From a virus: 64,000 nucleotides of DNA. The stretch is taken from the IMG/VR virus record IMGVR_UViG_3300025849_000009; one strand, written 5' to 3'. The notes beneath the pieces are model-generated. The model worked only from the letters and a program-made list of their open reading frames with translations. It was not told where the DNA came from and ran no database searches. Within the stretch, counting starts at the first letter, position 1. Each line of letters begins with the position of its first letter. The translations under genes were made by a program, and so were the position numbers. Positions 1 through 64,000 of this stretch are shown here, piece by piece.

Positions 1-461
1 AAAATTCGTTTTACTAAAACTCTTTCAGTTTCATTTGGAATTTGCCCACTAACATTAATACTAGTTGTAAGTAAAGGATTTAAAAAGTCTTCAAAGAAAT
101 AATTAGGTTTTGTACCAAAATTAACTGGTCTAACAAAACTAGTTATGTCATTTGCAGGAGTTTTTAATCGTGTTGTAATAATACTTTGATATGTGCCATC
201 TGGTAATTTAATCCTAGTATTTCCCTTTCCTAAACCAGCTAAAGATTTTAAATTAACATCTAATCTTTCTAATTCTCTTTTCATGTAACCAAATGAAGGC
301 ACATAAACCGTTTTGGTTCCATCTTCAGTTAGTAATTCAAGAGGTACGTCTTTTTGATCTGTAGTTATCGCCTCATTAATTCTTTCAAATGTCTTTAAAG
401 AATTTGAATTAATTTCAAGTAGTTTCTTGAGCGAATTAGAAATAGAGTTATTAGTATTCAT
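1..461 (-). CDS. Large virion structural protein, N-terminal part only (runs off window)
   Basis: ATG at 461 directly after the stop of 463..2400; open frame MNTNNSISNSLKKLLEINSNSLKTFERINEAIT... continues to the window edge; absent from the ORF track because it is truncated. Confidence 0.75.
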   Translation of the reverse strand, partial: MNTNNSISNSLKKLLEINSNSLKTFERINEAITTDQKDVPLELLTEDGTKTVYVPSFGYMKRELERLDVNLKSLAGLGKGNTRIKLPDGTYQSIITTRLKTPANDITSFVRPVNFGTKPNYFFEDFLNPLLTTSINVSGQIPNETERVLVKRI

Positions 462-462
462 A

Positions 463-2400
463 TTATCTTAAAATATCGGCTTCAAATTGATAGTTAGCGT
501 AATCAATACACACTAATTCAATATATGGTTTATTTGTTATTAATTGAGTTGAGTCAACATTAAATATTAATTGATCAAAACCTCCAACTGAGTTTGTCCA
601 AAATTTAATATTATTTCCTGACATATTTATTTCATCAAATGTAATTTTGAAAGTTTGTCCGTTTTTCCACGAAACTAAACTATCGTCAATGTATATATTA
701 AGGTCACTTTCAGGCTCAGATGAGAATAATCCTTTTAAACTTAATCTGTTTGAAAACTCTTCAAGTCTAGACCAAATTGCAAATTTAGAAGATCCGTTCC
801 CCGCTACTCCTGCATCAAATTGAGTTACTGTAGATAATTTAGTAGCGATTGTTCTTGCTGCTATATTCCACAGGTATGGGCTATTTAGTGTATAACCATC
901 AACTGTGCTGTCAATTTTAATTTTATTAGGAATAGTTTTATCAACTTCTGTACCTTTTCCGGCAAATATAATATCTGTATTGTATTGTAATTCTACTGGA
1001 ATAGTCCCATCAATTAAAGAATTAATTTTAGTATGTGCTTTAGTTATTAATTCTAAAAGAGAATTTGAGTCCGCTAATTGAAGAGAACTACTTTGAAAAT
1101 CATCTTCTAATACTTTAACCTTTTTTGATAAAGCAGTTGTGTCTTCAGTAGAAGAAACAATATTTTCTATAGAATTTAATCTTTCTACAATAGCAGCATA
1201 TCTATTATTAGCTTGTATTAATAATTCGGTTGCATTTTCAAGGGCAGTTGTTGTGTCCATGAATAAATCCATAGAGAATGTTGTAAAATCATTTACACTT
1301 GTTTCTACACCAACATTATCTAATGAAGAATTAAATTTAAGATTTAATTTTAAAGAAAATGCATTACCATTTAAACCTGTAACTTCGTTTGGTTTAAATT
1401 TAATTTGTTCGTTAATTTTAGAACCAGGCCCATAAGCATCCTGTATATCATCCAAAATTAATATTCCATATAAGTTAGTCGCTCTATTCGCAGAAATAGA
1501 TTCGCTATAAATATCATAGTATACAAGGATAGCATTAAACGTAAACCTTTGTCCTTTTTTAGCAAAATCTAACAATGATTCTACTTCAACGTCATTGTTA
1601 ATTTCTTCATATGCAGTTGCATCGAAATTAATTCCAACACTATTAGTAGCATTAGTTTGAATATTATAATAAGCTCCACTACTTAACGTATATTCATCAA
1701 CAACAGCATTCATGTTTATGTTTGGATCAGGGTGTGTTTGTCCCTCTCTGCCCTCTACATAATCACTTGCGTATAATTTTGTTGCAGTTGTGTTATAATT
1801 TGTTGGTTTAAATAAAACAGTTGGAGTGTAACCCACTGAAGTAGGTACATTAATATAGACTTCATGATATGTGTTACCTTGATATGCAACATCATTTTCA
1901 GCATCTATTGTTCCTAAATATTTAACAACTCTATCATAGTTATCACTAGCAAATGTACCATTAACTTTTTCGGTATAATTACCAACAAGTGTTTGGTTAG
2001 AATCAGCTGCAATAAAATCTACTGCACCTAAAGAACTTAACCACTTAAAAAATATCTTTTCAGAATCTGATTGCAATATTATTGGATCATAATCATCGTC
2101 TTTTAACAACAGCTCTTCTAAGTTAAGTGCATAATTTTGGAATGTTTGTGCAAAATCCACATTGGGCATTCCAGCAATATATTCATCACCTGAAGGTTGT
2201 TTAAGATTTAATTCAAAATCTATCGTGTTAGAGCCATTAACAGAATCAGTAAAATCTGGAAGATCTAATAAAGCGTATTTACTAAACTCAAAATTTAAAT
2301 CTGAACTATTAAAAGCCCTAGTCATGTCTCTCGCAGAAGATGCGAAAGCATACATTGTGCCGCCCATGGGCTGCGGTATTCTAACTAGAGGAGTTGCCAT
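463..2400 (-). CDS. Putative virion structural protein (baseplate region), central coiled coil
   Basis: 645-aa ORF in a tightly packed structural operon; no recognised family. Confidence 0.55.
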   Translation of the reverse strand: MATPLVRIPQPMGGTMYAFASSARDMTRAFNSSDLNFEFSKYALLDLPDFTDSVNGSNTIDFELNLKQPSGDEYIAGMPNVDFAQTFQNYALNLEELLLKDDDYDPIILQSDSEKIFFKWLSSLGAVDFIAADSNQTLVGNYTEKVNGTFASDNYDRVVKYLGTIDAENDVAYQGNTYHEVYINVPTSVGYTPTVLFKPTNYNTTATKLYASDYVEGREGQTHPDPNINMNAVVDEYTLSSGAYYNIQTNATNSVGINFDATAYEEINNDVEVESLLDFAKKGQRFTFNAILVYYDIYSESISANRATNLYGILILDDIQDAYGPGSKINEQIKFKPNEVTGLNGNAFSLKLNLKFNSSLDNVGVETSVNDFTTFSMDLFMDTTTALENATELLIQANNRYAAIVERLNSIENIVSSTEDTTALSKKVKVLEDDFQSSSLQLADSNSLLELITKAHTKINSLIDGTIPVELQYNTDIIFAGKGTEVDKTIPNKIKIDSTVDGYTLNSPYLWNIAARTIATKLSTVTQFDAGVAGNGSSKFAIWSRLEEFSNRLSLKGLFSSEPESDLNIYIDDSLVSWKNGQTFKITFDEINMSGNNIKFWTNSVGGFDQLIFNVDSTQLITNKPYIELVCIDYANYQFEADILR

Positions 2401-2418
2401 CTATTCTTTAAGTTTTGT

Positions 2419-2985
2419 TTATACTATTGTTGTGTTGTGTGATGAGATGATATACCATTTATTATCAAAACATCTTAATGTAACTGTTGAGTTTAATCCT
2501 TCGAGTGTAATTGATGTAGCACCTAAAGTAGCTCCTGTACCAGATAACACTGATTTAGAACTACCGTCAACATTAACAATTGTTGCCTCTTGTCCATCTA
2601 CCGCTTCCGGTAATGTAAAGTGACTATCAATAAAGTAAGTAACCGCAGTTATTGAAACTGGTGTAACTTGTGTTGTTGGTGTAGCAGCAGTTCCTAAAAC
2701 TCCGCTTTTTACTAAATCTCCATCTACTTTTACGGATGAATTAAAAATTGCAGCATTGCTAAACGCGGCACCTAAATTATTTACCACCAATAAGTTAGCA
2801 CCGTTTTGTGTAACAGTTAATGATGAAGTAGATACGCTAGCGATTCCACTTAAAGTTAAGGTAGTTGGGTTTAACAAGGCCGTAACAGATGCTAACTCAT
2901 CATTTAACAACTCAAAGTTGCTATTGATGATCGGTCTCGATGAAGAAACTGAATCAGTTCCTAAAATTTCAGTAATGTTTGCCAT
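2419..2985 (-). CDS. Putative structural/fibre-associated protein
   Basis: 188 aa, S/T/V-rich beta composition; N-terminal 'SRPIINSNFELLN' segment typical of phage fibre anchors. Confidence 0.5.
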   Translation of the reverse strand: MANITEILGTDSVSSSRPIINSNFELLNDELASVTALLNPTTLTLSGIASVSTSSLTVTQNGANLLVVNNLGAAFSNAAIFNSSVKVDGDLVKSGVLGTAATPTTQVTPVSITAVTYFIDSHFTLPEAVDGQEATIVNVDGSSKSVLSGTGATLGATSITLEGLNSTVTLRCFDNKWYIISSHNTTIV

Positions 2986-2999
2986 TTTTATTGTTTTTA

Positions 3000-5744
3000 T
3001 TATTTTACTTTTAACATGTTCCTATTTACAAGGTTTTTATTTCCATTTGTATCTTCAGTTTCTAGCTGAATATTGTAGTACCCAGGTTCTTTAAAGATAT
3101 ATGTAAGCCACATATTATTATAGTATATATCAGTGATTTTTGGGTTAGTTATATTTGTGATAGTCCATTTAGCATTTTTACTTCCAGGAAATCTAGAAAT
3201 ATCTGTTGAAAACGTAACATGTGTAGACCTTTCAACCTCTGCATAATCATTAAATACTCTGGTGTCGTCCCATGTTGGATTATAATGTTGTACGTGAATT
3301 TCACCACTAATATTAGCGTTTGATGAATTATTAATTTTTATTATTGAAGCATCTTCAAAATCATAAGTTTTTGAGTATTCTTTTCCTACAACTAATATAA
3401 ATTTAAAAACATCGCTTACATCATTATCGTCAGAATCTTCAAATATTGCATTATAATTAAATTTACTAATAACATAGTCCTCACTTTGTTGTAATTCATT
3501 CATTATTTGAGTCCAACCGTTTACATCATTAAATGTAGTTGGCGTAGCATTAACTATTTGATGAGATCCTGTGCTTATTTCTCCAGTTTTTGGATCTTTG
3601 TGTGTTATTACTAAGGTGTCACCTTGTTGTATATCGTTTATTTTAAAACTAGAAGTTAAATCAGGTCCAACTCTCATGAAATGCCACGCTAAATGTTCAG
3701 TGTCTTTCCAATCAAAAGTTGATTCGTCCCATGTATATGGTCCAGTAGTTTCACTATATGCAGTTTCAGAATAAATATCTAAATATCTACTAACAGTTGA
3801 AAATCTAACACCTTGATCCTCTTCAAAATGAATGTAATTAGCTCTGTCTAATGTTAAATAAAGAGTAGCAATATCATCATCGATAGTTGTTACATTATCT
3901 TGAGGTTGATTCCAATAACCACCTGATTTTTGCCATGTCAAATCTTTATTATCCCATGAATCATCTTCTAGCCACTTATATATGCCATATAATTCTAGAT
4001 TTTTAAGTTTTACATCTATTAGATCTTTCATTCTATAATGAGATCTGTGTCCAAAGAGATCATATGTTCTCATCTCGACAGTATATATGTCATTATGTGG
4101 TAATATCAACGGAAGGATCAAATAATCATCTATCGCACCTCTATAAGTCTGGTTATACCCTTTATTTTTACTTGTAACAATCCATTCTATTTCATAAACC
4201 CATGCTTTCCACCAATCATTCCATGTAACTAACAGTGTATCATTTGGATTATGAGCATCTTCCCATGTAAATTTAGCCTCGTCCCAAATATCATCAAACG
4301 ATTCTGTACCGTCTAATAACACAGGACATCCAATTGGAATATTAGGATTATAAGAATATAATTCTTGATTATGATATGTTTCATAAAACTCTCTAAATAT
4401 ACTCTTTAATTCTGTTCTATTATTTGGGGTTAACGTATGCTCTTGTCCACTTTTAGTATTTAAAAATAAATTATAATTACTGGAATCATTATTTTGATCA
4501 AGCGATGGTTTTAAGACCATTGACATGTCTTCTATAAATAACTGTCTATCGTTAGGAAATACATTAAACTTAATATTATGCCCTTCACTAAAGAAATCAA
4601 TACCGTTTTGAATATTCCATACGTTTATATTTCTTTGAGCGAAATAATCTCCTTCAGCAGTAATATCTATAATTTTTGCTTGAAGCGGTAAATAATCTTT
4701 TTGTAACTTTGCCTTTAAACCATATAGTTTAATAAGTACTTCTTCTGGTGTATAATCAAAAACCTCATCAACATTAGGAATATCCCAATGATCAAACGTT
4801 CCATTAGGCTCGTTTAACCTGTATACAAGACTAAACTTGCTAGTTTTTTTCATTGTACTAGAAGGAAGCTTAAACGCTAATTTCTTTCTAGTGTTTTCAC
4901 CCCTAACAGACGAGTTAGGAACTGGAACTGCAAATAATTTACCAAAGTTCTTAACAGAATTATTAACATTTAGCCAGTATTCCTTCAACGTTATTTTATC
5001 ATAACCAAAGAAATCTATTGCATTTAATATTGCTTTATATGTACCAACAAATGGTTTTATATTGTGTAATTCTAAAAGCAATTCCTTTCTTTTCTTATTC
5101 AGTAATTTATAATCAGGTGACATTTCACTAATGTCATGATCTTTGAATAACATAAAATCAGATTCGTCCAACGTAGCTCCAAAATTTTGAAGAAGAATTT
5201 TAGTTCTTTCATCTTCAGCAACTACTTCACCATAAACTTCAATATCCGCTATAAGTGTTTTTACACCCGCCGCACTATGATAAACGTGTAAGTTTCTAAC
5301 ATGTGGCCCAGCTTTTAATGAATTTAATGCTATATTAATTTGAATAGCTGTACTATCTTGTTCCCACAGCGCTTTAGTACCGTCATTGAATACCGCAACT
5401 TTACTAAAATCTATTAGATCAATAGTTTGAGATTTTAACTCTTTAATTACTGGAAGATTTCCAGAATGATCTACATTATATAGTGTAATATCTTTACTAC
5501 CAAATCTAGTATCTTCACTCCATTCAAATATAAATTTATCGTTGTCTGGTGTTTCAGATACTGGGAAATTTATAATAGGGTCTCCGAATAATTCACACTC
5601 TTCTAATATAAATAAATTAATAGTTTCGTATAAACCAGCAGAAACCTCAGATAAATGTACGGTTCCTTGATAAACATCAGAGTTATCCTTTACGAAGTTT
5701 AAATCATATTCTAATCCTTTAAAAAATCTTAAATTATCGTACAT
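3000..5744 (-). CDS. Putative baseplate wedge subunit (T4 gp7-like) with C-terminal PKD/Ig-like domain
   Basis: 'KPFVGTYKAILNAIDFFGY' wedge-like motif; follows a gp6-like gene; C-terminus 'YIFKEPGYYNIQLETEDTNGN' is PKD-like. Confidence 0.5.
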   Translation of the reverse strand: MYDNLRFFKGLEYDLNFVKDNSDVYQGTVHLSEVSAGLYETINLFILEECELFGDPIINFPVSETPDNDKFIFEWSEDTRFGSKDITLYNVDHSGNLPVIKELKSQTIDLIDFSKVAVFNDGTKALWEQDSTAIQINIALNSLKAGPHVRNLHVYHSAAGVKTLIADIEVYGEVVAEDERTKILLQNFGATLDESDFMLFKDHDISEMSPDYKLLNKKRKELLLELHNIKPFVGTYKAILNAIDFFGYDKITLKEYWLNVNNSVKNFGKLFAVPVPNSSVRGENTRKKLAFKLPSSTMKKTSKFSLVYRLNEPNGTFDHWDIPNVDEVFDYTPEEVLIKLYGLKAKLQKDYLPLQAKIIDITAEGDYFAQRNINVWNIQNGIDFFSEGHNIKFNVFPNDRQLFIEDMSMVLKPSLDQNNDSSNYNLFLNTKSGQEHTLTPNNRTELKSIFREFYETYHNQELYSYNPNIPIGCPVLLDGTESFDDIWDEAKFTWEDAHNPNDTLLVTWNDWWKAWVYEIEWIVTSKNKGYNQTYRGAIDDYLILPLILPHNDIYTVEMRTYDLFGHRSHYRMKDLIDVKLKNLELYGIYKWLEDDSWDNKDLTWQKSGGYWNQPQDNVTTIDDDIATLYLTLDRANYIHFEEDQGVRFSTVSRYLDIYSETAYSETTGPYTWDESTFDWKDTEHLAWHFMRVGPDLTSSFKINDIQQGDTLVITHKDPKTGEISTGSHQIVNATPTTFNDVNGWTQIMNELQQSEDYVISKFNYNAIFEDSDDNDVSDVFKFILVVGKEYSKTYDFEDASIIKINNSSNANISGEIHVQHYNPTWDDTRVFNDYAEVERSTHVTFSTDISRFPGSKNAKWTITNITNPKITDIYYNNMWLTYIFKEPGYYNIQLETEDTNGNKNLVNRNMLKVK

Positions 5745-6028
5745 TATTTGGTTTTCTTTGTGTTTTCGTCAACGGTATAATTTTTAAAATTATTTAAATA
5801 TCTTGCGCCTTTTAATAAATTCTTTAATGCGTCATCTAAGAATATTAAAAAATGTTGCATGGTTTGATTTCTTTGAATGTGACCAGACAAAGATCTGCTA
5901 ATAAATTCCCCTGGAGCTAACTCATCATTGTAGTTAAATCCCGTATGTAATCTATCATCCTTTCTAGATTTAACAGAATCGTATCTTCTACGTTGTCTAT
6001 AGTTAAATAAATTTGTAAATAAACCCAT
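5744..6028 (-). CDS. Hypothetical protein (baseplate operon)
   Basis: 94-aa ORF with 1-nt stop/start overlaps on both sides. Confidence 0.6.
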   Translation of the reverse strand: MGLFTNLFNYRQRRRYDSVKSRKDDRLHTGFNYNDELAPGEFISRSLSGHIQRNQTMQHFLIFLDDALKNLLKGARYLNNFKNYTVDENTKKTK

Positions 6029-7857
6029 TATTTAAGTGCCTTTCTATTTCCAGCTTGTACTCTAGTGTATATTGTTCTAGGTACAGGATCTGCTTCAAAG
6101 TTTATACTTACCGCAGCTTCAGCGTTAATTAATACATCGTCTTCCATGACGTCACCGTCTCTATCTAACCATCCGCCTCTAAAAACAGCAACTTCTTCTT
6201 TTTCCATTATAATATCACCCCATTGATCTAATCCTTTTACCTTAGGAGGAATAATAGTATTTTCATCAACTGGAACCACTTTTACATCCTCTATTTTCTT
6301 AAAGAAAACATGTTTTTGTTTTCCATTTCCTACAGTTTCCAATGTTACTGGTTCTTGTGGAACTACTGTAGTAGTAATTGATTCATAATAACCAAGTCTT
6401 CTTGCAGTCTCTTCCGTCTCTGAAATAAATCTAACATTCACAGCGTCAATACCTGCAACCTCTTCTAAGATATAAATAATATCAGACTTAGGCAGTTTAT
6501 CTCTTCTCGTTATATTTAGTAAGTATGTAGACATTCTCTCTCTTACCGCTGTGTAAATCTCATCCTTAGTATAGCCTTCAAAGAATCTAATATTAATATC
6601 AATACTATATTTTCTTATTTGCGGCCTAACAAAAACAACTTCAGTTGTTACCATTTGTTGACCACTATCTTCTAAAACCTTATGCATTGCATCATACTCA
6701 CCTTGATCAAAGAACATTTCTTCTTGTGGTACAGTAAAGTAATCTTGATTTTTAGCTAACTTCTTATTAACATCTGGCACTGCAAATATATAAATAACAT
6801 TATCGTCATCTAAATATTGATCGTCAGTTGTGTTATATGCATCTATATAAGAGAACATATTGTATCTTGACAGAAAGTATTCATAGTTATCGGGTGTAGC
6901 TAATACAAATGATTTACTTGCAAGCGGTGTCATTATTTTTGTAAATTGAGTATTCTCTCTATCGCTACCCATTTTTGGAGATGATGTAACAGTTACATCT
7001 AAAAATTCATTTAAATCATGTTCTGTTCCATTAGAATCATAACCAGTTGCATCCCACTTAATAGTTAAATCAGGTGAATCATCTAAATTACCAGCAATTC
7101 CAGAATGTTTTACATATTCTACTTTAATACTAGCACCATTAGGTGGCACCATTCCAAAACTTCCATTTCCAAAATAAAGATCCAAACCTCCACTAATACC
7201 TGTTTTAATTAAATACGCCTTCTCATCAGATAACAGATCATAAAGTGATTCATGTTTTGTCCACTGTTCACCATTAACACTTACGGTAACTTTACTGTGA
7301 TCAGTGATTCCACCAGTATTAATGTTAAATGATTGTAATTTTTCACCGTTAGAAGTCACGGTTTGTGATTCAAATTTACCTTGAATTATTGCACTTTTAA
7401 ATGCGTTATAATTTGTTTTTTCTAATTTAAATAATTCAACAGAATTTAATAAAGTATATGTCATTCCGTTAGCATCAAATTTAATTTCTGATCTACCATT
7501 AATATTTAATAAACTTCCTGCTATTTTTGCCATATCAGCACCGGGCTTCCATCTAAATATAATTTCACCAGTAGAAGCAAACCCTCTTGTCGCATCATGG
7601 CCTGTCAATCGTGACATACCATATATTGATTCCGGTTGTTGTGCAGTATATATGTTTTGCTCTACTACAGAATCTTCAATATAATACATAATAAGATCCA
7701 TCATTTCTGATAGTACACTTATTATCTGTGCAAACGGTGAAGCTAAAGTAAACAAAGTGTTAGCCCTATTGTATACCCTAGAAATATAAGTTCTAGCATC
7801 AGCCTTAATAGACTCTGCTCCCGTTCTAATTGTACTTAAAAATTTTAATTCTGCCAT
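6028..7857 (-). CDS. Baseplate wedge subunit (T4 gp6 / baseplate J-like)
   Basis: 'ESIYGMSRLTG', 'LYFGNGSFGMVPPNGASIKVEY' and 'LATPDNYEYFL' motifs of the gp6/J family; next to a gp25-like gene. Confidence 0.8.
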   Translation of the reverse strand: MAELKFLSTIRTGAESIKADARTYISRVYNRANTLFTLASPFAQIISVLSEMMDLIMYYIEDSVVEQNIYTAQQPESIYGMSRLTGHDATRGFASTGEIIFRWKPGADMAKIAGSLLNINGRSEIKFDANGMTYTLLNSVELFKLEKTNYNAFKSAIIQGKFESQTVTSNGEKLQSFNINTGGITDHSKVTVSVNGEQWTKHESLYDLLSDEKAYLIKTGISGGLDLYFGNGSFGMVPPNGASIKVEYVKHSGIAGNLDDSPDLTIKWDATGYDSNGTEHDLNEFLDVTVTSSPKMGSDRENTQFTKIMTPLASKSFVLATPDNYEYFLSRYNMFSYIDAYNTTDDQYLDDDNVIYIFAVPDVNKKLAKNQDYFTVPQEEMFFDQGEYDAMHKVLEDSGQQMVTTEVVFVRPQIRKYSIDINIRFFEGYTKDEIYTAVRERMSTYLLNITRRDKLPKSDIIYILEEVAGIDAVNVRFISETEETARRLGYYESITTTVVPQEPVTLETVGNGKQKHVFFKKIEDVKVVPVDENTIIPPKVKGLDQWGDIIMEKEEVAVFRGGWLDRDGDVMEDDVLINAEAAVSINFEADPVPRTIYTRVQAGNRKALK

Positions 7858-7874
7858 TATTTATGTATACTTTT

Positions 7875-8231
7875 TTATAGCATGCTTATTTTTATAGCAT
7901 ATCTACTATCTATCGTAATATCTATGAACGCAATATCTCTAACCTCGCCTTGAACAAAGTCAATGTTTACTTGAACATTGTATTTTGATGCTAATGGGCA
8001 ATATGCATTAATCTGATCTACTATCACCGATTTGATATTATGTTCACTAGAATTGAAATCATATATAAGTGTTTCTAAATCACATCCAAACTTATGATCC
8101 CCCATAACTTCACCGCTATTAGTAAATAAAATTGTTTGAATCTGTGTGATCAACATTTCTATTTCACCATTAGTCTGAACTTGATCTTCGTCGTAATTAG
8201 GATCGCTAGGATATTTTATATATAATTCCAT
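7875..8231 (-). CDS. Baseplate protein gp25-like (GPW/gp25 family)
   Basis: 'ILFTNSGEVMGDHKFGCDLETLIYD' matches the gp25 pattern T..GE.......FG..L...F; 118 aa. Confidence 0.85.
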   Translation of the reverse strand: MELYIKYPSDPNYDEDQVQTNGEIEMLITQIQTILFTNSGEVMGDHKFGCDLETLIYDFNSSEHNIKSVIVDQINAYCPLASKYNVQVNIDFVQGEVRDIAFIDITIDSRYAIKISML

Positions 8232-8253
8232 TTATTTATTTATCTTCTTTTAT

Positions 8254-9096
8254 TTATGAATGCATCATCCAATCAACACCTTCGTCTCCTTGAATCTCTT
8301 CGTTAATCTCCGATAACTCATCATCGCCCATACTTTTAATAGCATCATAATCAAAATCAACATTACCAGGAAGGGCAAATTTAAAAATTGCTAATTTAGA
8401 ACCAATAGATTGTTTTATTTTTGCACTCACATATCTAAAGAATATTTCATCTGAATATAGTGCACAATCAGGGATAGTTTCATATATTTCTAAAATAACA
8501 TCGCCCTTTGGTGTATCACCCATAAATTTTAATTCTCCAGTTAAACTAGAATAATGAAATGAAATAGGGTTTTCAAGTATTTGTCTAGATAAATCTGCCA
8601 TAGAAGCGTTCAATACGTAATATTGTAGCTCTTCTGCGGCTTCAGCCATACCTGAACCTTCATACATTCCTCTAAATAGCATTCGCTCCATTGAAAAGTC
8701 AGAGCCTCCTTGGAATCTCACATCCATTCCGCCTCCGCCTCCATTCCAACCCGAAGCTAAGTCATATAAACCATATACTGAATATACACCTCCACCTCCA
8801 TCTGCACTTGGCCCAGGCAATGTAAGTGCTCTGTGACTTTTAAAGTGTGATGTACTAAATACACTATTAGGGATGTGGTATAAATTTTCTTTTACAGAAT
8901 ATTCATATTTTTTATAAAACCATTTTTTAGCTCTTTTGATTATATTAATAATCTCTTTTTGTGGCAAATTAATAGGTACCATACATGCTCCAGTAATATC
9001 ATCTCCTATTTCTTCTAAAAATGTATTTAGACAATTTGGATCGAAATTTCTACCAGAGGTTAAATCTTGGTTTGAACCGCTTCTAATTTCACTCAT
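8254..9096 (-). CDS. Neck protein (T4 gp13-like)
   Basis: C-terminus 'YVSAKIKQSIGSKLAIFKFALPGNVDFDYDAIKSMGDDEL' resembles the gp13 'LPGGVT.DG..' C-terminal motif. Confidence 0.65.
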   Translation of the reverse strand: MSEIRSGSNQDLTSGRNFDPNCLNTFLEEIGDDITGACMVPINLPQKEIINIIKRAKKWFYKKYEYSVKENLYHIPNSVFSTSHFKSHRALTLPGPSADGGGGVYSVYGLYDLASGWNGGGGGMDVRFQGGSDFSMERMLFRGMYEGSGMAEAAEELQYYVLNASMADLSRQILENPISFHYSSLTGELKFMGDTPKGDVILEIYETIPDCALYSDEIFFRYVSAKIKQSIGSKLAIFKFALPGNVDFDYDAIKSMGDDELSEINEEIQGDEGVDWMMHS

Positions 9097-9097
9097 T

Positions 9098-10408
9098 TTA
9101 TTCTCTTATTTTTTTACTTACAACAATCTCAGTATCTTCAAATCTAGCATCTTTTGTTTTGAAACCCTCTCTGAATATACCTCCAACCATTTTACCTTTA
9201 AACATAGTATCTCTACCTGCAACATAACAGTTTATTAATTCACAACTACCATGTGTGTAGCTAGATTCTACCTTTGATTCTTTTACTTTAGTGCCTTTAT
9301 ATAAACTACCATACATGATAGCAGATCCAGTTATTTCACACCCATAAAAACTAGAATTAGTTACATTTCCAGCTATTTCACAATCTATAAATTCAAAATC
9401 TTCTAGTTGATAAACAGTTGGAAACTTTCCATCTTTTATTTGTGTGGCCCCATAATTAGAATCATAATTAATTAAGCCGGCAGTCATAGATCCATTTACT
9501 ATAAGATCTACTACTCTATTCTTAAACCTCTCCCATTGCAATTTAATAATAACTGGGTTATCCACTAGATCCACCAATATAGTTATGTCGGGATAATATT
9601 CAGATACCTTAGAGTAATCCTTTAGTATATCTGAGATAGGTTTATTTTTATTTAAAATTCTCTGTAATTCTATTTTATTCTCATCATTAAATCTAGAGTC
9701 ATTACATGAATTCCACATTTGCATTAAAAATCTTTCAGTTAGATAAAGAATATCATCTGACTTTTTCTCATAGTCAGTTCCACCAATATATCTAAATTCT
9801 AAGTAATTCTTTTCTTTTTTGGAAAAATTAATTCCGTAATATTTTGTATCAGCAAATTTAAAATTGTTTGATGCTATATGATTACCATCAAAATGAAATG
9901 CTTCAATTTTCGGCATTACCCATTTTACGCTCTTTGCATATGTAGAATTTTCACGTTCAGGGAAAAACTTATAGATTTGTTTCTCATCAAATTCTAAAAT
10001 AAACTTAAGAACATTCATTTTAGAAATAAGATCTTTGTCTTCGAGATACTTTTTATCGAAAGACAAATTTATATGAATTGATGCTCTATCATTAGTATAT
10101 CCATTTTCAGATATCCATTTTAACATCTTAATAACCACTAATCTGGCATTTCTATATGGGATAGGTCCCGTAACCAACTCTGCCAATCCTTTACCACCAG
10201 ACATGTCAGGTTCAATTTTAAATTCTTCAGCAGATGGTTGAAAATCAGAATGTGCTTTATCTTCTAATCTAATCTTTCGATCTAGAAGTTTTTCCAGAGA
10301 CTTTCTGGTTACTTCTAGATCGAGGTTAGAATAGAACTCAAACTCAACACCCATGAGTGCTGAGTTTAGGATTGATTCTCTCGGAGAATCTATAGTTAAT
10401 TTTTGCAT
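9098..10408 (-). CDS. Putative amidoligase (COOH-NH2 ligase) with C-terminal beta-repeat extension
   Basis: GVEFEF, EPDMSG, ELVTGP, SIHINLS, KYYGIN and LEFRYIGG motifs in the order typical of phage amidoligases. Confidence 0.8.
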   Translation of the reverse strand: MQKLTIDSPRESILNSALMGVEFEFYSNLDLEVTRKSLEKLLDRKIRLEDKAHSDFQPSAEEFKIEPDMSGGKGLAELVTGPIPYRNARLVVIKMLKWISENGYTNDRASIHINLSFDKKYLEDKDLISKMNVLKFILEFDEKQIYKFFPERENSTYAKSVKWVMPKIEAFHFDGNHIASNNFKFADTKYYGINFSKKEKNYLEFRYIGGTDYEKKSDDILYLTERFLMQMWNSCNDSRFNDENKIELQRILNKNKPISDILKDYSKVSEYYPDITILVDLVDNPVIIKLQWERFKNRVVDLIVNGSMTAGLINYDSNYGATQIKDGKFPTVYQLEDFEFIDCEIAGNVTNSSFYGCEITGSAIMYGSLYKGTKVKESKVESSYTHGSCELINCYVAGRDTMFKGKMVGGIFREGFKTKDARFEDTEIVVSKKIRE

Positions 10409-10461
10409 ACTAAGATTATGATATTACCGTTTGATTATATATCACACTCTCGTTGCAATAG

Positions 10462-11748
10462 TTATTGTGGCATCTTTAAAAAGACTTTCATCGAATCAAC
10501 ATCAATTCTTGTAATCTGTACCGTAATAGGGTCGCCAGATTTAAAAACACTCATTACTTCTTCACTTAATTCACTAACATGTAGTAAACCAGTCACACCC
10601 TCTTCTATTGTGATAAATAATCCGTAATCCTTTTTAGTTTTAACGGTAGCTTCTATCACAGAAGGAATGTTATATCTAGAAGTAATATCTACCCATGGAT
10701 TAACAACTATATTTGCTTTTTGAGTTAATGTTATTTTAGTATTACTTATAATGTCTTTGACCATAAATGAAATTTCATCACCTGGCTTAATTTCTCTGGC
10801 CCTAAACTTAGTTAACGTGTCTTCGTCCAAATCATTATTATGAATCATACCAGTCAAACATTTATTAAATTCTACGAATACTCCATATTTTGCAGTACCT
10901 GTGACATTTCCAGTCACTGTTTCACCTTGTGTTTGTTTTAATTTTTCAATTTCTCCAGGTATTAAAGCTTGTAAATATTTTCTATGAGAAACTACTAACG
11001 TGCCTCTATCTGGTGAGAAACTAACAGGAACTACATACATTTCAGTTCCAATAATAGAACCAAAGTCATGTAGTTTATTAATTCCAGCTAAAGATCCTGG
11101 CATAAAACATTCTATACCTTGGACCATTACCATATAACCTCCATTTTCAATCATATTTGTAACTGTACCAACCCAAGCTGTGTTTCCTTCTTCAACTGCA
11201 GCTCTAAGATCCATAAACACTTTGTGTTTAACACCACCATTGATACTACCAACAACATGTGAGTTTTTACCCAACTGTGTAATTAGCACAGCTGTTTCAT
11301 CACCTGGTTTTAGCGATTGAATTTCGGCAGGTTCTTTATCATACTTAACGTAGATCAATTCTCTATAACCAATATCAATACTAATAAACTCAGAATTAAT
11401 GGCATAAATTTTACCTTCATGAATTTCTCCAGGATTAATTACAGTTAGTAATTGTCCTATGCTATTGTCATGTGCAGTAAGCATGTCATACATTTCTTGT
11501 GCATAAGTTTCTCTAGAGAATACTTTGTCACCGTTCTGTGTTTTGATATGTGGATTTGGTTTTCTTGTTCTTGACGGGCAAGTAGATTCATATGCATCCC
11601 ACATGAATTCCCCGTTCTCATCATAAAATGCTTGATTAGCATCTTCTTCTACTTCTTTGTTTTCGATTTTTACATCTAGTTCTTCAACTACGGTCTCTTT
11701 TGGTGTCTTTTCCCCAATTCTGATCCTTTTGTTTTTTTCGTTGTTCAT
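10462..11748 (-). CDS. rpsA: Ribosomal protein bS1-like, about 4 S1 domains
   Basis: S1 repeats 'GIECFMPGSL', 'LVVSHRKYL', 'KYGVFVEF...GMIHNNDL', 'DYGLFITIEEGVTGLLHVSEL'; N-terminal 'EFMWDAYES' resembles Bacteroidota bS1. Confidence 0.85.
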   Translation of the reverse strand: MNNEKNKRIRIGEKTPKETVVEELDVKIENKEVEEDANQAFYDENGEFMWDAYESTCPSRTRKPNPHIKTQNGDKVFSRETYAQEMYDMLTAHDNSIGQLLTVINPGEIHEGKIYAINSEFISIDIGYRELIYVKYDKEPAEIQSLKPGDETAVLITQLGKNSHVVGSINGGVKHKVFMDLRAAVEEGNTAWVGTVTNMIENGGYMVMVQGIECFMPGSLAGINKLHDFGSIIGTEMYVVPVSFSPDRGTLVVSHRKYLQALIPGEIEKLKQTQGETVTGNVTGTAKYGVFVEFNKCLTGMIHNNDLDEDTLTKFRAREIKPGDEISFMVKDIISNTKITLTQKANIVVNPWVDITSRYNIPSVIEATVKTKKDYGLFITIEEGVTGLLHVSELSEEVMSVFKSGDPITVQITRIDVDSMKVFLKMPQ

Positions 11749-11794
11749 TTATTTTTATATTAAAGGTGTAACATAATATATATCCTATTATTTT

Positions 11795-13594
11795 TTAGAA
11801 TACTACCGGTACAATTCCAACCATAGGCACGGGTCCAACAGGTGTGGGAATTCCACCAAGATATAATAATTTAAATTCTAATAAGTGTAACATATAGGCT
11901 GCAGCAACAGCAGTTGAAACTGCTAGTGCAGGTGGCATTGGAGCGGGAAGAATTGAAAACGTTTTTCCAGTGTTCCATGCCCTTCTTAAATTTTTAGCCA
12001 ATCTTTTTTTACCACCATAATAAATTGGAATATAGATCCCAGTGAGTGGTGGGGGAATCAACGCCGGTAAAGCTGATGGAGATGGTGTAAATGGTTTTAC
12101 TAAACACGCATACCAATATGCGATAGTTATTTCTGCCATTTCTTCATATGGATCACCACCTGGCCAAGTATAGTCTATATTACTATCTTCTTCTGCAGCA
12201 TCACATTCTTCTGCAGCAGTCTTAGCTTCTACCACTTGATGTCTTTGAAATTTAAATATAGTTCCACCTGTAGTTGGGTTTATGTCGATAACATCTTCAG
12301 GTGTTCTAGCACTACTCATTGCATTCGGAATTTTGCGCCAACCATTTTTTAATTCTTGTTCACCATATTTTGATTTAACCCAATTATTATTTTTAGTAAA
12401 TTTAGGAGCATTAATAACAACACCTTCTGCATTTGCACTAAATGATCCACTTCTTACCCCGGGATACCAGCTAAATGTTGCGATAACATGTGACGTTAAA
12501 ATTTTAGGTCTTTTACTATCAGTTTCATAATCATAAGCCACTTGAATTTTATATTCATTCAATGGACAATCTAATTCATATGGTAAAGTAATTGGTCCAG
12601 TTGGATCTTTTTTAATTCTCGTTCTTAATAATGTAGTATTAAAGAATGACCATGTATTTTCCTCTTCTGTTGGATGTACTTCATGGATAGCTTCAATACA
12701 AAGAGCACTAACATTGTCTACTAGTTGTTTCCAATCATAACCAGCATCTTCAATATCATTTCTAGCGTTAGTATTAACATTAGGATATGGCATACCTGAC
12801 CACCCTCCACCAAATCCACTTGAATTATTATAATTTTCTGAACCAAGACATGCTAACCAAATATAGAATTCCCATTTAGTATTCTTATTTGAAAGCCTTT
12901 CAAATTGTTGTAATAACCTAGACGCAAATATCTTTTCTATGTCATCTTGTGTTTCATTTCCAGTTAGGCATGGAAATTCAAAAAATCTAAACTTTTTTAA
13001 ATCCATAGTAGAATCATTCTTATATTCTTCTATAAATTTACTAAATTTTTTATCAAGTTTCTTTTGTTCCTCAACTGGATCTGGCTGTTCAACGGGATCT
13101 GGACAAAAATCAGCATAATCTGGATGTGACTCTTTGCCCATTTCGGTTAAATTACCATCATCGTCATATTGATCTTGCAATGGAATATCGCCTTCTTTTA
13201 ATAATCTTTCAAATACTAAACCGTATCCTTGTTTTAGTAAAAACTCAGCGGCTGGATTATTAGTATGTGTTGCACCGAAAGGTGTCATTGCTAAACCCTT
13301 TACGGCTTCTAAATATCTTTCAGCAACTCTTACGCCAAAATCATATCTCCCACTTAAAGGTGCCAGATTAATAGCGTTTACCATTGCAGTGGGATCTGTT
13401 GTTAATGACACGTTTAGTGGATTTCCAGGCTTAATAGATTTAACTAAATCTTGGGAAGGAGGGAAAATAGGAACTTGATTAACACCAACTTTTGGGAGAG
13501 CATATGAAACTATAGCACCACCTGGTTTTGTAAATTCTCGTCCAGCTATATCGCTTGCTAAGTTTGGTATAAATGTTGGCCAAAGTGCAGGCAT
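11795..13594 (-). CDS. Hypothetical protein, probably baseplate/spike associated; Pro-rich C-terminus
   Basis: 599-aa ORF directly downstream of the spike gene. Confidence 0.5.
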   Translation of the reverse strand: MPALWPTFIPNLASDIAGREFTKPGGAIVSYALPKVGVNQVPIFPPSQDLVKSIKPGNPLNVSLTTDPTAMVNAINLAPLSGRYDFGVRVAERYLEAVKGLAMTPFGATHTNNPAAEFLLKQGYGLVFERLLKEGDIPLQDQYDDDGNLTEMGKESHPDYADFCPDPVEQPDPVEEQKKLDKKFSKFIEEYKNDSTMDLKKFRFFEFPCLTGNETQDDIEKIFASRLLQQFERLSNKNTKWEFYIWLACLGSENYNNSSGFGGGWSGMPYPNVNTNARNDIEDAGYDWKQLVDNVSALCIEAIHEVHPTEEENTWSFFNTTLLRTRIKKDPTGPITLPYELDCPLNEYKIQVAYDYETDSKRPKILTSHVIATFSWYPGVRSGSFSANAEGVVINAPKFTKNNNWVKSKYGEQELKNGWRKIPNAMSSARTPEDVIDINPTTGGTIFKFQRHQVVEAKTAAEECDAAEEDSNIDYTWPGGDPYEEMAEITIAYWYACLVKPFTPSPSALPALIPPPLTGIYIPIYYGGKKRLAKNLRRAWNTGKTFSILPAPMPPALAVSTAVAAAYMLHLLEFKLLYLGGIPTPVGPVPMVGIVPVVF

Positions 13595-13596
13595 AA

Positions 13597-14313
13597 TTAT
13601 TTATTCTTTTGTTGATACTTAATATGTGAACTTGATAATTTACCAACCGTAGCTGGTGTCGGTGGCATTGGAGGTCCAGTAGGTCCAACTCCGGTTGGGT
13701 GTATATGTGCATTATAGTCATCTAACCATGTTTGTAACCAATCTTGTAAAGATTGACCCCTTACTGCTGGTTCTGTCTCATCTGCACCAGGTTCACCTTC
13801 ATTTGAAACAAATATATCACCACAATCTAAAAACATTTTTGCGTCTGTACTTATCTTAATAAAACCTTCCTCGTCGATTTGTATCATAGGTCTTTCTTTA
13901 GCGCCACTTCCTCGAGTAATAACTAAACCATCTTCGGGTGAATGATATATTCTAACATTTCTTTCCGCGTCATACACTAAACTAATTACATCGTGTGGTG
14001 CATCAGAAGCTTCTAAAACATCTGTCTTTAAATCAGTGTTTTGATCTATTTGAAACCAATACTCTGGATGATATATGTTACCATTATCAAATCTAACTGC
14101 AACAATATCTCCAACTCTCGGAACAGCATGTGCCCCAACCTGATCTCTATTCATAGGAGTTGCCCATGGAATAGCGTCATCCGTTAGTTTATCAAATTTA
14201 CCATAAACTTTTACACGACACCTACCATTAAGTAAAGGATCTTCGTTTACTACAACTTCTCCTAACCAATGAGTTTCTCTTAGATTATCTTCAACTAATT
14301 CTTTATTATTCAT
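13597..14313 (-). CDS. Baseplate central spike (gp5 N-terminal OB-fold / gpV-like)
   Basis: 'GEVVVNEDPLLNGRCRVKVYG...IPWA...VPRVGDIVAVRF' OB-fold signature; C-terminal HxH ('AHIHPTG') spike-tip motif; no lysozyme domain. Confidence 0.85.
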   Translation of the reverse strand: MNNKELVEDNLRETHWLGEVVVNEDPLLNGRCRVKVYGKFDKLTDDAIPWATPMNRDQVGAHAVPRVGDIVAVRFDNGNIYHPEYWFQIDQNTDLKTDVLEASDAPHDVISLVYDAERNVRIYHSPEDGLVITRGSGAKERPMIQIDEEGFIKISTDAKMFLDCGDIFVSNEGEPGADETEPAVRGQSLQDWLQTWLDDYNAHIHPTGVGPTGPPMPPTPATVGKLSSSHIKYQQKNK

Positions 14314-14315
14314 AC

Positions 14316-15743
14316 TTATGAATGTACGTTCTCGTTAATGTTATCATCTGGGCTACTATCAACACCTGGTTCATGAATTCTTCCAGGTGTAATGTTTTGA
14401 CTTTCTGGTTCTTGTGCAATAGGATCATACACCTTTTGATTAATTGGCAAATCAGGAGAACTATCAATTCCTGGATCGTATACACCGACAGGTGTAATAT
14501 TTCCATTATCTGGAATGTTAGTATTATTTTGATTTAATTGTCCAGCTAAATTTAAAATAGCGTTTACACTTCCAGCTTCTAGTGCACTATTAATATCACT
14601 TAAACTTCCTAAGAAGCCTGTACTCCCATGCACATTATCCAATAATAATCCCTTTACAGCATCCATACCTCTATTTGCTAAAGTAGCCGCGGCTCCCGTT
14701 AAACCCTCTGGATAAACTCTACCTAAAGGATTATTACCAAATCCTGGTAAACTATTTTTTAAATTATTAAATCTATTCACTAAACCACTTGCAAGTCCAT
14801 TAACTTTATCACTTATTGCATTTTGTGCAATTGCTAGCGGATTGAATGGTTGATTAGGATATAATCCATCATCTGGCTTTCCAGCTGGAAATAATGGACT
14901 TTGTTCCTCAGTAACTATATTTTCACCAAACTTAGAACCAGATATAAAACCAGTTTGCCATATAAAAGATACTTTTGGTTTTTTACGTTCTGGATTTTTA
15001 GATTGATCCGCAAACACCCCAGCAATTGTGTCTATTTCCCATTCACAGAAACCCAACTCAAACATAACATGTGGTTTTGCATCAGCGGTATATTGTTTAA
15101 CTAGTGGTGTGTCAAATGTGCCAGCATTTCTTCCGGCGGCTGTTTCATATCCTTTTGCTTTAGGTATAAGATTGACGGAAGAGCCTGATTCGTTTCCAGG
15201 CATTTCAGCACCATATAAATTTAAATCTCTCGCAACAGTATTTTGTTGAAATGTTCTAACTTCTGAAAGTACAGTCCAAACTCTGAAGTGTCTTAAGTTT
15301 TTTGGTAATATTTCTACATATCTTCTAAAATCATAACATGCGTTCTTATATAAAGTCATCAATGCGACTGCAGTTAACTCTACGTTTTCTTCTAGACATT
15401 CTATCTCTATCTTTGGTCGTTCTTGTCCTCTGTATGGCTCGTCCATTTTACCGTAAGTTTCTACTAACTCCAAGCCCGTAACACTTTGCCAAAACCATGG
15501 CATTTCTTTATTGATTTTAAAAAGCACCTTTCTAAAATTAGCTAATTTTTTGGCATACGTTGTACCCATATTAGCATCTACCATTTTTTCTAGATACTCT
15601 TCCGCTGGACCTGCTAACAAAGGAGAATGCTCTCTATCTACACCGTCAAACATGAAGAAAAAACTAAGATAAGTTGGATCTTCACTGATCTTACTTAAAA
15701 TAGAACCTTTTCTAAACTCGTTAATATGTTTAAAGTCTGACAT
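14316..15743 (-). CDS. Putative tail/baseplate structural protein
   Basis: 475-aa ORF between the hub-like and spike genes; preceded by GATAAATA. Confidence 0.5.
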   Translation of the reverse strand: MSDFKHINEFRKGSILSKISEDPTYLSFFFMFDGVDREHSPLLAGPAEEYLEKMVDANMGTTYAKKLANFRKVLFKINKEMPWFWQSVTGLELVETYGKMDEPYRGQERPKIEIECLEENVELTAVALMTLYKNACYDFRRYVEILPKNLRHFRVWTVLSEVRTFQQNTVARDLNLYGAEMPGNESGSSVNLIPKAKGYETAAGRNAGTFDTPLVKQYTADAKPHVMFELGFCEWEIDTIAGVFADQSKNPERKKPKVSFIWQTGFISGSKFGENIVTEEQSPLFPAGKPDDGLYPNQPFNPLAIAQNAISDKVNGLASGLVNRFNNLKNSLPGFGNNPLGRVYPEGLTGAAATLANRGMDAVKGLLLDNVHGSTGFLGSLSDINSALEAGSVNAILNLAGQLNQNNTNIPDNGNITPVGVYDPGIDSSPDLPINQKVYDPIAQEPESQNITPGRIHEPGVDSSPDDNINENVHS

Positions 15744-15756
15744 ATATTATTTATCT

Positions 15757-17649
15757 TTATTTTTTTTGCATATTTTGGACGCTAGGGTCTTGTCCCGATG
15801 GGTCTAAAAATGATTTAGCTTCATTTACAACTCCGCCTTCATCTAATATTGTACCTGTTCTAATTCTAGGATCACCACTGTATACTTCAGCTCCACTTGC
15901 ATCAAATACAACTATTCTTAAGAAATTACCTGTTATTAATATTTCATATTCTAATTCAACATCTGGAGTTGGTTCTGGAGTTGGTTCTGGAGTTGGTTCT
16001 GGAGTTGGTTCTGGAGTTGGTTCTGGAGTTGGTTCTGGAGTTGGTTCTGGTTCTGGTTCAGGACTATTTTCAGCCACATTATCTGCTTTTTCCTCGTCTG
16101 TTGCATCTTCAAGTCCAGGTGGATTAATTAGATTTTCTGTTCTTGTTGGCCACTCTCTTCTAAGAAGTGTCATTGTTTGTTTTGTGACATCTCCTTCTAC
16201 TTCATATATAATACTTTCAATTATATAATAACCTGATAAAAATGAATCTAAAGCTTGACTTGGGCTATTTTTACCAGCATCTGCTAAATCTTCGCTAGCC
16301 TCTTCTAATCCAAAAGGCTCATCTTTATCCATACCTAATTCTTTTTTATCACCTTTAATTCTTTCGTTTTGTTGAATAGCTTTAGGGTTAGTAATATACA
16401 TTAAAACAGGAATCTTTTGATACTTATATAAAGATGGATTAAATGAATTTAAAGTAACTTCTAATTTCATTTTTTGTGTTTCAGCCTCATTTTGTGCATT
16501 GTGCAGTTGTGAAAATGCAGCATTAGGATGTACGTTACCTAATCCATCATCACCAGCTTCTTGTCTTCCAATATATTTGTACTTAATTTGATCAACATGT
16601 CTTGTATCGTTTCTATTGCCCTTTAATGGCTCTTCTAATTCTTTTAAATCATTTCCACCTAAAGGCTCTATTCTAAATTCTTGTTTTTTCTCACCATCAT
16701 CACCGTTGTTATTATAAATAGTTACCTCTCTAGCGTATCCGTTTTTTGCACTAATATTTGCAGAACTATTTAATATGTTAGATTTTTCTATAAACGAACT
16801 ATTTCCCATAAACGCAATATGGTTTGTCAATAATAACGGCACTTCAATGTCGTTTCCTGTTTTGGCATTTTTTTCAGACTCAGTTGTAGATACCATTGAT
16901 TCGGCAGCTGAAGCCAATGATTCAGCAAATTCTTCTATTGGTGGATTAGGTGAATTAAATAATGCATTTACATCTACATAATTCATATAATAATATGGAT
17001 CTATCCAAAACTTTTGAAAAGATTCTTCACCCACATAACTTTCTTTAATTATCTTTTTTATAAAACTAAGGTATGGCTCAAATGCCATAATCCTAGATTG
17101 AACATCATCTGCTGCATCAATATTAGTTGCTAAACCTAATTCTAAGTCTCTAGCTACTTCTTCCAAATGAGTTAAAGAATCTGCACTTTCAAAATTTCTG
17201 CAATCTTCAGATTTTATTCTAGGAATTTTACAAACTCCAAACATTTCAAATGTAGCAGTTCCAACATTTCCATCTTTTGGAGATTCACAGGATACGATAT
17301 CGAAATCCATATGGATGGATTTAAATGTTTCTTGATTTTTAGAATTTATAAGTATTGTAAAGAAATCACCATCTCTTGGATAACTACCAACTGCAAACTT
17401 TCCAGCTTCGTCGCTTAATTCAATTTCACATTCTGGTAAATCACCTGATAAATTTAATTCAAAGCGCACAACATCGGTTGGCGCAAATTGATAACCATTA
17501 ATAAGTATAAACGGCTTAAGAGTTGCAACCATAGTAGATTGTTTGTACTCTGCTTCATCTTTTTTTTCTTCAGCAAGTGCATCCATCTTAATCTCAGTTG
17601 GCCTAATTGCTGGCTCTACAACCGCTAATATATTGTTAGATAATTCCAT
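15757..17649 (-). CDS. Putative baseplate hub (gp27-like) with PEPT linker and C-terminal appended domain
   Basis: 'FLSGYYIIESIIY' is typical of hub/late-control C-termini; gene context; (PEPT)n linker. Confidence 0.55.
   Translation of the reverse strand: MELSNNILAVVEPAIRPTEIKMDALAEEKKDEAEYKQSTMVATLKPFILINGYQFAPTDVVRFELNLSGDLPECEIELSDEAGKFAVGSYPRDGDFFTILINSKNQETFKSIHMDFDIVSCESPKDGNVGTATFEMFGVCKIPRIKSEDCRNFESADSLTHLEEVARDLELGLATNIDAADDVQSRIMAFEPYLSFIKKIIKESYVGEESFQKFWIDPYYYMNYVDVNALFNSPNPPIEEFAESLASAAESMVSTTESEKNAKTGNDIEVPLLLTNHIAFMGNSSFIEKSNILNSSANISAKNGYAREVTIYNNNGDDGEKKQEFRIEPLGGNDLKELEEPLKGNRNDTRHVDQIKYKYIGRQEAGDDGLGNVHPNAAFSQLHNAQNEAETQKMKLEVTLNSFNPSLYKYQKIPVLMYITNPKAIQQNERIKGDKKELGMDKDEPFGLEEASEDLADAGKNSPSQALDSFLSGYYIIESIIYEVEGDVTKQTMTLLRREWPTRTENLINPPGLEDATDEEKADNVAENSPEPEPEPTPEPTPEPTPEPTPEPTPEPTPEPTPDVELEYEILITGNFLRIVVFDASGAEVYSGDPRIRTGTILDEGGVVNEAKSFLDPSGQDPSVQNMQKK
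15962..16057. repeat. 12-bp tandem repeat (tctggagttggt x7) encoding a (PEPT)n linker
   Basis: Perfect tandem copies directly visible. Confidence 0.95.
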
Positions 17650-17657
17650 ATTGTATG

Positions 17658-18542
17658 TTATTTAGAGCAAGGTGCGTCTGGGTTATTTGTTGGATTATTG
17701 TCAGCATTTCCAGGTGCAGTTCCGTCTGGTTCATTTCCTCCTAAGTTATCAGCCGTATCTGTTTTACCACCATTTTCTCCACTTCCAGTTCCACTTCCAG
17801 TTCCACTTCCATTCCCTGCTCCACTTCCAGTTTGAACAACTCCACTATTACTTGATAAAAGATCTTCATATAAGCTTCCTGCTCCACCATTAAAACCTAC
17901 TCCTGCTCCTGATCCACTTCCACCTGTTAACTGTGAATTATCATTTCTATCTATTATAAGCTCAGCTACATTTGATTCTTCGTCTGAAGAATTATCAAAC
18001 TTATCCTGATTTCTAATATCAGATAATATAGAATCAACCACATCATCGGTTTGTGGTCCCATACCGAATCTAATATTAGAACCGTCGAACTCGTAATTTT
18101 TTCGACCAACTGGAATAACATTAGGTGGCAATAAGTTTTCTTTATTATATTTCTTTTTAAGTGCCTTTAATCTTCTTTGATCAGTTTTACTTAATCTCTT
18201 AGTTTTTATAAATTGATTTTTAATAGGATTGTCCTCGTACATTTGTGGTGATTCTAATCTAAAATAAGGAATAGTGTCCATAGGAATCCAAAGTTCTTCG
18301 CCTACATTAATAGAAAAAGGATCAGAGACTCCATTGAATTTTAATATAATGTCTAATCCCGAAGTGGTACCATAATGCTCGGTAGCAATTCTATCAGGTC
18401 TTACTAAATCATCATCCTTAACAATGTGTTTAGCAACCATTACATAATCTTCGGGATTTAAACTTCCGAACAACATAGTAGGTTGAGCTAAAAATAATTT
18501 ACCGTCTCCTACTTTTTTATTTACAAATATTTTAAACTCCAT
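17658..18542 (-). CDS. Baseplate wedge gp53-like (LysM-like) with Gly/Ser-rich tail
   Basis: 'RPDRIATEHYG...DIILKFNGVSDPF' is the gp53 signature. Confidence 0.75.
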   Translation of the reverse strand: MEFKIFVNKKVGDGKLFLAQPTMLFGSLNPEDYVMVAKHIVKDDDLVRPDRIATEHYGTTSGLDIILKFNGVSDPFSINVGEELWIPMDTIPYFRLESPQMYEDNPIKNQFIKTKRLSKTDQRRLKALKKKYNKENLLPPNVIPVGRKNYEFDGSNIRFGMGPQTDDVVDSILSDIRNQDKFDNSSDEESNVAELIIDRNDNSQLTGGSGSGAGVGFNGGAGSLYEDLLSSNSGVVQTGSGAGNGSGTGSGTGSGENGGKTDTADNLGGNEPDGTAPGNADNNPTNNPDAPCSK

Positions 18543-18556
18543 TTTAATAGTTTATT

Positions 18557-20401
18557 TTAACCAGCAGCCATATCAGATATTCTACTCATATATGGTTTAT
18601 TAGCAAGATTTCCTTTACCAGATTTATCTCCATATGCATCTACATTTAACATAGCGTTTATGTCTATTCCTTCGCCTTCACCCCATTCTGGTTGTAAATA
18701 CATTCTACCTCGACCAGCATTAAACATAGATTCAATATCTGTTTTATCTCTTGGTCTTCCAGGTTTTAGACTAACTTCAACTTTCATTTTAGTAGGAAAT
18801 CCCTCAAAACCAAGTGGTCCTTCAAATGAAAAATTAGTATCTTCTAAACATAAGTTTCCACATACCATTATAGGATTCATTGGATTACCTATAGTCACGT
18901 GCCAGTTCCCAGTTGGATCACCCGTTAAGAATGCTTTAATTACATCACCACCACTAGGTCCTCCCATCAATTTCATTAAACCTCCACCTACAATATTTTC
19001 AAGAATAGAAGAATCACCTAGGATTTTATTAATACCCTCTCCATTAGCAACGTTAGATGCTGTTTTCTTTAATTGATCCATGAAGTTTCCACCCATACCT
19101 GCAAGCGTGTCAGCAATAGAGCCTAAATAACCTGCATAATCACCTTTCTCTAATAAAGCTGTATTACCGAATGGCTTACCAGTATTTCCGGTTCCTGAGA
19201 ATCTAGTAGCTCCTCCCCAAAAGGGTGCGTTACTATATGTAAGTGCCAATACATTGGCTAATGTATCCATAAACGCTACTTTTGGACTAGTACCTGGATA
19301 TGCCTTTAAGTCATAATGAAAAGATAATTTAAATTCTTGTTCAAATTTAAGCCCCTTTTCTCTAGCTAAAACTTTATCTATAATATTAAGAGGTCCAAAC
19401 ACTTTGTTTGGATATGTTTCTTTAGTATGATCTACGTTACCTGCGTTTCTAAGTTTTTTGGCTTGAACCGATGTAAAACCATTTAAACCAGATTCAATTG
19501 CTGCACCATATTTACTATTATCAATCATACTTCCAGCCGCACCTCTATCAGCTTGTCTTGATTGTGCATCTTGTATTTCTGATTTAGCTTCTTTCCATTG
19601 ATATCCAGTTGTAAATTTTAATATTTCTTTTAAATCATTACCTAAACCTGGAGATAACCACGTTACAGCTCTTGCCAAATCAGGTGCAGAAGAATCTACC
19701 TTTTTAGCTTTAGTTCCTGCAGTTTTAGGACTTAATAAGTCATCACCCACAGGATATGCAAATCTCCTAAGTGTAACCAAATAATCATTAGATATTTGGC
19801 CGTAATGCTCCATTTGAATAAAATCACTATAACTGTAAGAGAAGCATGCACCACCAACAGATTGCGAGTACTCTACTATATTTCGTGCCGTTGGATTTTT
19901 TTGTAAGTTTTCGGCTAATGCCGCAGTTACTGGTTTATTATATGTTTTTCCATTATATTCTGTACCGGAATCTTCTGAAACTGTACCAGCCCTGTTTTGA
20001 TATCTATGTAATGTCCAATTATTAAATAAACTTCGAGGTGCTTTTCCAAAAGTAACGGTTTCACCTTTGTCTTCATATGTGTCTCCTTTTTCACCGCTCA
20101 CTACGGATTTTATAGGATACGCTCTAGAATCTACGCCCTTTTCAGGATACATTGAACTTGTACCCTGTGCTTCACCGAAAACACTTTCTTGATTTAATGT
20201 TGTTTTACCTGTTCCCTTCTGATCTGCCGCTGATGGTTTAGGAGAATCAAGAGCACCAGATTTTGGTGTTCTAGTTACAACTTCTCTTCCATTTACAGTG
20301 TCATCATAAAAATATTCAGTTACTTCTAAACCTGTAGTTTTATCAACAACATTTAAAACCTTCTTAAAAATAAAATTTGCATCGTTACCAATTCCAGACA
20401 T
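18557..20401 (-). CDS. Putative baseplate/tail-tube initiator-like structural protein
   Basis: 614 aa, upstream of the gp53-like gene; C-terminal 'FPTKMKVEVSLKP' resembles tube-initiator ends. Confidence 0.45.
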   Translation of the reverse strand: MSGIGNDANFIFKKVLNVVDKTTGLEVTEYFYDDTVNGREVVTRTPKSGALDSPKPSAADQKGTGKTTLNQESVFGEAQGTSSMYPEKGVDSRAYPIKSVVSGEKGDTYEDKGETVTFGKAPRSLFNNWTLHRYQNRAGTVSEDSGTEYNGKTYNKPVTAALAENLQKNPTARNIVEYSQSVGGACFSYSYSDFIQMEHYGQISNDYLVTLRRFAYPVGDDLLSPKTAGTKAKKVDSSAPDLARAVTWLSPGLGNDLKEILKFTTGYQWKEAKSEIQDAQSRQADRGAAGSMIDNSKYGAAIESGLNGFTSVQAKKLRNAGNVDHTKETYPNKVFGPLNIIDKVLAREKGLKFEQEFKLSFHYDLKAYPGTSPKVAFMDTLANVLALTYSNAPFWGGATRFSGTGNTGKPFGNTALLEKGDYAGYLGSIADTLAGMGGNFMDQLKKTASNVANGEGINKILGDSSILENIVGGGLMKLMGGPSGGDVIKAFLTGDPTGNWHVTIGNPMNPIMVCGNLCLEDTNFSFEGPLGFEGFPTKMKVEVSLKPGRPRDKTDIESMFNAGRGRMYLQPEWGEGEGIDINAMLNVDAYGDKSGKGNLANKPYMSRISDMAAG

Positions 20402-20455
20402 AAATATGAATTTCTTTTTTTATATATATCTACTTATTGTAGTAGGATAATATAT

Positions 20456-21055
20456 TTATACCCATTCAACGTTGTCCATCTCATCGGTATCAGGTCTATA
20501 TAGTAGATTATCAGACCATTTGTCATCTTTAGGATATTTATCTCCTAGAAATTTTTGTAAAGATTTTACGTATTCACCCTTTGTGTGCCAGTAAAATTCA
20601 CCATTTCTATATGAAGATCTATTTACTAGCTCATACAACTCTTTCAGTTTCATCTCAACATGGAAGGTTTGTATTCTATTAAAAAGATTTTCTTGTTCAA
20701 CCCGAGTTCTCGTACAGAATACAGAGTCAACCACAATCATATATTGTTTCCATTTAGCACCATTGAATATGTTATTCTCAATATCTGCAACTGTAGAATA
20801 TAATCCTCTTTTTAAATTTATTTTAGTGTCCTTTCCCTCAAAGTTTTTAATAAATCGCCCACCAAAAAGATTCTTTTTTAAGAAATATACTGGATCATAG
20901 AACTTTTTAATTCTAAGTTGATATTGAGGGTTTACGTCATCAAACTTTACATCATAAATTGTAGCCCTAACAGGAATTAATAAGTTAGGTTGTTGTGTAG
21001 TAGAAATAAGGGCATGAATTTGATCACCCTTAGAAAAAAGTTTGTGTTTAATCAT
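20456..21055 (-). CDS. Hypothetical protein
   Basis: 199-aa ORF in an overlapping operon. Confidence 0.6.
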   Translation of the reverse strand: MIKHKLFSKGDQIHALISTTQQPNLLIPVRATIYDVKFDDVNPQYQLRIKKFYDPVYFLKKNLFGGRFIKNFEGKDTKINLKRGLYSTVADIENNIFNGAKWKQYMIVVDSVFCTRTRVEQENLFNRIQTFHVEMKLKELYELVNRSSYRNGEFYWHTKGEYVKSLQKFLGDKYPKDDKWSDNLLYRPDTDEMDNVEWV

Positions 21056-21461
21056 TGTTATCTATGAATCGAACATTGTCAAATTTACTTAAGACGCCTG
21101 TTTTTGGAAAGTCGCATCTATTAACCACAAGTAAATCTAATTCACAATCTTCTTCAACCATAGAGTTAATAAAGTCTCTGAAACCATTAACGGTATCTGC
21201 ACTTAAGGATTTAAACATATAAAGAATTTTAACATCATCGCGTTCATCTTTTGCATCTAAATCCCATAAAACCTTTTGAATACTTTTTCTAATGTATATA
21301 GAAATAATAACATTAGAAGGTTCGGCGTTATTAGGATCACTTTTAATCAAACGATTAAATATATCATAATAAGATACAGACAAATCATAGTCACCTTTTT
21401 TAGACAACTTATCAAACTCTGTCCTTGTTTTACACCAAACTCCTTCTATTTTTACATTCAT
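21048..21461 (-). CDS. Hypothetical protein
   Basis: 137-aa ORF overlapping its neighbours. Confidence 0.6.
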   Translation of the reverse strand: MNVKIEGVWCKTRTEFDKLSKKGDYDLSVSYYDIFNRLIKSDPNNAEPSNVIISIYIRKSIQKVLWDLDAKDERDDVKILYMFKSLSADTVNGFRDFINSMVEEDCELDLLVVNRCDFPKTGVLSKFDNVRFIDNND

Positions 21462-21784
21462 TATTTTAACATGGATCCAAGCCTTTTGATTTCTTTCTCT
21501 AAGATTTGGATTTTATTTTTAATTTCGCTGTCAGATGTACTTATGTGTTGTGCACCCCATCCAACATATATCTGAAGAAGATCATTATCTAATTCAGTTC
21601 CTACGTCCATTCCTAAATCAAATATCAAGTCTTTTATAAACTTAACTTGATTTGATCTTTTCATTGGCCCTTCAAATTCATAAACTTGACGAGCCTCAAA
21701 GTCTTCTCCACCCCCATTGATGTTATCATCAACTAGAGTTTTTATTACACCATTATCTGCGGGCTCAATACCAATACTTAACAT
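21461..21784 (-). CDS. Hypothetical protein
   Basis: 107-aa ORF with C-terminal coiled coil. Confidence 0.6.
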   Translation of the reverse strand: MLSIGIEPADNGVIKTLVDDNINGGGEDFEARQVYEFEGPMKRSNQVKFIKDLIFDLGMDVGTELDNDLLQIYVGWGAQHISTSDSEIKNKIQILEKEIKRLGSMLK

Positions 21785-21787
21785 ATA

Positions 21788-22201
21788 TTATTGTTTTCTA
21801 GATGCTAAAGAATCTTTAGCTTTTTTTCTTAGTTCTTTTGCTTCTTTTTTATCATCCTTCCAAGTAGATTTATCTTTTGCAAAGTGAATAGCTGCAGCCT
21901 CTTCTAATAATTCAATTTCTTTAGAATTATATCCAATCTCATACCAAGTTTCTTTCATGCTTTCTAATTTAACCATGAAGTCAGCTTCTAATTGTTTATC
22001 TATAGCTTCTTTTCTTATAGATTGAATATTAATACCGTTTTTCATATTTTCAGCTCTAAAGTTTGCACGAATAGGATCTAAGAAATTCTTTTTACTAAGA
22101 TACTTTAATACACCCTGTTGTTTTAATCTGTATCTACGTTCTCTGCGATTAGGAATCGCTTGAGTCTCTGTCTTTTGTGCTTGTGTTGTTTGTTCTTCCA
22201 T
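21788..22201 (-). CDS. Hypothetical basic helical protein
   Basis: 137-aa ORF with 'NRRERR' motif. Confidence 0.6.
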   Translation of the reverse strand: MEEQTTQAQKTETQAIPNRRERRYRLKQQGVLKYLSKKNFLDPIRANFRAENMKNGINIQSIRKEAIDKQLEADFMVKLESMKETWYEIGYNSKEIELLEEAAAIHFAKDKSTWKDDKKEAKELRKKAKDSLASRKQ

Positions 22202-22748
22202 TATAATAATTATTAATAAATGATTCGATTTGTTCTTTTAATTGCTCTCTTAGGTTATCTATCTGATCTTCTACGAGCGCTTCAATTTGGCTGTTTAAGT
22301 CCTTTTTAGTAATGTCCATTTGATCTTTAAGCAATGCATATATTTCTTTAGAAGGAATATTTATTTTAACAGGCATGGATGCCGTATTTTTTGCACTCAT
22401 TTTTTTGAGCATCTCTTGCATCACATTAATCTCAGCTATTGGTTCAGCATCTCTTCTTGGTCTTACTGGCCTTGCAGCTTCAGGTTCAGCATCTCTTCTT
22501 GGCCTTACTGGTCTTGCAGATTCTGTGTTTTCAGATACAATTCCACCAAAATCTTTTGCTATTTGATGTGCTTGATCTATATCAGCGGCTGGAAGTAAAA
22601 ATTCTGCAACAACATTCTTGTTACACCTAGTACCATCCGTAAATTCTAACCACTCTTTATCTGTTTGAATTTCAGATATTTCTACAACTTCACCCGATCT
22701 TTCTGATTTAACCCAAACATAAAATTGATTCGTTTCTTTTTTGCTCAT
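22149..22748 (-). CDS. Hypothetical protein with duplicated ARPVRPRRDAEP segment
   Basis: Start moved to M12 (MSKKETN) to avoid overlap; internal duplication at about 22441-22517. Confidence 0.6.
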   Translation of the reverse strand: MSKKETNQFYVWVKSERSGEVVEISEIQTDKEWLEFTDGTRCNKNVVAEFLLPAADIDQAHQIAKDFGGIVSENTESARPVRPRRDAEPEAARPVRPRRDAEPIAEINVMQEMLKKMSAKNTASMPVKINIPSKEIYALLKDQMDITKKDLNSQIEALVEDQIDNLREQLKEQIESFINNYYNGRTNNTSTKDRDSSDS

Positions 22749-22752
22749 GATT

Positions 22753-22983
22753 TTATTTATTAATATCTGTATCCATTTCATTTTTTACAAATATTTGTTT
22801 GTATTCATTATATGCGAAATCTGTAAAAGGTTTAATAAACGCATGTGATTCATTTGATCCAATAGTGGCGTCAGACTTTTGAAATCGTCTTAGCCAATGT
22901 TTACCAAATTCTATTTCACCTAAATTTTCTAATTGTTCTTTGAGTCTATCTACCTCTGGTAAGTTTAGTTTATTAAATCCCAT
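22753..22983 (-). CDS. Hypothetical protein
   Basis: 76-aa ORF filling the operon gap. Confidence 0.55.
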   Translation of the reverse strand: MGFNKLNLPEVDRLKEQLENLGEIEFGKHWLRRFQKSDATIGSNESHAFIKPFTDFAYNEYKQIFVKNEMDTDINK

Positions 22984-22994
22984 GTTATTTTATT

Positions 22995-23885
22995 TTAGTT
23001 ACCTCTTCTGTTGTTAGACCCGCTGCTTCTAGTTGTTGATCTAGAATTATTTGTAGGTCGTGTACTGTTGTTATATACAGGCCTTGTGTTATTGTTTCTA
23101 ATTACAGGCCTTGTATTATTGTTTCTAATAACTGGCACTCTCGGCTTCTCTCTAATAACTGGCACTCTCGGTTTCTCTCTAATAACTCTAGGCTTAGTAT
23201 TATTAACCGGGGTATTTTGATTCAGATACACTCTAGGTTTTGTATTAGTTCTAGTGTTATTAGTATTGGTTCTAGTTGTTCTAACTCTTCTATTACTAAC
23301 TACTTCATTACTAATTGAACCTCTTCTACCATTAACATTTACAGTATTTGATCTATATCTGTTTTGCCATGCATAGTTATTCATTTGGTTTCTCCAACCC
23401 CAGTTATTGTAATATCCATTCCAACCGTAATAGTTATTCCATCCATAACCATATCCATAACCCCAGTACACATTGCCCATCCAGTTATTATATCCCCATC
23501 TATCATATCCAAATGGTGACCATCTATGTGGTGTGAAACCCCATGCCCAGTCATTCCACATTCGATCTCTATCCCAGTAATTGTAATAGCTATAACCCCA
23601 GTTATTTCTATTCCAGTTATATCTAGTACCTAATAGACGATTGTTCCAATCAAATGATCTAGGTTGGCTTAATGCGTATCGAGCAAAATCCAATCTAAAA
23701 TTAAAATCTGTTCTTAATCTATTTCTAAATTGAAATTCACTTAAAGTATCAATCTTCACATCGTCTGCTACCACTATATAATTTTCATCATCATATATTG
23801 GATCGTGATTAAGCGTAGATAATTGCCAACTAGCTCCACAAGATGATAACATAATTAACGAGATAATTGCAAATAGTTTTTTCAT
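22995..23885 (-). CDS. Lipoprotein with W/Y/N/G-rich low-complexity core and R/N/T-rich tail
   Basis: Signal peptide MKKLFAIISLIMLSS-C (lipobox, Cys16). Confidence 0.75.
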   Translation of the reverse strand: MKKLFAIISLIMLSSCGASWQLSTLNHDPIYDDENYIVVADDVKIDTLSEFQFRNRLRTDFNFRLDFARYALSQPRSFDWNNRLLGTRYNWNRNNWGYSYYNYWDRDRMWNDWAWGFTPHRWSPFGYDRWGYNNWMGNVYWGYGYGYGWNNYYGWNGYYNNWGWRNQMNNYAWQNRYRSNTVNVNGRRGSISNEVVSNRRVRTTRTNTNNTRTNTKPRVYLNQNTPVNNTKPRVIREKPRVPVIREKPRVPVIRNNNTRPVIRNNNTRPVYNNSTRPTNNSRSTTRSSGSNNRRGN

Positions 23886-23896
23886 AATAATAGATT

Positions 23897-25627
23897 TTAT
23901 TTTATAGTCTTAACCCTCTCTGTGAAACTTGGAGGAAAGAACCCTGGTTTATATATCAAACTCCTGAAGCACGCATCCAAAACATATGTCACTGCCCAGT
24001 CATTCTCATTTCTTACAGACCTTCCAACACCTTGCATAATACTGATTCCAGTTTTCCAATCATACCACTCATTTGACGTTTGCATTTTAGCTTTAATTAA
24101 AGGATCACCTAATGATGGGTATGGAACTTTAAAGAATATTTGAAATCTACTAATATCATCTTTTAAATCTAAACCTTCTAATAAAGACGGTCCCATTAAT
24201 ACGGCACCCTCTTTCTTTTTAAATAAATCTAACATTACCGATTTCTCTTTGGAGTTTTCATAATCCATGAGTCTAAATGTATGTTTAGAATTTTGTTTTA
24301 TAAAATTAGTAAATGCATAAGATCCAGTGTGTATAACGCCACGCTGACCTTTATGTTTAGATATAATCTGATCTAAGATTTCTACAACTTTAGGTAAACT
24401 TTTTTCTCTTTCTCTAAAAGAAAGTTTATGTCTATTAACAAATACAATAGGAGATTTATCATAATTAAACACATTGTCCATTCTGATAAACTTAGCATTC
24501 TTAATTCCCATTATTTTAATAAATGCTTTAGGATCTCCAATAGTTGCACTCATAAAAACTTTAAAGTCAGCCTTCTCGTGCAAATATTTGTTAATCATTA
24601 AACTTTCTTCTACACACATGAATTTTGCTTCATGTTCATTTTGATCTAAAACCATTTTATCGATTCCAACTTCTTTGATTAAACTCAAATAATCTTCAAC
24701 TTTACAATGAACGTCCTTAAGTCTATCAAAATGTCCAAATGAAGTTTGCCAATCTTTTGGTACTCCAGTATTTCCATATCTTCTCTTAGCTAATTTATTA
24801 GCAACCTTTCTAACTTTACCAAAACCATGCAATATTCTTTCAAATTCACTCATGGCCGAAAACACGTCATGTTTATCTCCAGACATCATTTCATTTACGA
24901 GATGTTGTATTTTATTTTTTGTGTATGTGGCTTCTTGAAATCCTTGTCTACTTGCAAATCTATTTAAAGTTACCATTTTATCTACAATAGTCTGATCTAT
25001 TCTAGGACTAAAATGACTTTGAACTATATCATCAACTCTATGTGCTTCGTCAAAGAAAACAAAATCACGTTGTTCAAATGGGATTGTTCTTTCTTCTTGT
25101 TCCATTTTGGCTTCAACATAATTTCTTTGAATTAACCAAAAAGAATAATTTAATAATGAGACTGGTTGATCTATTGCTCGCCGCCTATTCTGAAGGTATT
25201 CACATGATCCATAACATGACAAAGATTCTGCTTGTTCATATCCCATTCCTTTTAGTTTGCAATCTCCGAGTGAAAATGGCAAACCATTAACGGAGCATTC
25301 ATAATTATCAACACCCTTAATTGATGGCCATCGTAATCCATATTTATAAAAGTCAGACTCATACTGATCTTGGAGACTCAGGTCGCTAGTAACCATATAA
25401 CCTCTATTACCAAGTTCTTTTAATACATGTGCTGACCACATCGCTATAAGTGATTTACCAGCACCAGTGGGTGCGTCAATAACTAATGTTGATTTTGGAT
25501 CTTCTAAATATGTTTCACATATCTTAGTAACAATTTCTCTTTGTCCTTTTCTAAATGTAAAGGATTTTCCAAATACATTTTCGTCTAATGTTTTTTGAAT
25601 AATTTGATCTATAGATCGTTCCAACAT
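23897..25627 (-). CDS. DinG/Rad3-like SF2 helicase
   Basis: Q motif 'FRKGQ', Walker A 'APTGAGKS', DEAH, Cys cluster, 'EGLD...KVPYP', 'QGVGRSVR'. Confidence 0.9.
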   Translation of the reverse strand: MLERSIDQIIQKTLDENVFGKSFTFRKGQREIVTKICETYLEDPKSTLVIDAPTGAGKSLIAMWSAHVLKELGNRGYMVTSDLSLQDQYESDFYKYGLRWPSIKGVDNYECSVNGLPFSLGDCKLKGMGYEQAESLSCYGSCEYLQNRRRAIDQPVSLLNYSFWLIQRNYVEAKMEQEERTIPFEQRDFVFFDEAHRVDDIVQSHFSPRIDQTIVDKMVTLNRFASRQGFQEATYTKNKIQHLVNEMMSGDKHDVFSAMSEFERILHGFGKVRKVANKLAKRRYGNTGVPKDWQTSFGHFDRLKDVHCKVEDYLSLIKEVGIDKMVLDQNEHEAKFMCVEESLMINKYLHEKADFKVFMSATIGDPKAFIKIMGIKNAKFIRMDNVFNYDKSPIVFVNRHKLSFREREKSLPKVVEILDQIISKHKGQRGVIHTGSYAFTNFIKQNSKHTFRLMDYENSKEKSVMLDLFKKKEGAVLMGPSLLEGLDLKDDISRFQIFFKVPYPSLGDPLIKAKMQTSNEWYDWKTGISIMQGVGRSVRNENDWAVTYVLDACFRSLIYKPGFFPPSFTERVKTIK

Positions 25628-26115
25628 ATAACTTCATTTACTTCGATACCAGCTTTCCTTAATAATTCTACTCCACCCATATCTCTATAGTCTTCTGAAT
25701 AAAATACTCGCTTAATACCTGATTGAATAATTAATTTTGCACAGTCAAAACATGGACATGTAGTCACGTACATGTCTGCTCCTTCAGAAGAAAGAGTAGA
25801 TTTACTGATTTTTGCCAAAGCATTTGATTCTGCATGTAATACTTCTCGTTTAGTTACCTCTTTGGAACAACACACACCTTCGCATTCATATCCTTTTTCA
25901 ATTAGTATCTGCATGTGGTCAGGATTATCTACATACCTGATTTGTTCCTCTTCACAATCATTATCAAAGTCATATGGCGTACCGTTATAACCTGTTGATA
26001 TAATCTGAGTATCTTTTACAATAATACATCCAACGCGCCTACGTTTAGCGTAAGATAATTTGGCTATTTGATAAGCCATTTGCATGTATATTAATTCTAC
26101 TGGAATTCTAGGCAT
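25609..26115 (-). CDS. dCMP deaminase (ComEB family)
   Basis: 'HAESNA' and 'PCFDC' zinc motifs, 'GYNG'; likely start MPRIP at 26115. Confidence 0.92.
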   Translation of the reverse strand: MPRIPVELIYMQMAYQIAKLSYAKRRRVGCIIVKDTQIISTGYNGTPYDFDNDCEEEQIRYVDNPDHMQILIEKGYECEGVCCSKEVTKREVLHAESNALAKISKSTLSSEGADMYVTTCPCFDCAKLIIQSGIKRVFYSEDYRDMGGVELLRKAGIEVNEVICWNDL

Positions 26116-26129
26116 ATTGTCTCTTAAAT

Positions 26130-26162
26130 AAAAAGGGTCCATGTATTATACATGAACCCTTT
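26130..26162 (-). terminator. Intrinsic terminator
   Basis: AAAGGGTTCATGTA-TAA-TACATGGACCCTTTTT on the - strand after 26190..26696. Confidence 0.6.
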
Positions 26163-26189
26163 AAAAAGTTTAATCCGATGATACTTGGA

Positions 26190-26696
26190 TTATTTTGCTT
26201 CGTACATTTCTTTAAGCTCATCAATCTTTTTATTGTAAGCTTCTTTGATACCGTTTAGACATGCTTCGTACATTTCTTTAGTAAGTCCTTCTCCATGTAT
26301 CTCAGCGTTCGCATCTTCTGCTGACTGAGCAACTAATGTTGCAGCTAATGCTGCGTTTTCTTTAAGGTAAGACTCAACTGTGTGGTCAGGATAGTCATCT
26401 CCTTCATAGTCACATGCTTCTTTGACAGCACACTCATATGCTTCTGTCATCATTTCTGAAACTGCCTTTACAACCTCTTCCTCTTTTTCAACTTCTTCAG
26501 CCTCTTCAACGTCTTCAGTTTCTTCTTCAGTTTCAGTTTCTTCTTCAGTTTCTTTTTCGTCTTCGCCCTCTTTTTCTACTTCGATTTCATAATCTCCGTC
26601 TACTTTAATTTCGATTTCGTCTTCAGCTAACTTATCTGTATCCGCTAGATTTTTATTAGCAGCATACTCTTCGAATGATAATATTTTTTTGTCCAT
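26190..26696 (-). CDS. Acidic putative capsid-internal/core protein
   Basis: Glu-rich; N-terminus 'ILSFEEY' is CTS-like. Confidence 0.55.
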   Translation of the reverse strand: MDKKILSFEEYAANKNLADTDKLAEDEIEIKVDGDYEIEVEKEGEDEKETEEETETEEETEDVEEAEEVEKEEEVVKAVSEMMTEAYECAVKEACDYEGDDYPDHTVESYLKENAALAATLVAQSAEDANAEIHGEGLTKEMYEACLNGIKEAYNKKIDELKEMYEAK

Positions 26697-26731
26697 GTTA
26701 TGTTGTTATTTTTATTATATATCTTAGTATA

Positions 26732-27214
26732 TTATAGTGTTTCTATTTTATTGTTTTTCATCCAAGTTGATAATTCACTTTCTGCTCTATCAAAAAGTCT
26801 ATTTCTGTTAATACTTAATCCAAAATTATTAAAGTATTCTTTCATTAAATAGTATGCAGGTTCTACTGATTCTCCATTAGCAACCATATCACTCACATGT
26901 TTTGAAACTTCATATGCATAATACGCGGCTTTTTCTGCCATAGGGTTTGTCATTGCATTATAAAAATCTCCACCGTAAAATTTACCTACAGTTTCTCCAA
27001 ACTTTTGTTTCATTTCTATCCATGAAATCCCTTCTAATCCAATCCATAATTTAGCTTGGACCGCCTTAGTGTCTTTTCTAATAAAACCTTCTTTTGCCAT
27101 ACCCTTAGTTATCTCTAGGATTTTCTTAGGAATTGGTAATTTGCCATTATCTTTTTCCCATGCTTTGATTTCTTTATCATTTACAAATGATTCAAATAAT
27201 TTTATGTATTTCAT
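26732..27214 (-). CDS. Putative capsid-internal protein (MKYIKLFE leader)
   Basis: N-terminus MKYIKLFESFVND shared with neighbours. Confidence 0.6.
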   Translation of the reverse strand: MKYIKLFESFVNDKEIKAWEKDNGKLPIPKKILEITKGMAKEGFIRKDTKAVQAKLWIGLEGISWIEMKQKFGETVGKFYGGDFYNAMTNPMAEKAAYYAYEVSKHVSDMVANGESVEPAYYLMKEYFNNFGLSINRNRLFDRAESELSTWMKNNKIETL

Positions 27215-27220
27215 ATCGAT

Positions 27221-27907
27221 TTATGCCTTAGACCTTTTTTTTACTGTTTTGAGTTTCGCCTTTAGGGCTAATTGGTTTTTTTGAACAGCTATTTTCATGC
27301 CATCAACAGAAGTTTGTTGCATTTTTGATTTTAATAATGCAGTTTCTATTTTATCAGCAGGTTCTTTTGATTTATCTTTAGATTTTTTATTTATCAGTTC
27401 AACAAAATCTTTGTTCTTCTTAGATAAACCTTTTTGTTTTTTAGTAAGATCTTTTATTTTTTGTTTATCGCTTTTTGGTTTACTCTTCTTTTTCTCTAGA
27501 ATAAATTTATCTAAAGATAAAACGTTAACCATTTCTTCAACTTTACCCATCTTTTTTGATAGTTCCATTGCCCAATCAACTCCTTCGTCTCCGCCCCATA
27601 TTAACCAAGAAACATAACCTTTATCTTTCCATGGAGTTTCTTTTAATTCGGGCTTAATAGATGAATTTTTTCTATGTCTATTAAATGAAGCCATACGCTT
27701 TACTGTATCACCAGATATGTTTTCACCTTTAGCTAATTGATGTGCTCTTGCCCAACCAACTGCAGTTCCAGCATCCACTTCTTCACGACCATGTTTTTCT
27801 TTCCAATCGATAGCCATTTGAGCATTTTTCTTTGCTGCTTCTGGATAATCGTTGTAAGTATCATCATCTCTGACTTCAGATTCTAAAAACAATTTAATAT
27901 ACTTCAT
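27221..27907 (-). CDS. Putative capsid-internal protein with phage head-associated 'GT.VGW.RA.QLA...WGG' domain and Lys-rich tail
   Basis: MKYIKLFLESE leader; 'GTAVGWARAHQLAKGENIS.DTVKRMASF...WLIWGG'. Confidence 0.65.
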   Translation of the reverse strand: MKYIKLFLESEVRDDDTYNDYPEAAKKNAQMAIDWKEKHGREEVDAGTAVGWARAHQLAKGENISGDTVKRMASFNRHRKNSSIKPELKETPWKDKGYVSWLIWGGDEGVDWAMELSKKMGKVEEMVNVLSLDKFILEKKKSKPKSDKQKIKDLTKKQKGLSKKNKDFVELINKKSKDKSKEPADKIETALLKSKMQQTSVDGMKIAVQKNQLALKAKLKTVKKRSKA

Positions 27908-27910
27908 GTA

Positions 27911-30439
27911 TTATATATTGTTATTTCTATGTGATTGATCAAAGTGATTCTGTTCCTTTAGCTCTTTATCATGTCCTTCGTCTCTAACTTCTTTAGCAAC
28001 ATCTTTGTCAGCATCTCCCCAAGTTCCTTTACCTTTTGTTAAAAATGCATTTACTCGAGCGTATCCCCATTGTTGTTCAGTTGCACCCGGCCTATGACCA
28101 GTTTTCCATGCCGCCATTCCTCTTCTCATAATAATTCTAATAATTCCAATTGGTACACCGGTTTCTTCTGATTTTGTCTTAAGTGCTTTTTCAATTTTAG
28201 GATCACTGATTGGACCTCTATCACCTTCAACCTTTTCTAAAATATCACATTCTGCTAATTCTTCTTGAGCAAACTCATTATATTCTTTAGCCCACGCTTT
28301 CCATTTAGATGGTCTAGCATAATCAGATAAAATCATATCGATAGCATCTGGTTGAGAAATCTGAGAATTAATATCATTCCATACTTTATCTGCTAACCAT
28401 CTACCAGCTTTTGCGTTTAAATAAGATAGGGCTCCAGCGTCTGAGAATTTCCAACTCTTAGTTAGTATTCCCCACACATCGTTCCATATTTCTTCAATCT
28501 CATAAGAGTCCATATGAACATCTAAAGTTCCCCAAAATCCATACATTTGATTGATGTCATCTGTATTATATTGTAACTTTTTGCCGAATTTAAAATTAGG
28601 CACTCTACTTTCTGTAATTAAATCTTCATTTAATGTTTTTAATAAAGAATTAAAAAATCTAGGTGATAAAGACTCTACGAATCCTCTTTCTTCAGCATCG
28701 TTCTGTATCCACTCTTTGTCTTTAGAAGAAAGCTTTTCATAATCTTTATTAAATCTATGATGCGATATTAAATCATAGATATCTTCTAAATTATAATTAC
28801 CTTCATTGGCCTTTCTCATGTCGATCCAAACTCTAATAATATCTGCATAATCTTTGGCAGTTAATTTAGTTTTATTTCCATGAGTTGTTCTATCATTAAG
28901 ATCGAACATCTGCTTAGCAAACTTATCGATATTACCTGATTTAAAATATAACGTAGCTCTTTGTCTTCCATTATCTAATAATTCAAAAGTTTCTTCTTTT
29001 TCATCATGTGGATCTAATCTCCAACCAGCTGAATGATTAACTCTAATATCTAAACCACTAGAATTACTATCAACAACTACAGTCCAATGACCAGAAGACT
29101 GATATGTTTTTCCTTTAGCATACTTGATTTTCTCTTCGTTAACTAATGATTCATATACTAAATATCCATTAGATCTAGCAAAAACATTAGACTCATCGTT
29201 CCACTGTTCTTTAGTACTACTTATTGAAATTTGTATATAATTCTTTGCACCTAAATCTGGCTGTATAAGAAAAACTAAATCATCACTACCAACATAAAGA
29301 TCCCAATTTCTACCTGATTTTTGAGTTAGTAATAATTGAAAATTAGAATCTAATTCCTTTTTAAGTTCTCTTGTATTTGGAAAGCTTCCACGACCCGTAG
29401 AAAAACCATCTCTGTATTCTAGTTCATCTCCAAAAGAAAGTTGATCTACGAATTTTTGTAATCTTTCTTCTTCATCATTCTCAAAATAAAACTCATTAAC
29501 TACTGATTCAACACTAGTTGCTTCATTGGCAGATTCTAAAATAATAGAATTTAGTCTTACTTCTTTTTGAAATCTACCACTACGTACATCGTCAGTTACT
29601 TCTAACTTAACACCATACATTGCTGTTAATTTTACTTTTACTTTTTTACCATTATGTTCCGCTTCAAATTCTTTAAATGCATTTGCTTGTCGACCATAAT
29701 CTGTAATTTCATATTCTCCATCTTCTGTATCAAATATAGTACCTATGCTAAGTTTCCTAAGAATCTTTGCACCCATCATTGATATTTTAGAAGAAGATAT
29801 GGTTTTTCTTTCAGTAACTAATGATTCTAATATCTTTGAATTTTTATCTATTGAAAAAATAGTTTCTTTTTTTCTTATAATAGAAATTCCCTTGAATGTC
29901 GATTTGTTAAAATATTTGTTACTTCTGTTCTCATATCTTTTTAATGAAGAGTGATCTGCAAACACACCGCCTGGAATGTTGTATATGATAGTTCCCTTTG
30001 GTAACACTATATTTGTATAATTGCCAATTTGAACACCTTCAACATCTTTTTTTAATTCATATTTTCTATTATCTAAATTATATGTACCTCCACTCATAGT
30101 GCCTGAGTTTGGTCTAAATGTTGCTTCATCTAGCGACTCGTCTTTTTTATCACCATATAATTCATGATATTTCTTTACATGTTTAGATGTTTTAACTTCA
30201 CCCTTTTCTCTAGCTTCCTTATCACCTGGCATTTCTTTATATGCGCTGGAATCATCGTCAGCCATGTCTGATTGTTTTTTTATCTGATCTTTTTTATCTT
30301 CAATCTCATTATCGTCTAACCCTCTATGATATGGTTTTGGACCTGGTTTTGCTTCTGACAAATAATATGCGGTATACTCTTCTCTTGTCATGTTTAGTTT
30401 TGCAGCTTGCACTCCTAGGAAATCGTTAAAATTGCTCAT
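27911..30439 (-). CDS. Multidomain putative capsid-internal polyprotein with C-terminal DUF5824-like domain
   Basis: Likely start M26 (30439); 'LKTKSEETGVPIGII..RRGMAAWKTGHRPGATEQQWGYARVNAFL'; repeated ES(L/V)xxE junctions. Confidence 0.65.
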   Translation of the reverse strand: MSNFNDFLGVQAAKLNMTREEYTAYYLSEAKPGPKPYHRGLDDNEIEDKKDQIKKQSDMADDDSSAYKEMPGDKEAREKGEVKTSKHVKKYHELYGDKKDESLDEATFRPNSGTMSGGTYNLDNRKYELKKDVEGVQIGNYTNIVLPKGTIIYNIPGGVFADHSSLKRYENRSNKYFNKSTFKGISIIRKKETIFSIDKNSKILESLVTERKTISSSKISMMGAKILRKLSIGTIFDTEDGEYEITDYGRQANAFKEFEAEHNGKKVKVKLTAMYGVKLEVTDDVRSGRFQKEVRLNSIILESANEATSVESVVNEFYFENDEEERLQKFVDQLSFGDELEYRDGFSTGRGSFPNTRELKKELDSNFQLLLTQKSGRNWDLYVGSDDLVFLIQPDLGAKNYIQISISSTKEQWNDESNVFARSNGYLVYESLVNEEKIKYAKGKTYQSSGHWTVVVDSNSSGLDIRVNHSAGWRLDPHDEKEETFELLDNGRQRATLYFKSGNIDKFAKQMFDLNDRTTHGNKTKLTAKDYADIIRVWIDMRKANEGNYNLEDIYDLISHHRFNKDYEKLSSKDKEWIQNDAEERGFVESLSPRFFNSLLKTLNEDLITESRVPNFKFGKKLQYNTDDINQMYGFWGTLDVHMDSYEIEEIWNDVWGILTKSWKFSDAGALSYLNAKAGRWLADKVWNDINSQISQPDAIDMILSDYARPSKWKAWAKEYNEFAQEELAECDILEKVEGDRGPISDPKIEKALKTKSEETGVPIGIIRIIMRRGMAAWKTGHRPGATEQQWGYARVNAFLTKGKGTWGDADKDVAKEVRDEGHDKELKEQNHFDQSHRNNNI

Positions 30440-30449
30440 GTTGTTTTTA

Positions 30450-30905
30450 TTATTTTGGTAATCTAACCATAGTATCTTTAGTTTGGCTCTTATCCGTATT
30501 CTTGACAAAATCAAAGTTTTTATAAAACTTATTTAATCTAGAAATAGAAGTTGCTCCAAAATCTTTAGAAGGTGTTAGATATATTTTTAAATTTTGTGTG
30601 TCAGCATAGTCAGTAATTCTTGACATAACCTTAGAACCGATCCCTTTATCACGATCCTCTTTTTTTACTTTTATTTTACTAAGTTGTAGGTACTTACCAT
30701 TATCATATAAATCTAATTCTATATTGAATTGATCTTCTAATTCTTGTAAGATGAATTGTTCTCCTAAAATAGGTGTATTATCATGATTACATTTATGACA
30801 AATAAACACATCGTGTCCACCCTCTTCTATTTCCCAAGACCAACCACAGTTATCACAAGATACTTTGTTTGCCGTAAACTCCTCGAATAGTTTTATATAT
30901 TTCAT
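30450..30905 (-). CDS. GNAT acetyltransferase with N-terminal Zn-ribbon and MKYIKLFEEF leader
   Basis: CxxC...CxxC; acetyl-CoA motif 'RDKGIGSKVM'; 'RLNKFYKNFDF'. Confidence 0.8.
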   Translation of the reverse strand: MKYIKLFEEFTANKVSCDNCGWSWEIEEGGHDVFICHKCNHDNTPILGEQFILQELEDQFNIELDLYDNGKYLQLSKIKVKKEDRDKGIGSKVMSRITDYADTQNLKIYLTPSKDFGATSISRLNKFYKNFDFVKNTDKSQTKDTMVRLPK

Positions 30906-30906
30906 A

Positions 30907-31605
30907 TTAAAATTTCGGTATACCTCCTATTTTTGCTGCTCTTCGTCTCCAGAGATCTAATACTTGTTCTCTTTCTTCGTCATTAATAACACCTTGTTCC
31001 TGTTGTGTATCTAAATATCTACCAACAGTATCGCTCATGTTTTCCTTTCTCTTCTTAGCTTCATATCTTAATCCTTGTAAATTAGCATCCACTTCTTTAG
31101 GTAGCATTAGATACTGAGATTTTGGTAAAAGTCCCATTTTTATATAGGCTCTTAGTTCACTATCATCTTCATTAGGTTTACCTTTTCTATAATTTCCGGT
31201 GTCAATTCCGTCTTGTGTAATATGTTCCATTTCATGACGAACTACATCTGCTAAATGAAAATATACCATTGACCATTCTCCTGGAATCCACTCAGGATTT
31301 AAAGCAAAGTCTATAATAATATAAGGTGTTTGAAAGTCACCGTGATCATCATCGTCTCTACCATCTGCACCTGTTGAATCTAATACTTGAAATCCTTCAT
31401 ATTTTTTATCAATATGAATAGTAGCCTCAATATCAAATTCTAAACCTCTCTCTTCAATTTGGTCTCCATAATTTATAGTAGCGTTCCCGCCTTTATATGA
31501 TTTAACCCATTTATTGAATATAGCTTTAGTTAATTTGGAAGCTAATCCATCATATGCAGATCTTCCTTCACCAATAAAACTTTCATATGTTCTAATATGT
31601 TTCAT
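30907..31605 (-). CDS. Zincin-like metallopeptidase domain protein with CTS-like leader
   Basis: HEMEH (HExxH) plus downstream 'YLMLPKEVDA' Glu ligand; leader MKHIRTYESFIGE. Confidence 0.7.
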   Translation of the reverse strand: MKHIRTYESFIGEGRSAYDGLASKLTKAIFNKWVKSYKGGNATINYGDQIEERGLEFDIEATIHIDKKYEGFQVLDSTGADGRDDDDHGDFQTPYIIIDFALNPEWIPGEWSMVYFHLADVVRHEMEHITQDGIDTGNYRKGKPNEDDSELRAYIKMGLLPKSQYLMLPKEVDANLQGLRYEAKKRKENMSDTVGRYLDTQQEQGVINDEEREQVLDLWRRRAAKIGGIPKF

Positions 31606-31643
31606 GTATTATATATCATTTAAATTTAACCGTACTTTAAAGC

Positions 31644-31675
31644 AAAAAAAATGAGGTTCGTTAGAACCTCATTTT
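31644..31675 (-). terminator. Intrinsic terminator
   Basis: ATGAGGTTC-TAAC-GAACCTCAT followed by a T-run on the - strand. Confidence 0.8.
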
Positions 31676-31695
31676 CATGGTTAGTTGAGACTTTA

Positions 31696-31941
31696 TTAAC
31701 CGTTTACTTGACCGGTTTTGCCTACTTGTGTGCCTTCGTCACTATCAACGAAAATTTGATCTAGAACTTCTAAATACCCATTTGCATCGGTTATTGTTCT
31801 TACCAATTTATCCATTTCTTCAATGACTTGTGGGTGTTCACCAATTCCCACTGCATTTTTAGAATACACTTCTAATGTTGCAATTGCCTCTAATCTCATA
31901 GCGACATACTTAGCTCTAAGAGCGTCTACTTTTAAACTCAT
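31696..31941 (-). CDS. Conserved small phage protein
   Basis: 'NAVGIGEHPQVIEEMDKL' motif common in marine T4-like phages. Confidence 0.65.
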   Translation of the reverse strand: MSLKVDALRAKYVAMRLEAIATLEVYSKNAVGIGEHPQVIEEMDKLVRTITDANGYLEVLDQIFVDSDEGTQVGKTGQVNG

Positions 31942-32144
31942 AATTTGTTGTTATTTAATTCTTTTAATTGATCAATGATTGTCTGTAATGCGCTAAATAC
32001 AATAGATGCTATCATAAACATCCAAAACCTGGTAGATTCTTGGCCCATACACAATGATACAATAGCAAATACTAAGAATAATGTTCCTTGTACGCCAATT
32101 GCTCTGTTAGACAATTTGCTCAATACATTTTTAATTTTTTTCAT
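31938..32144 (-). CDS. Small membrane protein (2 TM)
   Basis: Two hydrophobic stretches. Confidence 0.55.
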   Translation of the reverse strand: MKKIKNVLSKLSNRAIGVQGTLFLVFAIVSLCMGQESTRFWMFMIASIVFSALQTIIDQLKELNNNKL

Positions 32145-32163
32145 ATACTAATTTTTATAATGG

Positions 32164-33096
32164 TTATACTAACTCTAATTGATATTGTTTCAAATATTTT
32201 TGTAGAGCCAATTCTTTTGCCTTTACTTCTAGCTCGATATCTAGATATAAGCCATATGTTTCTATATACTCATAGATATAATCTGCATGTGCACGCTTAT
32301 TTGTTTGAGTCTCATCTTCATGTAATTGTTGACACGAAGAATAGTGTACTAATTGTTTGATACCCTTTGGCCAAGATTTAGCTGCAAGTTTAAGGGCTTC
32401 TTCTTGTGATAATGTACCTGGATGACACCAATGATGGTGATAATCGAATGTGATAGGAACACCAACTTTACTAAATACACCTTCATATAGATCTTCGGTC
32501 GTGTACTGACTTTCTTTGTCATCGTTTTCTACAACTAATCGAGTACGTACAGAATCGTCAAGTAATTTAAAATTATCTACAAATCTTTGCATTGCTTCGT
32601 CTTTACCGCCTTGTGTAGTATTGACATGTATATTGATTGGTGCAGAGTGATCTCTTGGTAAGCCAAGTAAATCCATAATTTCACCGTGTTTGTTGAGATC
32701 AATAATACATTTGTCAACTACTCGTTGTGTAAGCGATGCTAATACATCGAATGGGCCAGGATGAAATGTTAAACGTTGACCATTATCCATCGCAATTTTA
32801 CCAGCACCTTTAAGAACATTTACGATTTTATTATAATCTGGTAAATCAGACAATTCATACTCACTCATCCATGGAAACATATCAGAACTAATACGAAAGA
32901 GTTTGATGCCATTGCGATTATTCCAATTAATTACTTTAACTAAATCTTTTACATTTAATAATGCAAGCTCTGATGCATACTCAATACCTTTAGCTGCAAA
33001 CGTACGCTTAATCATGCTACGATTAGTAGTAACTTTTTCAGATTTCTGTAAAGTAGTATTGATACAGCAATATCCGTAATTATTTATTTTTTCCAT
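32164..33096 (-). CDS. uvsE: UV damage endonuclease UvsE/UVDE
   Basis: 'GYCCIN', 'FRISSDMFPW', 'RLTFHPG', 'RLVVENDDK', 'FDYHHH', 'RAHADY', 'EVKAKELA'. Confidence 0.93.
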   Translation of the reverse strand: MEKINNYGYCCINTTLQKSEKVTTNRSMIKRTFAAKGIEYASELALLNVKDLVKVINWNNRNGIKLFRISSDMFPWMSEYELSDLPDYNKIVNVLKGAGKIAMDNGQRLTFHPGPFDVLASLTQRVVDKCIIDLNKHGEIMDLLGLPRDHSAPINIHVNTTQGGKDEAMQRFVDNFKLLDDSVRTRLVVENDDKESQYTTEDLYEGVFSKVGVPITFDYHHHWCHPGTLSQEEALKLAAKSWPKGIKQLVHYSSCQQLHEDETQTNKRAHADYIYEYIETYGLYLDIELEVKAKELALQKYLKQYQLELV

Positions 33097-33283
33097 TTAT
33101 GTATTTTATTATAAAGTTAATAGCAAGTAATACCAAATACGCTGGCCAAAAAAGACCTATTAAAATTCTTTCGAGCATACTAAATCTTAGATCTTCTCTA
33201 TCTATTGTAGAAATTAAGAAATCGTATAGTGCATTTACAATGACACCAAATAAAATATAATATGAAAGAGTACCAATAGTCAC
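33080..33283 (-). CDS. Small membrane protein
   Basis: 67 aa, two TM segments, 'FWP' motif. Confidence 0.55.
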   Translation of the reverse strand: MTIGTLSYYILFGVIVNALYDFLISTIDREDLRFSMLERILIGLFWPAYLVLLAINFIIKYINGKNK

Positions 33284-33301
33284 TTAAGTTATATATGGTT
33301 T

Positions 33302-33895
33302 TTATGAATTGTTTAATTGTTCCCAGTTTAAATACTTTTTCCAATTATGTTCTTTGATTAGCTTTGTCCAAAGTATAATGTATTTTCTTTCTTTGGGTTT
33401 TAGAATATGTCGCGGTTGTTCGTTAACAAATCTTTGCATTTTTTCTGGATCAAACTTTTTACCTAACGCAATACTTTTACATTTAAAATACAAATCTCTA
33501 GTGCTACCATCAAATATTTCCATTATATCTGAAACTCTTTCCTTTGTCATGTCAAATTCCTTGGCTAAATCTTCAGCCAATTTCCAAAGAAGTTTTTGTT
33601 CTATTTCTAAATGATTTTTCATCATAATAGCTTTACGCTTATTATATTGTTTTCTATCATAATCAATGGCTTCGATTAGAGTTTCACCATTTAACCAAGG
33701 ACTTTCTTTTTTAATAGCCTCTACTTTAGCTTCATAAATCTTTTCTTCTAAGTATACTTCTCTACCTAAATGATTGAATTCATATTCACCAAATTCTATT
33801 CTTTGTTGAAGCTCACTTGCGCCTTTAAATAAATATTTCTTGGGCAATTTAACAACTCCATGAAATCTGCGCCACCATGTAAATTGTCTACTCAT
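33302..33895 (-). CDS. Hypothetical protein
   Basis: 197-aa ORF. Confidence 0.6.
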   Translation of the reverse strand: MSRQFTWWRRFHGVVKLPKKYLFKGASELQQRIEFGEYEFNHLGREVYLEEKIYEAKVEAIKKESPWLNGETLIEAIDYDRKQYNKRKAIMMKNHLEIEQKLLWKLAEDLAKEFDMTKERVSDIMEIFDGSTRDLYFKCKSIALGKKFDPEKMQRFVNEQPRHILKPKERKYIILWTKLIKEHNWKKYLNWEQLNNS

Positions 33896-34250
33896 TTATT
33901 TTGTATAATGTGTATATTGAATTGTTAGTTCTAAATTTAACAAAAGTTTCATCAGATTCTAAAATCTCCGTTAACACTGTTGTCATCCACGTATAATATT
34001 CATTGAACGGTGACATAATCAAACTTCGTCCTATTGCAATTTCCTTAAACTGCTCCTTAAATGTACCATCTTCTTGCCACTCTACCCACAATACATCTCT
34101 TGAATATTTAGTCATACCGTCTCGCTCTCTTACCAATTTCCAATTTCTTTCGGTTTCTTTGTAAAAAAGATCAACAAATTCATTGTCAATTTGTAGATTA
34201 CCTTTCTCGTCTTTAGTTAAGGGAATTTGAGGTTGTATATCCTTAATCAT
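33888..34250 (-). CDS. Hypothetical protein
   Basis: Likely start M31 (MIKDIQ); C-terminal 'FRTNNSIYTL'. Confidence 0.6.
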   Translation of the reverse strand: MIKDIQPQIPLTKDEKGNLQIDNEFVDLFYKETERNWKLVRERDGMTKYSRDVLWVEWQEDGTFKEQFKEIAIGRSLIMSPFNEYYTWMTTVLTEILESDETFVKFRTNNSIYTLYKINE

Positions 34251-34251
34251 A

Positions 34252-34482
34252 TTATTTGTTTTTTCTTTTTCTTTTCTTTTTTTCGTGTTTAGCCCAATAT
34301 CTAGCGGCTTCCTTCTCTTCTTCGTATTTTTCAAGAACATCTAAAAATCCACTATACGTATAATCTTCTGATCTAAAAGCATCTCTAATTCTTGATTGCT
34401 CGTCTTCACAACCTTTCATCCATCCGATTACGAATGCAAATACTCCTAAGAAAATTGTTAAAAATAATCCTTCTGCTCCCAT
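34252..34482 (-). CDS. Small membrane-anchored protein
   Basis: N-terminal TM helix and basic tail. Confidence 0.55.
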   Translation of the reverse strand: MGAEGLFLTIFLGVFAFVIGWMKGCEDEQSRIRDAFRSEDYTYSGFLDVLEKYEEEKEAARYWAKHEKKKRKRKNK

Positions 34483-34769
34483 TATTTTAATTTTTGTAAA
34501 AGGTTTTCAACGTCTTTCTTAGAAGTCCATCCAGCAACTTCATCACCATCAGTATTTAAAAATTTATCTGTGACAAAACCGCCACCCTCAGAATTTTTAA
34601 ATATAGCAACTTCAAATGAAGCGTATTGTGTAGAGTCTAACCCATCTTCACGTGGAGTACTATAAACAAACTTACCTGCTTGAATACTCACTGTAACTTC
34701 TTTAAACTTTGCAATAGCTCCTACGCCACCATGATGTTGTTTCTTAAATTTTAAGTCTTTAAATTTCAT
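34482..34769 (-). CDS. Hypothetical protein
   Basis: 95 aa; 'YSTPR...FEVAI...VAGW' pattern of small phage proteins. Confidence 0.6.
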   Translation of the reverse strand: MKFKDLKFKKQHHGGVGAIAKFKEVTVSIQAGKFVYSTPREDGLDSTQYASFEVAIFKNSEGGGFVTDKFLNTDGDEVAGWTSKKDVENLLQKLK

Positions 34770-34784
34770 ATCTTTTATTTTATT

Positions 34785-35252
34785 TTAAAAATTACCTGGT
34801 GCAACTTGCATACAAGTTAAACCCATATCTCTCCACATATCAACTACTTTTTGTCTATCGTCAAATACACAAACTACATCGTCAACGTGATCCTGTGTTG
34901 GAAATAAGTCGTTAAACCATTTCTTCTTAAGATCATCATCTGGCATAAATTGAAAGTCTTTGCTAGTTGGTCTCATCTTCAATACATTAAATGGTACATC
35001 AAACTTTTTTAACCAAGCTTTAGTAGCATCTTTAGTAGCTTTAGATCTTCCACTAAAAATAACAATCATGTGCCCAGCGGCATCTAACATTTGAGCCATC
35101 TTAATTACAGCATCATGTGGTTGGTCAAGGTCAATGTTCTTAGGATCAAAGAAAGTGTCCCAATCCATTTTGCCATTGTCCTTCGTAGAAATAGCTCTTC
35201 GCTTATCGATAAGAGCCAAAGTTCCGTCTAAATCAAATATTACTTTTTTCAT
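34785..35252 (-). CDS. HAD phosphatase, polynucleotide kinase 3'-phosphatase (PseT C-terminal)-like
   Basis: 'IFDLDGTLA', 'FSGR', 'LKMRP', 'VFDDRQKVVDMWR.MGL.C.QVA.GNF'. Confidence 0.85.
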   Translation of the reverse strand: MKKVIFDLDGTLALIDKRRAISTKDNGKMDWDTFFDPKNIDLDQPHDAVIKMAQMLDAAGHMIVIFSGRSKATKDATKAWLKKFDVPFNVLKMRPTSKDFQFMPDDDLKKKWFNDLFPTQDHVDDVVCVFDDRQKVVDMWRDMGLTCMQVAPGNF

Positions 35253-35273
35253 TTCTCTTGCTTTTTATTACTC

Positions 35274-35306
35274 TACTAATATACCACAAATATTTGACAT
35301 AAAAAA
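35274..35306 (-). promoter_or_regulatory. Conserved early-promoter-like motif, copy 1
   Basis: TTTTTTATGTC-N3-TATTTGTGGTATATTAGTA on the - strand upstream of 35252. Confidence 0.7.
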
Positions 35307-35318
35307 GTATTTGTGCGT

Positions 35319-35531
35319 TTATTTTAATAAATCTTTTATTTTTTCTTCAATATCCACCATTTCTTCTAAGGTAAATAAATCCATATCATTGAATAGCCAA
35401 CCTGTATTTGTTTCTACAATGACCATATCTTCAAATATTTCTATACTTTCAACAGTATGAACTGTTTTGTCATCTTGAAATATAACATATGGCGCAGAGT
35501 CTATACGATTGTATCTTTCTTCAATAGTCAT
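35319..35531 (-). CDS. Hypothetical protein
   Basis: Likely start MTIEERY (35531). Confidence 0.5.
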   Translation of the reverse strand: MTIEERYNRIDSAPYVIFQDDKTVHTVESIEIFEDMVIVETNTGWLFNDMDLFTLEEMVDIEEKIKDLLK

Positions 35532-35532
35532 C

Positions 35533-35931
35533 TTATCCCCAATCTTTTTCAAATGTGTACCAATGATCTGCGCTTGCGCAGTCTCTACATGCATCGGCAA
35601 CAAGTGTTACTTTATCTTCCATCGTTAACATCAATAGAACAGCTCCTACGTGCATCTCGATCAACTCACTTGTTGGAAGATATTCCGAGACGTGACTGGC
35701 AATTCCAGTAACAAGTCTATATGTGTTGTCTTCTACAGAATTAAATCTTGTTCCCTGATGATAATCGACATTAGGTTCTACGGTTGCTAGTTCCCATAGT
35801 TTTTCAATACCTATAAGATCTCTAACTTCTTGACAAATTTCTTGGATTGCAGCTTTGTGTTTAAGAACTGCTTGATAACCTGAGCCACCGACTCCGTTAC
35901 ATCTTACTTCATTTACATTAAATTTACTCAT
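35533..35931 (-). CDS. Hypothetical protein
   Basis: Likely start MSKFNVN (35931), just after motif copy 2. Confidence 0.6.
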   Translation of the reverse strand: MSKFNVNEVRCNGVGGSGYQAVLKHKAAIQEICQEVRDLIGIEKLWELATVEPNVDYHQGTRFNSVEDNTYRLVTGIASHVSEYLPTSELIEMHVGAVLLMLTMEDKVTLVADACRDCASADHWYTFEKDWG

Positions 35932-35951
35932 ATTTTTAACTTTTATTATAC

Positions 35952-35989
35952 TACTAATATACCACAAATAATTGATATAAAAAAATCTG
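35952..35989 (-). promoter_or_regulatory. Conserved early-promoter-like motif, copy 2
   Basis: CAGATTTTTTTATATCAATTATTTGTGGTATATTAGTA. Confidence 0.7.
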
Positions 35990-36002
35990 ACGTGTTTTAT
36001 TT

Positions 36003-36245
36003 TTAAAAGTTACGAACAATTTCCTGATGCTTCTTTCTAAAAGTTATTTCAACATCGTCTATTATTTCTTTTAATAGATTTGTTTGTATCTCGTCTTCGC
36101 ATTCAAAATACGACAACCAACTCCTAAAGTTTTCTATAAAATTTCTAGCACCTTCAATTTGTATTTCATTAGTACAAGATAATGTAACCTTATTTGTTTT
36201 TTTGTGTGTATCAAAAAGTGCGTCAGTATTTTCTTTAAATATCAT
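36003..36245 (-). CDS. Hypothetical protein
   Basis: 80-aa ORF. Confidence 0.5.
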   Translation of the reverse strand: MIFKENTDALFDTHKKTNKVTLSCTNEIQIEGARNFIENFRSWLSYFECEDEIQTNLLKEIIDDVEITFRKKHQEIVRNF

Positions 36246-36702
36246 CTTGTTTAATTTTTAAATAGTTAAGTACTGTATCCCAATCTGGAAAAGTTTCTGT
36301 ACCAAATTGAATTAGTTCGCCTTTAAATTCACCAGCACCATTGACTGTTCTATCATCGATTAAGTAATCGCCGATCATTAGATTTTTATGATGACTAGTA
36401 ATTATTCTTTTATATGCAGGCTTTCCTAAGTATTTTCTAACCCACATTCTTTTAGCCTTAACAGAACCTAAACTTTCCCATGGCGCTGTCGTTAATAAAT
36501 AAACGTCGAACACTTCTACTAATTTATTAAAAGCTTCAATAGCTCCAGGAATTGGCTCAGCTTCATAGAATAATTCAGGATCTGCATCTAGAATTTCACC
36601 TATATTTGGAACTAAATCTTTACCATATTTTGTTTCGCACGCTTTAAATATATCAACTAATACTCCGTCCATATCTAAGTACATTATTTTCTTTGCTGTC
36701 AT
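36235..36702 (-). CDS. 5'(3')-deoxyribonucleotidase (NT5C, HAD)
   Basis: 'YLDMDGVLVD', 'PIPGAIEA', 'TTAPW', 'HKNLMIGDYLIDDR'. Confidence 0.9.
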   Translation of the reverse strand: MTAKKIMYLDMDGVLVDIFKACETKYGKDLVPNIGEILDADPELFYEAEPIPGAIEAFNKLVEVFDVYLLTTAPWESLGSVKAKRMWVRKYLGKPAYKRIITSHHKNLMIGDYLIDDRTVNGAGEFKGELIQFGTETFPDWDTVLNYLKIKQDDI

Positions 36703-36703
36703 A

Positions 36704-36964
36704 TTATGTATTTTTTATTGTTGGTTTTGTTAAAAGTAAATACATCTCAATAGCTTTGATCAAGCCTTTAATTTTATTTTCTATATCTTTACTCACACCT
36801 AATTTTATAGCCTTAGGTAAAAGATCATCATATAAATATCCGTCAAAAAGCCCATAGGCCATGTTTGTAAACTCGTCGTTTTCAGTGGCATTGATAATGT
36901 CCATTGTCATAGTTCTCATTTCTGAAGTAAAACAACCATGTCTGTCAAATCTTGTGTAACTCAT
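36704..36964 (-). CDS. Hypothetical protein
   Basis: 86-aa ORF after motif copy 3. Confidence 0.6.
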   Translation of the reverse strand: MSYTRFDRHGCFTSEMRTMTMDIINATENDEFTNMAYGLFDGYLYDDLLPKAIKLGVSKDIENKIKGLIKAIEMYLLLTKPTIKNT

Positions 36965-36986
36965 ATCTTTCGCTTTTTAATTATAG

Positions 36987-37024
36987 TACTAATATACCAC
37001 AAATAAACGACATAAAAAAATCTG
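36987..37024 (-). promoter_or_regulatory. Conserved early-promoter-like motif, copy 3
   Basis: CAGATTTTTTTATGTCGTTTATTTGTGGTATATTAGTA. Confidence 0.7.
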
Positions 37025-37041
37025 AGAGCACTTTTTTTAAT

Positions 37042-37269
37042 TTATTTTTCAGGATTAGTTTTAGGAGTACCGGAACCCTTAAATAAAATAGTAGATAACA
37101 CATTAAGTCCCAGTGCTTGCCAAAATCCTATAGCATTTATGCCGTCTATTGCCGGAACTAAACATGTGTTCCATAAATATTGTGTTGGTATTGTCAATAC
37201 AGTTGCTATTATAACTAATCCTAACAATACGCCTATCCAAGTGCTAATAATATTAATTGATCTTTTCAT
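37042..37269 (-). CDS. Small membrane protein
   Basis: TM helix, 'LWN' and 'IGFWQALGL..L..ILF' motif. Confidence 0.65.
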   Translation of the reverse strand: MKRSINIISTWIGVLLGLVIIATVLTIPTQYLWNTCLVPAIDGINAIGFWQALGLNVLSTILFKGSGTPKTNPEK

Positions 37270-37274
37270 AAAAT

Positions 37275-37529
37275 TTATTTAACCAAAACCTTTGGTGTTT
37301 TTATACTATATTTTGTAGCCCATTCTTCTATAAAATTAAAACCAATTCCTAATTCTACGATTTCATATTTATGATCTACTATTGGCTTTGTTGCTCTTCC
37401 ATTATTAATAACATCAACGTGAATGTTAGTGACTATCATATAATATGTGTTACTATTCTTTTGTTTTCTGTAAACCACAACATTGGTTGGTTTATCATTT
37501 TCTAACCAAGGTAATTTTAATTTTTTCAT
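37275..37529 (-). CDS. Hypothetical protein
   Basis: Likely start MKKLKLPW (4-nt overlap with the upstream stop). Confidence 0.55.
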   Translation of the reverse strand: MKKLKLPWLENDKPTNVVVYRKQKNSNTYYMIVTNIHVDVINNGRATKPIVDHKYEIVELGIGFNFIEEWATKYSIKTPKVLVK

Positions 37530-37870
37530 TTCCAAAATAATTGAACCGCAATAAGTGCGAATGCTAAACAAAGTGAAACTGCAGTCTTAATATTAATACC
37601 TTCGTTTAAGAAGTACCAAGTTAAGAATGCAAAAGAAGTAATTCCCATAGAAAATCCTATAAATCTTCCAGGCCATAGTGCACCATCATAATATCCTGCA
37701 ATTAATGCAGTTGCTTTAATAAACATATAACTAATAACAGTGCCACCTAAAACACTTATTATCAACGGATTCTTTTTTGCCCATGGACTTATAAATTGAC
37801 CGTTAGTTTGAAACCAAATTAATGTTTGCCCTGCCAAGAACAATAACATTCCTACTAATAACCCTCTCAA
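37526..37870 (-). CDS. 4-TM membrane protein (SMR/DMT-like size)
   Basis: 114 aa, four hydrophobic helices. Confidence 0.6.
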   Translation of the reverse strand: MRGLLVGMLLFLAGQTLIWFQTNGQFISPWAKKNPLIISVLGGTVISYMFIKATALIAGYYDGALWPGRFIGFSMGITSFAFLTWYFLNEGINIKTAVSLCLAFALIAVQLFWK

Positions 37871-38502
37871 AACAATGTATTAGTTTTGGTTAGCATATGA
37901 CTTATAAATGAATTTCTGTGATGAGGTGTTGCACCTTCGCTTAATATAGCATCTCTATGTTGTTTAGTACCATATCCTTTATTTGAACCCCAACCATATG
38001 CTGGAAAATCCGTACTTAATTCTTTCATAAGTAAATCTCTTTCTGTTTTGGCCAAAATAGAAGCTGCAGCAATTGATACATATGTATTATCTCCACCTAC
38101 TACTGTTTCAAATGGAATTCCATCAAATCCATGGAATTGATCTCCATCTACAAGAATAAAATCAAAATCAATTAAATTATCTTTTACATCTTCTAAACAT
38201 CTGCGCATGCCTTCTAATGTTGCTTTTAAAATATTGGTACTTTCAATGTCTTCAACACTGACGTGTTTAATAGAATATGCAATACAGTTATCTAAAACCA
38301 TCTGCCTTGCAGCTACTCTTTGAGGTTCACTTAATAATTTTGAATCTTTAATAAGTTCATGTTGAAATCCGTATGGCATGATGCACGCAGCTACGGTCAC
38401 TGGTCCTGATAAAGCACCTCTCCCCGCTTCGTCTAATCCGATTTCGGTTATGTCTGGATTTCCAGAATGGCTATGCTTTAATAAGATTTGATATGATTCC
38501 AT
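37867..38502 (-). CDS. rnhB: Ribonuclease HII
   Basis: 'GLDEAGRGALSGPV', 'DSKLLS', 'VDG', 'SIAAASILAK', 'NKGYGT..H'. Confidence 0.95.
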   Translation of the reverse strand: MESYQILLKHSHSGNPDITEIGLDEAGRGALSGPVTVAACIMPYGFQHELIKDSKLLSEPQRVAARQMVLDNCIAYSIKHVSVEDIESTNILKATLEGMRRCLEDVKDNLIDFDFILVDGDQFHGFDGIPFETVVGGDNTYVSIAAASILAKTERDLLMKELSTDFPAYGWGSNKGYGTKQHRDAILSEGATPHHRNSFISHMLTKTNTLF

Positions 38503-38546
38503 ATATAGTATGTTTAGTACTTATATACGGAATCATTAAAATGTTT

Positions 38547-39254
38547 CTAAAATTTGTTTTCGTTTTTTGATTTCCACTCATCATATCTCTGTACGACTTC
38601 CTGTAAGATCTTAGCTCTTACAATATCTTTATTACTAAACACATGTACACCGATTCCTTTTACACCCTGCATAATCTCTATGAACCCTGGTAAACCTACA
38701 TGCTGCTTAGCAATATCATGTTGACTGACATCACCTGTAACTACAACTCTACTTGATTTACCCATTCTAGTTACAAATAACATTAATTGTTTAAATGTTG
38801 CATTTTGTGCTTCATCTAAAACCATAAGCGCATCATCAAAAGTATCACCTCTCATATACGCAAGTGGCTCAAATCTAATTGTCTTGCTATCAAATAAATA
38901 TTTTGCTTGTTGACCTCCTACTATTTTAGTGATATTCGAAATATACGAATTCATATAAGGGTCGATCTTTTCTTCTTTTGTTCCTGGTAAAAATCCTAAC
39001 TTTTCACCTGCTTCTTGTATGGGTTTACAAAGGATAATTTCTTTTATTTTCTTTTCTTGTAGTAATTTAAGTGCTACGAAACATGCAGTAAATGTTTTTG
39101 ATGTTCCTGCTGGACCGTAACAAAATGTTATTTCGTTTTCTTCTATTTGTTTTACGTATTTATGTTGGGACTGTCTAAGTGTAACTCGTTTTAAACCGGA
39201 ATCTATTGTTCCGTTTTTAGATTGTCTTGTTTGCTTTTCTGTTCCTCTACTCAT
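38547..39254 (-). CDS. phoH: PhoH-family ATPase
   Basis: 'GPAGTSKT', 'EAGEKLGFLPG', 'PLAYMRG.TF', 'LDEAQN', 'TRMG', 'GD..QHD'. Confidence 0.93.
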   Translation of the reverse strand: MSRGTEKQTRQSKNGTIDSGLKRVTLRQSQHKYVKQIEENEITFCYGPAGTSKTFTACFVALKLLQEKKIKEIILCKPIQEAGEKLGFLPGTKEEKIDPYMNSYISNITKIVGGQQAKYLFDSKTIRFEPLAYMRGDTFDDALMVLDEAQNATFKQLMLFVTRMGKSSRVVVTGDVSQHDIAKQHVGLPGFIEIMQGVKGIGVHVFSNKDIVRAKILQEVVQRYDEWKSKNENKF

Positions 39255-39273
39255 TTAATAGTTGTTTTTATAA

Positions 39274-39534
39274 TTAATCCCCTGCCATTATGACAAGTTC
39301 TTTTAGTTTTACCAGCTTAGTACATTTCTCGTACTCTTCTAATGATTCGAAGTATTTAATCATTAGGTCGATAAATTTAGAACGCTGTTTTATTCCATGA
39401 GGAATTTCAACGATACGATCTGTATCCTTGAATGCGATGAATCTATTTACTGTTTTAGTAAAATTTCTAGTTATCTGGTAGTAACTAGCTCTCATCAAAC
39501 TATCTTTATCTGAACTTGAAATAAAGCCTGCCAT
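39274..39534 (-). CDS. Small protein with C-terminal UVR-like motif
   Basis: 'MIKYFESLEEYEKCTKL'. Confidence 0.65.
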   Translation of the reverse strand: MAGFISSSDKDSLMRASYYQITRNFTKTVNRFIAFKDTDRIVEIPHGIKQRSKFIDLMIKYFESLEEYEKCTKLVKLKELVIMAGD

Positions 39535-39647
39535 CTTAAATTACCTTTTGTTTTTAGTTACAACTTAGTTGCTCCTTTGTATATATTAATATACGGTTTC
39601 CCCTAATATAGAAATCAATTAAAATATTAGGATAATTTATTAATATA

Positions 39648-39833
39648 TTATTCCGGTTGATTTTTTGATTGCAAGTACTTGGCTTTTTGCATCTTAAGAC
39701 GTTTCTTTGCTGATGGCTTGGTGAAATCTTGTTGATCTCTTAAGTGATTTATTTGTTTAGTATTTCTAACCTTTCTTTTATACTGTTTCAGTGCCTTTTC
39801 TATATTTCCCTTATCTACTTCTATTATTAGCAT
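39648..39833 (-). CDS. rpsU: Ribosomal protein bS21 (Bacteroidota type)
   Basis: 'MLIIEV..GNIEKALKQYKRK...LR..Q.FTKPS..KR....KAKYLQ'. Confidence 0.92.
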   Translation of the reverse strand: MLIIEVDKGNIEKALKQYKRKVRNTKQINHLRDQQDFTKPSAKKRLKMQKAKYLQSKNQPE

Positions 39834-40090
39834 ATTGTTTTAATCTGTTTTTTAATGTTATAAATACTGGCGCATTTTTCGAATTCTTCTTTTTTTTCAA
39901 AGTGCTTTAACATTGCACCTAAAATAGTGATCTTGCGCTCGTCTTCTAAATCTGAAGCAATGACATACGTTGGATGATGTGTAATGGCCATATATAATGC
40001 ATTGAAAAACATATCCTCATTGTTAACTATGAGTCCATCGAATATTCTAAACCATTTTTTACTATCGTCGCTAAACGTATAATCATTCAT
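39827..40090 (-). CDS. Small protein with C-terminal UVR-like motif
   Basis: 'MLKHFEKKEEFEKCASI'. Confidence 0.65.
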   Translation of the reverse strand: MNDYTFSDDSKKWFRIFDGLIVNNEDMFFNALYMAITHHPTYVIASDLEDERKITILGAMLKHFEKKEEFEKCASIYNIKKQIKTIC

Positions 40091-40889
40091 CTTTTATGCT
40101 CTTTACTTTCTTTATATATTCCAATTGTTCGGAATTAAGTTCAAAATAAGAAGCATTTAATTTACATAAAAGTGCACCTTTTTTTTCGGTGCCATATATG
40201 GGATATCCTCGATCTCTGATTCTAAGAACTTTTCCAGGATAACTATTCTCAGGCACATTAATATAGAGTGGACCTTCAGGTGTATTTACATTTACTTTAG
40301 TTCCTAAGAATATATCTTCCCACGATAGATTCAAATCTAACCAAATATCATTGTCTTGTAAAATCCAATCACTGTTGTGCATTACATGTATGTGAATAAT
40401 AAGATCACCGCTTGGTAGTGTAGAATTATATTGATGAGGTTGTCCCTTTCCCGCGACTCTTAGTTTCATTCCTGTTTTAAGTCCAGCTTTAAAATCAACT
40501 TTAATATCTTGACCATTAACTGCAAACTTTTTAGAAGTTCCAGCATAAGCTTCGTCAAAACTTAAATGTAAATCTAATCTTAAATCTTGACCCTTAGACG
40601 ATTGTCTAGATCCAAATGCATTGCCAAATACTTGATCAAAAAGATCTGACATATTAATATTTCCATCACTAAATCCGTTAAAATTTTGAAAGTTAGAGGC
40701 TGAGTCATATTTTTGCCTCGAAGAATCATCACCTATTTTTTCATAAGCGTCTGCAATCTCTTTGAATCTTTCGTCATTGCCATCGTTTTTATCAGGATGA
40801 TATTCTTTGGCTAATTTCCTATATGCTTTTTTAATGTCATCTTGTGAAGATGTTTTGTCGACACCTAATACACTATAAGGATCCATCAT
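40083..40889 (-). CDS. DnaJ/CbpA-like co-chaperone (J domain plus C-terminal domain, no Zn finger)
   Basis: 'DPYSVLGV...IKKAYRKLAKEYHPD', 'GQDLR..L.LSF.EA', 'GDL.I.I'. Confidence 0.9.
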   Translation of the reverse strand: MMDPYSVLGVDKTSSQDDIKKAYRKLAKEYHPDKNDGNDERFKEIADAYEKIGDDSSRQKYDSASNFQNFNGFSDGNINMSDLFDQVFGNAFGSRQSSKGQDLRLDLHLSFDEAYAGTSKKFAVNGQDIKVDFKAGLKTGMKLRVAGKGQPHQYNSTLPSGDLIIHIHVMHNSDWILQDNDIWLDLNLSWEDIFLGTKVNVNTPEGPLYINVPENSYPGKVLRIRDRGYPIYGTEKKGALLCKLNASYFELNSEQLEYIKKVKSIKDE

Positions 40890-41103
40890 CTGTTTTAAAT
40901 CTAGGAGAATTAGGATGTGGTGTGTAATCTGCTTGATCTAAATTAAGTTTCTCTCTTAGATCTGCTTTTAGATTTTTTTCTTGAAGTTTGCCAATAACAG
41001 CATTTCTTTTTTCAGATGTTTCCGAATTTTTATTAGATTTTTCTAACGCGTCTGCTATTCTTTTTAATTGAAATGCTATTTCTTTTGCTATTTTATCTTC
41101 CAT
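40873..41103 (-). CDS. Hypothetical protein
   Basis: 76 aa, 'LKRIADALEK' motif. Confidence 0.55.
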   Translation of the reverse strand: MEDKIAKEIAFQLKRIADALEKSNKNSETSEKRNAVIGKLQEKNLKADLREKLNLDQADYTPHPNSPRFKTDDGSL

Positions 41104-41350
41104 AATTATTATTTACTAAATCCGATTCTCCATTTTGGAAATCTTGATATGGCAAAGATTTATCTTTCTTTCCCATATGTGGACCGTTTACCATTATAGT
41201 GTCTTTATATGGATTTGTTTCACCTATCTTTGATCTTAACCAATCATCAAGACTTTTAACACTTCCACCAAAATGTCTTATTTTAATCAAAAGAGGATTT
41301 TCGTTTTTAAGATCTACTCTATCCTCTTCAAATAATTTTATATACTTCAT
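41093..41350 (-). CDS. Small protein with MKYIKLFEE leader
   Basis: Same leader as the 26-31 kb cluster; GATATATA 4 nt upstream. Confidence 0.6.
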   Translation of the reverse strand: MKYIKLFEEDRVDLKNENPLLIKIRHFGGSVKSLDDWLRSKIGETNPYKDTIMVNGPHMGKKDKSLPYQDFQNGESDLVNNNYGR

Positions 41351-41353
41351 ACT

Positions 41354-41665
41354 TTATATATCTCGCTTTGGAGACATAATAGAATCTATAGTATTTAGCT
41401 GCTTCATAATCTTAGCACACTTTTCGTATTCTTCGTTTTCTTCAAAATAATCGAGCATCATTTTAAAAGTTCCGTTTAATGAAATTAATTCTGTAGAATC
41501 CATGTGCCTAAGATGCCAATCATTAATACCGTTCTTTTCTATTTGTGCGTAATTAGTTTCAACAGCTAATCGAATCATACGATCTTTGTATTCTTCAAGT
41601 TTCATTTCAAAATCGCGATTGCTATTTTCCATAAATTCATCAAAATTAAAATCGTCTTCTTTCAT
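41354..41665 (-). CDS. Small protein with C-terminal UVR-like motif
   Basis: 'MLDYFEENEEYEKCAKI'. Confidence 0.65.
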   Translation of the reverse strand: MKEDDFNFDEFMENSNRDFEMKLEEYKDRMIRLAVETNYAQIEKNGINDWHLRHMDSTELISLNGTFKMMLDYFEENEEYEKCAKIMKQLNTIDSIMSPKRDI

Positions 41666-41675
41666 ATATTATATA

Positions 41676-41870
41676 TTAAAATAAAAAATTTTGTACAGCT
41701 TCATAAACAAAATCAGAATCTTCGTTTAATAAATCTAATTGTTCGTCTGTCATTTCTTTACCATCATATTCTGCGTATGCAATAAAAGCATCACAAAAAT
41801 CTGGGTAATCCGATGTGTCTATACCATCTACTTCTACGTCGCTAATCTTAGCGTAATCTAAATTTGTCAT
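41676..41870 (-). CDS. Small acidic phage protein
   Basis: 'DGIDTSDYPDFCDAFI..A...G..MTDEQLD.LNED' motif; follows motif copy 4. Confidence 0.65.
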   Translation of the reverse strand: MTNLDYAKISDVEVDGIDTSDYPDFCDAFIAYAEYDGKEMTDEQLDLLNEDSDFVYEAVQNFLF

Positions 41871-41891
41871 ATCTTATGTGTTTAATTATAC

Positions 41892-41929
41892 TGCTAATAT
41901 ACCACAAATAAATGACATAAAAAAATCTG
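41892..41929 (-). promoter_or_regulatory. Conserved early-promoter-like motif, copy 4
   Basis: CAGATTTTTTTATGTCATTTATTTGTGGTATATTAGCA. Confidence 0.7.
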
Positions 41930-41943
41930 GTGGCATTTTTTTT

Positions 41944-41969
41944 AAAAAAAAAGCGGCATAAGCCGCTTT
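41944..41969 (-). terminator. Intrinsic terminator after hsp20
   Basis: AAGCGGC-TTAT-GCCGCTT plus T-run. Confidence 0.85.
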
Positions 41970-41971
41970 AA

Positions 41972-42331
41972 TTATATTACTTTAATTTTTTTAGGATTTA
42001 CTTTCTTGTCTAACATGATAGTTAATATTCCATCAGACATTGTAGCAGTTACACTTTCTACATCTATATTAGATGCTCTAAATTTCTTTTCGAATGATTT
42101 TTTATATAGTGTTTCATCCTTTTCTTTAATATCTGCAGAGATTTTTAAAGTAGATCCTTCCATTTCAATTTCTAAATCTTTTTTAGAAAATCCAGGAAGT
42201 GCCATAGTAAATACTCCGTCTTCGTAATGAAAATCAGTAAGATGATCACTTATTAATTTTCCAGTTTTCCATAGAGGTTCTTGTATTCCTCTAAAAATGT
42301 TGTCAATGTGGTCGTTTGTTGTGTAAAACAT
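41972..42331 (-). CDS. Small heat-shock protein (Hsp20/alpha-crystallin)
   Basis: 'ALPGFSKKDLEIEMEG..L.IS', 'SFEKKF', 'A.MSDGILTI.L'. Confidence 0.9.
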   Translation of the reverse strand: MFYTTNDHIDNIFRGIQEPLWKTGKLISDHLTDFHYEDGVFTMALPGFSKKDLEIEMEGSTLKISADIKEKDETLYKKSFEKKFRASNIDVESVTATMSDGILTIMLDKKVNPKKIKVI

Positions 42332-42409
42332 AGTTTGATTTTTTTATAATTATTTGAGCAACGTGCTCGTATAGTATACTGAAAATATTATACCAAACTG
42401 AGTATTAAG

Positions 42410-42451
42410 ACTTAGTGACATATATTTTATGAACTAAGTGACATATTGTCA
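42410..42451. promoter_or_regulatory. Candidate operator upstream of hsp20
   Basis: Direct repeat ACT(T/A)AGTGACATAT at 42410 and 42433; palindrome TGACA-TAT-TGTCA at 42439-42451. Confidence 0.4.
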
Positions 42452-42453
42452 TT

Positions 42454-43197
42454 TTAAAAGGGAACACCTTCTATAATTGGCATACCGCTCATTTTTAACA
42501 TAATGTTAGCAGTCGCTTGAATATCCTTTTCACAATATGTTTTTATTTCTTCTAACCTATCATTCCAATAATATTCGTTTACTTCTGGTCCTGACATTGC
42601 GTCTTTAGGAGATGGAATACCTAGCAGTTCTGAAATTAAACCTAATTTAGCAGAGTTCCATCCACCAAATTTCCAAACATCTTGTGTGTCTAGTAAACAG
42701 TTTTCCCATGGTTTTTGTTTATGTAAATGAAATGCAGATGGAACTTGTACCTCATTAATCAATGATCTCTTAATAATATAAGGTAAATCAAATCCTTTAA
42801 TATTATGGCCAACCCATTTCATTTTAGGATATTTCTGCATAATTTTGGCAGCAGTTTGTGAAAAGTCTTTAAGAACCTGAGCCTCATCTGTTCCACTAAA
42901 TGACATTGCTTTAAAGTCATTAGGAAATCCAGTCTCATCAAACTTTAATTGTCCTACAGAAATACAGACTATTTTACCCCATTCTGGATAAAGTCCTGCC
43001 ATACGAGACCACATTTTATGTGGATCAGCAAAGTCTTTAAGAGTTTCTGGCTGACTTTCAATAAGTTGCGTAGATTTTATATTCCAATACTCTTCGAGAG
43101 CAGGGTTCTCATCTATGATCTCCTGGAATGTTTCTTTTTGTGTACTAGTTTCGATGTCAATGAAGATCATCTGTTGAAGTTCGCTTAGTGTATACAT
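42454..43197 (-). CDS. PolB-related 3'-5' exonuclease (DEDD)
   Basis: 'FIDIET', 'GKIVCIS', 'GHNIKGFDLPYI', 'IPSPKD', 'YCEKDI'. Confidence 0.85.
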   Translation of the reverse strand: MYTLSELQQMIFIDIETSTQKETFQEIIDENPALEEYWNIKSTQLIESQPETLKDFADPHKMWSRMAGLYPEWGKIVCISVGQLKFDETGFPNDFKAMSFSGTDEAQVLKDFSQTAAKIMQKYPKMKWVGHNIKGFDLPYIIKRSLINEVQVPSAFHLHKQKPWENCLLDTQDVWKFGGWNSAKLGLISELLGIPSPKDAMSGPEVNEYYWNDRLEEIKTYCEKDIQATANIMLKMSGMPIIEGVPF

Positions 43198-43214
43198 ATA
43201 TTTGTTTTAATCCT

Positions 43215-43243
43215 AAAAAACGCCTAGATTAATCTAGACGTTC
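43215..43243 (-). terminator. Probable intrinsic terminator
   Basis: AACGTCTAGATTAATCTAGGCGTTTTTT on the - strand. Confidence 0.6.
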
Positions 43244-43268
43244 TTTATACTCTCTTTTTAGGATTTGT

Positions 43269-43379
43269 TTATTTCTTCTTAATAATAAACTTCCAAATAA
43301 CACCAATAAGTGTGTTAGCTTTGTACTTCGCTCCTTTGTAATTTAAAAGAAACGCTTTCATGTTTGTTTGTTTTTTCAT
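43269..43379 (-). CDS. Small basic protein (36 aa), not in ORF track
   Basis: MKKQTNMKAFLLNYKGAKYKANTLIGVIWKFIIKKK; starts 1 nt after the upstream stop and ends before a terminator. Confidence 0.45.
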   Translation of the reverse strand: MKKQTNMKAFLLNYKGAKYKANTLIGVIWKFIIKKK

Positions 43380-43380
43380 A

Positions 43381-43623
43381 TTATTGTTTTATCCAACCAG
43401 GAGCTTCGTCCCAGTTTCTGTTAGAAGATAAATGAGAATAAGAATCATATGTTAATGAAATCATAACATAACCACCAGTAATTGACGTAGGCACCGATGC
43501 TTCGTTTAACCAATAAAATGGTGCACGATCTATTCTCATATTTAAGAAATCGAATAATTCGTCTATTTGCATGTGATGTATCCACACATTAATAATCATA
43601 CAGTTCATATTAGGTTCTGCCAT
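43381..43623 (-). CDS. Hypothetical protein
   Basis: 80-aa ORF with upstream GATAAATA. Confidence 0.55.
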   Translation of the reverse strand: MAEPNMNCMIINVWIHHMQIDELFDFLNMRIDRAPFYWLNEASVPTSITGGYVMISLTYDSYSHLSSNRNWDEAPGWIKQ

Positions 43624-43668
43624 AATTCTATTTTTAATTCTTTCTATTTATCTTTTTATTTATTCGAT

Positions 43669-44601
43669 TTATCTTCTTTTGAATCTAGATTCATCTGAAG
43701 CAATCGTTGTATTAATATCCTCTTCTATATAAGCGTCAATTATTTTTTTAGTTTTATCTGAAATATCTTCTCCGTAATAGTCTTTATACATTTCTTTATA
43801 TACATGTCCCATAACACCAAATACTGGTCCAGGTTCTGATGACATTTCAATAACATAAGGATGATCTTTATCATCTATAACAATATCTACTGAATAAAAA
43901 TCTAAATCATTGTGTTCTTTTGAAAATTCTTCAACAACACCAACTAAATTTTCTGTTATAGGTGATTTTGATAATTCGTAATTAAATACTAGTTTATCAT
44001 CCGCTTTTTTAGATAGGTTTTTTGTTTCTTCGTTTGCAGGCACTCTATATACTAACATCAAAGGTTTTCCTTTCCAACAATAAATTCTAAGTTCATTTAC
44101 GATATTTATCTTTTCTGAGAAAACTGAAAACTGATCTAAATCAACGCCTTCTAAATCTTTTTCTTCTTTAAAAACCATAATACCTTGGCCACTATATCTG
44201 TTATCTGGTTTAGCTATAATAGGATATTTAAGTTCTTTTAAATTTGATTTATCAAAAACTACTTTAGGCGTATGTTTAGATTTTTCATGAGTCTTGCACC
44301 ATTTTACTTTAGAAGAAACTCTTTGTTTAGCTTCAATTGAATTATAAATAAATTTAGAATCCCATCCATCATTTATCATTTTCTCAATTTTCCAATTAGC
44401 ATAATTAAGAACTGGAATTTCAGAAGGTTCTGCTTTTTTATTTTTATCTAATAATTCAAATACCTTTGAGACATTATATTTAGAATCATACACATATTTA
44501 TTATCTGGCATTTCTACAGAAACCGCGATGCAGATTTTTTTAAGTTGATCAGTTTCATCAGCTTCTAAAAGAAAATCTTTAAATGTGTATATACTTCTCA
44601 T
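43669..44601 (-). CDS. ATP-grasp ligase (RimK-like) with CTS-like leader
   Basis: 'YPIIAKP...SGQGI', 'ELRIY', 'DFYSVDI......YVIEMSSEPG'; leader MRSIYTFKDFLLEA. Confidence 0.75.
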   Translation of the reverse strand: MRSIYTFKDFLLEADETDQLKKICIAVSVEMPDNKYVYDSKYNVSKVFELLDKNKKAEPSEIPVLNYANWKIEKMINDGWDSKFIYNSIEAKQRVSSKVKWCKTHEKSKHTPKVVFDKSNLKELKYPIIAKPDNRYSGQGIMVFKEEKDLEGVDLDQFSVFSEKINIVNELRIYCWKGKPLMLVYRVPANEETKNLSKKADDKLVFNYELSKSPITENLVGVVEEFSKEHNDLDFYSVDIVIDDKDHPYVIEMSSEPGPVFGVMGHVYKEMYKDYYGEDISDKTKKIIDAYIEEDINTTIASDESRFKRR

Positions 44602-44612
44602 CTAATATATAT

Positions 44613-45041
44613 CTACGAAGGAAATACTTCTATCGTTCTTTCTTCTCTAACTAGGTCTGCCCATTTACCTTCATATCTTGTACCCTTAACAATATGGTTG
44701 TCAACCCAATGATAATTACCACCTCTTGGTTTTCCCATTAATAGTCCATGATATTTAAAACCATGTTTATTTAGCCAATTTTCTGTAATCTCTCTTACGT
44801 CTTCAGTTCTTGAAGTAAAGAAAGTTACAACATGTCCTTCGTCATACCATCTATTAAGTGTTTCTACAGATCCTTCATATGGTAAAACTATTGACATTCT
44901 TTCTGGCTCTTCGTTTGGTACATCATCTGTAATTGTACCGTCAATATCAATTAAATAATTCTTAGCACCATTCTTTAAAACGGGTGATACTAAATGCCCA
45001 TCATCTCCAACGATCTCGTTAAATGTAATCTCTTTTTTCAT
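44613..45041 (-). CDS. HAD-superfamily phosphatase
   Basis: 'IDIDGTI', 'FFTSR', 'TENWL..HGFKYHGLLMGKP'. Confidence 0.8.
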   Translation of the reverse strand: MKKEITFNEIVGDDGHLVSPVLKNGAKNYLIDIDGTITDDVPNEEPERMSIVLPYEGSVETLNRWYDEGHVVTFFTSRTEDVREITENWLNKHGFKYHGLLMGKPRGGNYHWVDNHIVKGTRYEGKWADLVREERTIEVFPS

Positions 45042-45056
45042 ATTGTTTTTTATTAA

Positions 45057-46388
45057 TTATTTCTTTCTCATAAATGATACATTAATGTATCTTTTCCCAC
45101 TGTGTATTGGTCTGGCACCATGTTTATGTGTAATCATTCCTGGGTGAATGGTTGCAGTGCCCACTAATTTTGGATTTGATAATATTTTATATTTTGGAAA
45201 CCATGTACCGCCTCCATCAAACTCATCGTTTAATTTTACTACCATTGTAATATGACTAAAGTCGTGATGTAAACTTAAATGAGATTGTCTATCAGTAGTG
45301 TATCTTACCATAAAGTTTTCAGTATCCATATTGTCCCAACCTGCACCTTCTAATTCCCATAAATGTATACAAAGAGGAGAAACTATTTCTCTTACAACTC
45401 TATTATAAATATGATCTAATCCTATTTCTGGTAATAAGACATCGTTTGTTGGATAAAATTCGTGTCTGTCTTTTGTCCATTTATCCATAACTTCTGCCAA
45501 ACCTACGGCTTCTTTACAGAATTTTTCTGTAAATAATGGAAACTCATAAATATTATTTCCTATATCATCTACCATTAAATCATATTCACCCTTAGATACC
45601 GTTTCGTTTACATATTTTGATTTCCATGAATCCCAATCACTATCATCTAATATTTCGAAATATGGTTGTGTTTTCAATAAATTAATATTCGCATCATATG
45701 GTTCTGTCATAGATTGTTCATGCGGTCTATTTTGTTCTATCCAATTATCAACTGGAGCTATCGCTTTAAGTTTTGGTGGAAACAGTATATTAATATCTTG
45801 TCTTCTATGCTCTGTATATGTTGCTGTTAAGAATTCGTCGGGTGCAATTAGATTTTGTTTAAAGTTATAATCATTGACTAGTATTTTTGCAGTGTCTCTT
45901 TTAATTACATACGCGTGTGTATTATAACTACTAAGAGCTGTTACCCATTTATTACTTGCATCAATTCTTTTTTCATCCTTAGAACATATAGCATTTCTAC
46001 CTAAAAATGCAATATCCCATTCTGTATTTGGAATAACTGGATTTGTAAGCGGAGCTACTGAAACAAAATCATCTTCTAATATTAATGCACAATTGACATT
46101 GTTTTCTATTATATTGTTCCATATACTTAAGTGGCTAATTGCACAACCTGCTTCTCCACCAGTAACATCTCTTTTCCACCAATCATTCCATGAATCAGAT
46201 CCTAAATTCCATAAATCATATACACTATGTCCATCTAATAAATTACCTGAAGTTCCATCAAAACCTTGAACTATTTCCCATTCTACAGAATATGGCATAC
46301 CAAGTTGATCTACCCTGGTGGCAATGTTTCTCTGAATACTTGGATCTCCGGCATTCAAACTTATAATATAAATTTTATCTATTTTCAT
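45057..46388 (-). CDS. GT25 (procollagen galactosyltransferase-like) fused to PLOD-like 2OG-Fe(II) lysyl hydroxylase
   Basis: GT25 part: 'IYIISL', 'FDG', 'GEAGCAISH..IW', 'LILEDD', 'DEFL'. Oxygenase part: 'PTND', 'NFMVRY...Q..L.LHHD.S', 'GGGT.F', 'HPG.ITH.H......G.RYI.VSF'. Likely start M9. Confidence 0.85.
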   Translation of the reverse strand: MKIDKIYIISLNAGDPSIQRNIATRVDQLGMPYSVEWEIVQGFDGTSGNLLDGHSVYDLWNLGSDSWNDWWKRDVTGGEAGCAISHLSIWNNIIENNVNCALILEDDFVSVAPLTNPVIPNTEWDIAFLGRNAICSKDEKRIDASNKWVTALSSYNTHAYVIKRDTAKILVNDYNFKQNLIAPDEFLTATYTEHRRQDINILFPPKLKAIAPVDNWIEQNRPHEQSMTEPYDANINLLKTQPYFEILDDSDWDSWKSKYVNETVSKGEYDLMVDDIGNNIYEFPLFTEKFCKEAVGLAEVMDKWTKDRHEFYPTNDVLLPEIGLDHIYNRVVREIVSPLCIHLWELEGAGWDNMDTENFMVRYTTDRQSHLSLHHDFSHITMVVKLNDEFDGGGTWFPKYKILSNPKLVGTATIHPGMITHKHGARPIHSGKRYINVSFMRKK

Positions 46389-47404
46389 ATAGATTCTAAT
46401 ATGTTTTTCCAATCATATGATCTGGCATTCCATGTTTGTTGTTTAGACCATTTATAAGCATCATTAATTGATTTATCTTTAAGTCCACTACTTAGTGTAC
46501 CTAGTATTTGTATAACCTGATTCCAATTTGTTTCATTTCTTTCTAAGATAACTCCACTATTTACAGTCTCTTTTAATGCTGCTACCGTGGTAACAATAGG
46601 TAATACTTTGGCATATTGCATTTCAAGCGCAGTAATACAATATGTTTCTTCATAATCAGTTACATAGCACCAATATTCTGCACGTAACATTGCAGCGTGT
46701 AATGTTTCTTGATCTACTGTACCATGACACGTAACTTCTTCAAACTTATTAAATGAATAGTCAGTATGATTTGCTATAGAATAGCCTGGAGAATATATGT
46801 CTAATGTTGCATGTGGCATTATATCTTTTATCTTTGGCCAGTTTTTTAATAATTCTAATAAGCCACGTTCAGGTGCAGAACTATATATGAATTTACCTTT
46901 TATTTTTTCAGGAGTACCATTAAATGTCGAAGGATCAATGGCATTACCAATCACTGAGATTTTATTTAAAGGTATATTATATGTGTGTGCCCAATGATTC
47001 TTATGCCAGTTAGTCAAACAAATTGTATGATCAACTTGTTGTGTTAAAATGTTTGCGTCTCCTAACACTTTATGATTCCACCATGGGTGATGATGTGTAT
47101 TATGTGCCCAAAATACTTTCTTTGCTGAATACCCTTCAAACTCTTTTAGAAAATGGATATAACTTGCAGATATAATATAATCAAACTGATCAAAATATTT
47201 TTCATGAACAGTATGTGTTGATATCCATTCTACACCATCAATTAAACCAGAATCTTTTACTTCACCAGAAACCACAACCTTATAACCAAATTTAACTATC
47301 TCTTTAGCTATATTAATTATAGCAATTTCAGTTCCTGCTAATCCAATACTGGTATTGCTATCAAATTTGTTTTTTTGATAACCCGCATAAAATAATATTC
47401 TCAT
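46385..47404 (-). CDS. GT-B glycosyltransferase (GT4-like)
   Basis: 'GLAGTE', 'YSSAPERGL..LL', 'YEETYCITALE' (E-x7-E). Confidence 0.85.
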   Translation of the reverse strand: MRILFYAGYQKNKFDSNTSIGLAGTEIAIINIAKEIVKFGYKVVVSGEVKDSGLIDGVEWISTHTVHEKYFDQFDYIISASYIHFLKEFEGYSAKKVFWAHNTHHHPWWNHKVLGDANILTQQVDHTICLTNWHKNHWAHTYNIPLNKISVIGNAIDPSTFNGTPEKIKGKFIYSSAPERGLLELLKNWPKIKDIMPHATLDIYSPGYSIANHTDYSFNKFEEVTCHGTVDQETLHAAMLRAEYWCYVTDYEETYCITALEMQYAKVLPIVTTVAALKETVNSGVILERNETNWNQVIQILGTLSSGLKDKSINDAYKWSKQQTWNARSYDWKNILESI

Positions 47405-47452
47405 TATAATCTAGCAAAAAAAACCCACACGAATGTAGGTTTAATTTATAAT

Positions 47453-48364
47453 TTAGTTCTTATTTCTTTTAACTTTAGGTGGAGCGTCTATAAACCAACC
47501 CTTATAATATTCTCTTTTTTCATAGATATAATTCATGTAATCATCCACTTTGCCCTTCCAATCTTCATCAATTGCTGGATTTATAATTCCAGATTTGTAA
47601 CTAGAAAAAACCTGATTAATCCATTCTGCACCGCTTTCTTTATTATCATAAAGACTAGAGTTTATAGTATAAAAAGATCCTCTGCTTATATTATTCCACA
47701 CATCCATTGGATAAACTTCTTTTTCAAGAACAACAGAATATAATGCACTTTCACTAATGTGTGTACTATATACTGTTTTAGCTTTTTGTAAAAAGTAATA
47801 AAGATCTATGTCTCTTGGTAAAATAGATTCTTCACCAAATAAATCTTTAATTTCACCTATAACTGCATGTGTAGTAATAGGATGTGGTTTAAAATAAACA
47901 TCACCTTTATGTTTCTCAGCAACTTCAATTAATTTATTTAAACAACAATTTTCTTTAAGCTTATTTGAACCTGGTAAAATAACCAAAGTGCTTTTATCTT
48001 CATATCTGTCGAAATCTTTCTTGCGATTTTGATATTTATTAGCTTGATCTTTTTCGATATTTTCTTTAAAGTAAGATACCCAATCATAGACGTGTTCGAC
48101 ATCATGTACTAAAGCATCAGCAATTTGTTCTCTTCTCATTTTGAGATTTAGTGGTTGCATTAAAAAACAAGTAGCATATTCTGTATATCCCATTGTTTTA
48201 AAGTACGGCATTTCTTCTGCTATAACATCATAACTGTGTTCTAATCCAAGTTCTCTACATTTTCTTAAAACATATCGTTCCACTTGTTCGAGTGGTTCTA
48301 GTTTTGTATTTTTCTTTAGAGGCCCAATTCTTTCATTTAGCACCTTTTTGTTAAACATTTCCAT
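47453..48364 (-). CDS. Putative GT-B glycosyltransferase (KpsS/sialyltransferase-like HP motif)
   Basis: 'LVILPG', 'VYFKPHP', 'V.STH.SESALY..L.K.V'. Confidence 0.55.
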   Translation of the reverse strand: MEMFNKKVLNERIGPLKKNTKLEPLEQVERYVLRKCRELGLEHSYDVIAEEMPYFKTMGYTEYATCFLMQPLNLKMRREQIADALVHDVEHVYDWVSYFKENIEKDQANKYQNRKKDFDRYEDKSTLVILPGSNKLKENCCLNKLIEVAEKHKGDVYFKPHPITTHAVIGEIKDLFGEESILPRDIDLYYFLQKAKTVYSTHISESALYSVVLEKEVYPMDVWNNISRGSFYTINSSLYDNKESGAEWINQVFSSYKSGIINPAIDEDWKGKVDDYMNYIYEKREYYKGWFIDAPPKVKRNKN

Positions 48365-48438
48365 ATATAAAAAGTAATTTAATAGTTATACACAATAACA
48401 TGTGTTTGTTTAATTATTTATCTCATTTATTTTTAGAG

Positions 48439-48469
48439 CAAAAAAAAAGCATACCTAAGTATGCTTTTT
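48439..48469 (-). terminator. Intrinsic terminator after the Thr-rich gene pair
   Basis: AAGCATAC-TTAG-GTATGCTT plus T-run. Confidence 0.85.
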
Positions 48470-48487
48470 AAATTAATTGAGTTATTT

Positions 48488-51310
48488 CTAGTTACCATTA
48501 TAACTGTTTACTCTCCATTGTCTATTTGTATTATAAACATCTAGTGGTTCGTTAGTTGAATACCAAGTTTCTTGTACTTCGTAATCTGTACTCCACGTTG
48601 TAGTAATAGCACTTGTTGTAGATCTCGTTGTGTTCCACGTTGTTGTTGTGTTCCATGTGGTATTCCACGAAGTAGTAACACTATAGATAGTTGACCATAT
48701 AGTCGTTGTCGATTTAGATGTCGCTGCATTTGTATTAAATGTAGTCGTAGTTGATCTAGTCGTATTAAATGTGGTCGTAGTCGAGTGGCTTGTATTAAAT
48801 GTAGTCGTAGTCGTTTTAGACGTTGTTTGAGACGTATTAAATGTTGTCACCCATGATGTAGTCCATGAAGTTGTCGTTGACTGATTAGTATTAAACGTTG
48901 TCAACCAAGTTGTATTAAATGTAGTTATAGTTGACTTACTAGTTTGATATTGTGTAGTCCACGATGTTGTACGTGTATAGTTTGTAATTCTACTAGTTTC
49001 CCAAGTTGTTGTCCATGCAGTTGTCGTCGCATGTTCTGTTCCCCTATTAGTTCCTCTGGATGTACTCCATATAGTTACTGTCGAATGAGACGTTCCATGA
49101 TTCGTAGACTGGGACGTATTAAACGTAGTCGTAGTTGAATGCTCTGTTGACCTAGTTGTATTCCATGAAGTAGTCCATGAAGTATTGAACGTAGTTACTG
49201 TAGATTTACTTGTTGACCATGTTGTTGTAAACGTAGTCGTTGTTGAATGTTCTGTTCCTCTAGTCGTGTTCCATGAAGTTGTCCATGATGTATTGTAAAC
49301 TGTAGTCGTTGCTCTAGTCGTATTCCATGATGTGTTAAAAACTGTAGTAGTCACATGCTCTGTTCCTCTAGTCGTGTTCCATGAAGTTGTCCATGAGGTA
49401 GTATAACTCGTCGTCGTAGCTCTACTAGTTGACCATGTTGTATTAAATGTAGTTGTTGTAGATTTAGTCGTTGACTGATTAGTATTAAACGTCGTTGTCC
49501 ATGAGGTAGTATAACTCGTCGTCGTAGCTCTACTAGTTGACCACGTTGTATTAAATGTAGTTGTTGTAGATTTAGTCGTTGACTGATTAGTATTAAACGT
49601 TGTCACCCACGAAGTAGTCCACGAAGTTAACGTTGTTTTAGTTGTGTTCCATGTTGTGTTATAAACCGTAGTAGTTGACCTAGAAGTTGACTGATTTGTA
49701 TTAAAAGTAGTAGTCGTTGTTCTAGAAGTAGATCTCTTTGTATTTCGCGATGTTATCCAAGTAGTATTAAATGTTGTCGTAGTCGATTTGCTAGTTGACC
49801 ACGCTGTATTGTAAACTGTTGTTGTGGTTTTATTCGTGCCTCTGGTTGTGTTCCATGAGGTAGTCCACGAAGTAGTCCACGAAGTTAGCGTTGATTTAGT
49901 TGTGTTCCATGATGTGTTATAAACCGTAGTAGTTGACCTAGAAGTTGACTGACTTGTATTAAATGTTGTCGTAGTCGATTTACTAGTTGATCTAGTTGTA
50001 TTTCTTGATGTTGACCAGGTTGTCGTAAATGTTGTCGTAGTCGATTTACTTGTTGACTGGCTTGTATTAAAAGTTGTAGTTGTAGATTTATTAGTTCCTC
50101 TACTAGTTCCTCTTACGGTGTTCCATGAAGTTGTCCATGTAGTTACAGTGGATTTGCTAGTTGACTGACTTGTATTAAAAGTTGTCGTTGTTGCTCTAGT
50201 TGTGTTCCATGTCGTTGTAGTAGATTTACTAGTTGACCATGTTGTAGTCCAATTAGTTGTAGTAGATTTACTAGTTATAAACGTCGTTGTAGTAGATTTA
50301 CTAGTTGCAAATGTAGTAGTAGTTGAATGTTCCGTTGATCTACTAGTTATAAATGTTGTTGTAGTAGATTTAGACGTATTAAACGTAGTCGTTGTCGATT
50401 TACTAGTTGCCCATGTAGTCGTGGTTGCACGCGTTGTATTCCTATGAGTTGCAAATGTAGTTGTAGTAGATTTAGACGTATTAAACGTAGTCGTTGTTGA
50501 TTTACTAGTTGCCCACGTAGTCGTGGTTGCACGCTCCGTTGACTGACTTGTACTAAATGTAGTCGTTGTTGATTTACTAGTTGCCCATGTAGTCGTGGTT
50601 GCACGCGTTGTATTCCAAGATGTATTATATACAGTCGTTGTTGTTTTAGTTGTGTTCCACGTCGTTGTAGTTGCGCGTGATGTATTCCATGTAGTCGTGG
50701 TTGCACGCTCCGTTGACTGACTTGTACTAAATGTGGTCGTGGTTGCACGTGTTGTATTAAATGTTGTTGTGGTTGCACGTGTTGTATTCCACGAAGTAGT
50801 CCACGAAGTTAGCGTTGATTTAGTTGTATTGAACGTCGTCGTCGTAGCTCTAGTTGTATTCCAAGATGTATTGTATACGGTCGTGGTTGCACGCGTTGTG
50901 TTATACGTAGTCGTGGTTGCACGTGTTGTATTAAATGTTGTTGTTGTCGCCCTAGATGTAGATTGACTTGTATTCCACGACGTCGTAGTCGCCTTAGACG
51001 TATTCCACGTCGTCGTAGTCGCCCTAGACGTATTCCACGTCGTCGTAGTCGTCTTAGATGTACTCTTACTTGTATTATATGTCGTCGTCGTATTTTTATC
51101 TGTGAACCATGACGTCGTAACTTTAGTTGACCACCCCGTTGAAGTAGATTTATCTGTAAGTACATTCCAATAGGTAGTTTTTGCCGTATTCCTAGAAGTT
51201 GCCCTATTATATGACGTGTATAATGAAGTTGTTCGAGAATAACTAGTCGTCTTCAACGTGCTCCTAGATCCGGCGGTTAACCAAGTAGTATTAAAAAAAG
51301 TAGTAGGCAT
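48488..51310 (-). CDS. Thr/Ser-repeat fibre protein A (940 aa); antiparallel complement of protein B
   Basis: Quasi-repeat units of 10/14/18/22 aa (e.g. TTTTFNTSKS), each with aromatics first and K/R/Q/H after. Confidence 0.85.
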   Translation of the reverse strand: MPTTFFNTTWLTAGSRSTLKTTSYSRTTSLYTSYNRATSRNTAKTTYWNVLTDKSTSTGWSTKVTTSWFTDKNTTTTYNTSKSTSKTTTTTWNTSRATTTTWNTSKATTTSWNTSQSTSRATTTTFNTTRATTTTYNTTRATTTVYNTSWNTTRATTTTFNTTKSTLTSWTTSWNTTRATTTTFNTTRATTTTFSTSQSTERATTTTWNTSRATTTTWNTTKTTTTVYNTSWNTTRATTTTWATSKSTTTTFSTSQSTERATTTTWATSKSTTTTFNTSKSTTTTFATHRNTTRATTTTWATSKSTTTTFNTSKSTTTTFITSRSTEHSTTTTFATSKSTTTTFITSKSTTTNWTTTWSTSKSTTTTWNTTRATTTTFNTSQSTSKSTVTTWTTSWNTVRGTSRGTNKSTTTTFNTSQSTSKSTTTTFTTTWSTSRNTTRSTSKSTTTTFNTSQSTSRSTTTVYNTSWNTTKSTLTSWTTSWTTSWNTTRGTNKTTTTVYNTAWSTSKSTTTTFNTTWITSRNTKRSTSRTTTTTFNTNQSTSRSTTTVYNTTWNTTKTTLTSWTTSWVTTFNTNQSTTKSTTTTFNTTWSTSRATTTSYTTSWTTTFNTNQSTTKSTTTTFNTTWSTSRATTTSYTTSWTTSWNTTRGTEHVTTTVFNTSWNTTRATTTVYNTSWTTSWNTTRGTEHSTTTTFTTTWSTSKSTVTTFNTSWTTSWNTTRSTEHSTTTTFNTSQSTNHGTSHSTVTIWSTSRGTNRGTEHATTTAWTTTWETSRITNYTRTTSWTTQYQTSKSTITTFNTTWLTTFNTNQSTTTSWTTSWVTTFNTSQTTSKTTTTTFNTSHSTTTTFNTTRSTTTTFNTNAATSKSTTTIWSTIYSVTTSWNTTWNTTTTWNTTRSTTSAITTTWSTDYEVQETWYSTNEPLDVYNTNRQWRVNSYNGN

Positions 51311-51385
51311 TCTCTATCTCTGTTGTTTTTTTATATATTTAAATTCTTTAATCATTTTATTTCTTAAAAAGTCTCTTAGTACTAC

Positions 51386-54300
51386 TTACCAAGCACAATC
51401 ACGCTCAGAATAACATATAGAACGAAAATCGCAATAATCTTCTGGACTACACAGTTGTTCTTTGTTATTATGTGTTAAAATTCCATTTGCAAAGAATGTA
51501 TCATTAGGTTCTACATCTAATTTATAAACAGTATATTGATTAACTTCATCTATTTCTAAAGATTCTATCAGAAATTCTCCATAATCCATTTTAAACATAA
51601 CATCACCAATCTCTAGGTGCTCCGCTAGTTTTGCTTGCCACATACCATCTCTTTTTATAATATGTATATGTGCCATGGTAGTTCTTAATTGGTCATTATT
51701 TATGCTAACTGTTCCTATAACGTCTGCTCTCCAAATACCGGAAACATTATGTTCATTAGATAATGTATTTGTGTATACTTCTTCTTCCCTAATTGTTGGT
51801 AATACAGTCATGTCATCTGTATTAAATGCTCCATCCATAGTTAAAATACTCTGGCCATGCACTAACGTTTCAACTGGTCTTTGTATTCCTTCAGCAATAT
51901 GTACTAGTGTTCCTTCAACTATACATTCCTCTATTGTGCTTCTAGATGTTCCACGAGATGTGTTGACATACAATGCTGTATTGTAACTTGTGATATATGA
52001 AACTGATGTATTCCAGGAAGTTATTTGCCCTGCACCACCACCTGAACTATTATCTGCAGGAACTAAAGTAATCCATGTTGTTGTTTTAGTTGTTGATCTA
52101 GAATATCCTGTAGAAACCTTTGTAATAGTTGACTTACTTGTATTTCTGTCAGTTACCCTAGAAGTTGCAAACCTAGTATTAGTAGATTTACTAGTTGCAA
52201 AAGTGGTCGTGTACGTCGTTGTCGTCGATCTACTAGTTGCAAATGTCGTTGTCGTCGATCTACTAGTTGCAAATGTTGTTGTTGTATTTCTACTAGTGAT
52301 CCAGTAAGTTGTCCATGCAGTTGTCGTCGATTTACTAGTTGACCAAGTTGTTGTTGTCGATCTACTAGTTGCAAATGTCGTTGTCGTCGTATGCTCTGTG
52401 CTTCTACTAGTACTAAATGTAGTCGTTGTAGATCTACTAGTTGCAAATGTTGTTGTTGTATTTCTACTAGTTCCTCGAGTCGTACCAAAAGTGGTCGTTG
52501 TTGATTTAGTTGTGTTGAACGTCGTCGTTGTTGACCTAGTTGTATTCCAAGATGTATTGTATACAGTCGTGGTTGCACGCGTTGTGTTCCAATTAGTTGT
52601 AGTAGATTTACTAGTAGCAAATGTTGTTGTGGTAGAATGCTCTGTGCCTCTACTAGTACTAAATGTAGTCGTTGTTGATTTAGTTGTGTTCCACGTCGTC
52701 GTCGTAGCTCTAGTTGTATTCCAAGATGTATTGAACACTGTAGTTGTAGACTGACTTGTATTCCATGTAGTCGTTGTTGATCTAGTTGTATTGTATACGG
52801 TCGTTGTTGATCTAGTTGTATTCCATGTTGTTTTAAATGTAGTCGTTGTAGACTGACTTGTATTCCATGTAGTCGTTGTTGATCTAGTTGTATTATATAC
52901 GGTCGTTGTTGATTTAGTTGTATTCCAAGATGTATTGTATACAGTCGTTGTTGCTCTAGTTGTGTTCCACGTCGTCGTTGTTGATCTAGTTGTGTTCCAT
53001 CGTGTTGTTGTTGACTTACTAGTAGACTGATTTGTGTTAAATGTTGTTGTCGTCGATTTACTAGTAGCAAATGTTGTTGTGGTAGATTTACTAGTTGACC
53101 ATGTTGTATTAAACGTAGTCGTTGTGTTTTTGGACGTTGATTTGGAAGTCAACACAGTTGTGTTCCATGAAGTTGTCCATGAAGTTGTAGTAGCTCTACT
53201 AGTTGACCACGTTGTATTAAATGTAGTTGTTGTAGATTTAGTCGTTGACTGACTTGTATTAAAGGTTGTACCAAATGTGGTTGTCCATGTAGTTGTCGTC
53301 GATTTACTAGTTGACCATGTTGTATTAAACGTAGTTGTTGTCGCATGCTCTGTGCTTCTACTAGTTACAAATGTTGTTGTTGTATTTCTACTAGTTGCTC
53401 TATTAGTTCCTCGACTTGTTACCCAAGTAGTTGTCCATGCAGTTGTTGTGGTGTGCGAAGTTGATTGACTAGTATTAAACGTAGTTGTTGTAGAACGATT
53501 CGTTGATCTAGTTGTATTCCATGAAGTAGTCCAAGCTGTGTCAAAAGTAGTAGTTGTAGATTTACTTGTTGACCATGTTGTTGTAAACGTAGTCGTTGTC
53601 GAATGTTCTGTTCCTCTACTTGTTACCCATGTTGTTGTGGTATTTTTACTAGTCGCCTTAGACGTTGATTTACTAGTAGACCAAGTTGTTGTCCATGTAG
53701 TTACTGTAGATTTACTTGTTGACTGACTTGTATTAAAAGTCGTTGTCGTAGATTTAGTAGTTGACCTAGAAGTTGACTTACTAGTTGACCAAGTTGTCGT
53801 AAATGTTGTTGTTGTTGATTTACTTGTTGACTGACTTGTATTAAAAGTTGTAGTTGTCGATTTACTAGTTACTTTACTTGTTGTTTGACTAGTGATCCAA
53901 GTTGTATTATATGTCGTTGTTGTCGAACGAGATGTTGATTGACTAGTACTAAACCTGGTCGTTGTTGAATGTTCAGTGCTTCTAGAAGTTATCTGAGATG
54001 TAATCCAAGTTGTATTATATGTAGTCGTTGTTGATCTAGATGTCGACTGATTTGTGTTAAATGTTGTTGTAGTACTACGATTAGTAGATCTTGTTGTCGT
54101 TTGACTAGTGATCCACGTTGTATTATACACTGTTGTTGTAGATCTATTAGTTGACCATGACGTTGTATATGTCGTAATATAAGAAGTTGTCGTTGATTTA
54201 CTTGTATTCCAAGAAGTTGTCCAATATGTAGTGTATGATGTAGTTGTACTTCTAGATGTGGATTGACTTGTGTTCCAGGTTGTTTCAACAGGATACAATG

Positions 54301-54736
54301 TGGATTGACTAGTTGTCCAACTAGTTGTCCATGTAGTAGTTGTAGCCCTCTCAGTTGATTGTGACGTGTTTTTAGAAGTCGACCATGTTGTTGTTGTAGT
54401 TCTATCAGTTTCTAAAGATGTTTCTCTAGAAGTGCTCCATGATGTAGTCCACGATGTTGTCGTTGATCTAGAAGTTGCATATACAGTATTAGTACTACGA
54501 GATGTATTGAAAGTTGTTGTTGTCGATTTACTAGTTGCCCATGTAGTGATCCATGTTGTCACCGTGGATTGACTAGTATTTCGTACTTTGTTAGTAGTTC
54601 TCGAAGTATTTCTATTTTCAGATGTAGTTTTGGAAGTAGCCCAAGTAGTATTCTTAGCTACGAGTGTACCCTTAGATGTATTCTGTGCACTTCCGGTACT
54701 CCAAAAGTCGATTCTTGAAAATCCTATATTCTTCAT
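51386..54736 (-). CDS. Thr/Ser-repeat fibre protein B (1116 aa) with C-terminal Hint domain and Cys-rich tail
   Basis: Same repeat grammar as A with unit order reversed; Hint at aa 938-1090. Confidence 0.85.
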   Translation of the reverse strand: MKNIGFSRIDFWSTGSAQNTSKGTLVAKNTTWATSKTTSENRNTSRTTNKVRNTSQSTVTTWITTWATSKSTTTTFNTSRSTNTVYATSRSTTTSWTTSWSTSRETSLETDRTTTTTWSTSKNTSQSTERATTTTWTTSWTTSQSTLYPVETTWNTSQSTSRSTTTSYTTYWTTSWNTSKSTTTSYITTYTTSWSTNRSTTTVYNTTWITSQTTTRSTNRSTTTTFNTNQSTSRSTTTTYNTTWITSQITSRSTEHSTTTRFSTSQSTSRSTTTTYNTTWITSQTTSKVTSKSTTTTFNTSQSTSKSTTTTFTTTWSTSKSTSRSTTKSTTTTFNTSQSTSKSTVTTWTTTWSTSKSTSKATSKNTTTTWVTSRGTEHSTTTTFTTTWSTSKSTTTTFDTAWTTSWNTTRSTNRSTTTTFNTSQSTSHTTTTAWTTTWVTSRGTNRATSRNTTTTFVTSRSTEHATTTTFNTTWSTSKSTTTTWTTTFGTTFNTSQSTTKSTTTTFNTTWSTSRATTTSWTTSWNTTVLTSKSTSKNTTTTFNTTWSTSKSTTTTFATSKSTTTTFNTNQSTSKSTTTRWNTTRSTTTTWNTTRATTTVYNTSWNTTKSTTTVYNTTRSTTTTWNTSQSTTTTFKTTWNTTRSTTTVYNTTRSTTTTWNTSQSTTTVFNTSWNTTRATTTTWNTTKSTTTTFSTSRGTEHSTTTTFATSKSTTTNWNTTRATTTVYNTSWNTTRSTTTTFNTTKSTTTTFGTTRGTSRNTTTTFATSRSTTTTFSTSRSTEHTTTTTFATSRSTTTTWSTSKSTTTAWTTYWITSRNTTTTFATSRSTTTTFATSRSTTTTYTTTFATSKSTNTRFATSRVTDRNTSKSTITKVSTGYSRSTTKTTTWITLVPADNSSGGGAGQITSWNTSVSYITSYNTALYVNTSRGTSRSTIEECIVEGTLVHIAEGIQRPVETLVHGQSILTMDGAFNTDDMTVLPTIREEEVYTNTLSNEHNVSGIWRADVIGTVSINNDQLRTTMAHIHIIKRDGMWQAKLAEHLEIGDVMFKMDYGEFLIESLEIDEVNQYTVYKLDVEPNDTFFANGILTHNNKEQLCSPEDYCDFRSICYSERDCAW
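51467..51925 (-). other. Hint (intein-like/BIL) autoprocessing domain
   Basis: Block A 'CIVEGTLV', block B 'TTMAH', block F/G 'VYKLDVEPNDTFFANGILTHN'; the +1 residue is Asn, not C/S/T. Confidence 0.85.
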
Positions 54737-54761
54737 ATTGTTCCTCTAATTTATTCTATTA

Positions 54762-57485
54762 TTACGCAAAATTTCCAATGTAGTTAACTAATACTGCGTC
54801 AACATCTATTATAATATATGATATAATAGATACTGCACCAGGAGTAGTTACCCATTGAATGTCAGCACCTGAGGGTGTTTTCATATAGGATGGTAATGCA
54901 TTGTATCCTGCACCTACACCATTATAGATTACTATAGTTCCAGATTGACCTACGTTGTCGTTACCTATGTTAGACATTGTAATATCAATTGATCCCGTTG
55001 CTGTAAATGCAAATGCGTCACCTTGATCAGGCTTAATGTCATAAACACCTCCAACACCGTTAACCGATATAATATCTCTTTTTAAAGCACCTGTTAAATA
55101 TAAATCATGATGCTCAACATTTGAATCTGTTTTTGTATGTTGATCCATTGCAGTTGCATAGGTATTAGAAGTACCAGTATTACCTTTTAAACCTGAAGAA
55201 CCTGAAGAACCACTTGATCCAGAAGATCCGTTAGTTCCATCAGTTCCTGAAGAACCTGAAGTTCCGTTTGTTCCTGAAGTTCCATTCGTTCCTGAAGTTC
55301 CATTCGTTCCTGAAGTTCCATTCGTTCCTGAAGAACCACTAGATCCACTTGAACCTGAAGTTCCGTTTGTTCCACTAGTTCCATCAGTTCCTGAAGAACC
55401 TGAAGTTCCGTTAGTTCCACTTGTACCGTCAGTTCCTGAACTTCCACTTGAACCTGAAGATCCGCTTGTACCATTCGTTCCACTTGTACCATTTGTACCA
55501 GACGTTCCATCAGTTCCTGAACTTCCACTTGATCCACTTGATCCTGAAGTTCCATCGGTTCCTGAAGTTCCGTTAGTTCCTGAAGTTCCATCAGTTCCTG
55601 AACTTCCACTTGAACCTGAACTTCCATCAGTTCCTGAAGAACCTGAACTTCCATTTGTTCCATTAGTCCCTGAAGAACCAGCTGGTCCTTGAATAGAACC
55701 GCCTCCAATCCAACCATCTGCTTGTGTAAATACCCAAAGAGAATCGTCTGATTGTACTATATATGCATCACCGTCAGAATTACCGCTTGTTGGTAAATTT
55801 GATGATGTAGCTACTTGTCCTTGCATTGAAACACCCCAACCTGGATTACCTTGTGCACCTGAAGATCCACTTGATCCAGAAGATCCACTAGAACCATCCG
55901 TTCCTGAAGAACCCGAACTTCCGTTTGTTCCATTCGTTCCACTTGTACCATTGATACCACTAGTTCCATCAGTTCCTGAACTTCCGTTTGTTCCACTTGT
56001 ACCGTCAGTTCCTGAAGAACCTGAACTTCCATTAGTTCCTGAAGTTCCATTCGTTCCTGAAGTTCCATTTGTTCCTGAAGTTCCATCAGTTCCTGAACTT
56101 CCACTTGAACCTGAAGATCCACTTGATCCGTTAGTTCCTGATGTTCCATTCGTTCCTGAAGTTCCATCAGTTCCTGAACTTCCATCAGTTCCTGAGCTTC
56201 CACTTGATCCGTCAGTTCCTGAAGTTCCATTCGTTCCTGAAGTTCCATCAGTTCCTGAAGTTCCATCAGTTCCTGAAGAACCGCTTGAACCCGAACTTCC
56301 ATTTGTTCCATCAGTTCCTGAACTTCCATTTGTTCCTGAAGTTCCATCAGTACCGCTTGTACCTGGAGCTCCTTTTTGTCCTTTAACACCGCTCGATCCA
56401 GAAGATCCGTTAGTTCCATTAATTGCTGGAGTTCCAGGAGCACCTTTAGCTCCGGTTGCACCAACGGGAATAGTAAAATCAAATTCAGCTGCAGTTGAGG
56501 TTCCAGTATTAGTAACACTTACTGGTGTATTTTCTAATCCAGTAGATACTGTTCCTACTGCAATTGTACCTGTAATTCCTGAAGATCCGCTTGAACCTGA
56601 ACTTCCGCTTGATCCATCAGTTCCTGATGTTCCAACATATACTACTCTACCTACAATTTCATTGCCATTTTGAGAATGAGTTAATATTAAATTATTTCCA
56701 GATAAAGTTGCTCCACTATAATTGTCACCTTTAACACCATCAACTCCACTTGTTCCATCCGTTCCTGAAGATCCACTAGAACCATCCGTTCCTGAAGTTC
56801 CGTTAGTTCCACTAGTACCATCAGTTCCTGAACTTCCACTTGATCCACTTGATCCTGAAGTTCCATCGGTTCCTGAAGTTCCGTTAGTTCCTGAACTTCC
56901 ACTTGAACCGTTTGTTCCCGAAGAACCTGAAGTCCCACTTACACCACTCGTTCCATCAGTTCCTGAACTTCCACTTGATCCATTTGATCCCGAGGTTCCT
57001 GATGTTCCAACATCACCAATAGGTTGAATAAACATAAATAAAGAATCATTATCACTAACATTATTCCAATTAGAACTTGAAATAGGTTGTAAGTTAAATG
57101 TTCTTTGTCCAGAAGCAGTTGTGTTTCCTGTTACATAGAATGATTTATTTGCATTACCATCAGTTGATTTTGCTAATACAATAATAGACTTATAACTATT
57201 AGATGAAGCGACTGCAGCATTTAATGTTACGGTTGCTGAACCACCTCTAGCATTAGTTTCACTTACAATTATTTTACTAGGATTACTAGGATTATCAAAC
57301 GCTAAATCACCAGAAGAAACTGTCGTGGGATTTGTTGCGTTATTATAAACATAAGGAAGTCCAAACGTATTTGGTAATTGTTGGTTTTCATACTTTCCGG
57401 TACTTGCATTATATGACAATACTTCACCAGTAGATGGAGAAGAAGATAAAAAGTCAAGTATTTGTTTTAATTTCAATTGAGACAT
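54762..57485 (-). CDS. Collagen-like fibre (Pro-poor G-T/S-X triplets) with interspersed knob domains
   Basis: Long GTS/GTD/GTN/GSS triplet tracts; knobs 'TIAVGTVSTG..VSVTNTGT..A.FDFTIP' and 'QGQVATSSNLP.SGN.DGDAYIV'. Confidence 0.85.
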   Translation of the reverse strand: MSQLKLKQILDFLSSSPSTGEVLSYNASTGKYENQQLPNTFGLPYVYNNATNPTTVSSGDLAFDNPSNPSKIIVSETNARGGSATVTLNAAVASSNSYKSIIVLAKSTDGNANKSFYVTGNTTASGQRTFNLQPISSSNWNNVSDNDSLFMFIQPIGDVGTSGTSGSNGSSGSSGTDGTSGVSGTSGSSGTNGSSGSSGTNGTSGTDGTSGSSGSSGSSGTDGTSGTNGTSGTDGSSGSSGTDGTSGVDGVKGDNYSGATLSGNNLILTHSQNGNEIVGRVVYVGTSGTDGSSGSSGSSGSSGITGTIAVGTVSTGLENTPVSVTNTGTSTAAEFDFTIPVGATGAKGAPGTPAINGTNGSSGSSGVKGQKGAPGTSGTDGTSGTNGSSGTDGTNGSSGSSGSSGTDGTSGTDGTSGTNGTSGTDGSSGSSGTDGSSGTDGTSGTNGTSGTNGSSGSSGSSGSSGTDGTSGTNGTSGTNGTSGTNGSSGSSGTDGTSGTNGSSGTDGTSGINGTSGTNGTNGSSGSSGTDGSSGSSGSSGSSGAQGNPGWGVSMQGQVATSSNLPTSGNSDGDAYIVQSDDSLWVFTQADGWIGGGSIQGPAGSSGTNGTNGSSGSSGTDGSSGSSGSSGTDGTSGTNGTSGTDGTSGSSGSSGSSGTDGTSGTNGTSGTNGTSGSSGSSGSSGTDGTSGTNGTSGSSGTDGTSGTNGTSGSSGSSGSSGTNGTSGTNGTSGTNGTSGTNGTSGSSGTDGTNGSSGSSGSSGSSGLKGNTGTSNTYATAMDQHTKTDSNVEHHDLYLTGALKRDIISVNGVGGVYDIKPDQGDAFAFTATGSIDITMSNIGNDNVGQSGTIVIYNGVGAGYNALPSYMKTPSGADIQWVTTPGAVSIISYIIIDVDAVLVNYIGNFA

Positions 57486-57571
57486 GAATGATTTATTCTT
57501 TTTTACGTTATATTATATATCTTGTTAATGTACCAACTTTTTAGTCCCTGGAAGAAACTAACAAAAAAACA

Positions 57572-58177
57572 TTATTTTTTATTAGTTAATAATGACATAA
57601 AATTAAGATGTTGTTTTAATATATCTAATTTTGAGTCATTGTTTGTTGTTTTATACCAGTTCCACGGTGTTGAATTTAATATATTTTCTTGTTTATTTTT
57701 TAGTTTTAATATACTTTCTTCTATAGATCTAATTTGATCATATGCCGAAGAAGGTAATTCTATTTCTAATTTAATTGCACATGTTATTAAACTTGCCCAA
57801 TCTTCAGTTTCATTGGCATCTACCAAATCCTCATATATCTTTTTATATTTATCTTTTTTATCATGTGAAATGTCATGTGTTAATTTATCAGGGTGACACT
57901 TTATGACCGATTTTCTAAATAATTTTTTAAAATCTGGGTGTTTATTAGTTTCTTTTTCTAAATCTTCCTCTTCTTTCTTACTATTTGCCCATGAATCAGC
58001 AGCATTTTCCATTTCTTCAGATTCTAATATACCATCATTATCAATTTCTGAAAGTTCTTGCATAAATTTATTTTTTATTTCAGAATTAGCAGTTTTTATA
58101 TCTTCTAAATCTTCTAATAAAAATTCATACTCTCTAATTAATCTTTTAAAAATTATTTTGTTAGGATCAATAGACAT
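57572..58177 (-). CDS. Coiled-coil protein with internal J domain
   Basis: 'FKKLFRKSVIKCHPDKL' HPD motif. Confidence 0.75.
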   Translation of the reverse strand: MSIDPNKIIFKRLIREYEFLLEDLEDIKTANSEIKNKFMQELSEIDNDGILESEEMENAADSWANSKKEEEDLEKETNKHPDFKKLFRKSVIKCHPDKLTHDISHDKKDKYKKIYEDLVDANETEDWASLITCAIKLEIELPSSAYDQIRSIEESILKLKNKQENILNSTPWNWYKTTNNDSKLDILKQHLNFMSLLTNKK

Positions 58178-58180
58178 ATA

Positions 58181-59392
58181 TTACTTATATAGATTTGTTT
58201 TCCAATCATATGTAGATCTTAGTTTATGATCCTTAATTCCCATTGTGGTTTCAATTAATTGTTTATATGTTTCTATTAAACCCTCGTTAAATACAGTATA
58301 TCTAGTTAAAACCCTTTCGCTATTTTCATTATATGCTTCTATGTTATTGTCATGATTTTCGATAGCCTGTTTAAGTTGTCGAGAACCCTGTCCAATTAAG
58401 TTACCATCATAATAATATCCGGCGTCCTTAATCATGTGTGCGTTATGTACTAGTGGAAACTGTAAATAGAGTGCGTCTAAGTATGAATAATTTAATGGAT
58501 TAGTATGTTGGTGTGCAATAACTACATCTGTTAATTGGGCCATAGCATCAATAGCTCTTAGTCTAGGGAGGTATGATAATTTATGATCTGTTGTTCCAGA
58601 TAATTTACATAATGAAAGGTGTGTTAATAAAGATTGATAATATTTGTTTTTTATAATGTCTTCACCACACATGATATTTAGTTTTTTAAATTTACCTCCT
58701 TTATTATAATAATCTTCTGCTATCAATAAATTTATAAAGTGCCATTTTTGTGTGCCAATATTGGGTTCAAAACATGCAATTTGTTTGTCTTTATTTTCTT
58801 TTCCAGGAACATACACTGGAACTGGTCTGTTTTCAATTATTGTCTTTGGATTATTATACACTTCACATGTTTTGTCTAAAAATACAGGATCCCATACAAA
58901 AGGAACGGGTCTTACTTTATTTACTGGTAAATTATGCATTACTCTATAATATTCAATATTATTTTCGCCCTGTTGTGGAACATACCACGCTTCGTCCAAT
59001 AATTGATTATATCCGGTAGCATCAGGTCCAATATTAAACATAGCACCCTCTAAATCATTCAGATAATTATTACCACAAATATATTTGACTACTTTTTTAC
59101 CATAACCTGTTTTCTTAAACTCCTCTATAGTTTTATCGCCGTAAGTTGCACCCAACCAAATCATAAGATCTGTATCTGCATACTTGTCATAGTAATCGTA
59201 TATTGGGAATTGTTCAATATCCCATGTTACTTTGTTCTCATAAGGAGCTTTGACTTCACTTGCATTTAATATGTATACATTATATCCTATTTCTTTCAAA
59301 GCTTTTAATAAATAAAGCGCATTTAGTTTTATACCATTTATCCAAAGACTTTCATTCTCTGATCCTAAACTTATAGTAATTCCTATATTCAT
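58181..59392 (-). CDS. DUF2827-like putative glycosyltransferase
   Basis: 'IGITI....SLW.NGI..N', 'CGNNY', 'VPFVWDP.FL', 'FEPNI...K', 'HQHTNPLNY.Y.DALY..FPLVHN'. Confidence 0.75.
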   Translation of the reverse strand: MNIGITISLGSENESLWINGIKLNALYLLKALKEIGYNVYILNASEVKAPYENKVTWDIEQFPIYDYYDKYADTDLMIWLGATYGDKTIEEFKKTGYGKKVVKYICGNNYLNDLEGAMFNIGPDATGYNQLLDEAWYVPQQGENNIEYYRVMHNLPVNKVRPVPFVWDPVFLDKTCEVYNNPKTIIENRPVPVYVPGKENKDKQIACFEPNIGTQKWHFINLLIAEDYYNKGGKFKKLNIMCGEDIIKNKYYQSLLTHLSLCKLSGTTDHKLSYLPRLRAIDAMAQLTDVVIAHQHTNPLNYSYLDALYLQFPLVHNAHMIKDAGYYYDGNLIGQGSRQLKQAIENHDNNIEAYNENSERVLTRYTVFNEGLIETYKQLIETTMGIKDHKLRSTYDWKTNLYK

Positions 59393-59429
59393 GTTGATAT
59401 TTGGTTTTTATTATATATTAGATTTAATT

Positions 59430-59459
59430 AAAAAGGCCCGCCCGATTGGGCGAGCCTTT
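59430..59459 (-). terminator. Intrinsic terminator
   Basis: AAAGGCTCGCCC-AATC-GGGCGGGCCTTTTT. Confidence 0.85.
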
Positions 59460-59499
59460 AAAAAATTAATACTTAAATTAAGTATTGTAGATTGAGTTA

Positions 59500-60738
59500 T
59501 TACTCAGCAACACCTCTAACGATAATGTCATCAGTGTTTTCTAAGTCATAACCTAAACCAGAAACTGTGAAGTTTTCGCCATCAGTAGTCGTGTAATCTG
59601 TAATCTGTAAACCGTTAACGAATACTAAGATATCGTCATTGTCTAAGTCGATTTCAGTTGCAACGCTAAACGTAGTTGAAGTACCAAATGTTGCAGTTTG
59701 CTCAAGCTTATCAGTTCCAGCAAGACTAGAAATTTCACCTCTTAATACAGATAAGATGCTAGTTTCTCTTCCGTCTGTGTAAGTGTTAGCATTTGTTTGA
59801 GCAGCAGATTGTGCAGCGTTAGCTTTTGATGTTGCATCAGCGGCAGCAGTAGCTACAGCGTCAGATTCAGCAACGTCAGCGTAAGACTTTGCAGAAGAAA
59901 GAACGATTCCATCTAATCTTCCTGCTTCAGACTCAGCATCTAACTCAGCTTGATCAGCATAAACCTTAGCAGAGCTTAATGCAGTTGCAGCAGAACCAAC
60001 AGCATCGTAGTTACTAGCTAAACCATCAGCATAGCTTTCAGCAGCAGCTTCTGCAGCGTTAGCTTTTGATGTTGCGTCAGCGGCAGCAGTAGCTACAGCG
60101 TCAGATTCAGCAACGTCAGCGTAAGACTTAGCAGAGCTTAATACTACAGCATCTGCAGAAACTGCAGTTGAAATTGCAGTAGAATCACCTGTTGAAATTG
60201 CAGCAGATAATCCGTCTACATCACTAGTGTCTAATCCATCTACGAAAGTCTTAATCTCAGCAAATGTATCCAACGTAGAGTCAGAATCCAATAATAATGC
60301 ATCAATTCTATCTTTTTGTAAGTCAGAGTGAGACTGTGCAGAAGAAAGAACGATTGCATCCAATCTTCCTGCTTCAGATTCAGCATCTAACTCAGCTTGA
60401 TCAGCATAAGACTTAGCAGAGCTTAATGCAGTTGCAGCAGCGCCAGCAGCATCATAGTTACCAGCTAAACCATCAGCATACCCTTCAGCAGCAGATTGTG
60501 CAGCGTTAGCTTTTGATGTTGCATCAGCGGCAGCAGTAGCTACAGCGTCAGATTCAGCAACGTCAGCATAAGACTTAGCAGAGCTTAACAATACAACATC
60601 TGCAGAAACTGCAGTTGAAATTGCTTCAGACTTTGCGACTGAAATACCCGTTACGGTACCTGTTCCGATTGCTCCGTCATGTACAGCCGCAACTGCAGAT
60701 ACGAAATCAGAAATTTGTTTTACTTTTAATTGTGCCAT
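59500..60738 (-). CDS. Ala-rich coiled-coil fibre with internal repeats
   Basis: Three copies of LSSAKSYADVAESDAVATAAADATSKANAA; 'LDTFAEI' fibre motif; C-terminal VFVNG domain. Confidence 0.8.
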   Translation of the reverse strand: MAQLKVKQISDFVSAVAAVHDGAIGTGTVTGISVAKSEAISTAVSADVVLLSSAKSYADVAESDAVATAAADATSKANAAQSAAEGYADGLAGNYDAAGAAATALSSAKSYADQAELDAESEAGRLDAIVLSSAQSHSDLQKDRIDALLLDSDSTLDTFAEIKTFVDGLDTSDVDGLSAAISTGDSTAISTAVSADAVVLSSAKSYADVAESDAVATAAADATSKANAAEAAAESYADGLASNYDAVGSAATALSSAKVYADQAELDAESEAGRLDGIVLSSAKSYADVAESDAVATAAADATSKANAAQSAAQTNANTYTDGRETSILSVLRGEISSLAGTDKLEQTATFGTSTTFSVATEIDLDNDDILVFVNGLQITDYTTTDGENFTVSGLGYDLENTDDIIVRGVAE

Positions 60739-60796
60739 GTTTTATATATGTTATTTTTAGGCCTAAGGACATTATTGTCCTCTTGATATTATATAT

Positions 60797-60837
60797 AAAA
60801 AATGCCGAACATTTTACGTCATGCTCGGCATCTTTTT
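60797..60837 (-). terminator. Intrinsic terminator
   Basis: ATGCCGAGCAT-loop-ATGTTCGGCAT plus T-run. Confidence 0.75.
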
Positions 60838-60866
60838 AAGTTTTTTTTATATTAATTTATATTATA

Positions 60867-62741
60867 TTAATCTAAACTTGATTTTTCGTATCCAACATCG
60901 ATATCATCTGTTGCATCTAATTCATAACCTGCAATTGAGCCGTTCCAATAAAGAGTATCTCCGGCTGCAATGTCTTTAATTAATCTTGCAGATGTTCCAC
61001 CGTCATTTGAAAAATAAGATGCTTCTGATTTAACTCCGTCACCTAGATTAATTTCCATGCCATTTACTTTAATAGTTACTACTGAATCATCAAATGGTGT
61101 ATATGTTATATTAATTCCTGTTGAATCACCATCATTAGCTGTAACATTAGATATTTTATTTAAATCTGTAGATGTGCTAACACCACGTGCAGTTGTTCCA
61201 CCGCCACTTGATTCAATTAATAATAAATAAGGAACTCTACCTGAATTTGAAGAAACCGCTCCATTAGAATTAATCCATCCACCAGTAATTGGTGAACCTG
61301 TAATTTCAATTGGACCACCAGCTGCTCTATTCAAAGTTAAAACTGGAGCACCAACTGTAGCTGACATTCCAATTCCTGTCCACGATGCAGTTCCTACAAC
61401 ATTATTACCAAACGCTGCTGGATTTACATTAGTTAAAACAACTTGAGTAGCTGATCCCTTTGTTGAGATTTTTACAGTTTGCCCATCGTATGCAGACATA
61501 GTTACTAGTCCAGCTTCAAGATCTAAACCACCTGCATTAATAGCCGCTTGAAATTTAGCTAATATTGCCGTTGGAGAAATAACATCATAAACATCTCCTA
61601 AATTTAATGTATCGTCCGGATTATCAAATAAAATAGTTTGTGGTGGATTTACACCATCGCCTATTGTAATTTCACCAATTGCAGGTGTATCACCTTGTTT
61701 ACCCGTTACAATATAAGAATCACTTACACTATAATAATCGTTAGATGCATAGTTAGGTTCTATATCACCTCCTTGAATACTTACTGGAGTTGCTGATGCA
61801 GTCGCAGTAACATCTAATCCAAGATTATTAATATTTGTTTTAAAGTCATTAATAGAAGTTACGCTATCTCCATTAGGACCGTCATGTACAGTAGTACCAT
61901 TAATAATAACAACATCGCTAGATCCTGGTAATGCAGTTCCTACTATTTTAGAAGAAGCTATTTTATTATTCAATTGTAAATAACTTGCTTTGCCACCCGC
62001 AACTGTTGTGATTTCACCTGGATTATTTAAGTCTGTATAATAAATAGAACCCGGTGAACCTGTTAATGCTTCTGGATTTTTATAATTTCTAATAATATCA
62101 TTAAATGGTTTTACGAATACATCTTTACCACTTCTAATACTGTCTAATACTGTACCTATTTTTTGATTTATAGCACCAACTGCTCCGAATTTTACTAAAT
62201 CTCCACTTGTATTAATTGTTATTACATCACCTTTGTCAACAGAAGGTGCAGAAGTATGTGAAAATTTAACTCTATCATCGGCCTCGTTTACAACAAATCT
62301 ACTTTGTACTTTATCTAAACCACCTGCAGCAAATGCACTAGTATCAGTAATGATTGCTTCTCCTTCAGAATTATTACTAAATACAATAATACCTCCACCT
62401 TGTGCGAAAGAATTAATATTATTTAATCTAAAAGATAACATATCTACATCTTCTGCAATTAATTCTACAATACCTTCGGTTTTGGCTGAGATTGATTTAA
62501 TTCTTAAGATCGTTTGACCTTGAGCATCTGATATCCACATTCCTTCAGAAACGTCGATGCCGTTATATTCGTTTGCTTTTCTAGAGGAACCATCTCCAGT
62601 TGATTGTGCATTTACAGAAATCGTTATGTTATAAGTTTGATTCTGTAAAGACATTCCTGTTCCATCGTTTTCTCCGTAAGCCAATTGGCCACTAATCGTG
62701 GATACAGTTCCATTTAAGGTTATTGGTGTAAATGTTGACAT
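60867..62741 (-). CDS. Putative virion structural/decoration protein
   Basis: 624 aa, G/S/T-rich beta composition; C-terminal 'KVNG...GYELDATDDI.V' domain. Confidence 0.6.
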   Translation of the reverse strand: MSTFTPITLNGTVSTISGQLAYGENDGTGMSLQNQTYNITISVNAQSTGDGSSRKANEYNGIDVSEGMWISDAQGQTILRIKSISAKTEGIVELIAEDVDMLSFRLNNINSFAQGGGIIVFSNNSEGEAIITDTSAFAAGGLDKVQSRFVVNEADDRVKFSHTSAPSVDKGDVITINTSGDLVKFGAVGAINQKIGTVLDSIRSGKDVFVKPFNDIIRNYKNPEALTGSPGSIYYTDLNNPGEITTVAGGKASYLQLNNKIASSKIVGTALPGSSDVVIINGTTVHDGPNGDSVTSINDFKTNINNLGLDVTATASATPVSIQGGDIEPNYASNDYYSVSDSYIVTGKQGDTPAIGEITIGDGVNPPQTILFDNPDDTLNLGDVYDVISPTAILAKFQAAINAGGLDLEAGLVTMSAYDGQTVKISTKGSATQVVLTNVNPAAFGNNVVGTASWTGIGMSATVGAPVLTLNRAAGGPIEITGSPITGGWINSNGAVSSNSGRVPYLLLIESSGGGTTARGVSTSTDLNKISNVTANDGDSTGINITYTPFDDSVVTIKVNGMEINLGDGVKSEASYFSNDGGTSARLIKDIAAGDTLYWNGSIAGYELDATDDIDVGYEKSSLD

Positions 62742-62765
62742 AGTTTGCTTTCTATATTATTATTT

Positions 62766-62783
62766 GGGCGACCGAAGTCGCCC
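62766..62783 (-). other. Intercistronic cUUCGg hairpin
   Basis: GGGCGAC-TTCG-GTCGCCC on the - strand with no downstream T-run. Confidence 0.7.
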
Positions 62784-62796
62784 TTAGTTTGGTTTA

Positions 62797-64000
62797 TTAA
62801 AATTTAAATATTATAAATGCGTGAGCTTCTTTAGTTGTTTGACCGAATCCACCAGCATTTCTTACTGCATCGATATTACCCATACCTAAATCTAATTTAA
62901 TTTTAGCTGCACTAAAGTTAGTGAATAAATCAGTTGTAACTTGATTACCAATACTAAAACTAGATGAGTGCGCAGATTCTGTAATACCCTGTGCATAGAA
63001 TGATGCGTTGTTACCACCACCGTCTAAATGTGTTATAACATATCTTGAATTGTTGGCTTGATATGCATATACAAGGATTGCTTTCGGTGGTTGATTTTGA
63101 CCACTGAATGAAAATTCTTGATTATCACCAGCACGTGTTCCTATAGATGCGTTAGATGTTTCAAATACACCTGATCCACTTGGATCGATAAATTCACACC
63201 CACCTAAAGCTTGCGATGCAGTGTATTCTGCTCTTACACAATAATAAGTTCCACCTGATCCAGTTGCAACGTCTGACCATTCAACTGCGTAATCAACATT
63301 TGAAGATTTAACAAGTGCTTGACCCGTTGTTCCTCCTCCTGCAATTCCAGATCCATTTGCTCCAGCTGCTCCTTCCGGCCCCTGTGGTCCTTCCGGTCCT
63401 TGCGGTCCGGTGGCTCCATTAGCTCCGTCAACTCCATCAATACCTGAAGTTCCGGCGTCACCTTGATCACCTTTAACTCCATTGATTCCAGATGTTCCAT
63501 TAACTCCTGAAGTTCCATTTGTTCCTGAAGTTCCGGCGTCACCTTGATCACCTTTAGCTCCATCAACTCCTGAAGTTCCATCAACTCCTGATGTTCCATC
63601 GTTTCCATCAACTCCTGAAGTTCCATTTGTTCCTGAAGAACCATCTGTTCCTGAAGTTCCAGCGTCACCTTGATCACCTTTAGCTCCGTCAACTCCTGAA
63701 GTTCCATCGTTTCCATCAACTCCTGAAGTTCCATTAACTCCTGAAGTTCCATTTGTTCCTGAAGTTCCAGCGTCACCTTGATCACCTTTAGCTCCATCAA
63801 TTCCAGATGTTCCGTCAACTCCTGAAGTTCCAGCATCACCTTGATCACCTTTAGCTCCATTAATTCCTGAAGTTCCAGCGTCACCTTGATCACCTTTAGC
63901 TCCATCAACTCCTGAAGTTCCATTTGTTCCTGAAGTTCCAGAAAGTCCTGAAGTTCCGTCGCTTCCGTCAACTCCATCAATACCTGAAGTTCCATCAACT
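62797..64000 (-). CDS. Collagen-like fibre, C-terminal part (starts beyond window)
   Basis: Frame reads ...VDGTSGIDG...GAKGDQGDAGTSG...GPQGPEG, then a globular C-domain ending AHAFIIFKF* (stop 62797-62799); not in ORF track. Confidence 0.85.
   Translation of the reverse strand, partial: VDGTSGIDGVDGSDGTSGLSGTSGTNGTSGVDGAKGDQGDAGTSGINGAKGDQGDAGTSGVDGTSGIDGAKGDQGDAGTSGTNGTSGVNGTSGVDGNDGTSGVDGAKGDQGDAGTSGTDGSSGTNGTSGVDGNDGTSGVDGTSGVDGAKGDQGDAGTSGTNGTSGVNGTSGINGVKGDQGDAGTSGIDGVDGANGATGPQGPEGPQGPEGAAGANGSGIAGGGTTGQALVKSSNVDYAVEWSDVATGSGGTYYCVRAEYTASQALGGCEFIDPSGSGVFETSNASIGTRAGDNQEFSFSGQNQPPKAILVYAYQANNSRYVITHLDGGGNNASFYAQGITESAHSSSFSIGNQVTTDLFTNFSAAKIKLDLGMGNIDAVRNAGGFGQTTKEAHAFIIFKF

Follow-up and report, generated by a model that had tools for sequence, protein, structure and literature searches.

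A GT25–lysyl hydroxylase fusion from an uncultured large marine phage, predicted to modify collagen-like fibre proteins

Among viruses, mimivirus counts as the sole exception to the rule that glycosylated hydroxylysine marks animal collagens. A gene on the minus strand of IMG/VR record IMGVR_UViG_3300025849_000009, of which we analysed a stretch of 64,000 nucleotides (hereafter the window), raises the question of whether a tailed phage may perform the same chemistry on its own fibres. The initial annotation had proposed that this gene, from what is an uncultured large marine phage, encodes COLGALT-like and PLOD-like activities in one bifunctional enzyme that makes glycosylated hydroxylysine on the phage's collagen fibres. 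The nearest characterised enzyme is mimivirus L230, which makes glucosyl-hydroxylysine: its N-terminal glycosyltransferase (residues 1-194; 27.7% identical to GLT25D1, putative E106-D107-D108) transfers glucose to hydroxylysine, its C-terminal domain is a lysyl hydroxylase (LH), and the protein hydroxylates and glucosylates collagen Lys (PMC9614988). L230 works when co-expressed in E. coli (PMC9614988, PMC9546862), and one account calls it a telopeptidyl lysyl hydroxylase (PMC9546862). In the literature that we found, hydroxylation and glycosylation of collagen Lys is described for animals and giant viruses only; the search returned no paper that describes hydroxylysine in tailed phages or a lysyl hydroxylase–GT25 enzyme encoded by them. 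Bacterial and phage dioxygenases were predicted by Iyer and colleagues (2010) to modify collagen-like and tail-collar proteins.

The gene and its parts are:

45057..46388, minus strand: GT25–lysyl hydroxylase fusion gene (open reading frame and translation, 443 aa plus stop codon)
45726..46388, minus strand: GT25 (COLGALT-type GT-A) domain, residues 1-221 (Pfam PF01755, AF2/Foldseek and profile)
45642..45725, minus strand: predicted mobile lid and interdomain linker, residues 222-249 (low pLDDT, S226 conservation)
45060..45641, minus strand: lysyl hydroxylase (2OG/Fe(II) double-stranded beta-helix), residues 250-443 (similarity to L230 and LH3, AF2)

The open reading frame is a genuine gene, and its two-domain product is strongly conserved. 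The ATG start falls where 23 homologues (family alignment A1, mean column identity 61%) also begin, with the shared sequence M-K/N-I/L-D-K-I-Y; an alternative TTG, 8 codons 5', would result in an overlap with the preceding gene. The 443-aa protein begins directly with the GT25 domain, lacking the non-catalytic N-terminal glycosyltransferase lobe of COLGALT1 (Pfam, alignment), and a linker of about 30 residues directly joins GT25 and LH, with no GT_PLOD domain found between them in a Pfam scan. Homologues of the fusion form 364 clusters (90% identity) at E<=1e-5 in a large clustered database, the best 120 of which are all full length (51-93% identity, 431-474 aa), and an exhaustive search of representatives gave 2340 matches at E<=1e-3; with 364 clusters and 2340 representatives, the fusion lies far beyond chance. 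The metagenomic contigs behind the clusters reach about 250 kb, apart from one cluster whose longest contig is a 104 Mb record. No fusion gene was present in the related record G001 (a 24 kb fragment), and megablast of 10 kb of the window gave no match to GenBank phages. Homologues in GenBank phages are annotated as 'hypothetical protein', while JGI names homologues LPS glycosyltransferases.

By sequence and modelled fold, residues 250-443 are a collagen-type lysyl hydroxylase. The PLOD-like motifs noticed at the outset, ENFMVRYTTDRQSHLSLHHDFSH and IHPGMITHKHGARPIHSGKRYINVSF, are both present in the translation, and the wider comparison bears out that reading. In a PDB sequence search, residues 253-440 matched the LH domain of mimivirus L230 (6ax6) at E 2e-28 and human LH3 was matched at E 9e-23, whereas prolyl 4-hydroxylases reached E 0.59 only; BLASTP aligned residues 270-440 with residues 714-894 of L230 (P0404) at 41% identity (E 4e-32). 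The AlphaFold2 model, built from a diverse alignment of LH-only relatives (pLDDT 93.7), superposed on L230 6ax6 with a TM of 0.82-0.87 and an rmsd of 1.7 Å (E 8e-20) and on LH3 with a TM of 0.84-0.86, the L230 and LH3 matches together covering E 1e-20 to 1e-17. The remaining 2OG oxygenases, prolyl hydroxylases included, followed at E ~1e-6 and TM 0.4-0.6, a gap of 13 orders of E-value. In L230 and LH3, the HHD, H and R-Y-I motifs occupy the aligned positions of the predicted Fe triad (H374-x-D376 and H423) and the predicted 2OG-binding Arg (R433), residues that are invariant in both alignments (A1 and A3). For L230, Guo et al. are said to have found in 2018 that activity needs an Fe-stabilised tail-to-tail dimer (L873). 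The phage domain is predicted to 5-hydroxylate Lys in X-Lys-Gly of collagenous sequences.

Candidate substrates of this kind are encoded in the window, as the initial annotation had pointed out:

54762..57485, minus strand: collagen-like fibre protein, 907 aa, candidate substrate (5 X-Lys-Gly sites; mostly GTS/GSS triplets)
62797..64000, minus strand: collagen-like fibre protein with its N-terminus cut by the window end, candidate substrate (6 G(A/V)KGDQGDAG repeats)

The translations contain GVKG (twice), GAKG, GQKG and GLKG in the first protein and GAKGDQG five times and GVKGDQG once in the second, about 11 X-Lys-Gly sites altogether. In the long triplet runs, Lys occurs at Y four times among 163 triplets of 54762..57485 and six times among 71 triplets of 62797..64000, and at X in neither; these 10 Y-position Lys in 234 triplets are about the control frequency given below. 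All 10 stand in a K-G-D/A/N context. The K-G-D motif can stabilise triple helices without modification.

Related IMG/VR loci were examined wherever the relative was full length and 5 kb or more of DNA preceded it; of these 14 loci, 11 have collagen-like open reading frames upstream on the same strand. A comparison was then made between 15 non-redundant loci linked to LH, with 2921 triplets, and 47 viral collagen loci that a GG-N7 pattern scan had supplied as controls (3809 triplets). In the linked loci 18.7% of triplets have Lys at Y and 0.7% at X; in the controls the figures are 4.5% and 1.4%. The Y:X ratio is thus 27:1 in linked loci and 3:1 in controls (Fisher odds ratio of Y against X, 8.5). 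The per-locus median Lys-at-Y fraction is 17.2% in linked loci and 2.2% in controls (Mann-Whitney p 1.6e-5), p-values here being optimistic because the linked loci are mostly one syntenic phage lineage and their independence is overstated. Whereas 72% of Y-position Lys in controls are followed by Gly-Asp/Glu, only 23% are in linked loci. The annotated tail-fibre collagens of the cultured Synechococcus phage S-CAM9 and Roseobacter phage CRP-6, which are independent lineages, have Lys Y:X counts of 22:0 and 26:0, and a Flavobacteriaceae-binned contig has 58:5. Collagen genes are not adjacent for some relatives (L014/L015, L026, the split genes in L030/L032 and Thiotrichaceae LH-only genes), and a search for LH on the contigs of Lys-at-Y-rich control collagens gave 0 matches in only 6 fragmentary records (10-63% complete). 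Of the proposal that the enzyme makes glycosylated hydroxylysine on the phage's collagen fibres, the coupling of related loci to Lys-at-Y-rich collagens therefore speaks in favour, and the Lys-poor collagens of the window itself speak against.

That Lys poverty gives some room to an alternative in which the enzyme does hydroxylate Lys, but chiefly in virion proteins other than collagens. Two threonine-rich fibre proteins with many Lys in T-S-K-S-T units are encoded at 48488..54736, between the enzyme and the collagens, and their Lys might be modified by analogy with the hydroxylation of telopeptide X-Lys-Ser/Ala by LH2 and L230. The small number of Lys in the window's collagens beside the many in these adjacent proteins would fit, as would the telopeptidyl activity described for L230 (PMC9546862) and the replacement in the fusion of K470, the residue of COLGALT1 that gates for Gly. 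However, the threonine-rich genes are confined to the closest relatives L001-L003, and the enzyme is kept at loci that lack them and have collagen-like genes, which makes these fibres improbable as a conserved substrate. We consider this alternative unlikely and take X-Lys-Gly of the collagen-like fibres as the predicted target.

By profile score and modelled fold, residues 1-221 are a GT25 domain much nearer to human COLGALT1 than to a solved bacterial GT25. Pfam PF01755 (GT25) matched residues 4-108 (E 1.2e-15), and in the PDB sequence search residues 33-198 matched human COLGALT1 at E 5e-9, a bacterial GT25 matching at E 0.017. The top Foldseek match of the AF2 model (pLDDT ~90 in the GT25 part) was the catalytic domain of COLGALT1, 9evk (E 1e-14, rmsd 3.1 Å over 235 columns), with a bacterial GT25 beta-1,4-galactosyltransferase at 7e-8 and an rmsd of 10 Å. 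A profile made from the window domain and eleven stand-alone relatives scored 119 bits on COLGALT1 (E 1e-33), covering with all 222 positions the entire catalytic (C-terminal) domain; it scored 42 bits on the bacterial GT25 8xlz and 33 bits on mimivirus R655. These affinities are judged by relative profile and fold scores, and they uphold the COLGALT-like identity first suggested for this domain. BLASTP placed fusion residues 3-187 on L230 residues 2-190 at 30% identity. Rather than grouping with LPS GT25s or generic prolyl hydroxylases, the outcome that the initial annotation had named as counting against it, both halves of the protein group with collagen-modifying enzymes.

The catalytic residues are conserved. 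E105-D106-D107, the UDP/Mn motif, aligns to E435-D436-D437 of COLGALT1 (ribose and Mn), the predicted catalytic base D184 aligns to D522, and E185 to E523; D436/D437 and D522/E523 are essential in COLGALT1 (PMC12987934). E105, D107, D184 and E185 are invariant, and D106 nearly so, across phage, bacterial and L230-type members. We considered D184-E185 as a marker specific for hydroxylysine, given that E523 anchors the epsilon-amino group in COLGALT1, and rejected it: bacterial 8xlz also has D-E, so that the pair is GT25-wide. A lid loop of COLGALT1, S569-D-T571-E, touches the pyrophosphate through S569-x-T571 (PMC12987934). In the fusion, residues 223-241 have a pLDDT below 50 (AF2) and are probably a mobile segment; within it S226, nearly invariant over all GT25-LH-type proteins aligned, falls just past COLGALT1 H560, where the COLGALT1 lid loop starts, and S226-M-T228-E229 resembles the COLGALT1 sequence, a match made by eye in a shorter, low-pLDDT loop. 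Residues 222-249 may include a counterpart of the lid loop.

The acceptor side is less alike. In COLGALT1 the cleft that holds Hyl-Gly is formed by Y494-W495 and K470, the last of which gates for Gly (PMC12987934). Y155 of the fusion conserves the tyrosine; in the alignment N156 takes the place of W495, a position at which the family has N or C, and N132 that of K470. L230 and S-CAM9 retain the Y-W acceptor pair, and the acceptor pocket of the fusion is therefore remodelled. These replacements lend themselves to a second alternative, in which LH hydroxylates Lys and the GT25 domain, with the GT4-like partner described below, O-glycosylates not hydroxylysine but Thr/Ser of the GTS/GSS triplets or of other fibres. 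Thr/Ser predominate in the window's collagens, and further glycosyltransferase-like genes lie near the fibres. Against such a division of labour, the GT25-LH fusion recurs in several architectures and matches L230, whose glycosyltransferase uses the LH product, and L230 and COLGALT1 share with the fusion the catalytic base and the residues beside it. We find it quite unlikely, and hydroxylysine remains the acceptor that we favour.

Bacterial LPS/LOS GT25 enzymes of the Lic2A/LgtB type are a poor fit for the domain, given the 42 bits on 8xlz against 119 on COLGALT1 and neighbouring genes that are fibre and other phage genes. It is very unlikely that during infection the GT25 acts on host lipopolysaccharide or on some other glycan, its collagen link being resemblance only. 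The Pfam family is called 'LPS biosynthesis protein', JGI annotates homologues likewise and the D-E catalytic pair also occurs in 8xlz, but the COLGALT1 profile score is nearly 3 times that of the bacterial GT25, the fold rmsd is 3 Å rather than 10 Å, and the gene has fibre genes rather than LPS genes around it and also encodes a collagen-type LH in the same chain.

Two genes flank the fusion:

46385..47404, minus strand: GT4-like (GT-B) glycosyltransferase (Pfam Glyco_transf_4 and Glycos_transf_1, at or just below threshold)
44613..45041, minus strand: HAD-family phosphatase (Pfam LNS2/HAD matches; syntenic downstream neighbour)

The TGA of the GT4-like gene overlaps the ATG of the fusion as ATGA, and in most of the related loci that we checked the gene stands directly 5' of the fusion. 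Its product shares 33% identity (E 2e-47) with the domain at the N-terminus of P0130, a relative in which GT4, GT25 and LH form one chain. Because GT4 is fused to GT25-LH in many relatives, a further pathway step is predicted for it on the Rosetta stone principle, and 46385..47404 probably encodes a second sugar transferase, the third step of the pathway. In CAZy, GT25 is an inverting family and GT4 a retaining one, which matches the order of linkages, beta then alpha, in the Glc-Gal-Hyl unit of animals. The notion of one bifunctional enzyme is probably incomplete, since the conserved GT4 gene likely supplies a third step. The HAD-family phosphatase gene lies directly 3' of the fusion in nearly all related loci (54-97% identity) and is often more conserved than the fusion itself. 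Several more glycosyltransferase-like genes are found around the window's fibre genes.

Among relatives, the three activities are tied together by modules that have been shuffled repeatedly and occur as GT25-LH, as GT4-GT25-LH (739-858 aa) and as GT25-GT_PLOD-LH (the L230-like form, with S-CAM9 and CRP-6), Pfam GT_PLOD being present in P0191, S-CAM9 and CRP-6. Locus L033 has GT4-LH beside separate GT25 genes, and the bacterium Aureibacter tunicatorum has a peptidase C39-GT25-LH protein. In a quick, unrooted tree of the LH domain, animal PLODs are monophyletic (support 100) inside an L230-like clade (98), and the window protein falls in a separate group of 44 rows (support 89) in which GT25-LH, GT4-GT25-LH, GT4-LH and LH-only forms are intermixed. 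As the tree is unrooted, it gives no direction of transfer and nothing firm on the origin of collagen modification.

Taken together, we put at roughly 75% the probability that the fusion is a compact bifunctional phage enzyme that hydroxylates and glycosylates the phage's own collagen-like fibres with a GT4 partner. In the pathway that we infer, its activities, sugars and substrates included, the enzyme would act in the cytoplasm of the infected cell on the collagen-like fibre proteins through the following steps: (i) the C-terminal 2OG/Fe(II) domain would convert the Y-position Lys of Gly-X-Lys-Gly to 5-hydroxylysine; (ii) the N-terminal inverting GT25 domain would transfer a hexose from a UDP-sugar to the hydroxylysine hydroxyl, as in L230; and (iii) the translationally coupled GT4-like enzyme would probably add a second sugar. 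The product would be a hydroxylysine-linked disaccharide whose inverting-then-retaining logic resembles that of the animal Glc(alpha1-2)Gal(beta1-O)Hyl.

If this is true, the chemistry would be common in the virosphere of bacteria, given the 364 clusters and the many GT4-fused and PLOD-GT-fused variants, and phage fibres may bear sugar-decorated hydroxylysines that could affect adsorption or stability. Small and probably E. coli-compatible enzymes of this type could also aid the production of hydroxylated and glycosylated recombinant collagen, a stated production bottleneck (PMC9546862), and the phage family offers many outgroup sequences for the study of how PLOD and COLGALT emerged. Far more tentatively, and doubtful as it stands, tailed phages and some bacteria might hold a toolkit for modifying collagen Lys (LH, GT25, and GT4 or PLOD-GT) that is large, modular and old and that was the pool for L230 and for metazoan PLOD/COLGALT. 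The window family would then stand for the pathway to a Hyl-disaccharide in its smallest, cytoplasmic form, with a GT-B enzyme in place of the GT-A glucosyltransferase of animals.

Among the closest known systems are the GT4-GT25-LH proteins of uncultured phages such as P0127 (739 aa) and P0130 (814 aa), whose GT25-LH part is 38-47% identical to the fusion over its full length. The window's upstream gene has its homologue in their N-terminal GT4 domain, which would place three activities in one chain, whereas in the window phage GT4 is a separate gene coupled by the ATGA overlap. The proteins of S-CAM9 (N161109_031, 613 aa) and CRP-6 (gp58, 589 aa), both 'hypothetical protein', combine GT25 and LH as the fusion does, and their genes directly follow collagen-like tail-fibre genes with Lys at Y only. 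Unlike the fusion, to which they are only about 28% identical, they retain the PLOD-type GT domain; they pair on the LH tree (support 100) outside the fusion's 44-row group and, with weak support, on the PLOD/L230 side when that tree is midpoint-rooted.

Human LH3/PLOD3 and COLGALT1/GLT25D1 belong to the same two catalytic families and share the Fe/2OG, UDP/Mn and catalytic-base residues of the fusion. Together they target X-Lys-Gly at Y, which is also the fusion's predicted target, and convert Lys to Hyl, Gal-Hyl and Glc-Gal-Hyl in turn. In animals, however, LH and COLGALT are separate proteins in a complex, where the phage has one chain; COLGALT1 carries an extra non-catalytic N-terminal GT domain that the fusion lacks, and its W495 and K470 are not conserved there. 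The second sugar, added by the PLOD GT-A domain in animals, is predicted to come from a GT-B (GT4) enzyme in the phage.

Mimivirus L230 (895 aa) has the organisation of the fusion, an N-terminal GT25-type transferase followed by a C-terminal LH in one chain, with its E-D-D at 106-108 in nearly the same numbering as the fusion's at 105-107, and, like the enzyme of the window phage, it is a viral enzyme encoded alongside collagen-like proteins with Lys at Y. The fusion differs from L230 in being half the size, without the central PLOD-GT and accessory domains, in having Y-N for the Y-W acceptor pair, in its tailed phage origin and its GT4 partner, and in its place in a group separate from the L230/PLOD clade on the LH tree. 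Because its GT25 and LH domains match the N- and C-terminal domains of L230, the fusion corresponds to the two active ends of L230 without the middle, and it is a well-founded prediction that it represents a compact phage form of the system by which L230 and PLOD-COLGALT modify collagen lysines.

In nearly all related loci, the gene for the GT25-lysyl hydroxylase (LH) fusion is followed by two further genes:

44613-45041: HAD-family phosphatase gene
43669-44601: ATP-grasp (R2K-like) gene

In several of these loci, the HAD-family phosphatase retained 83-94% identity, whereas the identity of the fusion itself was only 46-75%. Three other genes are interspersed with the fibre genes of the window, and a Hint/intein-like segment (CIVEG...THNN) forms the C-terminal end of a threonine-rich repeat protein:

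58181-59392, 57572-58177 and 47453-48364: a DUF2827 protein (full-length match, E 2e-77), a weakly matching DnaJ-like protein and a faintly matching polysialyltransferase-like protein
51386-54736: threonine-rich repeat protein

The DUF2827, DnaJ-like and polysialyltransferase-like proteins may be additional fibre-modifying or fibre-folding factors.

The fusion is not the only arrangement of its two domains. On two IMG/VR contigs (L030 and L032), GT25 and LH are split between two genes that overlap each other. Several small ORFs come after the split pair, and no collagen-like gene was found within 10 kb of it. Stand-alone LH-type genes occur in Thiotrichaceae MAGs (L161-L165, including a 1 Mb Thiolinea contig), with 46-51% identity to the LH domain of the window's fusion; collagen-like ORFs were absent from their flanking DNA, up to ~10 kb on each side. 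A chromosomal bacterial protein of Aureibacter tunicatorum (WP_309939162.1) carries a peptidase C39 domain fused to GT25-LH, which suggests a tie to exported or processed peptides.

Full-length relatives were also recovered on two contigs of 24 kb (L159, 57% identity) and 10 kb (L160, 41% identity), both binned with Flavobacteriaceae MAGs. The presence of collagen-like fibre ORFs on L159 makes this contig look like phage DNA, and the binning of both contigs points weakly to the host group. For one further full-length member of the family, the source contig, from NCBI, is listed at 104 Mb; an assembly of that length would be of eukaryotic size and would either be contaminated or carry a transferred copy.

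With respect to the collagen-like repeats, 72% of the Y-position lysines in the control loci, which represent viral collagen-like genes in general (L041-L120), directly precede Gly-Asp/Glu, and this pattern fits a salt-bridge role. In the LH-linked collagens, the rule is relaxed (23%). In the cultured Synechococcus phage S-CAM9, whose GT25-GT_PLOD-LH protein is a relative of the window's fusion, two P4H-type 2OG-Fe(II) oxygenase genes (10767-11932 of locus L005) are flanked by that protein's gene and by a collagen-like tail-fibre gene with proline at the X position (n = 31), hinting that this fibre may be a target of prolyl hydroxylation as well.

What the first reader, a model, noticed from the sequence alone, without database searches (positions are those of the whole stretch)
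48488..54736. Two adjacent Thr-rich proteins are antiparallel 'reverse complements' of each other at the amino-acid level
SEEN: both proteins are built from units of 10, 14, 18 or 22 aa. Each unit has a TTTT-type spacer, then positions 4 residues apart holding aromatics (F/W/Y) first and K/R/Q/H after. Reading A (48488..51310) N->C against B (51386..54736) C->N, the irregular unit lengths match one-for-one over about 56 units and the residue classes are complementary. Examples (A vs B reversed): YKK vs KFY, WQR vs RWW, YWR vs HRF, WWRRK vs KKVWW, WWWRK vs RRRWW, WWFQK vs KKKWW, FQHH vs RWYY, WRRH vs KWWY. The register is constant at i(A)+j(B)=928, checked at both ends (A-W60:B-K868, A-R896:B-W32, A-W906:B-K22). 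It survives an irregular segment present in both chains (A ITNYTRTTS / B STLYPVETT). A hand count gives roughly 180 pattern positions with only a handful of exceptions. Both genes are on the same strand, so this is not a DNA inverted repeat; every unit gain or loss must have been matched in the partner. INFERENCE: A and B zip into a two-stranded antiparallel beta-ribbon held by cross-strand cation-pi/stacking pairs, reminiscent of the Trp/Arg ladder of thrombospondin repeats. At about 0.33 nm per residue it would be about 290 nm long, and the aperiodic pattern would enforce one unique register. I know of no described fibre of this type.
Basis: partly seen in the sequence, partly recalled or inferred. 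Interest (0 to 1): 0.98.

Follow-up and report, generated by a model that had tools for sequence, protein, structure and literature searches.

The report
Mirror-coded two-gene phage fibre duplex
Two neighbouring threonine-rich proteins of an uncultured contractile-tailed phage match residue by residue when one is read backwards (aromatic opposite basic, Thr opposite Thr), and relatives change both genes in step, which points to a very long two-chain zipper-like beta fibre that I found in no database or paper searched.

Summary
A (48488..51310, -) and B (51386..54736, -) have one ungapped antiparallel register, i+j=928. It gives 183 aromatic:(K/R/Q/H) pairs; the next offset gives 99 and unit-shuffled B gives 56±7 (z=17). 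In the core, one face of both chains holds only T:T (239) or aromatic:cation (177) pairs, with 10 exceptions in 426. Q pairs only with W, and H only with Y. There is no inverted DNA repeat.

About 28 distinct homologous gene pairs (paired span 216-1317 aa) each have their own dominant register. The cognate B is the best partner for 27 of 32 A chains, and the closest relative carries matched +24 and +10 insertions. One syntenic relative is a single fold-back chain, and phage DLP6-type proteins are self-complementary too.

The best reading is an A:B antiparallel beta-ribbon fibre, a split fold-back. B's end next to A's N-terminus carries a self-processing module: Hint here, Peptidase_S74 or a separate Hint-like protein in relatives. 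The S74 forms hint at trimers, so the oligomeric state is open. Structure prediction gave no confident model, and nothing physical is shown.

This scan noted the same design before on other DNA. No paper searched describes it.

The parts
52127..54685 (-). B chain, mirror-coded Thr-rich region (about residues 18-870), which pairs with A58-910 at i+j=928
54686..54736 (-). B N-terminal cap (residues 1-17, motif MKN[IL]GF..DFW), conserved in relatives
51926..52126 (-). B residues 871-937: irregular linker with a Gly-rich loop; the code decays here; ends at E937 just before the Hint Cys
51467..51925 (-). Hint (intein-like) self-processing domain of B, C938 to H1089-N1090, with T1020-x-x-H1023
51386..51466 (-). 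B C-terminal 26-residue tail with four Cys (1096, 1102, 1108, 1114), plus the stop codon
51311..51385 (-). 75-nt AT-rich spacer between B and A, with a purine-rich stretch before A's ATG
51140..51310 (-). A N-terminal cap (residues 1-57), weakly coded, lying at the same end as B's Hint domain
48581..51139 (-). A chain, mirror-coded Thr-rich region (residues 58-910)
48488..48580 (-). A C-terminal cap (residues 911-940) plus the stop codon; lies opposite B's N-terminus
48444..48469 (-). Terminator-like hairpin just after A, consistent with B and A being transcribed together
47453..48364 (-). Conserved 303-aa gene that always follows A in relatives (80 loci); function unknown
54762..57485 (-). 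Collagen-like fibre gene just upstream of B (context: fibre module)

Best explanation
A and B are the two halves of a heterodimeric fibre. They are transcribed together from a fibre module of an uncultured contractile-tailed phage. They associate antiparallel, residue i of A opposite residue 928-i of B, over about 850 residues as extended beta strands.

One face of the duplex carries the code. Rows of Thr:Thr alternate with rows in which an aromatic residue of one chain faces K/R/Q/H of the other (W with R/K/Q, F with R/K, Y with H/K/R). The other face is small, polar and variable. Each unit has aromatics first and cations last, so any unit fits a reversed unit of equal length. The aperiodic series of unit lengths (10, 14, 18, 22) then acts as a barcode that allows only A:B pairing in one register and disfavours A:A, B:B and slipped pairing.

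The pair is a split version of single-chain fold-back proteins found in relatives. The B C-terminus and A N-terminus sit where the turn would be. At that end B carries a Hint domain that most likely acts as a removable assembly cap, cutting itself off at E937|C938.

Shown here: the code, its uniqueness, its co-evolution, the fused relatives and the module exchange. Inferred: beta-ribbon geometry, cation-pi contacts, virion location, Hint cleavage and the oligomeric state.
For: There is a single register with 183 pairs against 99 for the next offset, and z=17 against unit shuffles. The alignment is gap-free over A66-910. The code sits on even positions only, and even-face pairs are T:T or aromatic:cation in 416 of 426 rows.

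Within-class specificity (Q-W, H-Y) was not part of any scoring scheme, yet it holds. In the window Q pairs with W 28/28 and H with Y 14/14. Across the family H pairs with Y in 86% of cases, and R and K have an aromatic partner in 98% and 95%.

Selection between the window and the L001 pair: even-face Thr codons show 64 synonymous and 0 non-synonymous differences, against 82/48 on the other face.

Co-evolution: the L001 pair (about 82% identical) has register 962. It carries a +24 insertion in A at about residue 279, matched in B at about residue 648 (928-279=649), and a +10 insertion in each chain; the site of the +10 in B is ambiguous in the alignment. Mixed pairs lose register in that region. 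About 28 distinct pairs with paired spans of 216-1317 aa each have a dominant register with no or few 1-3-residue shifts. The cognate B is the best partner for 27 of 32 A chains, and partner lengths correlate at r=0.94.

Fused forms: L010 has one 1297-aa ORF in the same synteny that is self-complementary about a turn near residue 647 (97 pairs). DLP6-type 'baseplate wedge subunit' proteins are self-complementary in their C-terminal 560 aa.

AlphaFold2 models of two fold-back relatives are low-confidence. They still place very long strands whose boundaries obey the predicted i+j (about 551 and about 303 against 551 and 301).

B's C-terminus carries Hint, Peptidase_S74, or a Cys tail plus a separate Hint-like ORF in different relatives. 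All of these are self-processing-type modules.
Against: No physical or structural evidence exists. Both AlphaFold2 models have mean pLDDT of about 40.

An isolated two-stranded ribbon 850 residues long has no precedent that I know of. The S74 modules in relatives suggest trimeric assemblies (PMC10579305).

The first ~57 residues of A and B871-937 do not follow the code. Virion association is inferred only from gene neighbourhood. The Hint match is below Pfam's gathering scores.
Confidence: 0.65

Rival explanations
1. The A:B pairing is real, but the functional unit is a trimer of duplexes. Three A and three B chains would form a six-stranded antiparallel needle-like fibre, analogous to the fold-back needle of T4 gp37.
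For: In a subgroup of relatives B ends in a Peptidase_S74 intramolecular-chaperone domain (L022: 23.4 bits against a gathering score of 22; L060 weaker). Such domains form homotrimers and are removed after fibre maturation (PMC10579305). The gp37 tip is a six-stranded antiparallel needle made by three chains (PMC9659904). The neighbouring fibre genes are collagen-like, and collagen-like fibres are trimeric.
Against: The window's own B carries a Hint domain, which implies no particular oligomer. There is no sequence similarity to gp37 or any other solved chain, and no HxH metal motifs in the repeats. Only one dominant register is seen, and no second A:B' register stands out. The variable face carries E, I, L and V as well as small residues, which fits poorly inside a narrow tube; this last point is inference.
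Confidence: 0.3
2. The Hint domain does more than cut itself off. Its thioester at E937 would be resolved by a nucleophile of A's N-terminus, or by the Cys-rich tail after Asn1090 cyclisation. This would close the two chains covalently into one fold-back hairpin, like the naturally fused relatives.
For: The register places B's cleavage site within a few residues of A's N-terminus. A fused single-chain form exists in the same synteny. The domain has Cys1, TxxH and a terminal His-Asn but no +1 Cys/Ser/Thr. From memory, this is the pattern of bacterial intein-like domains reported to ligate by aminolysis (Dassa et al. 2004); I did not check that paper here.
Against: Nothing tested here bears on the chemistry. 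The homologous Hint modules end other fibre-like proteins that have no A-like partner. In relatives the same position holds an S74 domain, which only cleaves.
Confidence: 0.12
3. A and B do not pair. Each is an independent Thr-rich, perhaps O-glycosylated, mucin-like or beta-solenoid protein, and the mirror relation is a by-product of repeat evolution.
For: Glycosyltransferase genes lie nearby. Both genes are tandem-repeat proteins that share forward DNA similarity.
Against: Forward paralogy cannot give a reversed unit order. Parallel A:B scores are at background. Matched indels, cognate specificity in 27 of 32 pairs and within-class partner rules are unexplained without contact. Even-face Thr is invariant at the protein level while its codons vary.
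Confidence: 0.03
4. The complementarity arises at the nucleic-acid level, through an inverted DNA repeat or mRNA:mRNA pairing.
For: None was found.
Against: There are no opposite-strand HSPs between the genes. Both genes are on the same strand. Thr opposite Thr cannot arise from reverse-complemented codons (direct reading of the genetic code). Synonymous codons vary freely.
Confidence: 0.01

Closest known systems
Needle domain of the T4 long-tail-fibre tip gp37 (Bartual et al. 2010, as described in PMC9659904)
   Same: A phage fibre built from long antiparallel beta strands in which the chain runs out and folds back. This is the same topology as the fused relatives (L010, DLP6-type) of which A/B is the split form.
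   Different: gp37 is one gene and a homotrimer, with about 100 residues per arm and, as I recall it, His-bound iron in the core. Here there are two genes, about 850 residues per arm, an aromatic:cation/Thr:Thr code and no HxH motifs. No sequence similarity was found.
Trp-Arg ladder of thrombospondin type-1 repeats (from memory, not checked here)
   Same: Aromatic and basic side chains of neighbouring antiparallel strands alternate on one face.
   Different: A TSR is a ~60-residue three-stranded domain with disulfides and a WxxW spacing. Here there is no Cys in the repeats, no WxxW, a spacing of 4, two separate chains and hundreds of rows.
Tryptophan-zipper hairpins and single-layer beta sheets such as OspA (from memory)
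   Same: A two-stranded or single-layer sheet stabilised by cross-strand pairs of large side chains on one face, with Thr-rich strands.
   Different: Those span 12-50 residues and use Trp:Trp pairs. This would be about 850 residues long, heterodimeric and register-coded.
C-terminal self-processing modules of phage fibres: Peptidase_S74 intramolecular chaperone (PMC10579305) and Hint/bacterial intein-like domains
   Same: B's C-terminus carries such a module (Hint here, S74 in relatives) at the end where assembly could nucleate.
   Different: Known intramolecular chaperones serve homotrimeric triple beta-helices. Here the module sits at the junction of two different chains.
Self-complementary C-terminal half of the 'baseplate wedge subunit protein' of Stenotrophomonas phage vB_SmaS-DLP_6 (P0011) and its metagenomic homologues
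   Same: The same Thr-every-fourth-residue frame and aromatic:Arg mirror code, weak sequence similarity to A (E 5e-20), and a fold-back about one turn.
   Different: It is a single chain fused to a baseplate-wedge N-terminal domain, with arms of about 260 residues. No paper I found describes this feature.

Membership tests
Hint / intein superfamily (B residues 938-1090) | N-terminal nucleophile (Cys/Ser) at the first position of the domain | tested here: met
   C938 follows E937, aligned with the Cys after a poly-Gly linker in homologous modules P0004, P0006 and P0008.
Hint / intein superfamily (B residues 938-1090) | Block B TxxH motif | tested here: met
   T1020-M-A-H1023; this region aligns to an intein chain, 9hth_A.
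Hint / intein superfamily (B residues 938-1090) | Score above the curated Pfam threshold | tested here: not met
   Hint_2 scores 18.0 bits (cut-off 28.4) and Intein_splicing 18.1 (cut-off 35.8). The homologue P0006 carries precomputed PF14890.
Splicing inteins | C-terminal His-Asn followed by a +1 Cys/Ser/Thr | tested here: not met
   H1089-N1090 are present, but +1 is Asn (Lys in L001). This makes it an intein-like cleaving domain, not a canonical splicing intein.
Peptidase_S74 intramolecular chaperone | Pfam match at B's C-terminus | tested here: not met
   It is absent from the window's B and present only in relatives (L022: 23.4 bits against 22).
T4 gp37-type needle domain | Sequence similarity to gp37 and HxH metal-binding repeats | tested here: not met
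   A has no PDB sequence match at E<=1. There is no HxH in the repeat regions.
T4 gp37-type needle domain | Homotrimer of fold-back chains | not testable with these tools
   The oligomeric state is unknown; only the S74 hint in relatives bears on it.
Thrombospondin type-1 repeat | WxxW motif with conserved disulfides | tested here: not met
   A has 0 WxxW and 0 Cys; B's Cys residues all lie outside the repeats.
Mirror-coded Thr-rich phage fibres (provisional family defined here) | One dominant antiparallel register with aromatic:cation and T:T rows on one face, and matched indels among relatives | tested here: met
Collagen-like phage fibres | Gly-X-Y repeats | tested here: not met
   A and B have no Pfam Collagen hit; the upstream gene has one.

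The most novel reading that the evidence does not exclude
Phages have evolved a protein analogue of a nucleic-acid duplex. Two polypeptides pair residue by residue through a small pairing alphabet (W:R/K/Q, F:R/K, Y:H/K/R, T:T), with an aperiodic unit-length barcode setting a unique register. The result would be hetero-specific beta ribbons from about 70 to over 400 nm long (if fully extended) whose length evolves by matched insertions in two genes. Split, fused and self-processing-capped versions are interchangeable.
Probability: 0.55. Interest if true: 0.95.

Novelty: categorically new. Interest (0 to 1): 0.9.

Why it matters
If the pairing is physical, this would be a fibrous-protein architecture with no solved or described counterpart that I could find. 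It would be a sequence-addressable, register-specific beta duplex hundreds of nanometres long.

It would add a new kind of appendage to phage virion biology, in abundant uncultured phages and in at least one cultured phage (DLP6).

It would give protein design a natural rule set for long hetero-specific beta pairing. It also poses an evolutionary puzzle: how are insertions in two genes, or two arms, kept matched?

The findings also show that current structure predictors and family databases do not recognise this class.

Tried and rejected
- **Complex prediction** on matched fragments A400-560 + B368-528 gave no verdict (ipSAE 0.00, partner pLDDT under 50). It counts neither for nor against binding.
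- **AlphaFold2** on a DLP6-type fold-back region with a 17-sequence alignment (pLDDT 40) and on the L010 turn fragment without an alignment (pLDDT 38) gave no usable 3D model. Only the strand boundaries are cited, so no fold search was run on them.
- **Family and structure libraries:** Pfam and PHROGs give nothing for the repeat regions. PDB sequence searches give nothing for A or P0011. The ESM Atlas returns only unnamed viral clusters.
- **Phage collection:** megablast of the neighbourhood and tblastn of the Hint region found nothing. The 303-aa neighbour has only ~25%-identical hits in Caulobacter and Vibrio phages.
- **Own assembly:** it is not held, and the nearest record, G001 (24 kb), lacks the genes.
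- **Column-wise compensatory-substitution counts** between the window and its close relatives were ambiguous, because MAFFT alignments of the repeats are unreliable: about 7 double changes against about 10 single-sided ones. I rely instead on register and cognate-specificity tests.
- **The end segments** A1-57 / B871-937 show no convincing alternative register.
- **Papers:** the phiKZ atlas (PMC13250141) and the phiCbK genome paper (PMC3556154) were read for a possible known counterpart and contain none. Five literature searches found no description of this design.
- **Rejected explanations:** an inverted DNA repeat and forward paralogy.


Full report
**1. What is there.** The region holds two adjacent ORFs on the minus strand. 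B (51386..54736, 1116 aa) lies upstream and A (48488..51310, 940 aa) downstream. They are separated by 75 nt, and a terminator-like hairpin follows A. A is 44% Thr and 15% Ser.

The neighbourhood is a fibre module. A 907-aa collagen-like protein with tail-fibre PHROG matches lies just upstream. A conserved 303-aa protein, a GT4 glycosyltransferase and a GT25/2OG-oxygenase-like fusion lie downstream. Elsewhere the window encodes baseplate wedge and hub proteins and a helicase, so this is a contractile-tailed phage. No cultured phage is close, and the window's own assembly is not held.

I scored aromatic (F/W/Y) against K/R/Q/H for A versus reversed B at every offset. There is one dominant peak at i+j=928 with 183 pairs out of A's 212 pattern residues. 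The next offset scores 99. Antiparallel A:A and B:B reach 92 and 90, and the best parallel A:B score is 91.

Shuffling the order of B's units gives 55.6±7.4 (maximum 80 in 2000 trials; z=17). A gapped antiparallel alignment returns a single gap-free segment, A66-910.

The unit-length series of A read forward equals that of B read backward, unit for unit. It is aperiodic: mixed 10/14 units, then mixed 14/22, then 18,18.

**3. Finer structure of the code.**
- 182 of 188 pattern residues lie on even positions, and all unit lengths are even, so the code stays on one face over about 850 residues.
- On that face 239 rows are T:T (never Ser) and 177 are aromatic:cation. Only 10 of 426 rows are exceptions.
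- Partner choice is specific within classes. Q faces only W (28/28), H faces only Y (14/14), and F faces only R/K. No score I used rewards this.
- The other face is T/S/N/A/V/G/E, with N:S and N:E pairs.
- Between the window and its closest relative, even-face Thr codons show 64 synonymous and 0 non-synonymous differences. The other face shows 82 and 48. The coded face is therefore the constrained one, and the repeats are kept at the protein level.
- There is no opposite-strand DNA similarity between the genes.

**4. Co-evolution.** An IMG/VR contig (L001) carries a pair about 82% identical, with B1 of 1149 aa and A1 of 974 aa. It has its own single register, 962, with 185 pairs against 99 for the next offset.

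Relative to the window, A1 has a +24 insertion near A residue 279, and B1 has its +24 near B residue 648 (928-279=649). Each chain also has a +10 insertion, near A residue 197 and somewhere around B residues 730-780; the B site is ambiguous in the alignment. Mixed pairs (A:B1, A1:B) lose the register in exactly that part.

Using the conserved 303-aa neighbour as bait, I fetched 80 loci. They contain about 28 distinct Thr-rich gene pairs with paired spans of 216 to 1317 residues. Each has a dominant antiparallel register with no or only a few 1-3-residue shifts.

In an all-against-all test the cognate B is the best partner for 27 of 32 A chains. The exceptions are near-identical duplicates and one gapped pair. 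Partner lengths correlate at r=0.94.

Over the family, R and K face an aromatic residue in 98% and 95% of cases, and H faces Y in 86%. More distant pairs add Y:K, W:T, Y:T and E:T rows.

**5. Fused relatives.** In the same synteny, L010 has one 1297-aa ORF with a B-type N-terminus and an A-type C-terminus. Its two halves are complementary about a turn near residue 647, with 97 pairs.

Independently, A's best database hits are ~1288-aa 'baseplate wedge subunit' proteins, from Stenotrophomonas phage DLP6 and metagenomic homologues. Their C-terminal ~560 residues are self-complementary about one turn, and each homologue has its own register. The two-gene form is thus a split fold-back.

**6. The end module.** At register 928, B's C-terminal region lies beside A's N-terminus. 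There B carries a Hint-type domain: C938, T1020-x-x-H1023 and H1089-N1090, with no +1 nucleophile. Its Pfam scores are below threshold, and it is 32-36% identical to terminal Hint modules of other fibre-like proteins. A four-Cys tail follows.

Relatives use other modules at the same position:
- a fused Peptidase_S74 intramolecular chaperone, followed by a 188-aa methyltransferase-like ORF;
- a short Gly-rich tail ending C-x-R-G-C-x, followed by a separate 345-366-aa methyltransferase plus Hint-like protein that lacks the Cys1 and His-Asn.

S74 chaperone domains form homotrimers and are cut off after fibre maturation (PMC10579305). I therefore read the module as a removable assembly cap, and I treat the oligomeric state as open.

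**7. Structure prediction.** The complex prediction gave no verdict and is not counted either way. Both AlphaFold2 models of fold-back relatives have mean pLDDT of about 40. They nevertheless contain very long strands whose boundaries obey the predicted register. That is weak support only.

**8. Comparison with what is known.** There is no Pfam, PHROG or PDB match for the repeats, and no paper in five searches describes the design. The nearest structural analogy is the six-stranded fold-back needle of T4 gp37 (PMC9659904). The nearest chemical analogies are the TSR Trp-Arg ladder and tryptophan zippers, both recalled from memory. None shares sequence, scale, the two-gene arrangement or the barcode.

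Earlier notes of this scan report the same design on other DNA. I tested the phenomenon independently here. This report adds the specificity matrix, the selection analysis, the fused syntenic form and the three end-module architectures, including S74.

**9. Verdict.** Direct antiparallel pairing of A with B is the only explanation that accounts for the data. The beta-ribbon geometry is likely, while the oligomeric state, virion location and Hint chemistry are inferred. I rate it categorically new and of high interest.

Noticed in passing
L011:4233-5282 (also L007:4572-5672, L016:6595-7656, L038:7399-8436): Between B and A, many relatives encode a 345-366-aa protein. It has an N-terminal SAM-methyltransferase-like domain (Methyltransf_25, E 1.3e-4) and a C-terminal Hint-like domain that lacks the first Cys and the terminal His-Asn. 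In those loci B ends in a Gly-rich linker plus C-x-R-G-C-x, which resembles the missing first strand of the Hint domain. This may be a split or trans-acting processing system.
   Followed up: partly
L022:5178-5867 and L060:6548-7237: A subgroup of B chains ends in a Peptidase_S74 intramolecular-chaperone domain instead of Hint, followed by a 187-188-aa ORF with a weak spermidine-synthase/methyltransferase-like match.
   Followed up: partly
window 47453-48364 (-): A 303-aa protein with no family match is conserved (55-97% identity) directly downstream of A in 80 viral contigs. It has only ~25%-identical hypothetical proteins in Caulobacter and Vibrio phages. It could be an assembly or modification factor of the fibre.
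   Followed up: partly
window 45057-46412 (-) and 46385-47404 (-): A GT25 glycosyltransferase fused to a 2OG-oxygenase-like (OGFOD2-like) domain lies next to a GT4 glycosyltransferase, close to collagen-like genes. The combination suggests modification of the collagen-like or Thr-rich fibres.
   Followed up: no
window 54762-57485 (-); L011:1122-2399: The gene upstream of B is a 907-aa collagen-like protein in the window but a 425-aa non-collagen protein in L011. Both end in the same C-terminal domain (last residues ...VNY[IV]GNFA). A second collagen-like ORF runs off the window end at 62797-63999.
   Followed up: no
P0004, P0006, P0008 (metagenomic proteins): Homologous Hint modules (poly-Gly, then Cys ... 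FFANGILTHNAK) end 790-1190-aa FN3/BACON-type fibre-like proteins that have no Thr-rich repeats. The module appears to be a mobile C-terminal cap of phage-like fibres.
   Followed up: partly
P0020 (874 aa) and P0021 (675 aa): These proteins have globular N-terminal parts and short W/T-rich decamer runs like A's. In P0020 two runs flank a ~60-residue insert. No dominant self-register was seen.
   Followed up: partly
window 10462-11748 (-): A 428-aa phage protein ends in an S1 RNA-binding domain (E 1.5e-22).
   Followed up: no
window 58181-59392 (-): A DUF2827 protein (E 1.7e-77) lies within the fibre module.
   Followed up: no

What the first reader, a model, noticed from the sequence alone, without database searches (positions are those of the whole stretch)
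48580..54690. A specific pairing sub-code inside the zipper: Q pairs with W and H pairs with Y
SEEN: in register 928, every His I traced at a pattern position faces Tyr in the partner (8 in A and 6 in B; e.g. A STEH vs B VYNT). Every Gln in the repeat body faces Trp (more than 25 cases, in both directions; one Q:Y at the fringe). K/R pair with F, W or Y. INFERENCE: the interface uses distinguishable pair types rather than generic hydrophobic/charge matching, analogous to base pairing. It could be reused as a programmable peptide-hybridisation code.
Basis: partly seen in the sequence, partly recalled or inferred. Interest (0 to 1): 0.9.

Follow-up and report, generated by a model that had tools for sequence, protein, structure and literature searches.

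The report
Residue-pairing code in two-chain phage fibre
Two neighbouring threonine-rich phage proteins match each other residue by residue when one is read backwards. Within that match glutamine always faces tryptophan and histidine always faces tyrosine, a rule that co-evolves across related phages and looks like a natural pairing code for a very long two-chain beta fibre.

Summary

**In the window.** Chain A is 48488-51310 (-), 940 aa. Chain B is 51386-54736 (-), 1116 aa. They are complementary in one ungapped antiparallel register, A(i):B(928-i), over 855 residues. Aromatic faces K/R/Q/H at 183 positions, against 99 in the next best register. Counts are Q:W 28, Q:Y 2, Q:F 0, and H:Y 14, H:W 0, H:F 0. 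K and R accept F, W and Y.

**Not a repeat or DNA artefact.**
- No DNA inverted repeat was found.
- Wrong registers obey the rule only about 25-55% of the time.
- Shuffling aromatic identities gives 17 ± 3 obeying pairs, against 42 observed.

**In related phages.**
- Every other complete gene pair found from marine phage contigs keeps the rule, each in its own register.
- One lineage (L028) uses almost only Q:W (49) and H:Y (46), with no exception.
- Among close relatives, indels are matched at mirror positions.
- At 29 variable sites the Q state always has W and the H state always has Y. One invariant fringe site carries Q:Y.

**Reading.** This is most likely a split beta-hairpin fibre with specific cross-strand pairs. 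The code is one-sided, not bijective, and no structure was obtained. This scan found the mirror fibre before on other DNA. No paper found in the text searches describes it.

The parts
51386..54736 (-). Gene B (P0002, 1116 aa): a conserved N-terminal motif (MKNIGFSRIDFW), a Thr-rich zipper body, an irregular tip, a Hint domain and a Cys-rich tail.
   Evidence: An AGAGGA Shine-Dalgarno-like motif lies upstream. Orthologues occur in L001-L004, L009 and L013-L028.
52121..54685 (-). B zipper body, residues 18-872. It pairs with A residues 910-56 in register 928.
   Evidence: A gapped complementarity alignment gives a single ungapped block.
51926..52120 (-). B tip region, residues 873-937. It is irregular and includes a Gly-rich stretch (SSGGGAG). 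Its register relative to A1-55 is ambiguous.
   Evidence: Registers 934 and 938 tie at 4 complementary pairs each.
51467..51925 (-). Hint (intein-like) autoprocessing domain of B, Cys938 to Asn1090. It has an invariant Cys1, a TxxH block and a terminal HN. The residue after HN is not a nucleophile.
   Evidence: Alignment A1 gives the invariant residues. The profile matches solved inteins at E 5e-4 to 2e-2.
51389..51466 (-). Cys-rich C-terminal tail of B (residues 1091-1116), with four invariant Cys.
48488..51310 (-). Gene A (P0001, 940 aa): a Thr-rich zipper partner with a conserved C-terminal motif (QWRVNSY). It always lies directly downstream of B.
   Evidence: A purine-rich motif lies upstream of the ATG. 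The gene order is the same in all loci.
48581..51145 (-). A zipper body, residues 56-910.

Best explanation
A and B are the two arms of a split giant beta-hairpin. After B is made, A, the next gene, pairs with it antiparallel and in register, residue for residue. The result would be a two-chain beta ribbon of about 855 residue pairs, roughly 0.3 micrometres if fully extended. It may be bundled further, as in the T4 gp37 needle.

All informative positions are an even number of residues apart, so they lie on one face of the strands. There an aromatic residue of one chain sits opposite a polar partner of the other.

Three kinds of pair exist:
- K/R with any aromatic, which I infer to be cation-pi.
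- Q with W only.
- H with Y only.

I infer that the two neutral pairs are hydrogen-bonded, Gln amide to indole NH and imidazole to phenol OH. Phe has no such group and so needs K/R.

The units are irregular in length (10 and 14 residues) and carry different pair types in an irregular order. Together these act as a barcode that makes one register far better than all others. The ratio of neutral to cationic pairs sets the fibre's charge: +122 in the window, about +6 in lineage L028.

The Hint domain at B's C-terminus sits at the hairpin tip and probably cleaves itself off. Whether it also ligates the two chains is open.

Shown: the sequence complementarity, its uniqueness, and its covariation. 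Inferred: the beta-ribbon geometry, the side-chain chemistry, and the fibre role.
For: 1. The register is single, ungapped and unique. It holds 183 complementary pairs against 99 for the next best. Self-pairing and parallel controls are far lower.
2. All spacings between informative pairs are even: 4 (114 times), 6 (58), 8 (6), plus 10, 12 and 16. That is the two-residue periodicity of a beta strand. The body is 46% Thr with almost no Pro and no Cys.
3. The relation is not at DNA level. There are no inverted repeats, and T:T pairs cannot arise from antisense coding.
4. Related gene pairs keep the relation, each in its own register: 962 (L001/L002/L018), 1026 (L004), 406 (L009), 707/709 (L028).
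5. Indels are matched. Between the window and L001, A gains 10 aa at 170 and 24 aa at 265. B gains 24 aa near 642 and 10 aa at 754, the mirror places.
6. The sub-code holds in every lineage: Q:W 28/30, 28/29, 34/35, 23/24, 15/16 and 49/49. H:Y is 14/14, 17/17, 16/16, 42/42, 8/8 and 46/46 of pairs with an aromatic partner. Q:F, H:W and H:F are zero everywhere.
7. Site-wise covariation: at 29 variable sites the Q state is always opposite W and the H state always opposite Y. When the aromatic is F, the partner is K/R.
8. Wrong registers and shuffles do not reproduce the rule.
9. F is rare (4) where K/R are rare (9), in L028.
10. A single-chain relative exists. DLP6-like baseplate proteins carry a self-mirror hairpin. 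A low-confidence AlphaFold model of one has long strands and breaks that mirror about the register predicted from sequence.
Against: - No structure exists. The AlphaFold model of the single-chain relative has mean pLDDT 41.5, and its contacts could not be inspected.
- A free two-stranded ribbon 0.3 micrometres long would have exposed edges, so the real assembly is probably more complex.
- Part of the Q:W association is contextual. In the window, Q sits mostly in the middle of an Ar-x3-Q-x3-basic triple, where the partner is W even when the polar residue is R (15 cases).
- In the distant fold-back family Q faces F and Y, so Q:W is not a universal chemical necessity.
- Repeat units are related by duplication, so raw counts overstate independence. 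One 108-nt duplication in A is 99% identical.
- No evidence was obtained that the proteins are expressed, cleaved or present in virions.
Confidence: 0.7

Rival explanations
1. The arms do pair, but not as a simple two-stranded ribbon. Several hairpins would bundle, for example three into a six-stranded needle like the T4 gp37 tip, or ribbons would stack face to face. The Q/W and H/Y rule would then reflect packing in that bundle rather than a one-to-one cross-strand contact.
For: Phage fibres are usually trimeric. The gp37 needle is a six-stranded antiparallel structure built from three fold-back chains (PMC9659904). An isolated ribbon of this length is physically implausible. L004 carries extra decorations on the other face, WQ and YY opposite G.
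Against: The rule is strictly between directly opposed positions i and K-i. No second register stands out. This rival changes the geometry, not the existence of a pairing rule.
Confidence: 0.2
2. The sub-code is a by-product of repeat history. A few complementary unit types, each carrying a fixed pair, were amplified together, and there is no selection on which polar residue faces which aromatic.
For: H:Y in the window sits almost always in one unit pair, RGTEH opposite VYNT. Q:W sits mostly in one triple context. Units are clearly related by duplication.
Against: - Flanks differ between lineages (S-H-S opposite T-Y-T in L028), yet H:Y holds 46 of 46.
- In L004, within a single context, K/R take F, W and Y while Q takes only W.
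- 29 sites flip between close relatives without one forbidden state.
- DNA repeats are mostly only 62-85% identical.
- The two chains are separate genes in opposite unit order, so co-amplification has no simple DNA mechanism.
Confidence: 0.06
3. The mirror relation is a nucleic-acid-level effect, such as an ancient inversion read antisense or mRNA pairing between the two genes, rather than protein pairing.
For: K(AAA):F(TTT) is an in-frame antisense pair. The relation is antiparallel, as nucleic-acid pairing would be.
Against: There are no inverted repeats of 20 nt or more across 48400-54800. The dominant T:T pairs (ACN opposite ACN), W:R, Q:W and H:Y cannot all be produced by any single antisense frame. 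This follows from reasoning on the genetic code.
Confidence: 0.01
4. A and B are mainly mucin-like O-glycosylation scaffolds. The aromatic/polar pattern would serve glycosyltransferase recognition rather than chain pairing.
For: The proteins are 44-46% Thr. Glycosyltransferase genes (GT25-dioxygenase, GT4, DUF2827) lie beside them.
Against: This does not explain mirror complementarity, matched indels or pair covariation. Pro, typical of mucin domains, is almost absent. Glycosylation could coexist with pairing on the other face.
Confidence: 0.03

Closest known systems
Needle domain of the phage T4 long-tail-fibre tip, gp37 (Bartual et al. 2010, as described in PMC9659904)
   Same: A phage fibre made of chains that run out and fold back. 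This gives long antiparallel beta strands in register and a slender rod.
   Different: gp37 is a homotrimer of single chains about 100 residues per arm. It is held by His-coordinated iron (from my own knowledge), with no aromatic:basic mirror code. Here the two arms are separate gene products of about 855-990 paired residues with residue-specific covariation. There is no detectable sequence similarity.
Trp-Arg layered core of thrombospondin type 1 repeats (PMC2173040) and the related WSXWS ladders
   Same: Antiparallel strands held by alternating Trp and Arg from different strands, a cation-pi ladder.
   Different: TSRs are 60-residue disulfide-bonded domains with a WxxWxxW motif and three strands. 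Here there are no Cys, the spacings are 4 and 6, there are hundreds of pairs, two chains, and additional Q:W and H:Y pair types.
Coiled-coil (leucine-zipper) pairing rules, e.g. buried Asn:Asn and e/g charge pairs that set partner, orientation and register (general knowledge)
   Same: A long two-chain zipper in which a minority of special polar pairs among generic contacts specifies partner and register. The rules are readable from sequence.
   Different: Coiled coils are alpha-helical with a heptad repeat. This is a beta-strand duplex with period 2 and a different alphabet. It is a functional analogy only.
DLP6-like 'baseplate wedge subunit' proteins (P0007 and 18 relatives, Pfam PF23786 N-terminus)
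   Same: They are Thr-rich, with aromatic:Arg mirror complementarity at spacings of 4 and 6 and a unique fold-back register. H faces only Y.
   Different: They are single chains with about 250 residues per arm. They have no Trp and no Hint domain, and Q faces F or Y. Similarity to A is only 31-40% over compositionally biased repeats.
C-terminal intramolecular chaperone / autocleaving domains of phage fibres and tailspikes (Peptidase S74; general knowledge) and Hint/BIL domains
   Same: A self-processing domain at the C-terminal end of a fibre protein, probably removed after assembly.
   Different: Here the domain has the Hint (intein) fold, not S74. It sits at the tip where the partner chain's N-terminus arrives.

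Membership tests
Any curated protein family (Pfam-A, PHROGs) for the zipper bodies | Significant profile match | tested here: not met
   No Pfam family at E<=0.1 and no PHROG at E<=0.01 for P0001 or P0002. The Atlas neighbours are unnamed viral clusters.
Hint / intein superfamily (C-terminal domain of B) | N-terminal nucleophile Cys/Ser as first residue | tested here: met
   Invariant Cys (window B Cys938) in the motif EC[IV]VEG in all four aligned lineages. L028 has CLVEG.
Hint / intein superfamily (C-terminal domain of B) | Block B TxxH and terminal His-Asn; sequence similarity to solved inteins | tested here: met
   Invariant T89/T90...H93 and H159-N160. The profile hits DnaX, gp41-1 and DNA polymerase inteins at E 5e-4 to 2e-2.
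Splicing intein (as opposed to a cleaving Hint/BIL domain) | Cys/Ser/Thr nucleophile immediately after the terminal Asn, and a C-extein in the same ORF | tested here: not met
   The residue after HN is N, K, R or F. The ORF ends after a 25-aa Cys-rich tail, and A starts 75 nt downstream at its own ATG.
Thrombospondin type 1 repeat (Trp-Arg layered fold) | WxxWxxW motif and six conserved Cys in about 60 aa | tested here: not met
   There are no Cys in the zipper bodies. Aromatic spacings are 4, 6 and 10, not 3. No Pfam TSP_1 hit.
Tryptophan zipper type beta-hairpins | Cross-strand Trp:Trp pairs | tested here: not met
   W:W occurs once among 927 opposed positions. W faces K, R or Q.
TxT ice-binding / antifreeze beta-solenoids | Constant coil length with TxT on one face of a single-chain solenoid | tested here: not met
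   Unit lengths vary irregularly between 10, 14 and longer. The informative relation is between two chains in antiparallel order.
Mucin-like Pro/Thr/Ser O-glycosylation domains | High Pro with Thr/Ser and no fixed register | tested here: not met
   One Pro in 1710 body residues, and a strict register. Glycosylation itself is not testable here.
T4 gp37-type fold-back needle | Homotrimeric six-stranded needle with HxH metal sites | not testable with these tools
   There is no sequence similarity and no HxH motifs can be seen in the translations. The oligomeric state is unknown and structure prediction failed.
Mirror-coded two-gene phage fibre (this scan's earlier findings e1-5343396, e1-5366186) | Adjacent B then A genes, an ungapped antiparallel aromatic:polar complementarity, and a Hint cap on B | tested here: met
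   The same architecture occurs in L001-L004, L009, L013 and L028.

The most novel reading that the evidence does not exclude
Phages have evolved a sequence-readable pairing alphabet for antiparallel beta strands. It has two specific neutral pairs (Q:W, H:Y) and a generic cationic pair (K/R:aromatic) on a Thr:Thr background. With it, two separately encoded chains 'hybridise' in a single register over nearly a thousand residues. Lineage L028 shows that the two neutral letters alone can carry the whole duplex. Such a code could be transplanted to design register-specific beta-strand heteroduplexes and nanofibres.
Probability: 0.5. Interest if true: 0.92.

Novelty: categorically new. Interest (0 to 1): 0.86.

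Why it matters
Sequence-readable pairing rules are known for nucleic acids, coiled coils and, in part, collagen. No such rule is known for beta strands, whose pairing is notoriously hard to program.

Here evolution supplies a large natural data set. It holds hundreds of opposed positions per gene pair, several diverged lineages, matched indels and compensatory changes. Together these point to specific cross-strand pair types and to a barcode that fixes register in a fibre about 0.3 micrometres long.

If confirmed physically, three things would follow:
- a new principle of fibre construction in large marine phages;
- a testable set of beta-sheet pair energetics (Q:W, H:Y, cation-pi);
- a design alphabet for heterodimeric beta materials.

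It also raises an evolutionary question. How do two genes keep mirror-ordered repeat arrays in step?

Tried and rejected
- **Antisense or inverted-repeat origin.** No inverted DNA repeats were found. Codon logic excludes T:T, W:R, Q:W and H:Y in any single antisense frame. Rejected.
- **Simple periodicity.** Self-antiparallel and parallel comparisons and all other registers give at most about half the complementary pairs. Rejected.
- **Complex prediction.** I submitted B201-400 with A528-727. The result was 'no answer' (ipSAE 0.00, controls not run). This is not evidence either way.
- **AlphaFold2 of P0016:590-874.** This is a natural single-chain mini-hairpin with window-like units. With a single sequence the model had pLDDT 34 and was unusable.
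- **AlphaFold2 of the DLP6-like fold-back region with a 19-sequence alignment.** The model had pLDDT 41.5. Only the mirrored strand boundaries are noted, and contacts could not be inspected.
- **Single-sequence Hint query in viral contigs.** It found nothing. The alignment query worked.
- **tblastn of the Hint domain against cultured phages.** It gave one weak hit in a Vibrio phage ATPase intein region, so no cultured close relative was found.
- **No whole genome is held for this window**.
It is not unique. Registers 934 and 938 tie at 4 pairs each.
- **Literature searches.** I searched for Thr-rich jumbo-phage fibres, two-stranded ribbons, cross-strand Gln-Trp pairs and Hint-capped fibres. 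None found a description of this system.
Full report
**What is there**

The finding spans two adjacent genes on the minus strand. B is P0002 (51386-54736, 1116 aa). A is P0001 (48488-51310, 940 aa) and starts 75 nt after B's stop. Both have purine-rich ribosome-binding-like motifs.

Both proteins are about 44% Thr. They are built from irregular 10- and 14-residue units such as TTTTWNTSRA, TTTTFNTSQSTSKS and TTTVYNTSWNTTRA. Neither matches any Pfam or PHROG family.

The setting is a large tailed phage:
- A collagen-like protein lies upstream (P0003).
- GT25-dioxygenase, GT4 and DUF2827 genes flank the pair.
- A gp6-like baseplate wedge gene lies at 6028-7857.
- Relatives sit on IMG/VR and marine metagenome contigs.
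- Atlas neighbours are unnamed Uroviricota clusters.

**Check of the observation**

I opposed A(i) to B(928-i) and counted pairs.

| Pair | Count |
|---|---|
| Q:W | 28 (12 + 16) |
| Q:Y | 2 |
| Q:F | 0 |
| H:W | 0 |
| H:F | 0 |
| K/R : F/W/Y | 139 |
| T:T | 303 |
| N:S | 73 |

I then scanned every register. K=928 has 183 aromatic:polar pairs, against 99 for the runner-up and a median of 7. Self-antiparallel and parallel comparisons reach no more than about half of that. A gapped complementarity alignment returns one ungapped block, B18-872 with A910-56. These limits are almost exactly the finding's coordinates.

**Is it more than chance or repeats?**

- No inverted DNA repeat exists in 48400-54800. 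No antisense frame can give T:T, W:R, Q:W and H:Y together.
- In the true register 42 of 44 Q/H:aromatic pairs obey the rule. In the next-best registers, which still have general complementarity, 11/22, 7/27, 6/16 and 18/32 obey.
- Shuffling which aromatic sits at which aromatic position gives 17.3 ± 3.0 obeying pairs, with a maximum of 28 in 2000 shuffles.
- DNA repeats are mostly 62-85% identical, so most units are old. One 108-nt duplication in A is 99% identical.
- Context matters in part. In the window Q:W sits mostly in the middle of an Ar-x3-Q-x3-basic triple, where R:W also occurs 15 times.
- H:Y occupies a context where K/R take F 16, W 12 and Y 4. In L004's triple context K/R take F 17, W 11 and Y 11, while Q takes W 15 of 15.

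**Related sequences**

Homologous B-then-A pairs were recovered from IMG/VR and marine metagenomes. Each has its own unique register, and the sub-code holds in all.

| Locus | Pair size (aa) | Register K | Complementary pairs (next best) | Sub-code |
|---|---|---|---|---|
| L001, L002, L018 | 1149 + 974 | 962 | 185-188 (99-103) | Q:W 28-34, H:Y 16-17 |
| L013 | near-window variant | 928 | 180 (99) | Q:W 33, H:Y 15 |
| L004 | 1211 + 1042 | 1026 | 209 (126) | Q:W 23, Q:Y 1, H:Y 42 |
| L009 | 569 + 410 | 406 | 64 (33) | Q:W 15, Q:Y 1, H:Y 8 |
| L028 | A truncated | 707 then 709 (2-residue bulge) | 67 ungapped at K=709 (52) | Q:W 49, H:Y 46 |

Q:F, H:W and H:F are zero in every pair. L028 is the most telling case. 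It has almost no K/R (K:W 1, R:W 8) and no exception to the rule, and Phe is correspondingly rare.

**Covariation**

Between the window and L001 (about 82% identity), A carries insertions of 10 aa at 170 and 24 aa at 265. B carries 24 aa near 642 and 10 aa at 754, the mirror positions. About 30 informative pairs have changed on both sides. Examples are K:F->Q:W, R:F->H:Y, Y:H->F:R and W:R->Q:W.

Across five variants of the window clade, 29 duplex sites vary in a way that involves Q or H. At all 21 Q sites the Q state faces W. At all 8 H sites the H state faces Y, five or six of them through double changes. No forbidden state occurs at these variable sites; one invariant fringe site in the clade carries Q:Y. 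K/R partners are roughly half W and under a tenth Y, so this cannot be drift. I did not model the phylogeny formally.

**What it most likely is**

All spacings between informative pairs are even. The composition is dominated by beta-branched Thr, with essentially no Pro or Cys. The pairing is one-to-one and antiparallel.

The simplest reading is a two-chain antiparallel beta ribbon, in effect a hairpin split into two genes. Informative pairs would sit on one face, and T:T, N:S and E:N pairs elsewhere. Fully extended, 855 pairs give about 0.3 micrometres.

I infer that K/R:aromatic pairs are cation-pi contacts. I infer that Q:W and H:Y are hydrogen-bonded neutral pairs. This would explain why Phe never faces Q or H.

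The irregular order of unit lengths and pair types works as a register barcode. Wrong registers lose half the pairs and mismatch half of the Q/H pairs.

The ratio of cationic to neutral pairs changes the duplex charge from +122 in the window to about +6 in L028.

**The hairpin tip**

B's C-terminus meets A's N-terminus at a Hint domain. The domain has an invariant Cys1, a TxxH block and a terminal HN, and it resembles solved inteins. It lacks the +1 nucleophile needed for splicing.

In L004 the body register runs to 18 residues before the catalytic Cys and places A's Met1 two residues from it. In the window the tip is irregular, and registers 934 and 938 tie.

Gene order (B, then A) fits zippering from the tip as A is made. 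That step is inference.

**Limits**

- No usable structure was obtained.
- The assembly may be a bundle, as in the T4 gp37 needle (PMC9659904), rather than a bare ribbon.
- The code is one-sided, since W and Y also accept K/R.
- A distant single-chain fold-back family, the DLP6-like baseplate proteins, has no Trp. There Q faces F (26) or Y (22), while H still faces only Y (15 of 15). H:Y therefore looks general, and Q:W looks specific to the two-gene family.
- For that family a low-confidence AlphaFold model shows long strands, 17-64 with 484-534 and 78-124 with 423-471. These mirror about the register predicted from sequence. This is weak support for the fold-back strand arrangement.

**Comparison with the known, and novelty**

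The nearest precedents are:
- the gp37 fold-back needle;
- the Trp-Arg layers of thrombospondin repeats (PMC2173040);
- coiled-coil pairing rules, as an analogy;
- autocleaving C-terminal domains of phage fibres.

None has two separately encoded, mirror-ordered chains with residue-specific pair covariation. Text searches found no description of this system.

This scan has already reported the mirror-coded two-gene fibre on other DNA (e1-5343396, e1-5366186) and a fold-back version (e1-5378795). What this report adds is a test of the Q:W / H:Y sub-code, its covariation, the neutral-code lineage L028, and the limits of the code.

Noticed in passing
L028:1-6734 (Ga0208923_1000741): A lineage whose zipper is almost entirely neutral: Q:W 49, H:Y 46, and only 9 K/R pairs. 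It has a 2-residue bulge (register 707 then 709), and its Hint Cys sits at position 709, equal to the register. A is truncated by the contig end.
   Followed up: partly
P0007 (Stenotrophomonas phage DLP_6 'baseplate wedge subunit') and P0008-P0028: The C-terminal ~600 residues of these T4-like baseplate proteins are single-chain mirror hairpins. P0007 has register i+j=1949 with 40 pairs against 23 for the next best. The pairs are R:F and R:Y, and Thr is invariant at alternate positions. This links the two-gene fibre to an annotated structural protein of a cultured phage.
   Followed up: partly
P0016 residues ~595-840: A metagenomic protein with a globular N-terminal part. It has two short arms of window-like units (TTTTWNTSKS...) separated by a ~60-aa insert. 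The arms are self-complementary at i+j=1385/1395, so this is a possible mini single-chain version.
   Followed up: partly
L011:6918-9158 (also L010, L012): An unrelated fibre-like protein of 746 aa that is not Thr-rich. It carries a Hint-like segment beginning ECIVEGSLV about 220 residues before its C-terminal end. This suggests Hint domains are reused as processing modules on different phage fibre-like proteins.
   Followed up: no
L001 vs L002, A residues 68-86 and B residues 881-894: Even between 90-92% identical variants, small 4-residue shifts near the tip occur in both chains at mirror positions.
   Followed up: no
L004:9656-16459: The other strand face carries its own recurring decoration. 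A Gln directly after Trp (WQ) appears in one chain and a YY doublet in the other, with the second Tyr opposite Gly. This may be a second-face contact or a bundle interface.
   Followed up: no
window 49386-49600: A 108-nt (36-aa) tandem duplication in A is 99% identical at DNA level. The facing two units in B are only about 70% identical. This suggests recent homogenisation in one chain only, tolerated because the facing units were already equivalent.
   Followed up: partly
window 54762-57485 and 45057-47404: A 907-aa collagen-like protein (G-S/T-S/D/N triplets) lies immediately upstream of B. A GT25-2OG-dioxygenase fusion and a GT4 lie downstream of A. Together they may form one glyco-fibre module with the zipper pair.
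   Followed up: no
window 54689-54736 and 48488-48580; same ends in L004 and L009: The 'open end' of the duplex is conserved across lineages: B N-terminus MK[NQ]IGFS[RK]I[DN].W and, in the window clade and L004, A C-terminus ...QWRVNSY.... This may be an attachment module formed by both chains.
   Followed up: no

What the first reader, a model, noticed from the sequence alone, without database searches (positions are those of the whole stretch)
51280..52080. Hint domain sits exactly at the hairpin tip and may ligate chain B to the N-terminus of chain A
SEEN: after a Gly-rich bulge in B (PADNSSGGGAG), complementarity resumes in register 938: Q904:Y34, V912:R26, Y918:K20, L922:R16, R928:W10, R932:F6. 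This places B-E937, the residue before the Hint catalytic Cys938, opposite A-M1/P2. B is transcribed first, then A, the order expected of a single giant hairpin that was split. The Hint ends ...THN followed by Asn rather than C/S/T, so canonical cis-splicing is unlikely. KNOWN: Hint/BIL domains form an N-terminal thioester that outside nucleophiles can attack (Hedgehog-cholesterol is the precedent). INFERENCE: the zipper could deliver A's N-terminus to that thioester and create a covalent hairpin of about 1,870 aa. Alternatively the Hint simply self-cleaves to mature the tip.
Basis: partly seen in the sequence, partly recalled or inferred. Interest (0 to 1): 0.82.

Follow-up and report, generated by a model that had tools for sequence, protein, structure and literature searches.

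The report
Hint cap on mirror-paired phage fibre
An uncultured phage makes a very long fibre from two threonine-rich proteins that match each other residue by residue when one is read backwards, and the first chain ends in an intein-like self-processing domain placed where the second chain begins; that domain most likely cuts itself off, and covalent joining of the two chains remains possible but untested.

Summary
Chain B (51386-54736, minus) and chain A (48488-51310, minus) are antiparallel complements: register 928 gives 183 aromatic:K/R/Q/H pairs, against 99 for the next best register. B carries a complete Hint domain (C938...T1088-H1089-N1090, then N1091) at the end where A starts.

The "exact" register 938 is weak. 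In the last 39 residues it ties with register 934 at 4 pairs each, and 13% of shuffles reach that count.

The B-Hint-A arrangement recurs in at least 9 other lineages, with arms of 150 to 1040 aa. The duplex register always extrapolates to within -5 to +12 residues of the Hint Cys. Outside the window's clade, 4-16 linker residues separate the last pair from the Cys.

The Hint is an A-type bacterial intein-like (BIL) domain. It belongs to a family of more than 600 clusters that sit at the extreme C-end of many phage fibre-like proteins. The motif THN-x-K is conserved and the +1 residue is never Cys or Thr. The zipper-linked Hints form one clade.

Self-removal is the best-supported reading. Ligation to A's N-terminus is neither supported nor excluded. 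Its closest solved relative, Tetrahymena BIL2, does transfer its N-extein to amines. Single-chain fold-back versions without a Hint exist in T4-like baseplate proteins.

The scan had already noted this mirror-coded fibre on other DNA.

The parts
51926..54736 (-). Chain B, residues 1-937: conserved N-terminal motif (MKNIGF...), then the Thr-rich zipper arm
   Evidence: The N-terminal motif is shared with L005-L011 and L017.
51926..52170 (-). Degenerate tip module of B (about residues 856-937). It includes the Gly-rich bulge P893-G903 and the 5-residue linker S933-E937 before the Hint.
   Evidence: The regular register 928 ends near B855-888. The tip fits registers 934 and 938 equally well.
51467..51925 (-). 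Hint (A-type BIL-like) domain, C938-N1090. Catalytic positions are C938, T1020-x-x-H1023 (block B) and H1089-N1090 (block G).
   Evidence: Weak Pfam hits to Hint_2 and Intein_splicing. 612 relatives. AF2 pLDDT 91.9. PDB profile hits 6y75 at E 2e-15 and 2lwy at E 8e-11. Foldseek hits 6y75 and 2lwy, TM 0.79-0.83. Invariant columns.
51389..51466 (-). 26-residue tail after the Hint (N1091-W1116). It has the family-wide Lys at +2 (K1092) and four Cys.
   Evidence: The Cys-rich tail is shared with L005, L006, L008 and P0010-P0012, P0014, P0016, and is absent in other zipper lineages.
51311..51385 (-). 75-nt B-A spacer with no terminator-like hairpin. In relatives the spacer is 2-59 nt with no constant frame.
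48488..51310 (-). Chain A, 940 aa, the antiparallel partner. Its N-terminus (MPTTFF..W10) lies at the Hint end of the duplex.
48444..48469 (-). Terminator-like hairpin just after A. B and A are probably one transcript.

Best explanation
B and A form a co-extensive antiparallel two-chain beta-type fibre. Aromatic residues face Lys/Arg/Gln/His, and Thr faces Thr. B is made as a precursor whose last 179 residues are an A-type bacterial intein-like (BIL/Hint) domain plus a short Cys-rich tail, joined to the zipper by a short flexible linker.

Proposed mechanism:
1. After folding, Cys938 attacks the E937 carbonyl (N-S acyl shift).
2. The resulting thioester is resolved without involving A. It is either hydrolysed or attacked by the domain's own C-flank once Asn1090 has cyclised.
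3. The bulky Hint is thereby removed, leaving B with an end roughly flush with A's N-terminus.

On this reading the Hint is a transient, self-removing cap or assembly aid for the fibre end. It would be a functional analogue of the self-cleaving intramolecular chaperone domains of tailspikes.

Shown: the domain, its catalytic residues, its position, and its conservation. Inferred: that it is active, when it fires, and what resolves the thioester.
For: - The Hint fold and catalytic set are complete.
- The family has at least 612 cluster representatives. In nearly all of them the domain is at the very C-end (median 6 residues follow THN) of very different fibre-like proteins (FN3, BACON and others) with Gly-rich linkers before the Cys. 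103 stretches in IMG/VR viral contigs encode relatives. The module therefore works without an A-type partner.
- The +1 residue is never Cys or Thr. Lys at +2 occurs in 99 of 141, and 33 proteins end exactly at x-K, so the chemistry looks self-contained.
- Published work says BIL domains lack the +1 nucleophile and give mainly cleaved products (PMC7664689).
- All 20 zipper-linked Hints form one clade (support 0.90), and all those examined whole keep the first Cys and all keep the last Asn. The domain is therefore integral to the system.
- Linkers of 4-16 residues precede the Cys in other lineages, which argues against a residue-exact docking requirement.
Against: - No biochemical data exist for any member of this family.
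- Strict conservation of the terminal Asn and the +2 Lys is not needed for simple N-terminal cleavage. It hints at a transfer step.
- The closest solved relative, BIL2, conjugates its N-extein to Lys amines of other proteins (PMC8616854).
- A simple cleavable cap does not explain why the split B/A arrangement with a Hint is kept in every two-chain lineage, while T4-like relatives make the hairpin as one chain without a Hint.
Confidence: 0.55

Rival explanations
1. Trans-ligation. The zipper brings A's free N-terminal alpha-amine (Pro2 after Met removal) to the E937-Cys938 thioester. Aminolysis then makes a peptide bond and yields a covalent hairpin of about 1,876 residues.
For: - The Hint junction and A's N-terminus are at the same end in all 10 pairs, with the extrapolated register within -5 to +12 residues of the Cys.
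- Arm lengths covary: 937/940, 971/974, 1026/1042, 890/909, 413/410, 830/865 and 166/148.
- Residue 2 of A is always P, A, S or G in 9 lineages, against 35% of ORFs in the window. The Met is therefore removable and the amine exposed.
- A one-chain fold-back form exists in DLP6-type baseplate proteins, so a covalent hairpin is a viable end state.
- BIL2 of Tetrahymena conjugates to amines in trans (PMC8616854). A C. thermocellum BIL ligates without nucleophilic side chains (Aranko 2013, cited in PMC7664689).
- The zipper-clade Hints share clade-specific residues F971, N972, D1063 and P1077.
Against: - The family is generic and mostly lacks any A-type partner.
- No conserved C/S/T or Lys lies near A's N-terminus.
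- The N-terminus is Pro in this clade, a hindered secondary amine.
- Register 938 is not separable from 934.
- Linkers vary from 4 to 16 residues.
- A fused ORF would reach the same product more simply, yet no fused Hint-less relative of A longer than 1645 aa was found. This is weak evidence.
Confidence: 0.12
2. Cis-splicing by aminolysis, as proposed for A-type BILs. Asn1090 cyclises, and the freed amine of N1091 (or the epsilon-amine of K1092) attacks the thioester. Mature B then ends in the 26-residue Cys-rich tail, and only the Hint is discarded.
For: - The terminal H-N is nearly invariant (H about 90%, N 100% of 52 sequences).
- Lys at +2 occurs in 99 of 141, and minimal x-K tails are common.
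- The closest solved domains are A-type BILs.
- Ligation without nucleophilic side chains has been reported for 2lwy (title cited in PMC7664689).
- The Cys-rich tail is conserved in several zipper lineages, as if it were kept in the product.
Against: - BILs give mostly cleavage products (PMC7664689).
- Many zipper lineages have only 3-8 unconserved tail residues.
- This has not been tested here.
Confidence: 0.18
3. Transfer to another acceptor. The thioester couples B's C-terminus to a Lys, hydroxyl or sugar of another virion protein, or of the host surface. This would anchor the fibre covalently.
For: - Precedents are BIL2 (isopeptide to various substrates, PMC8616854) and Hedgehog-cholesterol (PMC7664689).
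- Glycosyltransferase genes surround the locus.
Against: - No candidate acceptor was identified.
- Hint thioesters usually resolve soon after folding.
- This is purely inferential.
Confidence: 0.1
4. The Hint is not processed and stays on as a globular knob or oligomerisation domain at the fibre end.
For: The Cys-rich tail and clade-specific surface residues could serve binding.
Against: Cys1, block-B T..H and terminal H-N are conserved across the family. That is the signature of selection for catalysis.
Confidence: 0.05

Closest known systems
BIL2 domain of the Tetrahymena thermophila BUBL1 locus (PDB 6y75, 6tmm)
   Same: Best sequence-profile match (E 2e-15) and best Foldseek match (TM 0.79 by target). 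It has Cys1 and a terminal H-N, and the +1 residue is not a nucleophile. It is reported to join its N-extein to Lys amines of other proteins without ATP (PMC8616854).
   Different: BIL2 sits between two ubiquitin-like domains of a eukaryote, and its flanks are Ubl domains. Here the domain ends a phage fibre protein and is followed only by a 26-aa tail. Identity is 16-17%. There is no evidence of conjugation here.
A-type bacterial intein-like domain of Clostridium thermocellum (PDB 2lwy)
   Same: Profile E 8e-11 and TM 0.83 by target. It lacks the +1 nucleophile and mainly cleaves, though it can ligate (PMC7664689 and its reference 16).
   Different: It comes from a secreted bacterial protein. 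The THN-x-K end and the extreme C-terminal placement on phage fibres are specific to the family found here.
Hedgehog C-terminal autoprocessing domain (1at0, 6tyy)
   Same: Same fold, found at lower rank. It is a C-terminal Hint that forms a thioester resolved by an outside nucleophile.
   Different: Hedgehog has a sterol-recognition region and no terminal H-N. This domain keeps H-N and has no such region.
Intramolecular chaperone auto-cleavage (ICA, Peptidase_S74) domains of phage tailspikes and fibres
   Same: It is a C-terminal domain of phage fibre proteins that helps assembly and then cuts itself off (PMC3742443, PMC8326128). This is the working analogy for my best explanation.
   Different: The fold and chemistry are unrelated (a Ser-Lys dyad in a trimer). 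There is no Pfam match here.
C-terminal Thr-rich region of the 'baseplate wedge subunit' of Stenotrophomonas phage vB_SmaS-DLP_6 (KU682439.2) and relatives
   Same: Same Thr-rich aromatic/basic grammar. It is antiparallel self-complementary in one register, with 39 of 65 aromatics paired and 69 T:T pairs.
   Different: It is one chain that folds back on itself at a loop of roughly 14 residues (about 968-981). It has no Hint and no second gene, and its arms are about 300 aa. No structure is solved, and AF2 gave no usable model.

Membership tests
Hint superfamily / A-type bacterial intein-like (BIL) domain | Nucleophilic Cys/Ser as first residue (block A) | tested here: met
   C938. At least 90% conserved in the 52-sequence alignment.
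Hint superfamily / A-type bacterial intein-like (BIL) domain | Block B T-x-x-H motif | tested here: met
   T1020 and H1023. The His is invariant in A1 and A4.
Hint superfamily / A-type bacterial intein-like (BIL) domain | C-terminal His-Asn (block G), as in A-type BILs | tested here: met
   H1089-N1090. The Asn is invariant.
Hint superfamily / A-type bacterial intein-like (BIL) domain | No nucleophilic residue at +1 | tested here: met
   N1091 in the window. In 141 relatives +1 is never C or T, and is S in 4.
Hint superfamily / A-type bacterial intein-like (BIL) domain | Hint fold | tested here: met
   AF2 pLDDT 91.9. Foldseek probability 1.00 to 6y75, 2lwy and many inteins.
Hint superfamily / A-type bacterial intein-like (BIL) domain | Autoprocessing activity (N- and/or C-terminal cleavage) | not testable with these tools
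   Needs expression of wild type against C938A and N1090A.
Canonical class 1 intein | Cys/Ser/Thr at +1 and a functional C-extein that is re-joined | tested here: not met
   +1 is Asn. Only 26 residues follow, and in relatives often only 2-8.
Hedgehog-type Hog domain | Sterol-recognition region after the Hint, and no terminal H-N | tested here: not met
   The terminal H-N is present. The tail is a short Cys-rich peptide. Hedgehog structures rank below BILs and inteins.
Tailspike ICA domain (Peptidase_S74) | Sequence or fold match to the ICA domain | tested here: not met
   No Pfam hit. The fold is Hint.
Mirror-coded two-chain Thr-rich fibre (B-Hint-A module seen in this scan) | Two adjacent genes, antiparallel aromatic:basic complementarity in one register, and a Hint at the C-end of the first gene | tested here: met
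   Window: 183 pairs against 99. Also L005, L006, L008, L009, L010, L011, L012, L017 and L004.

The most novel reading that the evidence does not exclude
The BIL domain at the end of chain B uses its thioester to join B's last residue (E937) to the N-terminal amine of chain A. This would close a 1,876-residue covalent hairpin after the two arms have zipped. It would be a natural, template-directed protein-protein ligation in a virus, and a two-gene route to the fold-back fibre that T4-like phages encode as a single chain.
Probability: 0.12. Interest if true: 0.9.

Novelty: new variant of a known kind. Interest (0 to 1): 0.62.

Why it matters
Three points make this worth following up.
- The Hint/BIL family defined here has more than 600 cluster representatives. 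Relatives are common in viral metagenome contigs, I found none among cultured phage records, and I found no paper describing it. It looks like a widespread, unstudied way for phages to process the ends of their fibres.
- Its strict THN-x-K end suggests chemistry beyond plain cleavage.
- In the mirror-coded fibre it sits at the one place where a covalent closure would turn two chains into the hairpin that other phages encode directly.

A simple co-expression experiment can therefore test whether nature uses an intein-like domain for templated protein ligation. If it does, this would be a new tool-like reaction and a new principle of fibre assembly. If it does not, it is a new class of self-removing fibre cap.

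Tried and rejected
- **DNA-level explanation.** No inverted repeat underlies the mirror pattern, so it is a protein-level feature.
- **Complex prediction.** B760-1116 with A1-170, using my own 7-row alignments, returned no verdict (score 0.00). It says nothing either way.
- **AF2 of the DLP6-type fold-back region.** Residues 785-1165 with 9 sequences gave pLDDT 26, which is unusable.
- **Fused forms of A longer than 1645 aa.** None was found. The tool itself calls this weak evidence.
- **Single-protein pattern scan for the Hint in IMG/VR.** It found nothing. The alignment-based scan succeeded.
- **Scan for B genes by the N-terminal motif.** It recovered only the same six Hint-bearing contigs, so no Hint-less two-chain form was found. 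Sensitivity was low.
- **Nearest held virus record (G001, 24 kb).** It does not cover this locus.
- **blastn of neighbouring genes against cultured phages.** No match.
- **tblastn of the Hint against cultured phages.** It hit only an unrelated intein-like stretch in a Vibrio phage NTPase.
- **PDB sequence searches with A and with the DLP6 protein.** Nothing found.
- **Programmed read-through or frameshift fusing B to A.** Rejected. The B-A spacer is 2-75 nt with no constant frame among lineages.
- **A split intein with its C-half in A.** Rejected. The Hint in B is complete through block G.
Full report
**1. What is there**

The stretch 51280-52080 covers the last ~50 residues of the zipper arm of chain B, the whole Hint domain and tail of B, the 75-nt spacer, and the first ten codons of chain A.
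- B is 51386-54736 (minus strand, 1116 aa).
- A is 48488-51310 (minus strand, 940 aa).
- The window is a low-GC myovirus-like phage. Nearby are a Baseplate_J gene, collagen-like fibre genes, glycosyltransferases (GT4, GT25 fused to a 2OG oxygenase, DUF2827) and an ATP-grasp gene.
- A terminator-like hairpin follows A. None lies between B and A.

**2. The zipper is real**

Both proteins are Thr/Ser-rich. Aromatic or K/R/Q/H residues occur only at even spacings of 4 and 6.
- Pairing B residue i with A residue 928-i gives 183 aromatic:K/R/Q/H pairs out of 208 aromatics. The next register gives 99, and the best parallel alignment gives 56.
- Register 928 is best or tied in every 40-residue window from B31 to B880.
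- The code is specific: F pairs with K/R; W with K/R/Q; Y with H/K; E with N; T with T, 303 times.
- There is no DNA inverted repeat.
I re-tested them here.

**3. The tip**

The regular register fades after about B855-888.
- Only R932:F6, R928:W10 and Y918:K20 obey the body code.
- Register 934 gives four equally good pairs: R928:F6, Y918:R16, Y914:K20 and W908:R26.
- Four pairs are reached by 13% of shuffles.
- Gapped alignment prefers a 6-residue and then a 4-residue bulge.
- In the close relatives L005, L006 and L002, register 938 (delta 0) scores 4, 5 and 4, against 3, 4 and 3 for 934. It is slightly better, but not decisively.
- E937 opposite M1 is therefore possible but not established. 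Under register 934, B overhangs A by four residues.

**4. The Hint**

*Fold and catalytic residues.*
- Cut out, the domain gives weak Pfam hits at both ends (Hint_2, Intein_splicing).
- An exhaustive search found 612 cluster representatives at E<=1e-3.
- With a 52-sequence alignment, AF2 gives pLDDT 91.9.
- The profile's best PDB hits are BIL2 of Tetrahymena BUBL1 (6y75/6tmm, E 2e-15) and the C. thermocellum BIL (2lwy, E 8e-11). Foldseek ranks the same entries first, ahead of inteins and Hedgehog.
- C938, T1020..H1023 and H1089-N1090 are conserved.

*Family-wide end.*
- The domain is almost always at the extreme C-end. A median of 6 residues follow THN.
- The +1 residue is never C or T.
- Lys at +2 occurs in 99 of 141, and 33 proteins stop right after x-K.
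- The carriers are very diverse fibre-like proteins (FN3, BACON and other repeats) with Gly-rich linkers before the Cys.
- 103 stretches in IMG/VR viral contigs encode relatives. tblastn against the cultured-phage collection found none apart from an unrelated intein-like stretch.

This is an A-type BIL-like domain and a generic C-terminal module of uncultured-phage fibres.

**5. Conservation of B-Hint-A**

The pair recurs in IMG/VR loci L005, L006/L007, L008, L009, L010, L011, L012 and L017, and in metagenome contigs L002-L004.
- The arm lengths of B (before the Cys) and A covary over a six-fold range, with L017 (224/476) as the exception:

| Pair | B before Cys (aa) | A (aa) |
|---|---|---|
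| Window | 937 | 940 |
| L005, L006 | 971 | 974 |
| L008 | 1026 | 1042 |
| L009 | 890 | 909 |
| L010 | 413 | 410 |
| L012 | 830 | 865 |
| L011 | 166 | 148 |
| L017 | 224 | 476 |

- The best whole-chain register always extrapolates to within -5 to +12 residues of the Hint Cys. The ends are therefore flush and the Hint is always at A's N-terminal end.
- Outside the window's clade, an acidic or Gly-rich linker of about 4-16 residues separates the last code-like pair from the Cys. The residue-exact apposition is not a family feature.
- A always has P, A, S or G at position 2 in 9 lineages. The background in this window's ORFs is 35%.
- In a tree of 116 Hint domains, all 20 zipper-linked ones form a single clade (support 0.90). 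That clade has a few clade-specific residues: F971, N972, D1063 and P1077.
- The Hint was therefore acquired once and kept through all diversification of the two-chain fibre.

**6. One-chain relatives**

Searching with B's arm hit ~1290-aa 'baseplate wedge subunit' proteins of T4-like phages, for example Stenotrophomonas phage DLP6 (KU682439.2).
- Their C-terminal ~600 residues use the same grammar and are self-complementary in one antiparallel register. In the DLP6 protein, 39 of 65 aromatics are paired, against 20 for the second-best register (mean 4.3, sd 3.3). There are 69 T:T pairs.
- They turn at about residues 968-981.
- The same pattern holds in five homologues.
- They have no Hint.
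It shows that a covalent hairpin is a natural form of this fibre type. It does not show that B and A become one.

**7. Mechanism**

What is shown: a catalytically complete BIL domain at the A-proximal end of B, integral to the system.

What is known from the literature:
- BILs lack the +1 nucleophile and mostly cleave (PMC7664689).
- One BIL ligates without nucleophilic side chains (Aranko 2013, cited there).
- BIL2 forms isopeptide bonds to Lys of other proteins (PMC8616854).

My ranking:

| Reading | Probability |
|---|---|
| Self-removal by hydrolysis, a transient assembly cap functionally like the ICA domains of tailspikes (PMC3742443, PMC8326128) | 0.55 |
| Cis-aminolysis onto its own tail | 0.18 |
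| Ligation to A's N-terminus | 0.12 |
| Transfer to another acceptor | 0.10 |
| No processing | 0.05 |

- For ligation: the topology, exposed small N-termini, tight gene coupling, the one-chain relatives and the BIL2 precedent.
- Against ligation: the generic nature of the module, its self-contained THN-x-K end, Pro as A's N-terminus here, variable linkers, and the fact that a fused ORF would be simpler.

**8. What failed**

The complex prediction gave no verdict. The fold of the one-chain hairpin was unusable. No solved structure matches the arms.

**9. Verdict**

The Hint at the fibre end is real, conserved, and a new variant of a known domain kind. The ligation idea is a legitimate, cheaply testable hypothesis with low prior.

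Noticed in passing
P0163 residues ~700-1288 (Stenotrophomonas phage vB_SmaS-DLP_6, KU682439.2:153354-155270); also P0160-P0162, P0165, P0171: T4-like 'baseplate wedge subunit' proteins end in a Thr-rich region of about 600 aa that is antiparallel self-complementary in a single register. In P0163, register i+j=1949 pairs 39 of 65 aromatics, against 20 for the next register. This is a one-chain fold-back version of the mirror-coded fibre, in a cultured phage.
   Followed up: partly
window 51461-51466 (N1091-K1092) and 141 relatives: Across the Hint family the residue two places after the terminal Asn is Lys in 99 of 141 representatives. 33 proteins end exactly at x-K. This is a strongly conserved feature with no explanation in the literature I searched.
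   Followed up: partly
window 51389-51466: The 26-residue tail after the Hint has four Cys in a conserved spacing (C-x-P-E-D-Y-C ... C ... C). The pattern is shared with several but not all zipper lineages. It may be a small metal- or disulfide-stabilised knob.
   Followed up: no
window 51305-51310 and A genes of L002-L012, L017: The second residue of chain A is always P, A, S or G in 9 lineages. The background in this window's ORFs is 35%. The start Met is therefore probably removed and a small N-terminal residue exposed.
   Followed up: partly
L014, L015, L016, L022, L025, L026 (IMG/VR): Another clade of Hint-capped, non-Thr-rich proteins is always followed 62 nt downstream by a conserved 351-aa protein starting M-S-S-S-N. 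A partner gene directly after a Hint-capped gene may therefore be a wider pattern.
   Followed up: no
window 48000-54000: GC skew is positive (+0.08 to +0.22) across the A and B genes, while the rest of the window is negative. AT skew is also most negative here. This is a compositional effect of the ACN/AGN-rich Thr/Ser coding.
   Followed up: no
window 43669-47404 and 58181-59392: An ATP-grasp gene, a HAD phosphatase, a GT25 fused to a 2OG oxygenase, a GT4 and a DUF2827 gene bracket the Thr-rich and collagen-like fibre genes. This suggests that the fibres are glycosylated.
   Followed up: no
L017 (IMG/VR 3300006616_000032): In this short pair, chain A (476 aa) is twice as long as B's arm (224 aa), and the Hint starts C-V-A-S-N instead of C-x-V-E-G. 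It is an outlier to the equal-length rule.
   Followed up: no
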